Origin: Bacillota bacterium
GTDB taxonomy: Bacteria > Bacillota > Clostridia > Christensenellales > DTU072
Assembly: GCA_044426075.1 (NCBI GenBank)
Contig: JAWXUT010000003.1
Span: 1 to 33,002, forward strand
DNA length: 33,002 bases
Direction of reading: 5' to 3'
The notes under the pieces are model-generated. The model had not been told where the DNA came from. It saw only the letters and a list, made by a program, of their open reading frames with translations, and made no database searches. A program made the translations under genes and the position numbers. This document shows positions 1-33,002 of the stretch, piece after piece; within the stretch, counting starts at the first letter, position 1, and every line of letters begins with the position of its first letter.

Positions 1-2
1 GT

Positions 3-3000
3 GGTTGTAATGGTTAAATATTTGGAATATTGCCCCCAATTATCGGATTGTCTGAAGGTGTCGATTTTTGACATACTTACATAAATACATAGGTTTCCGC
101 CACCCACAAAAACAATAGGTTGCCCCTCACAAACGGTGTCAGACGACGTTAAATATAGCGTTAAGTTTCCGCTACCCACGCTGAATGCGTTTTCACCCAC
201 GGTGCCCAATCTGCTAAATGTAATAGATGAAAGGTTATCTGTGCCATAAAAAGCATATTTGCCCACATCTATCACTTGCTTCACCTCAACTGTTGTTAGG
301 CTTTTAGCGCAATAAAATGCGTATTCGCCCACCGTAATAAGCGTTACATTTGAAGTTATAATTTCTTTTATAGTAGAATTATAGAATGCATATGAACCAA
401 TTTTTTCGATTCCACTTTTAATAGTATAAGTTGTGTATATTGAAGCAACGGGATATGCAAATAAAGAGCTGTCGCTAGCATCATAAACCACGCCATAATT
501 GTCAGTTGAATATGTGCCACTTGTGCCATAAATATAATATGCAGTTATGTTTTGATTGTTGTAAATTGATGTGGATTCCATATATGTTATGCCCGTTAAA
601 TCTAGCCAAGTAAGCGCGCTCATATTTGCCAGTGCATAGCCGTCTAACTCGCGCAAATTGCTTATATAAACTGCGGTTATTATATCGCGCTCACCCTCAA
701 AAACTGCGTGGTCAAGATAAGTAACTGCCCTACCATTAAAGTACTCCGGAATAACTATTACGCCACCACCGCCATTATAATCAAACAAGCCGGTACTGCC
801 GTCTTCACGCACATAATATGTGTAATTGTTGCTATAGCTGAGCCCATTTTTAATCACTTGATACCACTCGCTGGCGCTGTCACGTTCGCTACTAATTACA
901 ATTAGCTGACCCACAACGTCAATTGTATATTCGCTATATTTGCCATATGAATAGAACAATGATGCTATTGCATTTATTGCTTCTGTATCTGTACAAGAAA
1001 TAGCTATTAGCTTTTTAATACCTTCTATCTCTACATATTCATCAACATATTTTGCATAATTTGCAGCCCCTACTTCACTAAGCATTGCTGTTATATCAGT
1101 CATATAACTAGAGTAACCTATAGTGTAGCCGATGTTATTCAATAGATAAATATTGTCATCAAAAACAGCACGTAAATCGACTTCGTCGCCCGCATAAGAT
1201 ACCACAACACCTATTTCAATAGCGCAGTTTGGCATACTAAACACTTCAGATATGGATACCGTTTCTCCAGTTTCTGCACTTATATAATATAAATCATTTA
1301 ACACATAGCCGTCTTCTAATTCAAGCACAACCTCAACACTAGCAGTGCCGTATGCAGTACTTGCAACAGATATTGTGCAGTTATCGTTTTCTATAACAGT
1401 AATCTTATAACTGCTAGTATAAGATATTGGTGTCCAGAAAGCTGCATCTACTGCTAAATCACTCTTGCCCATTGTGTATGTGTATGTTGACCTTGTTGTG
1501 GCAGCGTTTATAACTATTTTTCCGTTAATTGTAAGTGTTGTTAAATAGTATCCGCTAGTAGGTATTATTGTAAATGTTACCTCTTCACCATAACTTGCTA
1601 CCTCTTTATCGGCAACAACCACACCATTTGAACTTTCTGCAATAGTTATGCCATACACCACTTCAACGGTGTACATTATAGTGACGTTTTCACTTGGCAT
1701 AACAAAGCCATAAGTTATATCCAATCCGTTTGCGGTTATTGATGTAATGCGATAACCCTCGTCTGCAACGGCTGTTATACTTACATACTCACCGCTATCA
1801 GCACTGGTTGCGCTCAATATTATTGCAGCACCCGCTGTGTTTTGCGTGCTTATTGTATACGAACCACTGCTTGCGTCTTCTGCAAATTCAGCTGTTAAAT
1901 ACATATCGCTTGTAACTAATATATAGCTTCCAAGTTCAACTTGAGCACCGTTTGCTTGCAATGAACCTTCGATATAAGTGTATCCGTCATAAGCCGTTAT
2001 CCACACGTATATGTAACTATTTTCTTCTGCTTTAGTGTAATCTACATCAATATATCCGCCGCCATATGTTTCCACCTCAATGTCATAAACGCGCACAAAT
2101 ATTGCTGTAATTTCACAATCATAATTAGGCATTACAAAACTATTTGCAGCTGAAACAACACTGCCGTTTATCATAAATCCTTTAAAAATATAATCGGATT
2201 CGGTGGTTATACCTAGTTCAACTACACTGCCCGCCGCCACACTTTCATACAATGTGGTTACGCTTCCGCCCTCTGCATCTATTATATCAATATTATAAAT
2301 ATCGCTGTCATCTATTGCTACAAATCTAACTTCAATTGTAGTTTCTTCTGTATATGCAATTATTAAATCACTCACTTCGAATCCGTTTACAACCACGCTT
2401 TCAAGCATATATCCGCTATCCGCCACAATATCAAGCACTATGTACTCACCAAGCGCGTAATAGTTTTTGCTTGGCGTTACGCTGCCCTCGCCGTCAACTT
2501 CAATGTTAACCGAACAAACCTCTTCTTCATAATCAATTTTACTAAATTCGCACATTATGTATAAATCATTGCTTCCCATAGTAAATGTATTATTTGCAAT
2601 TGTAACTGTTGCATCTAATGTGCTGATACTGCTTAGATAATATCCCACTTCGGGCTGAACAGAAATTGTTATTTCGTCCCCCATATTCGCGGTTGTTGTA
2701 GAACAAATTATGGTGCCATTATCGCTATCCATTACTATAATTTCGCATTCTGAGAGTTCAACCTCCGCAGTAACCACAACTGCTTCCGCTGGCATCAAAA
2801 ATGAAGTGCCCTCAATATATACGCCGTTTACTGCAATACTGCCCTCAACCAACTGATATCCCGCATCTGCATAAGTATAAACGCGGATTGTCTCATTAAA
2901 ACTCGCTTCACTCACGCTTACTTTAATATATCCGTTATCGCACTCACCCGCAGTAAGTGTATGTGAACAAAGCATACTATCTATCCAACCCGCATATAAT

Positions 3001-3284
3001 GTGAGGTCTTTGCTGGCAGAAAACAAATATGCGCGCACTGTTTGCGTACATTCAGCATCATAATACCACCCCAAAAAATCATAACCCGCTTTGGTTGGGT
3101 CTGTAGGCAGAGTCAAGCCGTCGCCCACATTAAGTACTGTTGAGGCTACTTCGCTTCCGCCATTGCTGTCAAAAGTTATCGTACACGTTTCACTTGTTGA
3201 ACTTGTATCCGTCCCGCAAGCAAGCAGTGTGCAACTTAAACACAACACTAATATTAAAATTAAAATAAAAGATAGCTTTCTCAT
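3..3284 (-). CDS. Large surface lipoprotein: InlB B-repeat / divergent bacterial repeat domains followed by BspA-type leucine-rich repeats; partial, stop codon just outside the window
   Basis: Manual translation from ATG 3284: MRKLSFILILILVLCLSCTLLAC (lipobox LLAC), then TITFDSNGGS...PTDPTKAGYDFLGWY (InlB B-repeat). The same frame at the left edge reads CIYVSMSKIDTFRQSDNWGQYSKYLTITT, typical of a BspA LRR C-terminal cap. No stop-terminated minus-strand ORF is listed here, consistent with an open frame to the edge. Confidence 0.85.
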   Translation of the reverse strand, partial: MRKLSFILILILVLCLSCTLLACGTDTSSTSETCTITFDSNGGSEVASTVLNVGDGLTLPTDPTKAGYDFLGWYYDAECTQTVRAYLFSASKDLTLYAGWIDSMLCSHTLTAGECDNGYIKVSVSEASFNETIRVYTYADAGYQLVEGSIAVNGVYIEGTSFLMPAEAVVVTAEVELSECEIIVMDSDNGTIICSTTTANMGDEITISVQPEVGYYLSSISTLDATVTIANNTFTMGSNDLYIMCEFSKIDYEEEVCSVNIEVDGEGSVTPSKNYYALGEYIVLDIVADSGYMLESVVVNGFEVSDLIIAYTEETTIEVRFVAIDDSDIYNIDIIDAEGGSVTTLYESVAAGSVVELGITTESDYIFKGFMINGSVVSAANSFVMPNYDCEITAIFVRVYDIEVETYGGGYIDVDYTKAEENSYIYVWITAYDGYTYIEGSLQANGAQVELGSYILVTSDMYLTAEFAEDASSGSYTISTQNTAGAAIILSATSADSGEYVSITAVADEGYRITSITANGLDITYGFVMPSENVTIMYTVEVVYGITIAESSNGVVVADKEVASYGEEVTFTIIPTSGYYLTTLTINGKIVINAATTRSTYTYTMGKSDLAVDAAFWTPISYTSSYKITVIENDNCTISVASTAYGTASVEVVLELEDGYVLNDLYYISAETGETVSISEVFSMPNCAIEIGVVVSYAGDEVDLRAVFDDNIYLLNNIGYTIGYSSYMTDITAMLSEVGAANYAKYVDEYVEIEGIKKLIAISCTDTEAINAIASLFYSYGKYSEYTIDVVGQLIVISSERDSASEWYQVIKNGLSYSNNYTYYVREDGSTGLFDYNGGGGVIVIPEYFNGRAVTYLDHAVFEGERDIITAVYISNLRELDGYALANMSALTWLDLTGITYMESTSIYNNQNITAYYIYGTSGTYSTDNYGVVYDASDSSLFAYPVASIYTTYTIKSGIEKIGSYAFYNSTIKEIITSNVTLITVGEYAFYCAKSLTTVEVKQVIDVGKYAFYGTDNLSSITFSRLGTVGENAFSVGSGNLTLYLTSSDTVCEGQPIVFVGGGNLCIYVSMSKIDTFRQSDNWGQYSKYLTITT

Positions 3285-3290
3285 ATCCTC

Positions 3291-3318
3291 ATTATAACAG
3301 ATTATACTACTATGTCAA
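3291..3318 (-). promoter_or_regulatory. Sigma-A promoter, probably leaderless, for the lipoprotein gene
   Basis: TTGACA-16 bp-TATAAT with extended TG; the ATG begins 6 nt after the -10 box. Confidence 0.75.
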
Positions 3319-3455
3319 GTGAAATTTGTTCCGCAATGTTGTTGAGAATATATTTCTTACTGCTAAATAATGCCATATTTACACACTTGCATATATTATT
3401 GTTAGACTACTAGTTTAATATGCACTCTTTTGCATATGTTTGCATAATTTTCTCT

Positions 3456-3492
3456 AAAAAAAAGGACTATAAAGATTTTTCTTTACAGCCCC
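3456..3492 (-). terminator. Intrinsic terminator ending the frr-ispG-polC-like operon
   Basis: Minus strand GGGGCTGTAAAG-AAAAAT-CTTTATAGTCCT followed by a T run, 8 nt after the stop at 3500. Confidence 0.8.
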
Positions 3493-3499
3493 ATTTAAA

Positions 3500-5053
3500 T
3501 TAAGCAAGGTCTTGCATCGCACACAAATTTTTGTACACCCTTGCGGTTGCCACGGCATCGAACACCGCCCTATGCGCATTGGTAAGTTCAACATCAAACA
3601 TCTTGCACAAGTTGCCGAGTTTATAACTTTTGATTCGCACCTTTTTACGCGCAAGATCTAGCGTGTCTACAACTTTATTGTTGAATTCATACTTGCATTT
3701 TTTGCCCGCAATAACTAAAAATCCCATATCGAAACTGGCATTATGCGCCACAAGCACAGCATCTTTGCTGAATTTATAGAAATCTGCTATTACATCACCA
3801 AGTTCGGGGGCGTCAACCACATCTTCGTCATATATATGATTAACAGCACTTGCGCCCGCGGGAATTGGTTTGTTGGGTTTTACTAGCGAACCAAACTGCT
3901 CCACTATAACTCCGTCTACAATTTTACAAGCTCCAATTTCAATTATCACTTCTGTAGTTGGACTGAAACCCGTTGTTTCTAAATCAAACACAACATGCAC
4001 GCCCGATAATGCTTCAATTTTTTCTTCCACATCAAAAAGCCCCGCTTGCTCAGTATTTTCACAGTGCTCCGGCCTTACCGCAATGTAGTCATCATATACA
4101 AAATTGCATTCTTCATCTGACTCTTCTTCTACTAAGTTTTGATTTATAGTGCATAGCGCTGCCCTAAACATAGTCATACAATTTTTGCCGTTATATGCAT
4201 CCATTCTAATAGGGCCTTCAGCAACTAGCTCAACACCGTCTGCAACTTTGTCGGCAAACTTTGTAACTTGGCTATCAAATTTAGGGAAAAATTTTACATC
4301 TATCACACCATTTGTATCATTTAATTTGAATACGAAAAATGTTTTACCCGTGTTTTTAGACTCTATTCTGCGCAATCCAAGCACCTTGCCACACACCGTT
4401 TCTGATGCGCTTTCGGAATTAATTACATCTGTAATGTAGCGTGGAATTTTTGTTATTGAACCCACCAACATACCGTCGTCAACTAGGCTAATATCCATTG
4501 TGTGCGACTTTTGTGCAATTTCTTTTCGCGTGGGTTTTTTCTTTGTGAGCACGGCAATTTCATCATCTTCAGTTTCGTGTAGAAAGGTTACAGTTGCAGC
4601 TTCCATTACCTTTTTTTCTAAATATTCTTCCAATTTCTCTTGAATATTGTTGGTTTGCATAAAAGATAACAAGTATGCTGGCAGCTTCATTGTGAGCGCT
4701 ATTGTGTCATACTCAATTTCAGTTTCAACCGTTCTGTCGCTTATTTTTGGGAACACTAGTGGGAGTTCTTTTAAGAAAAATTCCATAACACATCTTGTAA
4801 TATATGTGTTGTCGCTAACGGTTTTTCTGTATGTAATTTTCACACTGAAGGTTTTTGGCACTAGTTCGCCAATAAACGCGTCAACTTTGTTTCTGAACTC
4901 CTCATTAAGCATACTATCATAGTCGGAGGCTTTTACTAACAATATTATCTCTAATCTGTTTTGCACAACTATTGCTTCCGACAACTTAAAAATGCGCTCC
5001 CGTTCAGAAAGCTTTTTATTAAATTCAAACATAAATAAACTTATGCCGTCCAT
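3500..5053 (-). CDS. PolC-derived 3'-5' exonuclease (PolC-like N-terminal domain + OB fold + DEDDh exonuclease; no PHP or polymerase domain)
   Basis: ExoI VFDLETTG, ExoII AHNASFD, ExoIII HRAVFDA; OB-like segment VCGKVLGLRRIESKNTGKTFFVFKLNDTNGVIDVKFF; usual polC position after ispG; only 517 aa. Confidence 0.8.
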   Translation of the reverse strand: MDGISLFMFEFNKKLSERERIFKLSEAIVVQNRLEIILLVKASDYDSMLNEEFRNKVDAFIGELVPKTFSVKITYRKTVSDNTYITRCVMEFFLKELPLVFPKISDRTVETEIEYDTIALTMKLPAYLLSFMQTNNIQEKLEEYLEKKVMEAATVTFLHETEDDEIAVLTKKKPTRKEIAQKSHTMDISLVDDGMLVGSITKIPRYITDVINSESASETVCGKVLGLRRIESKNTGKTFFVFKLNDTNGVIDVKFFPKFDSQVTKFADKVADGVELVAEGPIRMDAYNGKNCMTMFRAALCTINQNLVEEESDEECNFVYDDYIAVRPEHCENTEQAGLFDVEEKIEALSGVHVVFDLETTGFSPTTEVIIEIGACKIVDGVIVEQFGSLVKPNKPIPAGASAVNHIYDEDVVDAPELGDVIADFYKFSKDAVLVAHNASFDMGFLVIAGKKCKYEFNNKVVDTLDLARKKVRIKSYKLGNLCKMFDVELTNAHRAVFDAVATARVYKNLCAMQDLA

Positions 5054-6069
5054 TAGTATTCCTCCACCATTTTCATAAGTTCAGAAATTATATCTGCGTT
5101 ATTTACAGTTTTAACTGCGTTGCCGTCTTTGAACAATATTGATTTCCCTTTGCCACCGCAAACCCCAATATGCGCGCCCTTAGACTCGCCAATTCCATTT
5201 ACCGCACACCCCATAACTGCCACTTTAAGTTGCTTTTTTAGTCCCGCTGTAGCTAACTCCACCTTTGAAGCATATTCTTCCACATTTATAACCGTTCGTG
5301 CACAAGTTGGACAAGCTATAACCTCAACAAAATCTTTGTCTTGCCCCACTGCACGCAAAATTTGTCTGCCTAAAACAACCTCTTGATAGGGGTCGCCAGA
5401 CAATGAAATGCGCATTGTGTCCCCAATTCCTTCAGCAAGCAACGCGCCCATTGCAACCGCCGATTTAACCGCACCATATTTTATTGTGCCCGACTCCGTG
5501 AGCCCGATATGTAAAGGATACTGTGAAATTTTATCAAGTGCCCTATACGCCTCAATTGTCTTACTTACATCGCTAGACTTAACCGCAAGTACAATGTCGG
5601 TGAAGCCCTCATCTTCAAGTAGCTTTGCGCTGTCTAAACACTTTAGCGCAAGCTCTTCTGCAGTCACTTCGCGCTTTTTAAAAGAACCTTGATTTACACC
5701 AACCCTTATTGGCACGCTACACGCTTTTGCCATTCTTGCAACTTCTCTTATACCCTCTTTTTGTAGGTTGCTAGGGTTAAGCCTTATCTTACTTGCACCC
5801 GCTTCAATTGCGGCAAGCGCTATCTTATAGTCATAATGAATATCTGCAACTATAGGTACATTAGTTTCTGCGATAATAAGCTTTAGGGCTTCTGCACTAG
5901 CAAAATCGGGTACCGAAACACGCACAATATCAGCACCAAGCGATGCGGATTTGTTTATCTGTTCAACAGTCATTTTGATATCAGTTGTAAGAGTATTTGT
6001 CATAGTTTGCACACTAATCGGTGCACCACCACCTATACAAATATCTTTTACATAAACACACTTTTTCAT
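5053..6069 (-). CDS. ispG: HMBPP synthase (flavodoxin/ferredoxin-dependent)
   Basis: IGGGAPISVQTMTNT, PIVADIHYDY, PLHIGLTE, GIGDTMRISL, CPTCAR and AVMGCAVNG. Start moved to ATG 6069 (MKKCVYV) to avoid overlap with rseP. Confidence 0.96.
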   Translation of the reverse strand: MKKCVYVKDICIGGGAPISVQTMTNTLTTDIKMTVEQINKSASLGADIVRVSVPDFASAEALKLIIAETNVPIVADIHYDYKIALAAIEAGASKIRLNPSNLQKEGIREVARMAKACSVPIRVGVNQGSFKKREVTAEELALKCLDSAKLLEDEGFTDIVLAVKSSDVSKTIEAYRALDKISQYPLHIGLTESGTIKYGAVKSAVAMGALLAEGIGDTMRISLSGDPYQEVVLGRQILRAVGQDKDFVEVIACPTCARTVINVEEYASKVELATAGLKKQLKVAVMGCAVNGIGESKGAHIGVCGGKGKSILFKDGNAVKTVNNADIISELMKMVEEY

Positions 6070-6082
6070 TAGTAACTCCTTG

Positions 6083-7192
6083 TCACAGCAAGAACAGTTG
6101 GAATATATCTGCCAATATTGCAAAGGCAAATATAGCCAAGAATCCTACAGTATGAATAATGCCCTCAACCTTTTTGGGGACTGGTTTTTTAAAAATCATT
6201 TCAATCAAGCAGAACACCATGCGTGAGCCGTCTAGCGCGGGCAAAGGCAATAGGTTCATAACAGCAAGGTTAGCCGAAACCAAACACACAACATAAGCAA
6301 GCATTGCAGAACCGCCCCTTGACGCATCTGCTATAGCTGTAATTGTGGTAATTGGGCCACCCGCACTTTCCATACCAAGTTGGCCGGTTATTAGCATTCC
6401 GAGTATGGCAATTATCTTGTACACCAAGAAGAACATATATGAAAAACTTCTGCCAAGTGCGGTAAAAAAGCTAAGTTGTGTTGTTACAACAGTTGATGCA
6501 AAACCATAACCATAATATGTTGCAATGCTTCCGTCATCGTTATATTCATAAACCCACACACCGTCATCGTCATAAGCACCAAGCTGATATTCCGATTTTG
6601 TGAGTGTAAGTGTTACTTTTTCGCCGTCACGAAGCACTTGTACAACCGCGGTATCGTTATCTTCTGCAAAGATTCCCGTTGCGTCGCTTGCTTCTAATAT
6701 ATTAATTTGTTTGCCGTCTACCTTTAAAATTGCGTCTCCCGCTTGCAGCAACTCTACATTTGCGCTGTCGCTATATGTTGAAGCCACGCTTAGTGTTATT
6801 TGGCCGCTAAATGTAAATACAAATGTTATTATTATCCACGCCGATATTAAGTTGAAAAATGCACCAGAAAATAGTACAATTAACCTCTTCCATGCGGGTT
6901 GATTATTGAATGCTGTAGGGCTTTTTGAATTGTCATCTTCGTCTTCAAACTGGCAGTATCCGCCAAGTGGAATTGTTCTTATTGCAAAAATTTCATCGGA
7001 TTTCTTGCTTGTTCTCTTATAAATTGCGGGTCCGAAACCCACTGAAAATTCCAATATTTTGAATCCTAGCAGTTTCCCCGCTAAGTAATGACCACCTTCG
7101 TGTATTACAATCATAAACATAAGCGCAAGTAGTGCCAGCAGAATATAACCCGCTGTTTCCATAACGCTTGCAAATGTTGCCATTAGTACCAT
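6083..7192 (-). CDS. rseP: RIP/site-2 zinc metalloprotease, M50 family
   Basis: HEGGH zinc motif, FSVGFGP, PLGGY, PDZ-like segment, NLLPLPALDG; synteny with dxr and ispG. Confidence 0.93.
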   Translation of the reverse strand: MVLMATFASVMETAGYILLALLALMFMIVIHEGGHYLAGKLLGFKILEFSVGFGPAIYKRTSKKSDEIFAIRTIPLGGYCQFEDEDDNSKSPTAFNNQPAWKRLIVLFSGAFFNLISAWIIITFVFTFSGQITLSVASTYSDSANVELLQAGDAILKVDGKQINILEASDATGIFAEDNDTAVVQVLRDGEKVTLTLTKSEYQLGAYDDDGVWVYEYNDDGSIATYYGYGFASTVVTTQLSFFTALGRSFSYMFFLVYKIIAILGMLITGQLGMESAGGPITTITAIADASRGGSAMLAYVVCLVSANLAVMNLLPLPALDGSRMVFCLIEMIFKKPVPKKVEGIIHTVGFLAIFAFAILADIFQLFLL

Positions 7193-7195
7193 GTA

Positions 7196-8320
7196 CTATT
7201 TACCTCCGTTTTCTATCGCTGTTAAAGTATATTCTCTAACCGCCCTATCAATACTAAAAATGTCATTTAAATCTTTACAATCTGCAAAACTAAATTTATT
7301 TAGCGCCGATTCAATAACATCGCTCACGCCATAAAATGAAATTTTGTCTTGCAAAAACGCTTCAACAGCCACATCATCTGCAGCCACTAGCACTACGCCT
7401 AGTTGCGGTTTAGCAGCCACCTCTAGCCCCAGCTTCAAACAAGGGAACCTATTTAAATCGGGTGCCTCAAAATGCAGTGCGCCCATATCCTTTAGTGATA
7501 ATTTGGGTGTAGCGGAAGCTAAGCTGTTGGGGTATGTTAACGCATACTGAATGGGAAGTCGCATATCTGGCGAACTAAGGCTTGCCTTAAAACTGCCGTC
7601 TCTGCTGCCAACTAATGCGTGCACAATACTCTCTCTATGTATAACCACATCAATATCATTTATACCAAATAAATGGCGTGCCTCAATAATTTCTAGACCC
7701 TTGTTCATAAGAGTTGCGCTATCAATAGTAACTTTCTTGCCCATTTTCCAGGTGGGATGATTAAGCGCCATTTTTGCAGTTGCGCTACACAACTCCTCGC
7801 GCGAGAAATCTCTAAATGCGCCCCCTGATGCCGTTAAAACTAGCGACTCACCCTCACTACTCTCGTCAATACAGCGCCAAAGTGCACTGTGCTCAGAATC
7901 AACTGGGCGGATAAGTTTGTTATGCTTTTTTGCAGTTTCCATTAAAAAACTACCCGCAGAAACAATACTTTCTTTATTTGCTGTGGCTAGTTCGGCTGAA
8001 CTTTGTAGCACTGCGATACTAGGCAATAGTCCCGCAAGACCCCCTATTCCGTTAACTACAACGTCCGATTTCTCATAAAATTCTGGATAATTTAAAATAT
8101 CTGGTGCGCAGTTTGCCTCTGTTCCGTTGCGATAAATAGTATCACCACACACCGCAACATCGGGTAAAAATTCTGCAATTTGCGCCTCTAAAACTGATTT
8201 GCTATTTTTGGCAAGCAACAAACTGACTTCAAATAAGTCGCTGTGCTCGCGTATTACATCAAGGGTTTGCCTACCGATAGAACCACTTGAACCAAGAACG
8301 CCTACCCTAATCTTTGTCAT
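7196..8320 (-). CDS. dxr: 1-deoxy-D-xylulose-5-phosphate reductoisomerase
   Basis: LGSSGSIG, ANKES, PVDSEHSA, LTASGG, HPTWKMGKKVTIDSATLMNKGLEIIEA. Confidence 0.97.
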   Translation of the reverse strand: MTKIRVGVLGSSGSIGRQTLDVIREHSDLFEVSLLLAKNSKSVLEAQIAEFLPDVAVCGDTIYRNGTEANCAPDILNYPEFYEKSDVVVNGIGGLAGLLPSIAVLQSSAELATANKESIVSAGSFLMETAKKHNKLIRPVDSEHSALWRCIDESSEGESLVLTASGGAFRDFSREELCSATAKMALNHPTWKMGKKVTIDSATLMNKGLEIIEARHLFGINDIDVVIHRESIVHALVGSRDGSFKASLSSPDMRLPIQYALTYPNSLASATPKLSLKDMGALHFEAPDLNRFPCLKLGLEVAAKPQLGVVLVAADDVAVEAFLQDKISFYGVSDVIESALNKFSFADCKDLNDIFSIDRAVREYTLTAIENGGK

Positions 8321-9156
8321 GCAACCACTTGTGGCAAGAATGACATAATTGCAACCATAAGTGTCATTGCAAATAAGATACTATCAAGCCTATCCATTAC
8401 GCCACCGTGTGACCTAAATATGTGGCTGAAATCTTTAATATCTAGTGCGCGCTTAATTTTACTTGCGCCAAGATCGCCAATTTCAGAAACAATCGCAATA
8501 AGTACACCAATTATGCTTACTATTAAAATTGGATTAGATAAGTTTGCAAATTGATAATTTATATAAGCTGGGAAGCCTGCAAGTTCAAATATAGCATACA
8601 CTGTAAGTGCACCAGCTGCGCCGCCAACTAACCCAAAAATACAACCAGAATAGGTCTTTTTAGGGCTGATATGAGGGAAAATCTTTGGTCCTTTTAGTAG
8701 TACGCCAAAATAGAATGCAAAAGTATCGCTTCCCATAGCAGCAGCAAGCGCTATTAATATTGGCATCATTCCGTAAGTTAGGTTCAAGTAAACTCCAGTT
8801 GCAAGTAGCAAAATTGGATAAACTATTATAAGTACAGTAATTAAAAAGTCATTTAAAGACATTCCTTTTGTAAAAATATAGTCGCCAAATGCAAACAAAA
8901 AGCTGAGCCCACAAACAATTAGATATCCTTGTGATCCGTAAAAATATAGCATAGGATAAATTGCCAAAATCGTCACAACAAGCGTGAAAATTTTAGGTCT
9001 ATATCCCTTTTTTGTAAATACTGTGAACATTTCATATGATGAAATAATCATAAATAACAATATAAGTGCGTCAAACACATATTGACTAATAGACGTCAGG
9101 GCAATTATTCCTAATAGCAATGCTAGCATCACTAGTCCTGTTATGGTTTTTCTCAT
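8317..9156 (-). CDS. cdsA: Phosphatidate cytidylyltransferase
   Basis: Multi-TM protein with SDTFAF, ISPKKT, GDLGASKIKR..IKDF..HGGVMDRLDS. Confidence 0.94.
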   Translation of the reverse strand: MRKTITGLVMLALLLGIIALTSISQYVFDALILLFMIISSYEMFTVFTKKGYRPKIFTLVVTILAIYPMLYFYGSQGYLIVCGLSFLFAFGDYIFTKGMSLNDFLITVLIIVYPILLLATGVYLNLTYGMMPILIALAAAMGSDTFAFYFGVLLKGPKIFPHISPKKTYSGCIFGLVGGAAGALTVYAIFELAGFPAYINYQFANLSNPILIVSIIGVLIAIVSEIGDLGASKIKRALDIKDFSHIFRSHGGVMDRLDSILFAMTLMVAIMSFLPQVVA

Positions 9157-9848
9157 TTTAATACATCTCCAAATTTTCTAACTATTCCCTTGTATTCATT
9201 TACGACCGATTCTAGATCTTCATAAGACAAATCGGGCCAAAGTTTATCCAAGAAGAATAGCTCAGAATAAACTGTTTGCATAGGCATAAAATTGCTTAGC
9301 CGCCTATGGCCACCGAACCTTACAACTGCATCTGGATTAGGCACCCCTGCTGTGTATAAACACGCCTCAATATCGCTATATAACACCGCCGAATGGTGAT
9401 TTATAAAACCGCGTTTTTCGATTAAGGAATTAAAAGCTCTGGCAAGTTCTTGTTCTCCGCTGTAATTAACGGCAATTATAACTTCTAGCCCTTTGTTGTT
9501 TAATCCCTTGCTGTTTACCTTAGCAATTAGTGCAAGTAAAGTGGGTGGAAGCACAGATAAATCGCCTATAAATGACACTTTATATTGCTTTTCTGTCATT
9601 AATGGAAGCATATACTGCTCCAGAAACTTAGCAATCGCGCCAAATATACCAACAACCTCTGCGGGATCGCGTTTGAAGTTTTCTGCACTAAAAGCGTAAA
9701 GTGACAAATATTTAATGTCAAGCTGGTTAGCATATTCAATTGCTCTAATAACCGCTTTTACGCCCTCTTTATGGCCTTCGGTGCGGGGCAAACCTCTAAG
9801 TTCAGCCCACCTACCATTGCCATCAAGAATTAATGCAAGGTGCTTCAT
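9153..9848 (-). CDS. uppS: Undecaprenyl diphosphate synthase (cis-prenyltransferase)
   Basis: HLALILDGNGRWA, GHKEG, YAFSAENFKR, RLSNF; lies between frr and cdsA. Confidence 0.94.
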   Translation of the reverse strand: MKHLALILDGNGRWAELRGLPRTEGHKEGVKAVIRAIEYANQLDIKYLSLYAFSAENFKRDPAEVVGIFGAIAKFLEQYMLPLMTEKQYKVSFIGDLSVLPPTLLALIAKVNSKGLNNKGLEVIIAVNYSGEQELARAFNSLIEKRGFINHHSAVLYSDIEACLYTAGVPNPDAVVRFGGHRRLSNFMPMQTVYSELFFLDKLWPDLSYEDLESVVNEYKGIVRKFGDVLK

Positions 9849-10423
9849 TAAACGCTCATTATCTCCTTTTCTTTATCAGCAGTCATCTTTTCGATGGTTG
9901 CAATTGATTGAGAAACCTCTTTATCAACATCTTTCTCATAAACTTTAATTTCGTCTTCTGTTATGATGCTATCTTTTTTAAACGAACGCAAATCATCAAT
10001 CGCATCACGCCTAATATTTCTAACCGCAATTTTAACTTGCTCGCTCATGGCCTTAATATCTTTGCCAAGAGCACGGCGTCTTTCTTCGGTAAGTTCTGGG
10101 AACACCATGCGGATAAGTTTGCCGTCATTATTAGGTGTAATGCCCACATTAGCAGCAGTAATAGCCTTTTCTACTGCCTTAATAGCGCTAGCATCCCAAA
10201 CAGAAATGGTCAACAATCTTGCTTCAGGAATAGTTATGTTAGCCATTTGATTAATTGGGGTAGGTGTGCCATAGTAGTCAACAAGCACCTTATCTAGTAT
10301 GTGTGCGTTAGCGCGACCAGCCTTCATAGCTAGCAATTCGCTTTGATAATTAGCAATTGTTTTTTGTGTTCTAGTTGTAAGGTCATCGAAAACCAATTCA
10401 ACTTCTTCAATCTCATATGCCAT
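9848..10423 (-). CDS. frr: Ribosome recycling factor
   Basis: AGRAN..LD.V.VDYYG.PTP, PELTEERR, KIAVRNIRRDA, KEKEIM; RBS AGAGAGG. Confidence 0.97.
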   Translation of the reverse strand: MAYEIEEVELVFDDLTTRTQKTIANYQSELLAMKAGRANAHILDKVLVDYYGTPTPINQMANITIPEARLLTISVWDASAIKAVEKAITAANVGITPNNDGKLIRMVFPELTEERRRALGKDIKAMSEQVKIAVRNIRRDAIDDLRSFKKDSIITEDEIKVYEKDVDKEVSQSIATIEKMTADKEKEIMSV

Positions 10424-10461
10424 AAAATTATGAACCTCTCTTAATTAATTTAACAACTTAT

Positions 10462-10490
10462 ATAATAACACATAATTTAATAAATATCAA
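10462..10490 (-). promoter_or_regulatory. Putative sigma-A promoter of the frr operon
   Basis: TTGATA-17 bp-TATTAT with extended TG. Confidence 0.55.
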
Positions 10491-10638
10491 CAATAATACA
10501 CAGAAAATACCTAAACGCGCTAACATTTATCAAATACAACAAAATAAACCCCATTTTTAGCGCTATAATCACGATATAATCTGTATCTAAAACATAAAAA
10601 ATCACTATAATTTCACTTAAAATTGAAACATTAAATAC

Positions 10639-10673
10639 AAAAACACAACCTATTTAAACTTATAAGTTGTGTT
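10639..10673 (-). terminator. Putative intrinsic terminator downstream of the small Cys-rich gene
   Basis: Minus strand AACACAACTTAT-loop-ATAGGTTGTGTT followed by TTT. Confidence 0.55.
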
Positions 10674-10734
10674 CAGCAATAAATTGTAGACCCTTTCGCA
10701 CTGCAATATTGTAGGCGATATTTTGCAATAGAAA

Positions 10735-10932
10735 TTAATTTAAACTAGTGTATTCCGACACTTTTGCATCTCTTTGTGCCAAGCCTCTTCCGCATTTAAT
10801 ATTTGACAATGCGCAATGATTGTGGCAAGATGCACAGTTAAATTGCGACAAATAAGCATTGATTTCTGGATTAGAAATTTTTTCAACTTTCATCTTTTTG
10901 CCCGCTATTTTTTCTTTAATTTTTGTAAACAT
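10735..10932 (-). CDS. Small Cys-rich protein (CxxCxxxC-x6-CGRG), probably metal-binding
   Basis: 65 aa with AGGAG RBS, its own consensus-like promoter and a downstream terminator; motif CASCHNHCALSNIKCGRG. Confidence 0.75.
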   Translation of the reverse strand: MFTKIKEKIAGKKMKVEKISNPEINAYLSQFNCASCHNHCALSNIKCGRGLAQRDAKVSEYTSLN

Positions 10933-10962
10933 AGGTTACTCCTAACAATTATTTTCAACTAT

Positions 10963-10991
10963 ATTGTAGCACCACAAAATACACTAGTCAA
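10963..10991 (-). promoter_or_regulatory. Sigma-A promoter of the small Cys-rich gene
   Basis: TTGACT-17 bp-TACAAT with extended TG. Confidence 0.7.
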
Positions 10992-11034
10992 GGATTCCTT
11001 AATATTAATTAAAACAGCACCCAAGATTATAATT

Positions 11035-11064
11035 AAAATCCGCAATTTTTCATTATTCATTCAA
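11035..11064. repeat. Heptamer-type (TGAATAA) dispersed repeat, inverted copy of 22467-22496
   Basis: Reverse complement TTGAATGAATAATGAAAAATTGCGGATTTT matches TTGAATGAATAATGAATAATTGTGGATTTT at 28/30. Confidence 0.8.
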
Positions 11065-11154
11065 ACAGTACCCCAAGATTTGAGCGCTGTTTTGTGATAT
11101 ATGGCGTTGCAAAGAACTAAAACTTTTCTTACTACTAAATTTTGATAGAAGTCG

Positions 11155-11286
11155 AGTAAAAAGCCAGAGATTGCGTGCACAACGAAGCGAACGCCCAATT
11201 TTAAAAATCCTAATGTATCAAGATATACCTGAATTTTTAAAATTGGGCGCTCGTAAAGTTGTGTGCGTGATATATGGCTTTTTACT
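11155..11286. repeat. Long imperfect palindrome (about 132 bp) overlapping the giant gene's stop codon
   Basis: Nested arms AGTAAAAAGCCA/TGGCTTTTTACT, TGCGTGCACAAC/GTTGTGTGCGTG, CGCCCAATTTTAAAAAT/ATTTTTAAAATTGGGCG, TGTATC/GATATA. Confidence 0.9.
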
Positions 11287-14200
11287 TCTTAGAGAAGTGG
11301 AAAGAAACCAACCCCACAAGCAATGCTCCAACTACTGCTAAAATTATCCAGAATAAGATTGAACTTGTGGCATCTGCTAGTGCTGTTTGAGCGGTGTCGT
11401 ATACGAATACGAATGGTGACAAGCTGTCTGTTTCAAATACTGCATAGCCGTCAATTATTTCGTAATTTACAAAGCTAGAAACGCCGTCGTGTACGTGAAT
11501 AATTTCAAATCCCAAATCCGCTAGTTCTTCTGGAACAAGGATTTTTACAGTTATTGTGCCGTCTGGTTGCACTTCAAAGCCAGATTCTGAAAGAGAAATA
11601 TCAAAAGCTTTAACTGCGGTGTAACCACTTAATAGCACCAATTCTTCAATTGTTTCAATTTCTGTAATAACAGAAACTACAAGGCTGAAGTTAGGATCAA
11701 TACCGTTTTCGGTTGTAATAACAACTTCGTCTTGCAGAAGATTGTCATCCACATTTTCTTCTACATTAAGTTGAGCACTTTTTAGTACAAAGGTAAATGT
11801 GATATCAACTGTTGAGCCGTCTGTCCAAACGCAGCCGTCAATCAATGAAACGGTTACTGTGTATGTGCCCGCTACTGATTGAACGTTGCCAGAAATTGTC
11901 ATTTTTGTACTATCGTATCCAACTGGTAAATATGTAACGTTTTTGCCAACCGTAGTAAATACAGTGGTGTTTGCTGTTGGAATAGCAGCTGTTCTTGCAG
12001 TTAGCGTGCTGCTTAAGGTGTTAAGAAGCGCAATTTCTTCCACAAGAAGCGCGGCAACGTTTGCATCTAAGCTGTTGTAAGAAGCAATGGCGTTTGCGAT
12101 ATCGTCTTTATCGTCATACACAGCTGTTTCAGTTGTTAAACTCAAAGCGTAAGCGTGTGTTGTTGCAAAACTTTCTGCAACAGAAGCCGCAGTTACTAGT
12201 GTGTATAATGTAGCAGTTTGTACAAATGCGTCGAGTTCTGCGTATGTTGCGCAAGCATTTAAGGTTGTGATATCGGCTGCCATTGCTGATTGCAAAGCGG
12301 TAAAGCTAGCTACTGTGTAATCGGCTGCAACAATATCATCAGCAATCGCGTTGATTTCTGCAACCACGTCTGCAATATTATATTGAAGATCTGTTGAGTA
12401 AGCTGCTGCTTTAGCTGCAAGAGCGTCAACATCATATGACTCAATTGATGTTAGAGATGTCATAGCAGTTACTTTTGTTTTTGCGGTTGCAAACAATGCT
12501 GAAATTGCTGTCCATTCGGTTTCTCTGTAATCGCTTTCTGTGTAGTTAGCAGAAATAGTATTGATTTGCGCAAGCACATCGTCTCTTGCTACCTTTACAT
12601 CAGAATCTTCACTTGTATAAGTTGCGGTGTAAGTAACGCTTGCTGTAGCTATAACAACGTCTGTATCCCAACCAGTAAATACATATTTAATATCACCAAC
12701 TTCTTTTCCAACAACTTCTGGAACAATTGGCATTTCATTTAATAATGTGTAAACTACAAGGTCGCCAGTGTAGCTGAATACATCTGCATCCACTATAAAT
12801 GTAATTGTATATATTGTTTCATAAATCTCAAATGAAACAGTTGCGGTAACTTCTTCACTATTGTATTCAAATGTAGCTACAACATAGTATGTGCCCGCTT
12901 TAGCATTTGCAATATCTGTGACCTCAACTTCGCAAGTTTCATCAGAATAGTAAGCATAAGTTGCAGAAATCACTTCACCATTTACATAAGTTGTAGGAGC
13001 ATTTGCTGTGCTTCCATAATACCAATTTGTAATAATAACTGTTGGTTCTGCGGTTGAAGGAGCAAGAATTTCAAATGAAAGGCTAGTTGAAGTAATTTCA
13101 TCGTAGTTATCAGTTTCATCGATAACAGCTTTAGCGTAGTAAGTACCAATTTTTGTTGGCATACCAGCAGTATAAGTGCCGTTTTCTTCTGTGCTGAATA
13201 CATAATATACATCATCTTCGCCAAACATAGCTTCAACTGTAAACTCGCTAGGCTCTTCACCATAATACCAGCTATTGCCACCTATTTGGAACATAATGCT
13301 ATTTGTAGCCTTAGTAACTGTCAATGTGCCAGTTTCAAAAGTGATATCATAATTGCTATCTGTTGCACTTGGTGCTATTGTATATTCACCAACATTGCCG
13401 GCATAAACAACTTCGTTAGAATCAACAACTGTGTAAGTGATTGCAAGTGCGTCTTCGCCAACCAATGTTACAATTGTGCTTTTGTATGTTGGTGTATTTC
13501 CATATGAAATAGATATATCATCTGCAGTTACTGTAATTTCTTTAGCTGAAACCGTAAGTTTTCCATATACAATAGAAACATTGTAGTTTGAGCTTACAGT
13601 AACATTAGGTACAATATTATATGAACCCACAGCGCTTCCTACTTCATAAGAACAAGTGTATTCAACAGTAATCAATTTTTCATCAGCCTCAAGAAGTGAA
13701 CCACTTGTAATTGTGTATCCATAGCTTGCTGTTGGGGCTGCGTCGCCATATGTGATTGTAGCGCTTGCTGCAGTTACAGTAATTCTTTTTGTGCTAACCG
13801 TCAATTTGGCATCAGTAACAGAAACAATATAGTTGTCGCCCGCTGTTGCTGTTGCGGTAATAGTATATGAACCCACGTTGCCTTCGTAATCAGAAACAGC
13901 GTATTCAATTGTAATCTCATCACTATTAAACAATCCAGTAACCTTGCTTGTGTATGAAGGTTCACTATCACCATAAGTAATGGTTTCAGAGTTGATAATT
14001 ACTGAAACAGCCGCTTGTTGCACCTCAATTTTTACAATTTTATAAACATCTGAAGTGTAGTTTGATGAATTATTAACGCTAATCTTAACATAGTATGTGC
14101 CCGCATCTGTTGGAGCTGTGCTTGTATAGTCACCATTCTCACTTGTGCTATATGTATACACAATTGTTCCAAAATAATCATTAGCTACAGCGCCACTAAT

Positions 14201-17200
14201 TGTCTGAGCCGCACCATTGTAAGTGTATTCAGTTGCTACCCCAGTAGTTGAAATTGTGGTTGTAGCTTGATTAATTACAAGAGTAATAGTAAGAGCTTCA
14301 GAAGAATTGCCATCCTCCAATATCCACTCATAGTTAGCAGTATCTTCTAACGTAACCGAACCAGTATAAGTTCCAGCATTTAACCCAGTAGCTTGTAAAA
14401 CCGTGTACAATCCATCGCTATCTGCACTAACATCAGTAGTAACTTGAGAACCATCGTATGTTTCCGTAAATGAAACATCTGGTGCAGTTACTGTTGCTTT
14501 TGAAATTACAAATAGAACTGCTGAGCTTGTTACTAAATAATAGTCATCAGTTGATGCAATACTTGCTTTTACATAATATGTACCTGCATTTGTTGGTACT
14601 GTACCTGTATAGTCACCATTTTCGCTATCGCTATATGTGTACGTAATTGTATCTGTACCGAACTTTGCTGTTGCTGATGGTGCGTTAACTGTGTCGCCAT
14701 AAGTCCAATCTGTAATTGCAAGGTCTTCTGTGAACTCATTGTCAGCTTGTATTACTTTAAATGTAACTTCTGTTGTTGTTATGCTGTAGTTATCATTAGC
14801 CGTATAACTAATTTTAACTGTGTATGTGTCTACATTACTACCAACTTCATAATCACATGATACACTAATTTCAAAGTCACTTAAATCAGCGGCCAGTATA
14901 TTACTTGTTGTGTACTCATATGTTGGCGCTTCACTATAATAGGCAATTTCTTCTGCAGATACAGTAGATGTAATTGTTGCAGAACGCTGTCCGATTGTAA
15001 ATGATATTGCACTGCTCGTTGCTGATGCATAGTTTTTATATGCTGAATCGTCTGCTACAGAAACGGCTTTTACATAATATGTGCCAGCGTTTGTTGGAAC
15101 AGTAGTTGACCAATCTGCATCATCTAAATCAGATGTATAATAATATGTTATTGTATCTGTACCACCAAAAGTAGCTGTTGCTGATGGTGCGTTAACTGTG
15201 TCGCCATAAGTCCAATCTGTAATTGCAAGGTCTTCTGTGAACTCATTGTCAGCTTGTATTACTTTAAATGTAACTTCTGTTGTTGTTATGCTGTAGTTAT
15301 CATTAGCCGTATAACTAATTTTAACTGTGTATGTGTCTACATTACTACCAACTTCATAATCACATGATACACTAATTTCAAAGTCACTTAAATCAGCGGC
15401 CAGTATATTACTTGTTGTGTACTCATATGTTGGCGCTTCACTATAATAGGCAATTTCTTCTGCAGATACAGTAGATGTAATTGTTGCAGAACGCTGTCCG
15501 ATTGTAAATGATATTGCACTGCTCGTTGCTGATGCATAGTTTTTATATGCTGAATCGTCTGCTACAGAAACGGCTTTTACATAATATGTGCCAGCGTCTG
15601 TTGGAACATCTCCTGAATATGTGCCATCTTCCATATCACTATATGTATAGGTAATTGTACCACCAAAAGTTGCTGTTGCTGTTGGTGCGTTAGCTGTGTC
15701 GCCATAAGTCCAATCTGTAATTGCTAAATCGGATATAGTATTTGTAGCTTGTGTAATTGTAAGGGTTGCTGTCATACTGCTAGGAGCCTTATAGTTAGCG
15801 TCACTTGTTTCAAATGAAGCTGTAATTGTGCCAGAGCCTACATTTGTTACGCTTCCGCTATATGAAACCGTAATATCTGAATTTAGCGCTACGCCATCAG
15901 CAAAAGTCAAAGAACTTAGCGATTGTTCAGAACCATTGTAAACTGAACTACCATTTTCAAATGAAACACCAGTCATATCATAATCAGCCTTAGCTATTTT
16001 AAAGTCAAATGTTTTTACTGCACCTTCTGCCCACTCGTAGTTAGTTGAGTCGTTTAGGGTTAGGGTGTAGGTGTAAGTGCCAGCGTTTGTTTGGGTTAAA
16101 GAGTATTCTTCACCATAATTAATTGTGTAGAATTCACTTGTAGCTAGATTATAAGTTTGTGCTGTGCCGTCGTAAGTGAACTCTGTGCTATCTGCATCGG
16201 GGCTAGATACTTTTGCTTTTAAAACAGCAAGTGTAGCGTTTTGTGATGCAATCAAAGTAAAGTTGTTGTTTGTATTATCATATATAGAATAAGTTACATA
16301 ATAAGTTTTATCTGCAATCAAAGCAGAAGACTTTACCTCTTCAGTTCTATCTTCATTTGAATAGAAAACAGTTTCAATATACCACGAATTTGAATAATTC
16401 ACTGCAGCGCTTACTTCATCTTCAATTTGAAGTGCCGTTACACTATATGCGCCATTGTAAACCGCAGTATAGCTAAGGGTTGGCAACGCAATATCATCCT
16501 TTGTATAACTCGCACTGCTATTTAGTATTTCAATAAGAGCCACATTGCCAGTGTAAGTTTCCGCATAGTAAGTTGCATCCCCAAAACGAGACCAACTGCC
16601 ACTTTCTTCTGTTATTGCAGAGAATGTAGAACTATTTGAATCAGCGATAGTAAATGAATCACCCACGCTATATGAACCAACAGTTTCGTCATTTAAAGTT
16701 ACTGAAACAGTTTTTCCACTTAATGTTGTAACATCTGATGGTGTGCTTGATAATCCATAATCACTGCTATTACCTTTTTGATAAGTATACTCAGCGTCAC
16801 CGTAAGAATAACCAGATTCAGCAATATCAAGTGCATTTGTAAGCACTAATTTGTTTGAGAAAACAGTGTTTGTGGTTGCACCAGAAGCTGAAACCGATGA
16901 AGCAGAATTATATCCATAACCAGAAGTAATTAAACCAATTACTGGATATGCGTTAGATGCACTTACATTAAAGAACGTATTAGTTACATCTAAATACAAA
17001 TCGCTTACTTTATTTTGTGCAGTAGATGTAGATGTGTCAGCCGCAATAACTGCGCCATAGTTACATGTTATTGTCGTAGGAGCTATTGAAGATAATGCAA
17101 GACTAGCTAAAGTAACAGCACAATTTGATATAGTTGTACCTGTAGCATTACCGCAAAATCCACCTACAGCAATAGTTAACGTGCCATTAGCACTTTGAGA

Positions 17201-20200
17201 ACCATACAAAACACCTTGAATATTTACAGTTGAATTTGATATACTTCCGCCAGATGAACTACCTGCTATTCCACCAATCAGTCTAACCTGATTGCCACTA
17301 GCGCGCAAGCTAGTTATTGTAACACCAGAAGCTACAGATACATTAATATTACTTATTGTACCTTCCAAATAACCTGTAAGCAATCCAAATGTTATTGTAT
17401 TTGTGCCATTTGAATATTTGTATGTAGCCGTAGATGTATAAATCAATGTTAAGTTTTTAATTGTACCATAACATTCTTGAACAAAGAAACTTGTGTTGTT
17501 GCTTGTGCTACTTGTGTAAGTCACAGTGCCAGAAAATGTTATTGTATATCCATTTCCATCAAGAGTGTATCCACTAGCAACTTTTCTAACAGCTGTTGTG
17601 CTAAAATAATTAGTGTCAGTAGATAAATCTACAACTAAATCACATGTTAGATAAGCATTGCCTGTGCCAGAATTTAGATATTCATAAAGTGATTCTGCAT
17701 CAGAAATTGCAGTGCCGCTTGCATTATAATAGCCATCTAGCACTGTGCCAGACTCAACTGCGCCATAAACATCAATTAAATCTGCATCGCCAGATAGGTC
17801 AAGCGCTTCTAGGTCTGTGGTTTTTTGCGTATCATCTTCGCCTGAATCTGCAATAGCAATTGTATAAGTGGTTACATTGCTAATTAGCCTATCGCCATTA
17901 TATATAGATATGTATACATTATATGTGCCTGACCTTGTAGGAGTATTGCTTGACTCATAAACAGCGCTAGCGCCACTATAGTATACAGAAACTGTAGCAT
18001 TTGCCTCAATTATAGCAATAAGATCTGTATCACTAGTAACACTGCTAATATCTTGTGAAGCATTTGCGCCATAGCTATATGTTATATCTGCACTATCACT
18101 ATTGTCATCTGCACTATCACTATCGTCAGTTATCACAGCCAATTTTTGCATTGTTGCTGTATAAGACAAATTAGTTGTGCTAGTACTACTATTATCATTG
18201 TAATAAATTACATCTGCAAGTGAATATGTACCAGTGTATCCACCAGCAACATAAGTGCTGCTAAACCTTGCCCAATCACTATCGTTTTGTGTTAGAGTTG
18301 CTAATATATTGCTATAATCAATGTTGGTTGCGGATAGATAAATTGTAAATGTAGCAAACAAGCCTTCATCTTCATTGTATCCCGCAACAAAGTCAGTTGC
18401 ATTGTCTCCAGTCATTGCTAACGCTGGTGTGTTGTAGTCTGATAAGTCATAAATTGAACTAGTTGTAGTAACATCATCATCTAAATCAACACCATAATCT
18501 AAACCGTCATCTTTTGCTTGCAATAAATACAAAGCTAAAACTGTTGGTGTCGCTTCACCTGAATCATATGCACCAGAAGCATATAAACCTATTTTGTTTG
18601 TATCAGTTGAAACACAACTATAAAAGTCATTTGAAACATCCAATATCATATTACTACTTTCGCCTGGACTAGCTGATGTAGCTTTACCAAAAGCCGCACC
18701 GATATAAGATGTAGTATCTGCATAACTAATTAATGAATTAGATTGCAAAATTACTGCAGAATTGCTAGCAGTAGTAGCATATTCGCCACTTATTCCACCA
18801 ATATCAGCATTAACTGCGTTTTCTGATGTTGCAAGAGAACCCTCTATATTCACCGTACAATTTGTTATAGTTCCAACACTCGCGTCTGCATTAGATCCTA
18901 CAATTCCACCTATAGCATAATGGCCAGTAGTATTGTTAGTGCTAGCTAATTCAATAGTAACTTTATCTGACACATAAACATAAACATTATCAATTGTGCC
19001 ACTCAAATAAGCAGTTACACCACCCCATTGTATGTTTTGAGAACTTGATGCTCCCATATTTGTTATGGTATAGGTTACAGGTGAAGTTGAGGTTGTATCA
19101 TATATAAAACTTAAATTTTGCACAGTTCCAGAAACATTGTGTATTAAAAAGCTCGTTCTAGTTAGAGTTGCTGATATAGTATCTGATATACTAACATCTG
19201 AACTTGCATAGAAGATTATAGAATAACCATTGCCTTCAAGTGTGCAACCGCTTGCAACATTTCTTGCTGTTCCATTATAACTAACATCAGCTAAATCTAT
19301 ATAAATATTGCATGATAAATATGCGCTACCTGTTCCGCCTTCCAAATATGATATCAACTCACTTGCTTTTGAAATTGCAGTCCAACTGCTATCAATTTCA
19401 TGATTTTCACCAACTGTGCCAGACTCAACTGCACCATAAACATCTATTAAACTTGCGCTACTTGATAAATCGAGGGAAGTTAAATCTGTTGTTTTTTGTG
19501 CTGGGTCTTCAATAATCTCTAAAGTGTAAGTTTGGGATACAAAAGTAATGTTATTGTATGCTATTTCACAATAAACTGAATATGTACCCGCTGTTGTAGG
19601 CACTGCAGATTGTGATGCATAATTTGTTCCCGAATATTGCACATTTAATGTGCAATATGTATTTAATCTTGCTACAATATAAGAATTATTAATAATATCG
19701 CTTATTTTAAATTCAGCGGATAGTGTATCATATACAGTTTTGTCATAGTCTGTATCACTTGGTGTAACCACTGCCGTATTTTCTGTAATCTCATAAGCAA
19801 TAGTTTCACTGCTGTTCAATATAATGTCTGCAATGCTAAATGTGCCAGTATAACTCTCAAAAATATTGTCTCCGTTAAATCGACACCACGCGTTCTCATT
19901 AGTTTGCGTTACTGCAAAAAGAATGTTTGTATCACTAATTGTAAATGAAGAAAACAAACTATCTGATACACTAGTAACACTACCTGTTCCACTATCCACG
20001 CTTATACTCGTTGGTGCGGAATAATTATATAAATTAATTATGCTTGGTGTTGATAATGTATTGTAATAGTTTGAAGAAGTAGAGTCAGCTGTAGAAGTAG
20101 AAGTATAAGTTTTGGTTGGTAATGATGCAGGAGCCTCGCTCAAATAAATCAAATCATCACTATAGTTTGCATCCTCACCATCATAGGTTGTTATTATGCC

Positions 20201-22195
20201 AACGGTATAAGTAGTATCCGTATTGTTAATAGCATAAAAAGTTGAATCTAAATCCAAAATTATATCGGACACATTTACTGTTCCCGTTGAACTTGCAAAA
20301 ACAGCAGCTAGATGTGCATACATACCATTGCAATTATCATTAGCCGCCCTTTGCCTCGTATACAATGCTTTATTTCCTAATGTAACAGAACAATTGCTAA
20401 TTGTTGTTCCCGTACTTGCCACATAGCCACAAACTCCACCAACATATGTTGGGCACACAATGTTACTGCCAGTTGCATTTGCCTCTGCATAAATTTGACC
20501 TTGAATATCTATTGTGCAGTTTTTTATTGTTGTAGCAGTTGCATATCCTGTTATCCCTCCGATACATCTCGTTACAACTATTGTATAAGTAGATCTTTGA
20601 CTGCTCAATGTTCCTGATACAGCAACACTAACATTTTGTATTATTGCATTAGAAGCACCACCTACAACACCACCCATATAAACTACATTATTTTTACCAT
20701 CAGTGCAACAGCCATAGGTATATCCACCGCTATAAATTATTGATAAATTCTCAATAGTTCCTTCGCAATAATCACAGAAAAAACTGTAATATGAAGTTTC
20801 ATTATCTGGTGTCCATGTCACTGCTTCAGTTCCAGTAAATGTAATAGTATAACCATTGCCATCAAAGGTTTGGCCTGATGCTATTGATTTATAATCATCA
20901 TATTTCTCCTCTATACTATCTGAAGATAAATCAATAGTAAGGTCACAAGTTAAATAAGCATTAGTTGTATCAGTCGTGCCACTAGTAAGCCAATCATATA
21001 AATCGATTGCTGATGAAATTGGGGTTCCACTCACCTCATTGTTGTACATAACCGTACCAGACTCAACTGCACCATAAACATCTATTAAATCAACATCATC
21101 ACTTGACAAATCAAGGGAAGATAATTCAGTGGTTTTTTGATTTTCATCAATAACCAAATCAGTGTCTGTATCAGTATTTGCATTTGGCACATATAAACCA
21201 TAGTGCGTTTCAAATGAATCCATATATCTTCCACCAAGAATTATATGGCCGGCTTCCAAAAAGTGCAATCCATCATCTTTATCCTTACTTGTATAAGTTG
21301 AGCCCTTAAGCTCATCTGAACTGATAAAATATGTATTATCATCATTTTCAACTACAGTTTCAATATCACTCATAACGTTGGCATATCCATTAGCATAAGT
21401 TACTGAATAAGTAGCATTAATTTCAAAATATTCTTGTGAAACTTGACCAATAAAAACTGGTAAGGTGTTTGAGCTGTTCCAAGTGCCACCATTTGCTGTA
21501 ACTGTACTTCTCACACCATCAATTAATGCTGTTAATGCAGTGCAATATGTGTCTGAATAACTTGATGTTGCTACATTACAATCGTTTTTCATATCATATT
21601 CGCCTTGATGCCAAAGGAAGCCAACAACTCTGTTATCACCGCTAACATTATCACCTAATGCATATGTAATTTGCGTAATTAATGATTCATATAAAGAACC
21701 ACCCTCTGTATCCCAATAATTATTTTTGTAAAAAAAGCCCGTTCCGCCTTCTGCCACTTTAACTACTAGCACGCTTCTGTTGCTAGCCAAGTAGTTTTCT
21801 GCATATTCTTCAACAAAAGTTTCACCAAAAGAATAATCGTAATTGCCATTTGTTTTAGTTCTGCTATATTCGCCAACAGTATATATGCCATTAGTAGTTT
21901 CATATTCGCCATCAGAAGTGCCCGATACTACTGCATAAACTTTGTTATATGGTGTTAAATATGTATCCTCAGATGCAGGGGAATAATAACCCAGTGCGTT
22001 AGATTGACCAGCTATAATTATAATATCATAACCCTCATCTACAACGGTATCGCCATAAACGCTAGTTGCCGCCTCTGCGGTGTCTACAACTGCATTATTT
22101 CCGCTTATAGCAGTCACAGTTATTAATGACACCAGTATTGCAAGCAATATTAGTATAACTACAAATGTACGCAAATTCCCTTTAGCTAGTCGCAT
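11282..22195 (-). CDS. Giant (3637 aa) cell-surface protein: signal peptide, SASA/SGNH O-acetylesterase, three ~550-aa GLUG-like/beta-helix modules, MBG/Ig-like stalk, helical region, C-terminal TM anchor
   Basis: IIIAGQSNA, VAEGGT, GFLWHQGE and DGLHF esterase blocks; repeated GGIxG motifs; repeated WTYGD..PTxAGTYYVKA and TITYGDxxP units; C-terminus ILFWIILAVVGALLVGLVSFHFSKK; RBS AGAGAGG. Confidence 0.88.
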   Translation of the reverse strand: MRLAKGNLRTFVVILILLAILVSLITVTAISGNNAVVDTAEAATSVYGDTVVDEGYDIIIIAGQSNALGYYSPASEDTYLTPYNKVYAVVSGTSDGEYETTNGIYTVGEYSRTKTNGNYDYSFGETFVEEYAENYLASNRSVLVVKVAEGGTGFFYKNNYWDTEGGSLYESLITQITYALGDNVSGDNRVVGFLWHQGEYDMKNDCNVATSSYSDTYCTALTALIDGVRSTVTANGGTWNSSNTLPVFIGQVSQEYFEINATYSVTYANGYANVMSDIETVVENDDNTYFISSDELKGSTYTSKDKDDGLHFLEAGHIILGGRYMDSFETHYGLYVPNANTDTDTDLVIDENQKTTELSSLDLSSDDVDLIDVYGAVESGTVMYNNEVSGTPISSAIDLYDWLTSGTTDTTNAYLTCDLTIDLSSDSIEEKYDDYKSIASGQTFDGNGYTITFTGTEAVTWTPDNETSYYSFFCDYCEGTIENLSIIYSGGYTYGCCTDGKNNVVYMGGVVGGASNAIIQNVSVAVSGTLSSQRSTYTIVVTRCIGGITGYATATTIKNCTIDIQGQIYAEANATGSNIVCPTYVGGVCGYVASTGTTISNCSVTLGNKALYTRQRAANDNCNGMYAHLAAVFASSTGTVNVSDIILDLDSTFYAINNTDTTYTVGIITTYDGEDANYSDDLIYLSEAPASLPTKTYTSTSTADSTSSNYYNTLSTPSIINLYNYSAPTSISVDSGTGSVTSVSDSLFSSFTISDTNILFAVTQTNENAWCRFNGDNIFESYTGTFSIADIILNSSETIAYEITENTAVVTPSDTDYDKTVYDTLSAEFKISDIINNSYIVARLNTYCTLNVQYSGTNYASQSAVPTTAGTYSVYCEIAYNNITFVSQTYTLEIIEDPAQKTTDLTSLDLSSSASLIDVYGAVESGTVGENHEIDSSWTAISKASELISYLEGGTGSAYLSCNIYIDLADVSYNGTARNVASGCTLEGNGYSIIFYASSDVSISDTISATLTRTSFLIHNVSGTVQNLSFIYDTTSTSPVTYTITNMGASSSQNIQWGGVTAYLSGTIDNVYVYVSDKVTIELASTNNTTGHYAIGGIVGSNADASVGTITNCTVNIEGSLATSENAVNADIGGISGEYATTASNSAVILQSNSLISYADTTSYIGAAFGKATSASPGESSNMILDVSNDFYSCVSTDTNKIGLYASGAYDSGEATPTVLALYLLQAKDDGLDYGVDLDDDVTTTSSIYDLSDYNTPALAMTGDNATDFVAGYNEDEGLFATFTIYLSATNIDYSNILATLTQNDSDWARFSSTYVAGGYTGTYSLADVIYYNDNSSTSTTNLSYTATMQKLAVITDDSDSADDNSDSADITYSYGANASQDISSVTSDTDLIAIIEANATVSVYYSGASAVYESSNTPTRSGTYNVYISIYNGDRLISNVTTYTIAIADSGEDDTQKTTDLEALDLSGDADLIDVYGAVESGTVLDGYYNASGTAISDAESLYEYLNSGTGNAYLTCDLVVDLSTDTNYFSTTAVRKVASGYTLDGNGYTITFSGTVTYTSSTSNNTSFFVQECYGTIKNLTLIYTSTATYKYSNGTNTITFGLLTGYLEGTISNINVSVASGVTITSLRASGNQVRLIGGIAGSSSGGSISNSTVNIQGVLYGSQSANGTLTIAVGGFCGNATGTTISNCAVTLASLALSSIAPTTITCNYGAVIAADTSTSTAQNKVSDLYLDVTNTFFNVSASNAYPVIGLITSGYGYNSASSVSASGATTNTVFSNKLVLTNALDIAESGYSYGDAEYTYQKGNSSDYGLSSTPSDVTTLSGKTVSVTLNDETVGSYSVGDSFTIADSNSSTFSAITEESGSWSRFGDATYYAETYTGNVALIEILNSSASYTKDDIALPTLSYTAVYNGAYSVTALQIEDEVSAAVNYSNSWYIETVFYSNEDRTEEVKSSALIADKTYYVTYSIYDNTNNNFTLIASQNATLAVLKAKVSSPDADSTEFTYDGTAQTYNLATSEFYTINYGEEYSLTQTNAGTYTYTLTLNDSTNYEWAEGAVKTFDFKIAKADYDMTGVSFENGSSVYNGSEQSLSSLTFADGVALNSDITVSYSGSVTNVGSGTITASFETSDANYKAPSSMTATLTITQATNTISDLAITDWTYGDTANAPTATATFGGTITYTYSDMEDGTYSGDVPTDAGTYYVKAVSVADDSAYKNYASATSSAISFTIGQRSATITSTVSAEEIAYYSEAPTYEYTTSNILAADLSDFEISVSCDYEVGSNVDTYTVKISYTANDNYSITTTEVTFKVIQADNEFTEDLAITDWTYGDTVNAPSATATFGGTDTITYYYTSDLDDADWSTTVPTNAGTYYVKAVSVADDSAYKNYASATSSAISFTIGQRSATITSTVSAEEIAYYSEAPTYEYTTSNILAADLSDFEISVSCDYEVGSNVDTYTVKISYTANDNYSITTTEVTFKVIQADNEFTEDLAITDWTYGDTVNAPSATAKFGTDTITYTYSDSENGDYTGTVPTNAGTYYVKASIASTDDYYLVTSSAVLFVISKATVTAPDVSFTETYDGSQVTTDVSADSDGLYTVLQATGLNAGTYTGSVTLEDTANYEWILEDGNSSEALTITLVINQATTTISTTGVATEYTYNGAAQTISGAVANDYFGTIVYTYSTSENGDYTSTAPTDAGTYYVKISVNNSSNYTSDVYKIVKIEVQQAAVSVIINSETITYGDSEPSYTSKVTGLFNSDEITIEYAVSDYEGNVGSYTITATATAGDNYIVSVTDAKLTVSTKRITVTAASATITYGDAAPTASYGYTITSGSLLEADEKLITVEYTCSYEVGSAVGSYNIVPNVTVSSNYNVSIVYGKLTVSAKEITVTADDISISYGNTPTYKSTIVTLVGEDALAITYTVVDSNEVVYAGNVGEYTIAPSATDSNYDITFETGTLTVTKATNSIMFQIGGNSWYYGEEPSEFTVEAMFGEDDVYYVFSTEENGTYTAGMPTKIGTYYAKAVIDETDNYDEITSTSLSFEILAPSTAEPTVIITNWYYGSTANAPTTYVNGEVISATYAYYSDETCEVEVTDIANAKAGTYYVVATFEYNSEEVTATVSFEIYETIYTITFIVDADVFSYTGDLVVYTLLNEMPIVPEVVGKEVGDIKYVFTGWDTDVVIATASVTYTATYTSEDSDVKVARDDVLAQINTISANYTESDYRETEWTAISALFATAKTKVTAMTSLTSIESYDVDALAAKAAAYSTDLQYNIADVVAEINAIADDIVAADYTVASFTALQSAMAADITTLNACATYAELDAFVQTATLYTLVTAASVAESFATTHAYALSLTTETAVYDDKDDIANAIASYNSLDANVAALLVEEIALLNTLSSTLTARTAAIPTANTTVFTTVGKNVTYLPVGYDSTKMTISGNVQSVAGTYTVTVSLIDGCVWTDGSTVDITFTFVLKSAQLNVEENVDDNLLQDEVVITTENGIDPNFSLVVSVITEIETIEELVLLSGYTAVKAFDISLSESGFEVQPDGTITVKILVPEELADLGFEIIHVHDGVSSFVNYEIIDGYAVFETDSLSPFVFVYDTAQTALADATSSILFWIILAVVGALLVGLVSFHFSKK
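14667..15597. repeat. Recent intragenic tandem duplication, 507-bp (169-aa) period
   Basis: 14667-15090 reads identical to 15174-15597 (424 bp); the translated segments are identical. Confidence 0.93.
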
Positions 22196-22309
22196 AAAAA
22201 TTACCTCTCTTTGTTAAACCAAATTTTGATTTTCTTTCTTGTTACTTTTACAAATCGCATCTATTAATATATAAGATGGCCTTATAATTTAAAACACAAT
22301 TATTTAATT

Positions 22310-22338
22310 ATTATATAATTGAATACCTTTATTGTCAA
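22310..22338 (-). promoter_or_regulatory. Consensus sigma-A promoter of the giant surface-protein gene
   Basis: TTGACA-17 bp-TATAAT exact match, about 115 bp upstream of the ATG. Confidence 0.8.
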
Positions 22339-22406
22339 TGCTAATTTCCAAATTGTAATCATATTTACTTTTTTTATTTTCAACGGCGGTTTGAAAGCCG
22401 TATTTT

Positions 22407-22788
22407 ACGCCGTTATCCGTGCCACACATAAACTGTATAATCGTAGAGTTCGAACCCGCAAGCGGGTTGAATGAATAATGAATAATTGTGGATTTTTAAT
22501 TTATAGTTTGTTCAATCGTGGAACAAATGGCAAAACACAATGCATATAGATTGTAGGGTGCGGCAGTCCCCTGCCGCCCGGACCTTATGCCGTCGGCAGA
22601 CTATAATCAATCCTAATTATTGTTTTAATATGGATGCGGGCGTCAGAGGACTAACGCACCCTACGATTTAATGTTCATCTGCGTTGAAATATACTTTTGC
22701 CGTGGCACATTTGTTTAATGCGGATGCGGGCGTCAGAGGACTACCACCCTACGATTGTATGATTCATCCGTGACGCAAACAACGGCGT
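22407..22788. repeat. Composite REP/REPIN-like element with three GTAG-type palindromes and degenerate 40-bp terminal inverted repeats
   Basis: GTAGGGTGCGGCAGTCCCCTGCCGCCCG at 22553 (+); two minus-strand copies at about 22631-22664 and 22722-22752; ends 22407-22446 and 22749-22788 match 28/40 as inverted repeats. Confidence 0.8.
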
Positions 22789-22807
22789 TTTATATAAAAT
22801 AATAAAA

Positions 22808-22920
22808 GCGCTAGCGATTCATTTGCTTATTCTCTTTTAACTATTTCTTTTTACTTCCTAAAATCTTAGTGAAGAGTGAATAGTGAATAATGAATAAGTA
22901 AAATTTTTTATCGCTAACGC
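22808..22920. repeat. Degenerate heptamer-repeat hairpin just downstream of tRNA-Leu
   Basis: AGTGAAG-AGTGAAT-AGTGAAT-AATGAAT run is loosely complementary to the pyrimidine tract at 22820-22857; closed by GCGCTAGCGAT/ATCGCTAACGC. Confidence 0.55.
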
Positions 22921-22932
22921 TCTTAAAAATTT

Positions 22933-23015
22933 TGGTGCGGACGATGGGACTTGAACCCACACGGTGTTACCATACGCCCCTCAAACGTACGCGTCTGCCA
23001 TTCCGCCACGACCGC
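22933..23015 (-). tRNA. tRNA-Leu (anticodon GAG), CCA encoded
   Basis: GCGGTCGTGGCGGAATGGCAGACGCG-TACGT-TTGAGGG-GCGTA-long variable arm-GTGGGTTCAAGTCCCAT-CGTCCGCACCA. Confidence 0.97.
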
Positions 23016-23028
23016 ATATTGCCATAGT

Positions 23029-23057
23029 AGTTTATTACATTTTTATGTTTTTGTCAA
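23029..23057 (-). promoter_or_regulatory. tRNA-Leu promoter
   Basis: TTGACA-17 bp-TAAACT, 13 nt before the mature 5' end. Confidence 0.75.
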
Positions 23058-23067
23058 CAATTTTAAC

Positions 23068-23904
23068 TTACTTTGGAAGTTTTATATTGATAGATTCAGC
23101 GAGTGCAATATACTGCTCAACCGACAACACTTCGCCTCTTATGCGTTCGTCGTGACCGCACTCTTGCAAGATACTTTTGCTGTCTTCTTTGCTAAAATTG
23201 AACGCCATTGAAAGGTTATTTACAAGTGTTTTTCTACGCATTGCAAAACCACATTTTATGGTGCGCCTTAATAGTTTTTCATCTGCAATATTATACTTGT
23301 TTTTGTTCATTTTTATGTGCAACACGGCGCTATCAACTTTGGGCTGCGGGAAGAACAGTTGCCTACCCACTATGCGCGTAACTTTTACATCTGCACGATA
23401 CCTTATTGACACCGTTATTGCGCCATAATCTGATGTGCCCGCATTTGCAGTGATGCGCTCGGCAACCTCTTTTTGCACCATTACGGTTAAGGATTCAACG
23501 GGTAGCGCGCTATCCATAAAACGCATAACCATTGGAGTAGTTATGTAATAGGGTAGATTTGCCACCACCTTAAATTTGCCACCGATTATCTCGGTTAACT
23601 CTTCATCTTTCATTTTTAACACGTCGCGGAAGATAACTTCTACATTTTCTAATCCCGCTAAAGTTTCGGCTAAGATGTTTTGCAAATCGCTATCAACATC
23701 AAAACTTATTACCCTTTTTGCCTTTTGTGCTATTGCCCGCGTTAGCGTGCCCGCACCAGTTCCAATTTCAACCACAGTGTCGTTTTCTGTGATTTCGGCA
23801 TCCCGAACTATGGCTTGTAGGAGACTGTTATCGGTGATAAAGTTTTGACCTAATGCCTTTTTATATCTGAATTCGTGTTTTTGAATTATACTTTTAACTT
23901 CCAT
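23068..23904 (-). CDS. rsmA: 16S rRNA m6,2A1518/1519 dimethyltransferase
   Basis: KKALGQNFI, VVEIGTGAGTLT, VVANLPYYITTP, MVQKEVAER, PKVDSA, FAMRRKTL. Confidence 0.97.
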   Translation of the reverse strand: MEVKSIIQKHEFRYKKALGQNFITDNSLLQAIVRDAEITENDTVVEIGTGAGTLTRAIAQKAKRVISFDVDSDLQNILAETLAGLENVEVIFRDVLKMKDEELTEIIGGKFKVVANLPYYITTPMVMRFMDSALPVESLTVMVQKEVAERITANAGTSDYGAITVSIRYRADVKVTRIVGRQLFFPQPKVDSAVLHIKMNKNKYNIADEKLLRRTIKCGFAMRRKTLVNNLSMAFNFSKEDSKSILQECGHDERIRGEVLSVEQYIALAESINIKLPK

Positions 23905-23914
23905 TTTTATCCTT

Positions 23915-24496
23915 TTAGGCTATGTACTCGCGTACTTTTAATTTTACTCCGATGCTGTCTGCTAGGGCTTGTGCACGCACAATTTCTTCTTTACCAACTA
24001 CATCTACTATTGATAACCTTACATCACCAATATGTTCTTTACAGTCTTTTGCAAACTCTATTAAAGAGGTAAATCCCGCTTCTCCAAATTCGCACTGGCA
24101 TATTTTTTGATACTTTGTTGCGTCACTTGCGTTAAGTGATATGCTTACTGTATCTATCTTGCCTTTTAATCGCTCAGCCACCCCGCTTCCTATTATCAAA
24201 CTGGCTTGACCGTTGCTGTTTAATCGCGTTTTCTTGCCCAACTTATGCACGTATTCGCTTATTTCTATTATGCTTTCTAATCGATATAATGGCTCGCCAT
24301 ATCCGCAAAATACCACCTCTGGCACACCCGCTAAATCGCCCAACTCTGCTATTACTTCTGCCGAGGTTGGCTCCTCTTTTAACCACAAACTGTAATCGCT
24401 GTAACTGTCATTTATTCTAACACAAAATTCGCAATTGTTACTGCATCTGTTTGTTAAATTTATATATATCTTTTCATCTATTTTATATGTTATCAT
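23915..24496 (-). CDS. TatD-associated radical SAM protein
   Basis: YINLTNRCSNNCEFCVR (CxxxCxxC), EVVFCGYGEP, RLNSNG, SISLN; overlaps the tatD stop. Confidence 0.88.
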   Translation of the reverse strand: MITYKIDEKIYINLTNRCSNNCEFCVRINDSYSDYSLWLKEEPTSAEVIAELGDLAGVPEVVFCGYGEPLYRLESIIEISEYVHKLGKKTRLNSNGQASLIIGSGVAERLKGKIDTVSISLNASDATKYQKICQCEFGEAGFTSLIEFAKDCKEHIGDVRLSIVDVVGKEEIVRAQALADSIGVKLKVREYIA

Positions 24497-25253
24497 TTAT
24501 ACCAAATAACTCCTCTGCGTTTGCCGTTGTAAGCCCTTCAATATCTATCTCTGGCATCATCTCTTTCACCCTTTCTGCAACTATATTTACGTACTTTGGA
24601 TAGTTAGTTTTGCCTCTATATGGCACAGGCGTCATATATGGACAATCTGTTTCTAATAATAATCTGTTCTTAGGAATCGCGCGTACAATATCATCCTTTT
24701 TTGCATTTTTAAATGTTATTGCTCCGCCAAATGAATAATAAGAATCATATTTGTTGTACTCTTTTAACATCTCTTCGCTGCCCGCATAGCAATGAATCAC
24801 CATTCCGTGCTGAATATAATGTTTATTTTCTTTAAGGAGCCTTGACATATCTTCATACGCGTCGCGCAAATGTATTGCTACGGGCTTCTTAAGGCTGTGC
24901 GCTAACTCCAATTGCTCGCAAAATACCGCCTTCTGCACATCCCTCTCGCTTAAATCATAATAATAATCTAATCCAATTTCGCCATATGCAACAACCTCTT
25001 TTGCACTTGCCACGCTTGCAAAATAATCATAATCCGCTTGCGTAACATTTTTAGCATCATGAGGATGTATGCCAACCGCACAATATATACCTTTATGCGT
25101 ACAACTTAACTTGTATCCTTGCTCCGATGATTGGCGGTCATACCCCACAGTTATGATACTTTTTAAATTGTCTTTTGCCATATCACTAACTATTGTAGGT
25201 ACTTCATTTATCAAACGTTCATCAGTCAAATGAGCGTGTGTGTCTATTATCAT
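24483..25253 (-). CDS. tatD: TatD family metal-dependent DNase/hydrolase
   Basis: IDTHAHL, GIHPH, GEIGLDY, IHLRDA, IHCY, LLETDCPY. Confidence 0.95.
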   Translation of the reverse strand: MIIDTHAHLTDERLINEVPTIVSDMAKDNLKSIITVGYDRQSSEQGYKLSCTHKGIYCAVGIHPHDAKNVTQADYDYFASVASAKEVVAYGEIGLDYYYDLSERDVQKAVFCEQLELAHSLKKPVAIHLRDAYEDMSRLLKENKHYIQHGMVIHCYAGSEEMLKEYNKYDSYYSFGGAITFKNAKKDDIVRAIPKNRLLLETDCPYMTPVPYRGKTNYPKYVNIVAERVKEMMPEIDIEGLTTANAEELFGINDNI

Positions 25254-27218
25254 TTATGAAATTTCCGCTCCACTTGCCATTACCTTTTCGGGTGCTAGAA
25301 GCACTACGTTGCCTTCTGCATCTTCTGCGCACAACAACATACCTTCACTTACTATGCCACATAACTTTGCTGGTGCCAAGTTTGTTACAACTACTACATT
25401 TTTGTTTATCATTTCAGAAGGATTATACCACTTTGCTATTCCACTTACTATTGTACGAATTTCTGAACCGACTTCTACCTTAAATTGCAACAACTTTTTG
25501 CTCTTTGGAACTGCTATTGCTTCTAAAATTTTACCAACCTTTAACTGCACTTTTGCAAAATCATCATACTGGATTGTTGGCTTTGCTTCTACTACTGGTG
25601 CCACTTTTTCTTCTTTTTTAACTTCTTCTTTTTTAGCTTGTTTTTCTTTGTCTAACATACTCTTCTCCATTGCAACTAACTCTTTATCAATATCGATTCT
25701 ATCAAATATTTTTTCTGATTTGTGAACCTTAATTCCACCTTTTAGGCACCCAAACTTAGTATTTTCACCAAATTCGGTTGGCACTTCTAAACCAAAACAC
25801 TCTAGTATTTTTGCTGGTGTTGTGGTTAGATATGGGGTTAGCATAACGGCTGACAATCTGAGCACTTCTGACAAGTTGTATAGTACAGTTGCAAGCCTAC
25901 CTTTTTTGCTTTCATCTTTTGCAAGTATCCAAGGTGTTGTTTCATCAATATACTTGTTTGCACGTTGCACTAGCTTCATAATATCGTTTAATGCTTCAGG
26001 CACTAAAAGCTCATCCATATTGCGTCTTACGCTCTCAAACAATCCGTTTGCCATATCGATTAACTCGCTGTCTATTGCTTCAACCACATCTGTTTCTGGC
26101 AAAACTCCGCCAAAATATTGTTCAACCATTGCAGTTGTTCTGCTCAATAAGTTGCCCAAATTGTTACATAAATCCACATTTCTTCGTGACAAAAATGCTC
26201 GGTTAGAATATATGCCGTCACTGCCAAATGGAACCTCTCTCAACAAGAAATAACGTACCGCATCAACACTGTATTTTTCTGACAACACAAATGGATCAAT
26301 TACATTGCCTTTTGATTTGCTGATTTTGTCGCTTCCGAGTAGCAACCAACCGTGTCCATATACCTTTTTAGGTAGTGGAAGATCTAATGCCATTAACAAA
26401 GCGGGCCATATTATGCTATGGAAACGCACGATTTCTTTGCCAACCATATGGATTTCTGCAGGCCAGAACTTTTTGAATAAACTGTCATCTTCACTCATGT
26501 AACCCAATGCGGTGATGTAATTTGTAAGTGCATCAATCCACACATAAACCACGTGCTCTGAATCAAATGGCACTGGCACGCCCCACTTGAACGATGTACG
26601 TGTTACGCATAAATCTTGCAATCCCGCACGTAAAAAGTTGTTTAACATCTCATTTTGCCTTGACTTTGGTTGCAAAAATTCGGGGTTTTTTTCTATTAAT
26701 TCAATCAATCTGTCTTGATAAGCGGATAGTTTGAAGAAATAACTTTCTTCTTTTGTGAGCTCCACTTCTCTGCCACAGTCGGGGCACTTGCCGTCAACTA
26801 ATTGTGTCTTTGTCCAAAATGACTCGCAAGGTGTACAATACCAACCCTCATATGCTGATTTGTATATGTCGCCTTTTTCGTATAATTTTGTGAATATCTT
26901 TTTAACCGCTTCTTTATGATAATCATCTGTTGTGCGGATAAATTTATCGTAACTTATGCCCAACACTTTCCATAAATCTACTAGAGTTGACACTTGTTTA
27001 TCCAAATATTCTTTGGTGTCAATGCCCGCTTCTGCAGCTACTTTTTCTATTTTTTGACCGTGCTCATCGGTTCCAGTCAAATAAAATACATCATAGTTAT
27101 CCATTCTTTTGAATTTAGCTAGCGCATCACACACAACAGTTGTGTAACATGTGCCTATGTGCCACTTTCCGCTTGGATAGTAAATTGGTGTTGTTATATA
27201 ATATTTTTGCTTTTCCAT
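25254..27218 (-). CDS. metG: Methionine-tRNA ligase with C-terminal tRNA-binding domain
   Basis: YITTPIYYPS, HIGT, GTDEHGQK, Zn knuckle CTPC..CPDC, YVWIDAL, KISKS, C-terminal NLAPAKLCGIVSEGM. Confidence 0.97.
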   Translation of the reverse strand: MEKQKYYITTPIYYPSGKWHIGTCYTTVVCDALAKFKRMDNYDVFYLTGTDEHGQKIEKVAAEAGIDTKEYLDKQVSTLVDLWKVLGISYDKFIRTTDDYHKEAVKKIFTKLYEKGDIYKSAYEGWYCTPCESFWTKTQLVDGKCPDCGREVELTKEESYFFKLSAYQDRLIELIEKNPEFLQPKSRQNEMLNNFLRAGLQDLCVTRTSFKWGVPVPFDSEHVVYVWIDALTNYITALGYMSEDDSLFKKFWPAEIHMVGKEIVRFHSIIWPALLMALDLPLPKKVYGHGWLLLGSDKISKSKGNVIDPFVLSEKYSVDAVRYFLLREVPFGSDGIYSNRAFLSRRNVDLCNNLGNLLSRTTAMVEQYFGGVLPETDVVEAIDSELIDMANGLFESVRRNMDELLVPEALNDIMKLVQRANKYIDETTPWILAKDESKKGRLATVLYNLSEVLRLSAVMLTPYLTTTPAKILECFGLEVPTEFGENTKFGCLKGGIKVHKSEKIFDRIDIDKELVAMEKSMLDKEKQAKKEEVKKEEKVAPVVEAKPTIQYDDFAKVQLKVGKILEAIAVPKSKKLLQFKVEVGSEIRTIVSGIAKWYNPSEMINKNVVVVTNLAPAKLCGIVSEGMLLCAEDAEGNVVLLAPEKVMASGAEIS

Positions 27219-27235
27219 TTTAACCTCTCGTTTGC

Positions 27236-28246
27236 CTAATATATTGTGTCGTATGTGCTTTCTTCTTGTTCGTCTACATTCGGTAACATCGCCATGCCAT
27301 ACGCTTTTCTGTACTCTTTATTGTAACTGCCATTGTAACTTAACTTAAATTCCGATATATCCAACTTTTCGCCACCCATAATGTGCTCATATGCTAGCTC
27401 GATTAATTGCACACCCCGCTCTTTTGCTCTGTCAAGCATCTCGGGGAACGACTTGTACTCAAGTTCGCATTGTTCTACATCTTTATAAATTGCCCCATAT
27501 GGTTGTTTTTTTAAGTTTAGATAATCATATCTCGTATCTAATCCCCGCGGCCTTAGCGCTGACAACAATAAATGGTCTGCCTTTAATTTGCGGTCAATTA
27601 ATTCTAGAATCATATATCGCATTCGCCCATTTTTGTGCCTTTGACACAAGAATAACAGCAATCTTATACAAAATAATGACTTCCATATATCTGCATTGCT
27701 CCAACGCATACCATTTATTCCACCCAAAATATCCACAAAATATCGCTTAATCTGCCTTCTTTGCTTCTTGCCCCACTTAAAACTCCAGTACGAATTCGCA
27801 TGCTTGCCGTGTAAACAATAATGCCCTACATATGTATCCATTTCTGTTTCAATAATTAAATGCAAGCACCCGTTTAGCGTTGGGTCGAATTTTTGGCGCA
27901 TTCGATTGTCTATATAATCATATACATAGGGGTGAACCACAGTATCCGTTGCATAATGAGTCAAAAATCCCATAAAATACGCAAATGTGCTGGGGTCTTT
28001 TTGGTGGTTCTTACGTAAATATTCTGCAATCCTATAAAACGAACTAAATATGTGATCTTCGTGCAAAATGTCGCCCTGATCCTTCTTGGTTTGATCTTTT
28101 GAAAACATCAATCCCATTAGCACATCAGGCCCCATTGAACCGAAATTATACATATCTTTGTATGGCAAAATTTTGCGCTTTAAATCTTCATCTAACGCAT
28201 CAAAAATTATATCACTTGTATATTTATGTGTAAGTGAATTTGGCAT
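27236..28246 (-). CDS. Zinc-dependent phospholipase C / P1 nuclease-fold family protein, no signal peptide
   Basis: N-terminal MP...TH, GSMGPD, LH, GFLTHYATDTVVHPYV and HLIIETEMD metal-ligand pattern. Confidence 0.75.
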   Translation of the reverse strand: MPNSLTHKYTSDIIFDALDEDLKRKILPYKDMYNFGSMGPDVLMGLMFSKDQTKKDQGDILHEDHIFSSFYRIAEYLRKNHQKDPSTFAYFMGFLTHYATDTVVHPYVYDYIDNRMRQKFDPTLNGCLHLIIETEMDTYVGHYCLHGKHANSYWSFKWGKKQRRQIKRYFVDILGGINGMRWSNADIWKSLFCIRLLLFLCQRHKNGRMRYMILELIDRKLKADHLLLSALRPRGLDTRYDYLNLKKQPYGAIYKDVEQCELEYKSFPEMLDRAKERGVQLIELAYEHIMGGEKLDISEFKLSYNGSYNKEYRKAYGMAMLPNVDEQEESTYDTIY

Positions 28247-28276
28247 ACTCGCTCTGCTCCCTATACTCTTCTACTT

Positions 28277-28305
28277 AGTTTAACATAAATATTGCCTAAT
28301 TGCAA
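28277..28305 (-). promoter_or_regulatory. Putative promoter of the Zn-PLC-metG-tatD-rSAM-rsmA operon
   Basis: TTGCAA-17 bp-TAAACT with extended TG. Confidence 0.6.
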
Positions 28306-28349
28306 ATGGTATTATAATATAATTTTAATTATTATCACGCGCATATAAG

Positions 28350-28400
28350 AAAAAAAATCCGCTATTTCTCATATTGCTATGCGGTTAAAGGCGGATTTTT
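28350..28400 (-). terminator. Putative terminator after the 806-aa gene
   Basis: AAAAATCCGC...GCGGATTTTTTTT inverted repeat with a T run on the minus strand. Confidence 0.6.
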
Positions 28401-28418
28401 AATTAGTATGATTTATGT

Positions 28419-30839
28419 TTACTTGTGATATTCTACAGCAAACTTCTCTTTAGGCACCACTTCTTGCACGCCATTTATTGTAAGAAGCAAACCGTGCTCT
28501 TTTATTAATAGTCCGTGTTCGGGGTCTTTAAACTCAATTTTCCGATACCCATTATAGGCAATATCAGCACTACGCATAGCTTCCACAAAAGCGTTGAAAT
28601 CACCAAATTCGCCCTCGCTTCCCGCACGAATAACAATACCTACATGACTTGCATTAAAAATGATTTCTTTATTTGTATTTGCGCCACTCTGCACCGTTTC
28701 TATTGCAACACTTGCCTTAACCGCTAAATAGGCTTTGCCCGTGTGATAATAGATTGCACCATATTCTTCATACACCTCATCATAACTTTCAATTGGAGAA
28801 TATCCGTGCACATACTGCACCATCTCGTGCTCTGCGATATTAAACACCATCATTGTAACATTTTTGTATGACGCAACCATTGGCACTGTGCCATTGCCCG
28901 CCCAGTAGGAGGGTCTATTTTCTCCACTATAACAACGCTCGCCTGGATTGTTTATGAAAAATTCCACATTCTTCTCACCCAAATTCACATTGAACATATG
29001 CTGTTGGTGCCCGTGTTCAAATGGAATATAATCTAAACAATTACTCATTATATAATCTGCCGTGCGATAGCTCTTGGTGCGAACATTGCTCTGCCCGTGC
29101 ACCCAATGTGTTGTGATTGCGTGGCTTTTACTTAAATCTGTAAGCGACTTGTAACAAGGTGGCTCGTATGCTGACAATGCATACAAAATTGACGCCCTTG
29201 CTGGCAGTACGCACTCGCCTTCCCCCGTTGTTATCCACGATATCAAACTCAATTCGCGTAAATATGGATTTTTTAATGCAACCTCATATGCTCTGCCGTA
29301 AGTGTTGGTGTATCGCCCATTAAACATTGAAACCGCAATAACTTTAAATATGATATCCAACGCTTCTTTTGCCTTTTTGCGAATTTCTGCATCGGGTGCT
29401 AAATCATATAATGTGAAAAATCCTATGCAATCTACTGGCAAATATCCTGGTGAATTCCATTCCGCAAAACCGAATGCAAAAAAGTCCGCAAACCACTTAT
29501 CTAAACGCTGTTTACCAATTTCCTTTTGTTTAAGACCCGTTCTTCCACTGGCAGAAAATATGTCCTCTTTAAAAATATCCCCACCTAAATATTGCGATAC
29601 ATGAAACAGCAAACTGTGGTTTTCGCTAAAATACCACATTACATCTTTACCTGGTTCGTCAACCCAATATCTAAAGTTTTTGATTGCTTTGTCAATTGTT
29701 GCCACCCACTCTTCAGTGAGCAAAGGTGTATACTTTTTCTTGATATGAATTACAACTGGCAACAAAAAGTCCGAACAATCTTCGCGTCTGTTTATGCGAC
29801 CTATTGAGTGGGAAAGTTCTGCCTCGCGTACCTCATCTAACATATTGCCTTGCCTTAACCACGCTAGTATATTACACAATCCACCTGCCCCATATCGCTT
29901 GGTTGACGCATTTGATATAACTTGTGCTTTGCGTTCCTCAACTGTAGCATTTGGATACCCTATCTGCGATAATTTAGGCGGATTACAGCCGATAAGCAAC
30001 TTCCTAGTTATGCAATATTCATCAACTTTTATGGTTAGATTTAAAAACCTTCCGCCTCTATTAAACGTGCCCGCATCAAGCAAAATTCCGTCATTCCACG
30101 GTGATATAAGTTGTGTTGTTTGCTGTCCGCCGAATGCAATTTCTAGTTCGGTGTCACACTCCAAAATTCCGCTAACGCAACCTATTACAATATCTTCAGT
30201 GCTATCAATACAATCTTTAACAGTATAGCAACTAGTTAAAAATTCTTCCGCCTTGTCTATTTTTTTGCCAAGCCCATTTACGTTTAGCCTTACTTCAAGC
30301 TCCTCTCCGCTGATGTTTAACATTGCAAAGAAAAAACAAATATCACGCTCAGCCAAGTCTTCTGCATAAATTTCAAATGAATTTTCACCCTCTTTAAGTG
30401 GAATTTCTATGTCACGCGAGGAGCGTACATTTCTTGTGTATGGGGCAAACATCACGGCTTCAGCACCATTTACCCACAACTTAACAGCGCCACTTGTATC
30501 GATTCTAAATTTATAAATGCCTGCGTGAGGTGCAACTATTGTAGTTTCTCCCTCCACCGATAGATGTTTTGGTATGTGGATAAAATCTGCAAAATCCACC
30601 TTGTCACTCTCATATGAAAAGTTGATATTTTTGCATTCCCTAGTATTCTTTTTATGTGCCAATATGGGCATATCTTTTAAGTATTGTTCGCGTACTGGAT
30701 ACACCACTATTGAATGCCCCTCACCCGCATAAACTAGCGCATCAAATGTTCCCACCTCTGAATCAACATAGGTTGACTGCAAACTAGACATCTTCCAATG
30801 CGTTATTGCATCGTTGTTTTTAATTGTGCGTGATAGCAT
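28419..30839 (-). CDS. Uncharacterised 806-aa protein, possibly carbohydrate-active (beta-sandwich N-terminus, heparinase II/III-like helical plus beta C-terminus)
   Basis: Long clean ORF; ATG 30839 preceded by GAGGTG; blocks REDCSDF, FRYWVDEPG.DVMWYFSENH, EWNSPGY, RPSYWAGNG. The fold assignment is inference. Confidence 0.6.
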   Translation of the reverse strand: MLSRTIKNNDAITHWKMSSLQSTYVDSEVGTFDALVYAGEGHSIVVYPVREQYLKDMPILAHKKNTRECKNINFSYESDKVDFADFIHIPKHLSVEGETTIVAPHAGIYKFRIDTSGAVKLWVNGAEAVMFAPYTRNVRSSRDIEIPLKEGENSFEIYAEDLAERDICFFFAMLNISGEELEVRLNVNGLGKKIDKAEEFLTSCYTVKDCIDSTEDIVIGCVSGILECDTELEIAFGGQQTTQLISPWNDGILLDAGTFNRGGRFLNLTIKVDEYCITRKLLIGCNPPKLSQIGYPNATVEERKAQVISNASTKRYGAGGLCNILAWLRQGNMLDEVREAELSHSIGRINRREDCSDFLLPVVIHIKKKYTPLLTEEWVATIDKAIKNFRYWVDEPGKDVMWYFSENHSLLFHVSQYLGGDIFKEDIFSASGRTGLKQKEIGKQRLDKWFADFFAFGFAEWNSPGYLPVDCIGFFTLYDLAPDAEIRKKAKEALDIIFKVIAVSMFNGRYTNTYGRAYEVALKNPYLRELSLISWITTGEGECVLPARASILYALSAYEPPCYKSLTDLSKSHAITTHWVHGQSNVRTKSYRTADYIMSNCLDYIPFEHGHQQHMFNVNLGEKNVEFFINNPGERCYSGENRPSYWAGNGTVPMVASYKNVTMMVFNIAEHEMVQYVHGYSPIESYDEVYEEYGAIYYHTGKAYLAVKASVAIETVQSGANTNKEIIFNASHVGIVIRAGSEGEFGDFNAFVEAMRSADIAYNGYRKIEFKDPEHGLLIKEHGLLLTINGVQEVVPKEKFAVEYHK

Positions 30840-30868
30840 AGTATTCACCTCAAAAAATTTATAGGTTA

Positions 30869-30897
30869 ATTATACCACACAGTTTGCAATGTGTAAA
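30869..30897 (-). promoter_or_regulatory. Promoter of the 806-aa gene
   Basis: TTTACA-17 bp-TATAAT with extended TG. Confidence 0.7.
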
Positions 30898-30934
30898 TAT
30901 CGAACACCATTTTATTTGTATACTATGCAGTTTA

Positions 30935-30964
30935 TTGTCAACAATCAAATGTAAAGAATATAAT
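30935..30964 (+). promoter_or_regulatory. Promoter directly upstream of mazF
   Basis: TTGTCA-18 bp-TATAAT, then AGGAG RBS and ATG 30980. Confidence 0.6.
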
Positions 30965-30979
30965 GTAGAGGAGACGCAA

Positions 30980-31321
30980 ATGGTCAAAAGAGGAGAATTA
31001 TATTACGCCGACCTCAGTCCCGTTGTCGGCAGTGAACAAGGCGGTATTCGCCCCGTACTTATAGTGCAAAATGATGTAGGCAACAAGTATTCACCTACAG
31101 TAATAGCCGCGGCAATAACCAGCCAACTAAACAAAGCAAAACTGCCCACGCACATAGCGTTAAGGGAGTCGTGCACGCTACCCAAAGACAGTGTTGTTTT
31201 GTTAGAGCAGATACGCACGATAGACAAAGCCCGCTTACAAGACCGCATAGGAGAAGTAAATTCCGACACTATGCGTAAAGTAAACAGTGCATTAATGATA
31301 AGTTTGGGCTTTTTTGTGTAA
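30980..31321 (+). CDS. mazF: PemK/MazF family endoribonuclease (NdoA/EndoA-like)
   Basis: [52 protein letters not shown]; start set at ATG 30980 after GAGGAG. Confidence 0.95.
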
Positions 31322-31326
31322 TGACA

Positions 31327-31355
31327 TTGAAATCATATATATAATATGTTATAAT
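31327..31355 (+). promoter_or_regulatory. recX promoter, probably leaderless
   Basis: TTGAAA-17 bp-TATAAT with extended TG; ATG 6 nt downstream and no SD sequence. Confidence 0.7.
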
Positions 31356-31361
31356 TTATAT

Positions 31362-31979
31362 ATGAAGATAGAAAACATTAAATTTGGAAAAAAATTTGCC
31401 AGTATAGTGGTAGATGGCGAGCAATACAGCAAGCTATCGCTACTAGCTGTGCAACAATATCGCTTTACTGAACCCAAGGAAATACACCTTGAGGATTGGC
31501 GCGAATTTTTAACATATAACGATGAAACATTATGTAAAGAAAACCTTATGGCAATGCTAGCTAGAAGTATGCGAACAGAAAAGGAAGCCCGCATTAAATT
31601 GCGTCAAAAAGGTCATTCCACTTCTTCCATAAACAAAGCTATGGAACTAGCCAAAAGTTACGGTTATTTATCAGACACCGCGTATGCAGAAAACTTTGTA
31701 AACTGTGCAAAAAGTAGTAGTGGAAAATTCAAAATAAAACGCACACTAAAAGAGCGTGGCGTGGCTGATGAAATAATAGAACAGTACACGACCAACCTAG
31801 AAGAAGATGAACTGCATTCCGCTAAAAACATCGCAACAAAATATATGCGTTCCAAGTCAATCGATGACCCCAAAGTAAAAGAAAAACTCTTCCGCCACCT
31901 AGCCTCACGCGGATTTAGCTATGATACAATAAAATCCGTAGTTGCCTCAATTGGCATACAAACAGATGACTTTGAATAA
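31362..31979 (+). CDS. recX: RecA regulator RecX
   Basis: RTEKE.R.KL, YGYLSD..YA..FV, G.FKIK..L..RGV, KLFRHLASRGFSYD; start set at ATG 31362. Confidence 0.9.
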   Translation: MKIENIKFGKKFASIVVDGEQYSKLSLLAVQQYRFTEPKEIHLEDWREFLTYNDETLCKENLMAMLARSMRTEKEARIKLRQKGHSTSSINKAMELAKSYGYLSDTAYAENFVNCAKSSSGKFKIKRTLKERGVADEIIEQYTTNLEEDELHSAKNIATKYMRSKSIDDPKVKEKLFRHLASRGFSYDTIKSVVASIGIQTDDFE

Positions 31980-32072
31980 ATCCCTTTTTACGCACACTAG
32001 CCGATTTGCAATGTCTACACCGTTGTTCTAATTTTATCGCCGTTGCCGGATTAACGCATAAACTGTATTATT

Positions 32073-32123
32073 GTAGGGTGCGTTAGTCCTCTGACGCCCG
32101 CATCCTTATGCTGTCAGCAGACT
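32073..32123 (+). repeat. GTAG-type REP-like palindrome, same family as 22553
   Basis: GTAGGGTGCGTTAGTCCTCTGACGCCCGCATCC is the exact reverse complement of the copy at about 22632-22664; upstream flank CATAAACTGTAT is shared with 22427. Confidence 0.85.
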
Positions 32124-32287
32124 ATTTATAAAATCCACACTTCTTCACTCTTAACTATAACTTATTACTTCAACCCGCAGGGTTCCCGCCCGCATCCTTA
32201 TGCTGTCAGCAGACTATTTATAAAATCCACACTTCTTCACTCTTAACTATAACTTATTCCTTCAACCCGCAGGGTTCCCGCCCGCAT
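32095..32287. repeat. 92-bp tandem direct repeat (2 copies plus 9 bp)
   Basis: Units start at 32095, 32187 and 32279 with CGCCCGCAT; one substitution between the full copies. Confidence 0.93.
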
Positions 32288-32345
32288 TTATATTAATATT
32301 AATATTAATATTTTGGACATAAACTCACTAAAACGGCTAAAATGA

Positions 32346-32374
32346 TTGACATTTGACACGATATGTGATAAACT
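32346..32374 (+). promoter_or_regulatory. Strong sigma-A promoter with no adjacent CDS
   Basis: TTGACA-17 bp-TAAACT with extended TG. Confidence 0.7.
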
Positions 32375-32386
32375 ATTACTGTGGAG

Positions 32387-32426
32387 GAGTCGGCCGCGCA
32401 ATGCTTGCGCTGTTGGCTCTTTTTTT
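32387..32426 (+). terminator. Intrinsic terminator/attenuator right after the 32346 promoter
   Basis: GAGTCGGC-C-GCGCAA-TGC-TTGCGC-T-GTTGGCTC followed by T7; three G-U pairs form only on the plus strand. Confidence 0.8.
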
Positions 32427-32443
32427 GTGCGGTGATAAAAAAC

Positions 32444-32500
32444 AACGGAGTGGAAACCCATAAACGGAGTGGAGACCCATAAATGGCGTGGAAACCCCAA
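32444..32500. repeat. Three tandem 19-bp repeats
   Basis: AACGGAGTGGAAACCCATA / AACGGAGTGGAGACCCATA / AATGGCGTGGAAACCCCAA. Confidence 0.9.
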
Positions 32501-32598
32501 CGTTTAAAATTTTATGCTTATTTAAACAAATTTAAACATTAAATTCAGTTGAACTGAATAGTTAAGACATTTCAAATAAAATTTTGTAAACTTACAAT

Positions 32599-32862
32599 AT
32601 GAATGTAAATATTATTTTTGCTACAAGAATTTCAAGTGCTATTAAGGGCAGTCAATACACCCAAAAACAAATAGCCATATTGTTGGGGATTTCTGAAGGA
32701 AACATAACCAACTGGAAAAATGGAGACAATTTACCCTCCATTGAAACGTTATGCAAACTTGCAATATTACTAGACGAAAAAATAGACTATCTTGTTGGCA
32801 TTGAAGACGAAGTTGGCAATCGCTCAAAATCAATAAACATCAAAAACTTTTCAACACAGTAA
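32599..32862 (+). CDS. XRE/Cro-CI family helix-turn-helix regulator
   Basis: TQKQIAILLGISEGNITNWKNGDNLPSIETLCKLA...IDYLVG. Confidence 0.88.
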   Translation: MNVNIIFATRISSAIKGSQYTQKQIAILLGISEGNITNWKNGDNLPSIETLCKLAILLDEKIDYLVGIEDEVGNRSKSINIKNFSTQ

Positions 32863-32948
32863 TCAATTCAAAAATAGACATTCAGTAAAGCACAATTGCG
32901 GGTTAATGAAAATGTGCAAAAACAGTTAATAAGTACGAGGGATTAGGG

Positions 32949-33002
32949 ATGAACAAACCATTATTATCAGTAATAGTGCCAGCATATAATGTTGAAGAAT
33001 TT
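32949..33002 (+). CDS. Glycosyltransferase family 2, 5' fragment
   Basis: MNKPLLSVIVPAYNVEEF is the canonical GT2 N-terminus; purine-rich RBS upstream. Confidence 0.8.
   Translation, partial: MNKPLLSVIVPAYNVEEF

Follow-up and report, generated by a model that had tools for sequence, protein, structure and literature searches.

A short-form PolC carrying a conserved candidate clamp-binding motif between its OB fold and its exonuclease

The window considered here, that is, the whole stretch of DNA analysed, is 33,002 nucleotides long and includes, on its minus strand, a gene for a 517-residue protein. The ATG of that gene overlaps the stop codon of ispG by one base (TAATG), with ispG preceded by rseP, and with dxr, cdsA and uppS preceding both, which, as seen with Pfam, is the usual polC neighbourhood. 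The order dxr-rseP-ispG-polC is common to the window and to all five of the five PolC-bearing relatives that were checked. By its position, in other words, the 517-residue gene is the ortholog of polC, and what it still encodes is the PolC N-terminal domain, the OB fold and a DEDDh exonuclease. The terms ‘short form’ and ‘short PolC’ are used here to describe it. Its parts and its immediate upstream neighbours are as follows.

3500..5053 including stop, minus strand: short-form PolC gene, 517 aa (PolC N-terminal domain, OB fold, DEDDh exonuclease)
4574..5053, minus strand: PolC-type N-terminal domain, residues 1-160, two alpha/beta subdomains (hhalign and model)
4499..4573, minus strand: low-confidence connector from N-terminal domain to OB fold, residues 161-185 (pLDDT 51-54; residues 164-172 below 50)
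4145..4498, minus strand: OB fold, residues 186-303 (Pfam PF01336 at 219-285, E 3.4e-6; model strands; aligned to the PolC OB fold)
4094..4144, minus strand: acidic spacer of variable length, residues 304-320 (C301 to P328 is 23-33 residues in 116 homologs)
4049..4093, minus strand: PHP-domain relic, YxxVxPxxY and then an alternating strand, residues 321-335 (conservation, alignment to PolC, pLDDT)
4034..4048, minus strand: candidate clamp-binding motif Q336-A-G-L-F340 (exact codon mapping; family consensus E-Q-[ASG]-[GNSD]-L-F-D)
4001..4033, minus strand: acidic, indel-rich spacer of variable length from motif to exonuclease, residues 341-351 (F340 to D357 is 14-24 residues in 116 homologs)
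3503..4000, minus strand: DEDDh 3'-5' exonuclease domain, residues 352-517 (PF00929, RNase_T, at 354-507, E 3.1e-34)
5053-6129, minus strand: ispG, upstream neighbour (Pfam)
6083-7192, minus strand: rseP, upstream neighbour (Pfam)

Pfam matches in the short form are to the OB fold and the exonuclease only, and the protein ends with the exonuclease domain (Pfam end at 507 of 517 residues), there being no C-terminal tail. The active site is intact: in an alignment, here A1, of 116 homologs sharing 26-56% identity with the query, at a mean column identity of 33%, residues D357, E359, D442 and H494 never vary and D499 is conserved to at least 90%. The exonuclease scores 125.7 bits against the DnaQ/epsilon-family model TIGR00573 (cut-off 71.5), which places it among DEDDh exonucleases of that family, while the top PDB matches of the protein are the PolC exonuclease 2p1j and the PolC 9qpc.

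PolC is regarded as a hallmark and essential replicase of the Bacillota as well as an antibiotic target. Short PolC resembles it in having a homologous and collinear N-terminal domain, OB fold and exonuclease (PolC as modelled by NF001688 / TIGR01405), in lying at the same chromosomal position after dxr-rseP-ispG, and in that PolC 9qpc_A is its best structural match. It differs from PolC in lacking the PHP barrel except for a relic of about 15 residues, in lacking as well the palm, fingers, thumb, HhH motif and C-terminal QLSLF, and in that its clamp-type motif is internal, at another place. Particularly, hhalign of A1 against the PolCs of the same order (E 9.8e-76) pairs query columns 35-535 with PolC columns 21-590 only, and as a whole protein the short form scores just 175.4 bits against NF001688, whose cut-off is 873, and so falls outside PolC in that sense. 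What this lineage retains of PolC is its N-terminal third.

A PolC split into separately encoded parts was considered as well and was rejected, as a genome search for the absent PHP and polymerase portion returned only a DnaE-type gene that is interrupted, with its pieces at the ends of contigs C86 and C55. The N-terminal part of that broken gene matches best NF005298 (DNA polymerase III alpha, DnaE-type), at 476 bits versus 145 bits for PolC, and DnaE1 is the sole C-family polymerase found in the genome. According to the available text of PMC3919608, some Clostridia have DnaE1 alone, and some PolCs are without an exonuclease.

Short PolC and PolC have a reciprocal distribution in the sampled genomes, with retention of the short form being lineage-wide. 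Among sampled relatives, 28 of 30 PolC-less genomes (that of the window, G000, included) have short open reading frames of 509-561 aa, the two without one being 85% and 76% complete assemblies, whereas none of 11 PolC-bearing genomes has the short form. In a tree, a single branch (SH-aLRT 100) parts the short forms from the PolCs. Literature searches, and PMC3919608 and PMC12926913 among the papers, yielded no description of a PolC-derived protein consisting of N-terminal domain, OB fold and exonuclease, though such proteins might be listed in the supplements to those two papers.

As the gene is a truncated polC, one reading of it, and of any motif in it, is that of a decaying pseudogene remnant, without function, in which resemblance to a clamp-binding peptide arises by chance. 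From composition, as a rough estimate, approximately 0.06-0.2 matches to Q..[LIMF]F would be expected per protein, and a single such match in 517 aa is not, alone, rare. Decay is contradicted, however, by the open frames of the 28 genomes, with in-frame stops absent from the short-form matches of the relatives sample, and by the invariant catalytic residues; the match itself is raised far above chance by its conservation in the 116 homologs, down to 26% identity. Chance or decay is as a consequence effectively refuted. Short PolC is instead, judging from its lineage-wide presence and its intact DEDDh residues, under selection even though PolC's C-terminal motif has been lost, a view already taken in an earlier note on this DNA, which had read the motif as favouring function rather than decay.

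The conservation in question is of the kind associated with clamp binding. The clamp consensus is QL[S/D]LF or QxxLF, with positions 1, 4 and 5 weighing most (PMC3919608 and PMC12309361, in their available text), and the pattern Q-x-x-[L/M]-F tolerates a hexapeptide (the same two papers along with PMC3642679, likewise in part). QAGLF, residues 336-340, is a pentapeptide of the Q-x-x-[L/M]-F form; it lies within residues 332-344, ENTEQAGLFDVEE as translated from the minus-strand open reading frame. Of the 116 homologs in A1, 102 have Q at position 336 and 105 have F at position 340, and 115 have a hydrophobic residue at position 339, L in 81 of them. Column entropies are 0.90, 1.51 and 0.57 at motif positions 1, 4 and 5 versus 3.13 and 2.51 at positions 2 and 3, that is, conserved and varying positions fall as they do in the beta-clamp motif class. 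Acidic residues flank the motif, at position 335 in 68, at 341 in 81 and at 343 in 63 of the 116. Of these sequences 70 have strict QxxLF, 95 match Q..[LIMF]F and 101 match Qxx[LIMFV][FLYW], with the 15 homologs outside of the relaxed pattern mostly having lost Q while retaining L[FL]D. Outside of the motif site only four singletons of Q..[LIMF]F occur, making this the sole recurrent such site in the family. Short open reading frames read directly from genomes match the relaxed pattern in 22 of 27 cases (one further locus, in G012, was unreadable and is outside of the 27), and in 21 of them, G039 having been left out, the exonuclease strand VVFDLETTG follows 17-23 residues after the start of the motif.

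The motif is also one for which PolC has no counterpart at this place. According to PMC12309361, in its available part, the clamp motif of Bacillus subtilis PolC is C-terminal, and Q..[LIMFV]F is found at the C-terminus of seven of nine PolCs of the same order, but between residues 300 and 450, i.e., about the junction of OB fold, PHP domain and exonuclease, in none of the nine. As PolC's C-terminal part is absent here, QAGLF is newly placed. With both MAFFT and hhalign its site is where the N-terminal segment of the PolC PHP domain formerly stood, and the same two methods align a conserved element just upstream, VxPExY, to the PolC PHP motif VVQAFPEAY. Within that element Y323 is conserved in 105, V326 in 85, P328 in 112 and Y at 331 in 96 of the 116 homologs, the window having C331 instead. 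This upstream relic is, as judged by alignment, the only part here that is convincingly shared with the PolC PHP domain. MAFFT does set the motif opposite the PolC strand G-x-E-G-Y-L, from which it might be supposed that the motif is itself an inherited PHP strand. That supposition was rejected, as residue-level equivalence is unsupported by hhalign, which, with A1 against PolC, finds no equivalent and no conserved Q, L or F at the motif columns of PolC. 

A number of these points had been anticipated in the earlier note. The placement of QAGLF at 4034..4048, between OB fold (219-285 by Pfam) and exonuclease (354-507), is borne out by exact mapping, and conservation of QxxLF in homologs, which the note had proposed as a check, is seen as well; likewise its claims that PolC's own motif is C-terminal and missing here, that the present motif is newly placed, and that it stands where the PHP domain was lost, all agree with the PolC comparisons just given. 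The note had described the linker as otherwise variable, however, and in this it was not fully right: the PHP relic is a second conserved element, eight residues before the motif, and the spacing from P328 to the motif is fixed in 115 of 116 homologs.

That rigid spacing matters, as the relic is confidently modelled and the motif consequently could belong to a structural unit rather than being a free linear motif. In the full-length model pLDDT is 93-98 over residues 11-160 of the N-terminal domain (75 over residues 1-10), 66-76 over the spacer 304-320, 82 at residues 331-340 and 89 at 341-350. A fragment consisting of residues 305-517, i.e., linker and exonuclease without OB fold or N-terminal domain, was modelled as well. 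There the relic keeps a pLDDT of 83-87 along with its beta-bridge, residues 305-314 are at 52, and the motif block, 335-344, is at 58, though comparison between the two models is confounded by the shallower alignment of the fragment (25 rows versus 116). The motif segment is coil in both. Motifs of this class lie in exposed, flexible segments or at a terminus, and for the present one the two models, at 82-89 and at 58, point in different directions. The loss of confidence in the fragment fits a surface loop, and not the exonuclease core, as the location of the motif. The confident placement in the full-length model nevertheless means that the motif may be packed on the OB fold or N-terminal domain and so be occluded.

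Such packing would be the basis of an intramolecular latch, or structural remnant, with L339 and F340 lying in a hydrophobic groove of the protein's own OB fold or N-terminal domain and, together with the relic, fixing the orientation of exonuclease to OB fold; likeness to a clamp motif would then be incidental. The difference in pLDDT between models (82-89 versus 58), the fixed spacing to the relic and the MAFFT pairing with a PHP strand are all consistent with this, and buried look-alikes exist, as with CEQGELF inside the PHP domain of two of the nine same-order PolCs. Taq Pol III, too, has a C-terminal motif that is buried and non-functional (PMC3642679, available text). On the other hand, a conserved Q, hydrophilic residues that vary at positions 2 and 3, and acidic residues to either side are marks of a clamp motif and not of a buried anchor; the confidence drop may equally stem from the shallower alignment; in PolC, the columns that hhalign pairs with the motif show no conserved Q, L or F; and a DnaN co-fold, described next, scores above all controls, though weakly. 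A latch is for these reasons unlikely, if worth keeping in mind.

Searches with PF02768 and TIGR00663 found no dnaN in the genome's own 89%-complete assembly, and the DnaN of a relative from another genus, G005, was used for that reason. When two copies of it were co-folded with residues 305-517 of short PolC (P0001), ipSAE was 0.39, 0.41 and 0.39 versus 0.00 for the best control, no interface being reported, and these values lie in the range up to 0.60 where only seven of 80 solved complexes are found, along with both of the mismatched pairs that pass. The mark itself is reached by 58 of the 80 solved complexes and by two of 110 mismatched pairs. At least 95% of contacts recur between runs, with a pLDDT of 81 for the partner. 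As clamp-peptide and epsilon-clamp complexes have already been solved, the pass may reflect likeness to those. The DnaN binding proposed in the earlier note thereby finds weak support in the score relative to its control, but with a stand-in clamp and without an interface. The site for motifs of this class is a hydrophobic pocket that DnaN forms between its domains II and III, which QAGLF would be predicted to enter.

Clamp binding would not, however, be the only way for such a peptide to serve a replisome. Short PolC lacks an epsilon-like C-terminal tail, its exonuclease extending to 507 of 517 residues, and some other route to DnaE1 consequently is needed, which makes it conceivable that the motif serves for docking onto a different partner, whether the DnaE1 PHP domain, DnaX of the clamp loader or SSB. 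In clostridial DnaE1, according to PMC3919608, the PHP domain has a conserved surface that putatively binds epsilon. The apparent origin of the motif beside PHP-domain debris would also be in keeping with such docking. The pattern of conserved positions is nonetheless that of the clamp consensus, no DnaE-, tau- or SSB-binding peptide is known to have this form, and contacts of this kind would more obviously be made by the conserved N-terminal domain and OB fold. We consider a different partner distinctly improbable.

QAGLF seems best viewed, with a degree of belief slightly on the favourable side of even, as a weak, epsilon-like clamp tether of a trans-acting proofreader working beside DnaE1. 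Weakness is expected because motif position 2 is almost never L (four of 116), and the tether should then be exchangeable, as with epsilon. In this lineage polC has lost its PHP barrel and its whole polymerase, including the C-terminal clamp motif, with DnaE1 as the only C-family polymerase found. The conserved E-Q-x-x-L-F-D would be a newly evolved DnaN-binding motif, presumably in a short surface loop between the PHP relic and the first strand of the exonuclease. The genome's DnaE bears an internal clamp-type motif, NQMDFF, and via this DnaE1 would fill one pocket of the DnaN dimer, with short PolC filling the second via QAGLF. The exonuclease, perhaps along with the OB fold, would thereby be held at the primer terminus, and mismatches would be removed in trans, much as by E. 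coli epsilon with its QTSMAF. What we infer for short PolC is that it binds DnaN, works together with DnaE1 and proofreads in trans. The fuller evolutionary account, that a subclade of one clostridial order turned PolC into a clamp-tethered, trans-acting proofreading subunit for DnaE1, with polymerase and PHP barrel deleted in place, with N-terminal domain, OB fold and exonuclease kept, and with a new motif from PHP debris replacing the C-terminal one, is more tentative, falling somewhat short of an even chance.

Were that account true, an epsilon-like subunit would have arisen here independently, by convergence, and the lineage would be a naturally occurring example of Bacillota whose replication relies on DnaE1 alone. 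If QxxLF binds DnaN, this would reveal a way of reconnecting a proofreader with the replisome following loss of its polymerase, and would represent a second, independent instance of the epsilon solution, i.e., a weak clamp tether adjoining an exonuclease. The question of how clostridial replisomes function with PolC plus DnaE1 and with DnaE1 only, as raised in the available text of PMC3919608, would become testable with a small, well-defined protein, and a small group of gut-type Clostridia would be marked as naturally without the PolC drug target.

Among the closest known systems, the B. subtilis DnaE motif QMGLF is one position off QAGLF and likewise a QxxLF without L at position 2. It binds DnaN weakly, with a KD of about 78 uM, versus 210 uM for the epsilon motif (PMC12309361, available text). 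It follows the HhH motif of a polymerase, however, whereas that of short PolC adjoins an exonuclease, and the DnaE-clamp interaction was found to be dispensable in B. subtilis.

Another such system is E. coli epsilon (DnaQ), which binds the clamp via QTSMAF adjoining its exonuclease domain, proofreading thereby being stimulated, and in which M185A/F187A does away with the clamp-dependent stimulation (PMC3642679). Both are DEDDh proofreaders, presumptively so for short PolC, encoded apart from a DnaE1-type polymerase; both have a Qxx(L/M)(x)F-type motif adjoining the catalytic domain, weak in epsilon and predicted to be weak here; and the fold of short PolC matches 2ido, 1j53 and 5fkv_D. Occupation of one clamp pocket by polymerase and of the other by exonuclease is a further likeness, though for short PolC it is a prediction (PMC3642679 and PMC12309361, available text). 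The motif of short PolC is N-terminal of the exonuclease rather than C-terminal, however, and is a pentapeptide rather than a hexapeptide. Short PolC is also without the C-terminal alpha-binding tail and has approximately 300 extra N-terminal residues, these being the PolC N-terminal domain and OB fold. Its 105.3 bits against TIGR01406 (dnaQ_proteo), for which the cut-off is 222.7, place it outside of the proteobacterial epsilon equivalog. Short PolC descends from PolC and not from DnaQ.

The short-form PolC protein of the window, P0001, is encoded on the minus strand, with its candidate motif for binding the beta clamp (DnaN) found at residues Q336-F340:

3500..5053, minus strand: short-form PolC ORF, 517 aa, stop codon included
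4034-4048, minus strand: QAGLF codons, Q336-F340

Pfam bounds the OB fold at residues 219-285 and the RNase_T/DEDDh exonuclease at 354-507. QAGLF thus is confirmed to lie in the linker between the two, just where the earlier note had it, with residues 332-344 reading ENTEQAGLFDVEE. The NCBIfam PolC model matches P0001 in two stretches but at 175 bits, far under its cut-off of 873, and a generic epsilon-family domain model is passed (125.7 bits, cut-off 71.5). A profile of 116 short-form homologs matches one of nine same-order full-length PolCs at E 9.8e-76, and does so collinearly, from PolC N-terminal domain through OB fold to exonuclease end (PolC columns 21-590). Upstream (5') the gene order is uppS-cdsA-dxr-rseP-ispG, the ispG stop sharing one base with the short-polC ATG, and full-length polC follows immediately upon dxr-rseP-ispG in all five PolC-bearing relatives checked. 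Occupying that same locus, the 517-aa gene therefore is polC's positional ortholog, shortened in situ. Its stop is just 215 bp from the next gene, which encodes a large surface protein, and downstream there is no polymerase remnant.

That downstream ORF (3-3284, minus strand; at least 1094 aa) runs past the window edge and displays Listeria-Bacteroides repeats, divergent InlB B-repeats, and BspA-type LRR. Elsewhere in the window, a giant 3637-aa ORF (11282-22195, minus strand), with an N-terminal SASA-type sialate acetylesterase domain, MBG (YGX) domains, and a GLUG motif, probably encodes a cell-surface glycan-acting protein. An 809-aa ORF (28419-30848, minus strand) is without a Pfam match at E <= 1e-5. 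On the plus strand (30884-31979), a MazF/PemK-type toxin gene (30884-31321) overlaps the start of recX (31314-31979), with no antitoxin ORF noted.

The truncated gene had been viewed as functional rather than decaying, and its retention bears this out. Among 41 genomes from this family and order, that of the window included, PolC scores over the cut-off in 11, all from other families, and in none of the 25 from the window's own family. An open reading frame of roughly 509-561 aa, matching P0001 along its length, is present in 28 of the 30 genomes without PolC (the other two being 85% and 76% complete), and in none of the 11 with PolC. Catalytic residues too are kept, D357, E359, D442, and H494 being invariant among the 116 homologs and D499 at least 90% conserved. 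In a quick, unrooted maximum-likelihood tree a single branch (SH-aLRT 100) splits 25 short forms from nine PolC N-terminal parts, which is compatible with the short forms having a single origin. Among 151 genomes sampled class-wide, P0001 is matched over its full length, in ORFs of 509-552 aa, by just five besides the window's genome, all of the same order; remaining matches cover the exonuclease part only, mostly within 1300-1600-aa ORFs.

Separately, 24 of those 151 genomes lack any match to P0001, among them every sampled member of families f20 and f31, and four (G186, G159, G161, G188) have matches only in ORFs of 415-605 aa. Further clostridial lineages may be without a PolC-type exonuclease or have it in some other shortened form. 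Relative G003 has a 203-aa exonuclease-only ORF (C35:12926-13411, inside locus L020), 44% identical to the P0001 exonuclease domain and about 580 bp 3' of its short polC, which looks like a tandem exonuclease paralog; relative G013 has an additional 441-aa ORF with an exonuclease domain.

Conservation of the motif was read from an alignment of those 116 homologs (length 499-546 aa, identity to the query 26-56%, mean column identity 33%), that is, 115 of the 120 best matches listed plus the query, with P0091, P0095, P0098, and P0103 excluded as short or differently built. The expectation that QxxLF would be conserved was upheld: Q occupies position 336 in 102, a hydrophobic residue position 339 in 115 (L in 81), and F position 340 in 105, followed at 341 by an acidic residue in 81 (D in 69). 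Positions 337 (commonest A, S, G, E) and 338 (G, N, S, D) vary, with column entropies of 3.13 and 2.51 versus 0.90, 1.51, and 0.57 at 336, 339, and 340. Seventy sequences have strict QxxLF, 95 have Q..[LIMF]F, and 101 fit the relaxed Qxx[LIMFV][FLYW]; the 15 departing from the latter mostly retain x-x-x-L-[FL]-D, and elsewhere in the family the pattern occurs as four singletons only. As read directly from genomes, one unreadable locus (G012) excluded, 22 of 27 short ORFs have the relaxed pattern, variants being ESNLF, ENLSMF, ESISMF, QMSAF, and SYNMNIY. In the 21 measured (G039 left out), motif start to VVFDLETTG spans 17-23 residues.

The linker had been supposed to be otherwise variable, which it is not. 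Just N-terminal of the motif is a conserved VxPExY-type element (Y323 in 105 of 116, V326 in 85 with I in 22, P328 in 112, Y331 in 96, though C in P0001 itself), and the spacing from P328 to Q336 is exactly eight residues in 115 of 116. Flanking distances vary, i.e., 23-33 residues from OB end to P328 and 14-24 from F340 to catalytic D357. Both MAFFT and hhalign align the element with the PolC PHP motif VVQAFPEAY, and it is therefore a relic of the PHP domain that was lost.

PolC's own motif was said to be C-terminal, in a part the short protein lacks, and indeed Q..[LIMFV]F is found at the extreme C-terminus of seven of nine same-order PolCs (e.g., ..NQLSLF), as is QLSLF in B. subtilis PolC (PMC12309361). 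None of the nine has that pattern between residues 300 and 450. By this pattern search the short-PolC motif sits where PolC has none, in keeping with its description as newly placed. Two of the PolCs have CEQGELF in the PHP domain, within its C-terminal half (residue 677 of L036 in G029, residue 667 of L040 in G026), which fits QxxLF as a look-alike within a folded domain.

The full-length AlphaFold2 model (mean pLDDT 92.1, pTM 0.62) presents the linker as coil with a beta-bridge at 329-330, block pLDDT being 92 for 321-330, 82 for 331-340, and 89 for 341-350. With residues 305-517 folded alone (25-row alignment), the relic keeps its bridge at pLDDT 83-87, and motif block 335-344 has pLDDT 58. 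From these confidence values we infer a relic docked on the exonuclease, the motif reading as a loop outside the exonuclease core. That loop may be either free or resting on the OB or N-terminal domain, and the pLDDT drop may reflect the shallower alignment. A resting loop would suit an intramolecular latch, a somewhat unlikely reading.

Co-folding paired P0001 residues 305-517 (116-row alignment) with DnaN from relative G005, in two copies (29-row alignment), because the window's assembly (89% complete) yielded no dnaN. Runs gave ipSAE of 0.39, 0.41, and 0.39 versus 0.00 for the best of three controls, scores for the whole pair rather than a contact site, and shared at least 95% of contacts, with partner pLDDT 81. 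Of 80 solved complexes 58 reach the mark employed, as do 2 of 110 mismatched pairs; scores <=0.60 belong to only seven of the former and to both mismatches that pass. The pass may be likeness-driven, since clamp-peptide and epsilon-clamp complexes already are solved. DnaN binding thus gains weak support, from a relative's DnaN, and QAGLF may or may not sit in the clamp pocket. The earlier convergent clamp-tether reading is supported in part: conservation, new placement, and function rather than decay stand, and a simply variable linker does not. A weak, epsilon-like clamp tether is what I modestly favor, its main rivals being the intramolecular latch and, slightly less probable still, docking to a different partner.

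No PolC was found in the same assembly. Its sole DnaE-type polymerase gene is split over two contig ends, C86 (4341-5413) and C55 (to 7680), at loci L004 and L010. The top-scoring model for the N-terminal part is NCBIfam NF005298 (DNA polymerase III alpha, DnaE-type), and the C-terminal part has an internal NQMDFF. A 316-aa ORF, by eye whiA, precedes the N-terminal part. The PHP metal-binding residues appear, by eye, complete, and the lineage therefore may have two proofreaders. A single DnaE1 is noted for some Clostridia, and on clostridial DnaE1 a conserved putative epsilon-binding surface (PMC3919608).

Among known clamp binders, E. coli epsilon carries QTSMAF immediately C-terminal of its exonuclease domain and uses it to bind the clamp, mutation of M185 and F187 abolishing clamp stimulation of proofreading, with polymerase and exonuclease occupying one clamp pocket each (PMC3642679). 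Clamp affinities (KD) are 210 uM for epsilon, about 78 uM for B. subtilis DnaE QMGLF, a single residue from QAGLF, and 3.8 uM for PolC QLSLF (PMC12309361). L occupies motif position 2 in just 4 of 116 homologs, which argues for a motif of the weak type, as in epsilon. Literature consulted, including passages from two wide-ranging surveys of C-family polymerases in bacteria (PMC3919608, PMC12926913), did not describe any polymerase-less protein derived from PolC. Unlike epsilon, short PolC has its motif N-terminal to the exonuclease, lacks a C-terminal tail, and, descending from PolC, still has the latter's N-terminal domain and OB fold. The motif, its exposure and DnaN binding being putative, would be of a known kind, a clamp-binding-type motif beside a proofreader.

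Follow-up and report, generated by a model that had tools for sequence, protein, structure and literature searches.

Organization of the locus

According to our analysis, the minus strand of the window, by which we mean the whole stretch of 33,002 nucleotides analyzed here, carries at positions 3500 to 5053 an ATG-initiated open reading frame (ORF) of 517 amino acids, P0001, whose stop codon lies at 3500 to 3502 and which encodes a PolC-derived protein made of an N-terminal domain pair (NTD), an OB fold, and an exonuclease domain (Exo), hereafter called the short form. Directly upstream lies ispG, identified by its matches to PF04551 and NF001540, and the junction between the ispG stop codon and the P0001 start reads ...GAATACTAATGGAC..., a TAATG overlap; both the ORF and the overlap had been pointed out in a preliminary description of this DNA and are present. 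ispG belongs to the co-oriented series frr-uppS-cdsA-dxr-rseP-ispG (positions 5053 to 10423, minus strand), assigned by Pfam and NCBIfam matches. On the other side of P0001, an intrinsic terminator-like hairpin with a T-run (3455 to 3492, minus strand) marks the end of the operon. The hairpin itself, read from 3492 to 3463, has 13 pairs and is followed by the T-run, and the 2-kb region contains 3 such terminator-like sites versus 1.3 expected. Beyond it, a promoter-like site at 3318 to 3291 shows a perfect TTGACA-16-TATAAT arrangement, and the ORF at positions 3 to 3284 (minus strand) encodes a surface or lipoprotein-like protein containing both InlB B-repeats and LRRs of the BspA type. The clean stop noted earlier is in place, followed by a terminator-like hairpin, with a surface-protein gene, and no polymerase, found downstream of P0001. 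Within the window, the polC-type position is recognizable by its upstream half only, i.e., ispG, while the downstream neighbor is the surface-protein gene.

Domain architecture of P0001

Pfam places an OB domain (PF01336) at residues 219 to 285 and an RNase_T domain (PF00929, E = 3.1e-34) at residues 354 to 507 of P0001 and gives no match, even at E ≤ 5, to PHP or polymerase families. Pfam's PolC N-terminal families gave no match at E ≤ 5 either, and a profile-profile comparison was therefore needed for the N terminus. The PolC model NF001688 matches P0001 only at model positions 138 to 331 (NII and OB) and 418 to 586 (Exo), leaving positions 332 to 417 and 587 to 1445 unmatched; the score is 175.4 bits against a cutoff of 873, and that of TIGR01405 is 148.4 against 1043. 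Both PHP halves and the polymerase are thus missing, as had been proposed.

In AF2 models (pLDDT of 88.5 for that of the whole protein and 95.1 for that of the NTD alone), the chain begins with the alpha/beta subdomain NI (residues 1 to 80, positions 4814 to 5053), which falls in the NTD that hhalign aligns with the PolC N terminus at E = 2.5e-7, and continues with the KH-like alpha/beta subdomain NII (residues 82 to 160, positions 4574 to 4810), recognized by hhalign and by the 138-to-331 match of NF001688. A linker of low confidence (residues 161 to 187, positions 4493 to 4573), with pLDDT below 50 at residues 164 to 181 and the lowest conservation of all segments, leads to the OB fold (residues 188 to 303, positions 4145 to 4492), supported by PF01336, Foldseek, and an hhalign match to the PolC OB domain at E = 5.7e-15. 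A second, conserved linker (residues 304 to 351, positions 4001 to 4144) stands in place of the PolC N-terminal PHP half and is followed by the DEDDh 3'-5' exonuclease domain (residues 352 to 512, positions 3518 to 4000), after which 5 residues remain; all these segments are encoded on the minus strand. The PolC-like N-terminal region, OB fold, and DEDDh motifs described beforehand are thus all found by Pfam, hhalign, and residue alignment. PolC (NF001688 and TIGR01405; structures 3F2B and 9QPC) shares these three parts, N-terminal pair, OB fold, and DEDDh exonuclease, as well as their order. However, PolC has about 1400 to 1480 amino acids and includes PHP halves, palm, thumb, and fingers, an HhH domain, and a C-terminal clamp motif, all of which are absent from the short form of about 517; its exonuclease is inserted into the PHP domain, whereas in P0001 the exonuclease is present and the PHP domain is not.

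Descent from polC

When the short-form family (residues 10 to 295) was compared with the PolC NTD and OB by hhalign, the two aligned over 269 collinear columns with a probability of 99.1% and E = 1.8e-18. In addition, the short-form N-terminal profile finds the N termini of full PolC ORFs in sister families with E values down to 1.5e-20, and the relationship of the N-terminal 300 residues to PolC, first suggested from P0001 alone, is borne out. The Exo domain of P0001 is 42 to 45% identical to PolC Exo domains of the same order, and the best PDB fold match of P0001 in Foldseek is 9qpc_A (380 columns, E = 1.1e-19), which is Enterococcus faecium PolC according to PMC12592400. Two trees, both obtained by quick searches, unite the short forms in one group, comprising 35 of 35 sequences over 528 columns (SH-aLRT 100) and 31 of 31 with the Exo domain alone (SH-aLRT 98); both place this group among clostridial PolCs, without a fixed sister group.

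Gene order points the same way. In relatives with full PolC, the order is ispG-polC-rimP-nusA, and at 47 of 48 short-form loci ispG or rseP lies directly upstream, the 48th having only 102 nt of upstream sequence; rimP follows within the fetched flank at 41 of the 48, so the short form occupies the same chromosomal position as polC. The relatives' short forms are situated between ispG and rimP-nusA, which is where polC lies in Clostridia; the site had been taken for the usual Firmicutes polC locus. By position and by ancestry, these data show, the short-form gene derives from polC.

Distribution of the short form and of PolC

PolC is treated as a hallmark of Firmicutes and as an essential replicase. 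Among 131 sampled genomes of the order, scored at E ≤ 1e-20 for the short form and E ≤ 1e-80 for PolC, 62 carry the short form, 1 (G061) carries a 466-amino-acid version, and 68 carry full PolC. The short-form and PolC sets do not overlap, and none of the sampled families is mixed; those with the short form number 18. PolC exceeds the cutoff in none of the 24 genomes of the same family, and in the 63 PolC-less genomes of the order, several of which are 99 to 100% complete, no PolC match at E ≤ 1e-80 was found. Short-form ORFs span 500 to 561 amino acids, apart from contig-end fragments and one open frame of 850, and 339 protein clusters (at 50% identity) reach E ≤ 1e-30 against the short-form family. 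The short form has thus replaced PolC clade-wide, and the architecture is kept in relatives together with the loss of polC, as was to be expected from the first reading; a deletion specific to this strain is excluded.

The same numbers bear on whether P0001 could be peculiar to one genome, as an error of assembly, a truncation by a nonsense mutation, or a pseudogene in decay, an idea that the fragmented metagenome-assembled genome (MAG) from which it comes might invite. Architecture and length are shared by the 62 genomes and by protein clusters, hundreds in number, that stem from independent assemblies, the ORF closes with a clean stop before a terminator-like hairpin, and the catalytic residues are nearly invariant (see below), which refutes this explanation and leaves it with practically no credence; the earlier statement that truncation could not account for the gene is upheld. 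The genomes carrying the short form are labeled Christensenellaceae or Clostridia gut MAGs.

Polymerase complement

The genome of origin is an 89% complete MAG of 151 contigs in which dnaE is split over two contig ends and dnaN is not assembled. We found in it a single C-family polymerase, a DnaE1-type alpha subunit (NF005298, 476 and 865 bits for its two contig-end fragments) with the DnaE architecture PHP-pol-fingers-HhH-OB, which scores with DnaE models; the PolC model gives DnaE-type matches only. One might still suppose a split PolC, whose PHP/polymerase half is encoded elsewhere and whose product reassembles with the short form, in view of the incompleteness of the assembly and of the Exo-less PolC variants known in Clostridia and Negativicutes (Timinskas et al. 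2014, PMC3919608). An apparent Exo-less PolC also occurs in the same order, in genome G035, where the PolC model matches at positions 203 to 406 and 607 to 1444 only. Nevertheless, the sole alpha subunit here is of DnaE type, nothing but DnaE-type matches is seen with the PolC model, and none of the 63 PolC-less genomes, including the nearly complete ones, yields a PolC match at E ≤ 1e-80, so that a split PolC is largely refuted and, in our estimation, highly improbable. The suggestion that the lineage is DnaE-only agrees with this single alpha subunit and with the 63 of 131 genomes lacking PolC: DNA replication in the bacteria with the short form appears to depend solely on DnaE, and, since polC is reduced to the short form, one C-family polymerase, the DnaE1-type alpha, must replicate both strands.

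The Exo-less PolCs are, like the short form, a natural uncoupling of exonuclease from polymerase in the same bacterial class; as described in PMC3919608, however, they keep the polymerase and lose Exo, whereas the short form is complementary in having kept NTD, OB, and Exo and lost the polymerase.

Conservation of the exonuclease active site

The catalytic residues of P0001 are D357, E359, D442, H494, and D499. In the short-form family, which diverges down to about 27% identity, D357 and E359 are found in 242 of 242 sequences, D442 and H494 in 241, and D499 in 240. P0001 passes the epsilon-family domain model TIGR00573 (125.7 bits versus a cutoff of 71.5) and stays under the cutoffs of the epsilon equivalogs TIGR01406 (105.3 versus 222.7) and NF004316 (100.7 versus 196), and its Exo fold superposes on DnaQ/epsilon with an rmsd of 1.7 to 2.1 Å. 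Judged from the alignments, this conservation shows that the active site is most plausibly under purifying selection; synonymous sites would be saturated for a dN/dS estimate, because the closest homologue of P0001 is only 56% identical.

Conservation also helps to weigh the proposal that the remnant is mainly a structural part of the replisome, in which NTD and OB organize the fork, e.g., by contacting DnaX/tau, DnaE1, or the single-stranded template, and the nuclease is secondary. NTD and OB are full length in 38 of 38 aligned members and in the 62 genomes, although a bare Exo domain would suffice for proofreading. In addition, the PHP metal-ligand positions of Thermus aquaticus alpha are all present in the DnaE1 of this genome; with its PHP site apparently intact, DnaE1 may do its own proofreading, in which case the exonuclease could have some other task. 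A third point is the resemblance of NI to Escherichia coli tau (5fku_E, residues 519 to 591), and Timinskas and Venclovas reportedly proposed in 2011 that the PolC NTD has a tau domain V-like fold. The match, however, is weak (Z 6.0, rmsd 2.5 Å over 69 residues, rank 38, with many KH-like folds higher) and within the range of common folds, fold searches of the NTD by Foldseek and VIA-align returning mainly common KH-like or ring-building alpha/beta domains. Moreover, Exo is the best-conserved part, with a mean commonest-residue frequency of 0.59 versus 0.30 to 0.39 for NTD and OB, and its five catalytic residues are nearly invariant, so we deem a mainly structural role unlikely.

The OB-Exo linker and its clamp-type motif

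The linker between OB and Exo is more than a mere gap, given its conservation, which in adjoining and included positions reaches 212 of 242 sequences for C301, 226 for Y323, and 236 for P328. In P0001 it contains QAGLF (residues 336 to 340, positions 4034 to 4048, minus strand), a putative beta-clamp-binding-type pentapeptide that sits between two folded domains in the AF2 model. Of 238 short forms, 200 show the pattern Qxx[LIMFV][FLY] 17 to 26 residues before motif Exo I, versus 2.9% of other 35-amino-acid windows, and 175 show its strict form, versus 0.5% of control windows, whereas 38 lack even the loose form; QxxLF-type pentapeptides are, in any case, short motifs. PolCs carry a clamp-type motif in their last 16 residues in 45 of 48 cases and before the Exo domain in 0 of 45, while the short forms have none at the C terminus (0 of 242). 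Taken at the level of sequence patterns, the putative clamp-type motif has thus been relocated from the PolC C terminus to the OB-Exo linker. A complex prediction, run without controls, with a clamp dimer and short-form residues 296 to 515, both from the related genome G004, gave 0.29 against a mark of 0.34 and counts neither way as to binding.

We also considered the linker motif V.P..Y...Q..LF as a relic of the PolC PHP segment VQAFP.AY..K. The same register was chosen with and without the OB and Exo flanks, but the flank-free match was not significant (E = 0.18, probability 0.3%), and this reading was dropped.

Many proteins with clamp-binding motifs are repair factors, and the short form might accordingly be a clamp-associated repair or processing exonuclease acting outside the replicase, for instance in mismatch repair, in the trimming of ends, or in the processing of Okazaki fragments or stalled forks. 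Fused DEDDh proteins of the DinG type are indeed its next-best structural and NCBIfam matches, and P0001, as the sole PF00929 match, is the only RNase_T-type nuclease in its assembly and may therefore cover several tasks. Against such a role, the gene occupies the polC slot of the conserved frr...ispG-X-rimP-nusA array, its direct ancestor is the proofreader of the replicase itself, and no linked repair genes were seen within the window; we regard it as having a small chance, similar to that of a mainly structural part.

A candidate proofreader for DnaE1

The explanation we favor, and consider reasonably probable, is that the short form, a polC descendant, proofreads in trans for DnaE1 while tethered to the clamp. 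The data support a history in which, in the ancestor of a large clade of Clostridia, the two PHP halves were lost from polC together with the polymerase core and the C-terminal tail with HhH and clamp-binding motif, whereas the N-terminal pair, the OB fold, and the exonuclease were retained as one protein of 500 to 540 amino acids. This remnant would act as a 3'-5' proofreading exonuclease at the DnaE1 primer terminus, and the sliding clamp would keep it at the fork by way of the QxxLF motif, which may have arisen in the linker after the loss of the PolC C-terminal clamp motif; the OB fold would touch single-stranded DNA and the N-terminal domains another part of the replisome. Catalysis, clamp binding, and cooperation with DnaE1 are what we infer from these features, and the epsilon-like subunit partnering DnaE that was envisaged at first may well be such a protein. 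A precedent is offered by Bacillus subtilis, where, according to PMC12926913, the PolC DnaQ domain is able to complement the proofreading of DnaE3 in trans.

Like DnaQ/epsilon of E. coli-type Pol III, the short form is a stand-alone DEDDh protein, and candidate proofreader, beside a DnaE-type polymerase. Epsilon has a clamp-binding motif beside its Exo domain. This motif follows Exo, whereas the clamp-type motif of the short form precedes it, and the short form is longer at its N terminus by 350 residues that come from PolC. With Exo at its C-terminal end, it has no room for an alpha-binding segment there, the peptide by which E. coli epsilon is tethered, and this counts against the favored explanation. 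DnaE1 with an N-terminally fused DnaQ-like exonuclease, described in PMC3919608, also combines a DEDDh proofreader with a DnaE1 replicase; it is, however, a fusion of independent origin, whereas the short form is a separate, PolC-derived gene.

The recent survey PMC12926913 gives just three combinations of polymerases, DnaE1-only, PolC with DnaE1, and PolC with DnaE3, Clostridia being assigned to PolC with DnaE1. Rather more tentatively than the role in trans, we suggest that the present clade might represent a fourth kind of bacterial replisome, with DnaE1 as sole polymerase and a PolC-derived NTD-OB-Exo subunit docked on the clamp via a new internal motif and proofreading for DnaE1. If so, the NTD-OB-Exo part of PolC would be a module in its own right, one that may work in trans in bacteria with ordinary PolC as well, and abundant gut commensals would lack the target of PolC-directed antibiotics. 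The distribution bears on which gut commensals lack the protein at which PolC inhibitors, e.g., ibezapolstat (PMC12592400), are aimed, and the clade can serve to test the proposal in PMC11040001 that PolC is linked to strong gene-strand bias. It amounts to a natural experiment: one clostridial clade has abandoned the polymerase of PolC but has been unable to do without the NTD-OB-Exo part; with the former lost and the latter kept, the role of the poorly understood PolC N-terminal region and proofreading in trans for DnaE become directly testable.

We found no prior description of a PolC-derived short form in the literature searched, outside of which fall the supplementary tables of two polymerase surveys that might list such genomes or proteins. 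In current annotation, short forms appear only as "exonuclease domain-containing protein" or "epsilon subunit family exonuclease."

Gene, domains, and genomic context

The gene at 3500..5053 on the minus strand encodes the 517-aa protein P0001 and overlaps ispG (PF04551, NF001540), the gene directly upstream, in a TAATG sequence where the ATG of the former and the TAA of the latter have one base in common. Further ahead on the same strand, Pfam and NCBIfam models identify rseP, dxr, cdsA, uppS, and frr. Pfam assigns an OB fold to residues 219-285 and an RNase_T DEDDh exonuclease (Exo) domain to residues 354-507 (E 3.1e-34) of P0001, and detects neither a PHP nor a polymerase family in it even at E<=5. 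The top NCBIfam match is the PolC model NF001688, with 175 bits against a cut-off of 873, and only the Exo part of the model (positions 418-586) and, weakly, positions 138-331 are matched. As a whole, P0001 cannot be classed as a PolC, with no PHP, no polymerase, and a score far under the cut-off; it is also not recognized by the proteobacterial epsilon equivalogs, whereas the general epsilon-family domain model does include it.

The gene is followed by a terminator-like hairpin with a T-run (3492-3463, minus strand). Beyond it, a promoter-like site with a perfect sigma-70-like consensus (3318-3291, minus strand) precedes an ORF of at least 1094 aa (3-3284, minus strand), which encodes a lipoprotein-like signal sequence together with InlB B-repeats, BspA-type LRRs, and a Listeria-Bacteroides repeat. 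This large surface-protein gene is not a polymerase remnant. The preliminary description, which had reported the ORF with its ispG overlap, OB fold, DEDDh motifs, and terminator, and no polymerase remnant, is thus confirmed by the sequence and the domain models.

PolC-bearing relatives have the gene order ispG-polC-rimP-nusA. Among 48 public loci encoding proteins of the P0001 type, hereafter short forms, ispG or rseP lies directly upstream in 47, the remaining one having just 102 nt of upstream sequence, and rimP is found downstream within the fetched flank in 41. Downstream rimP-nusA is missing from the window and from its three closest relatives (L013-L015), a later local rearrangement; in the window, the surface-protein ORF occupies that place. 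At 11 loci (L021-L023, L026, L030, L035, L037, L043, L045, L046, and L048), rseP is directly upstream, and dxr and ispG were not found in the flank, so that part of the short-form clade seems to be without MEP-pathway genes at this locus. In the window, the usual rpsB-tsf-pyrH-frr neighbourhood is broken by a giant ORF of 3637 aa (11282-22195, minus strand), in which a SASA (sialic-acid-specific acetylesterase) domain, a GLUG motif, and five MBG_2 domains are recognized. No NCBIfam model matches it, and its product is probably a very large protein of the surface or carbohydrate-active kind. Farther along, a MazF/PemK-like toxin ORF (145 aa) overlaps the start of recX (221 aa) at 30884-31979 on the plus strand.

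Descent of the short form from PolC

The Exo domain of P0001 is 42-45% identical to those of same-order PolCs by BLASTP, and in one case residues 87-288 are also collinear with the PolC N-terminus (E 0.017). The PolC-like N-terminus put forward in the preliminary description is borne out by profile comparison: with hhalign, short-form residues 10-295 align with the N-terminal domain pair (NTD) and OB fold of 30 PolCs over 269 columns (probability 99.1%, E 1.8e-18), and each part also matches its PolC counterpart when taken separately, with E 2.5e-7 for the NTD (residues 1-160) and 5.7e-15 for the OB fold. Conversely, A2, a profile of the N-terminal 348 residues of short forms, matches full-length PolC ORFs (1338-1499 aa) of sister families at their N-termini, with E values of 1e-7 to 1.5e-20, for example over profile positions 13-287 in genome G113 and 10-297 in G030. 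The AlphaFold2 model of P0001 (mean pLDDT 88.5) predicts two alpha/beta subdomains at the N-terminus, followed by a disordered linker that leads to the OB fold and another linker that leads to the Exo domain, and its top PDB match by Foldseek is 9qpc_A (380 columns, E 1.1e-19), the Enterococcus faecium PolC (PMC12592400). Folded alone, the NTD reaches a pLDDT of 95.1 and matches common KH-like folds, with E. coli tau residues 519-591 reaching Z 6.0 only. A tau-domain-V fold was reportedly proposed for the PolC NTD by Timinskas and Venclovas in 2011, and the match of the predicted NTD to tau agrees with that proposal without proving it. Taken together, these comparisons show that the short form descended from PolC.

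In phylogenetic trees rooted on Planococcus PolC, short forms are placed among clostridial PolCs and fall into one group, both with 528 NTD-OB-Exo columns (35/35, SH-aLRT 100) and with 167 Exo columns alone (31/31, SH-aLRT 98). Four short forms in the Exo-only tree and three PolCs in both were left out because the motif pattern missed their Exo I; both trees are quick searches that leave the sister group unplaced. A single origin is the simplest reading.

The linker between the OB fold and Exo has conserved positions C301, Y323, and P328. In 200 of 238 short forms it also carries a Qxx[LIMFV][FLY] motif, 17-26 residues ahead of Exo I (QAGLF, residues 336-340, in P0001), and the strict form Qxx[LIMF]F in 175 of them, the frequencies in other 35-aa windows of the same proteins being 2.9% and 0.5%, respectively. 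Pentapeptides of the QxxLF type bind the beta clamp. In PolC, the motif is found in the last 16 residues (45/48) and never before Exo (0/45); in short forms, it is absent from the last 16 residues (0/242). Judging from these sequences, the relocated motif is of the clamp-binding type, and its C-terminal position in PolC versus the linker position here shows that the one lost with the C-terminus has a replacement in the linker. That the short form is a clamp-associated repair nuclease appears improbable.

Conservation of the short form and clade-wide replacement of PolC

A word-indexed search with P0001 returned 820 hits at E<=0.001, and the best 120 of these are almost all 499-554 aa long with the same OB and RNase_T content. 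An exhaustive search at E<=1e-30 gave 339 clusters (50% identity), almost all of 500-535 aa and aligned end to end. In their sources the proteins go by no more specific name than "exonuclease domain-containing protein" or "epsilon subunit family exonuclease". D357, E359, D442, and H494 are invariant in a 38-member alignment diverging to 27% identity; among 242 short forms, D357 and E359 are kept in all, D442 and H494 in 241, and D499 in 240. Exo forms the C-terminal end of all members and is the segment with the highest conservation among the 242; a mainly structural role through the NTD and OB fold is unlikely. Two same-family genomes have two Exo matches apiece, G003 (C35:11836-13417, arranged in tandem in frames of 523 aa and 203 aa, the latter with a stop) and G013 (contigs C8 and C2), and the short form may have been duplicated or be decaying there.

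A PolC above the cut-off was found in 0 of 24 same-family genomes; all match the model only below it, the matches listed being an Exo-bearing ORF (510-554 aa in most cases) and, at about 1160-1290 aa, a DnaE. By comparison, a full PolC is encoded by 11 of 16 genomes that belong to the order's other families. When sampling was widened to 131 evenly drawn genomes of the order, including the window's own (G000), A2 had strong matches (E<=1e-20) in 17 families and 62 genomes, the ORFs being 500-561 aa long except for fragments at contig ends and an open frame of 850 aa, while the PolC model is matched at E<=1e-80 in 68 genomes of 24 families. The two sets do not overlap, and no sampled family is mixed; the check asked for in the preliminary description, whether relatives conserve the architecture and whether it accompanies polC loss, came out in its favour. 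The one genome left over, G061, has a 466-aa ORF grouping with short forms. Several genomes without PolC are 99-100% complete, so that its absence is not a matter of incompleteness. An assembly artefact is practically excluded. The short form is very probably a lineage-wide PolC derivative that replaces PolC.

Replicase and proposed role

G000, a MAG whose 151 contigs add up to 1.68 Mb (89% complete), contains one C-family polymerase and no PolC-type one. The polymerase gene is broken across contig ends into fragments of 357 aa (C86:4341-5411, plus strand) and 827 aa (C55:5199-7679, minus strand), whose matches to NF005298 (476 and 865 bits) adjoin at positions 355 and 357 of the model. Its domain order, PHP, pol3_alpha, fingers, HhH, and C-terminal OB, is that of DnaE, and a split PolC with the rest encoded elsewhere is practically excluded. 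Within the assembly, PF00929 matches the short form and no other protein. No dnaN (TIGR00663) was found in this 89% complete assembly; the relative G004 has a normal dnaN of 366 aa. Counted over the 20 G000 contigs that are at least 20 kb long, about 75-77% of 382 ORFs lie on the majority or G-rich strand, a crude, partly circular estimate biased upward on short contigs, which is close to the 78% stated for PolC bacteria rather than the 58% for non-PolC bacteria in available passages of PMC11040001.

A single DnaE1-type polymerase thus stands alongside a short form with a conserved DEDDh site, which supports the earlier interpretation of a lineage replicating with DnaE only. In the mechanism that we propose, DnaE1 would replicate both strands; the short form would be a 3'-5' proofreader that works in trans and is held in place by the clamp, and its OB fold and NTD would make contact with DNA or with other components of the replisome. 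We regard this mechanism as slightly favoured; a precedent for it is the statement that in B. subtilis the PolC DnaQ domain can proofread for DnaE3 in trans (PMC12926913, available passages). Against it, the short form has no epsilon-type alpha-binding tail, and DnaE1 may proofread through its own PHP: aligned with Thermus aquaticus alpha (2hpi; E 1.2e-85), G000 DnaE1 keeps every residue of the motifs HLHxHT, LDG, TDHGN, GxE, HL, C, and NDxH, and by sequence its PHP counts as "active" under the pattern in the same passages.

Our full-text literature search, with supplements outside its reach, returned no account of Clostridia without PolC or of a PolC pared down to NTD-OB-Exo. In its available passages, the 2026 survey PMC12926913, based on species with complete genomes, has three polymerase combinations only and treats Clostridia as PolC+DnaE1; the short-form-related loci found here are almost all from MAGs. 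The nearest described phenomenon, complementary to the short form, is PolC without the Exo insertion, which according to the part of PMC3919608 available makes up 6% of PolCs, all from Clostridia and Negativicutes except one extra Thermotogae PolC copy. In the same order as the window's genome, the just 51% complete genome G035 encodes a PolC (C232:2681-5788) that matches model positions 203-406 and 607-1444 only and apparently lacks the Exo insertion, and a separate 312-aa Exo ORF lies on its contig C169.
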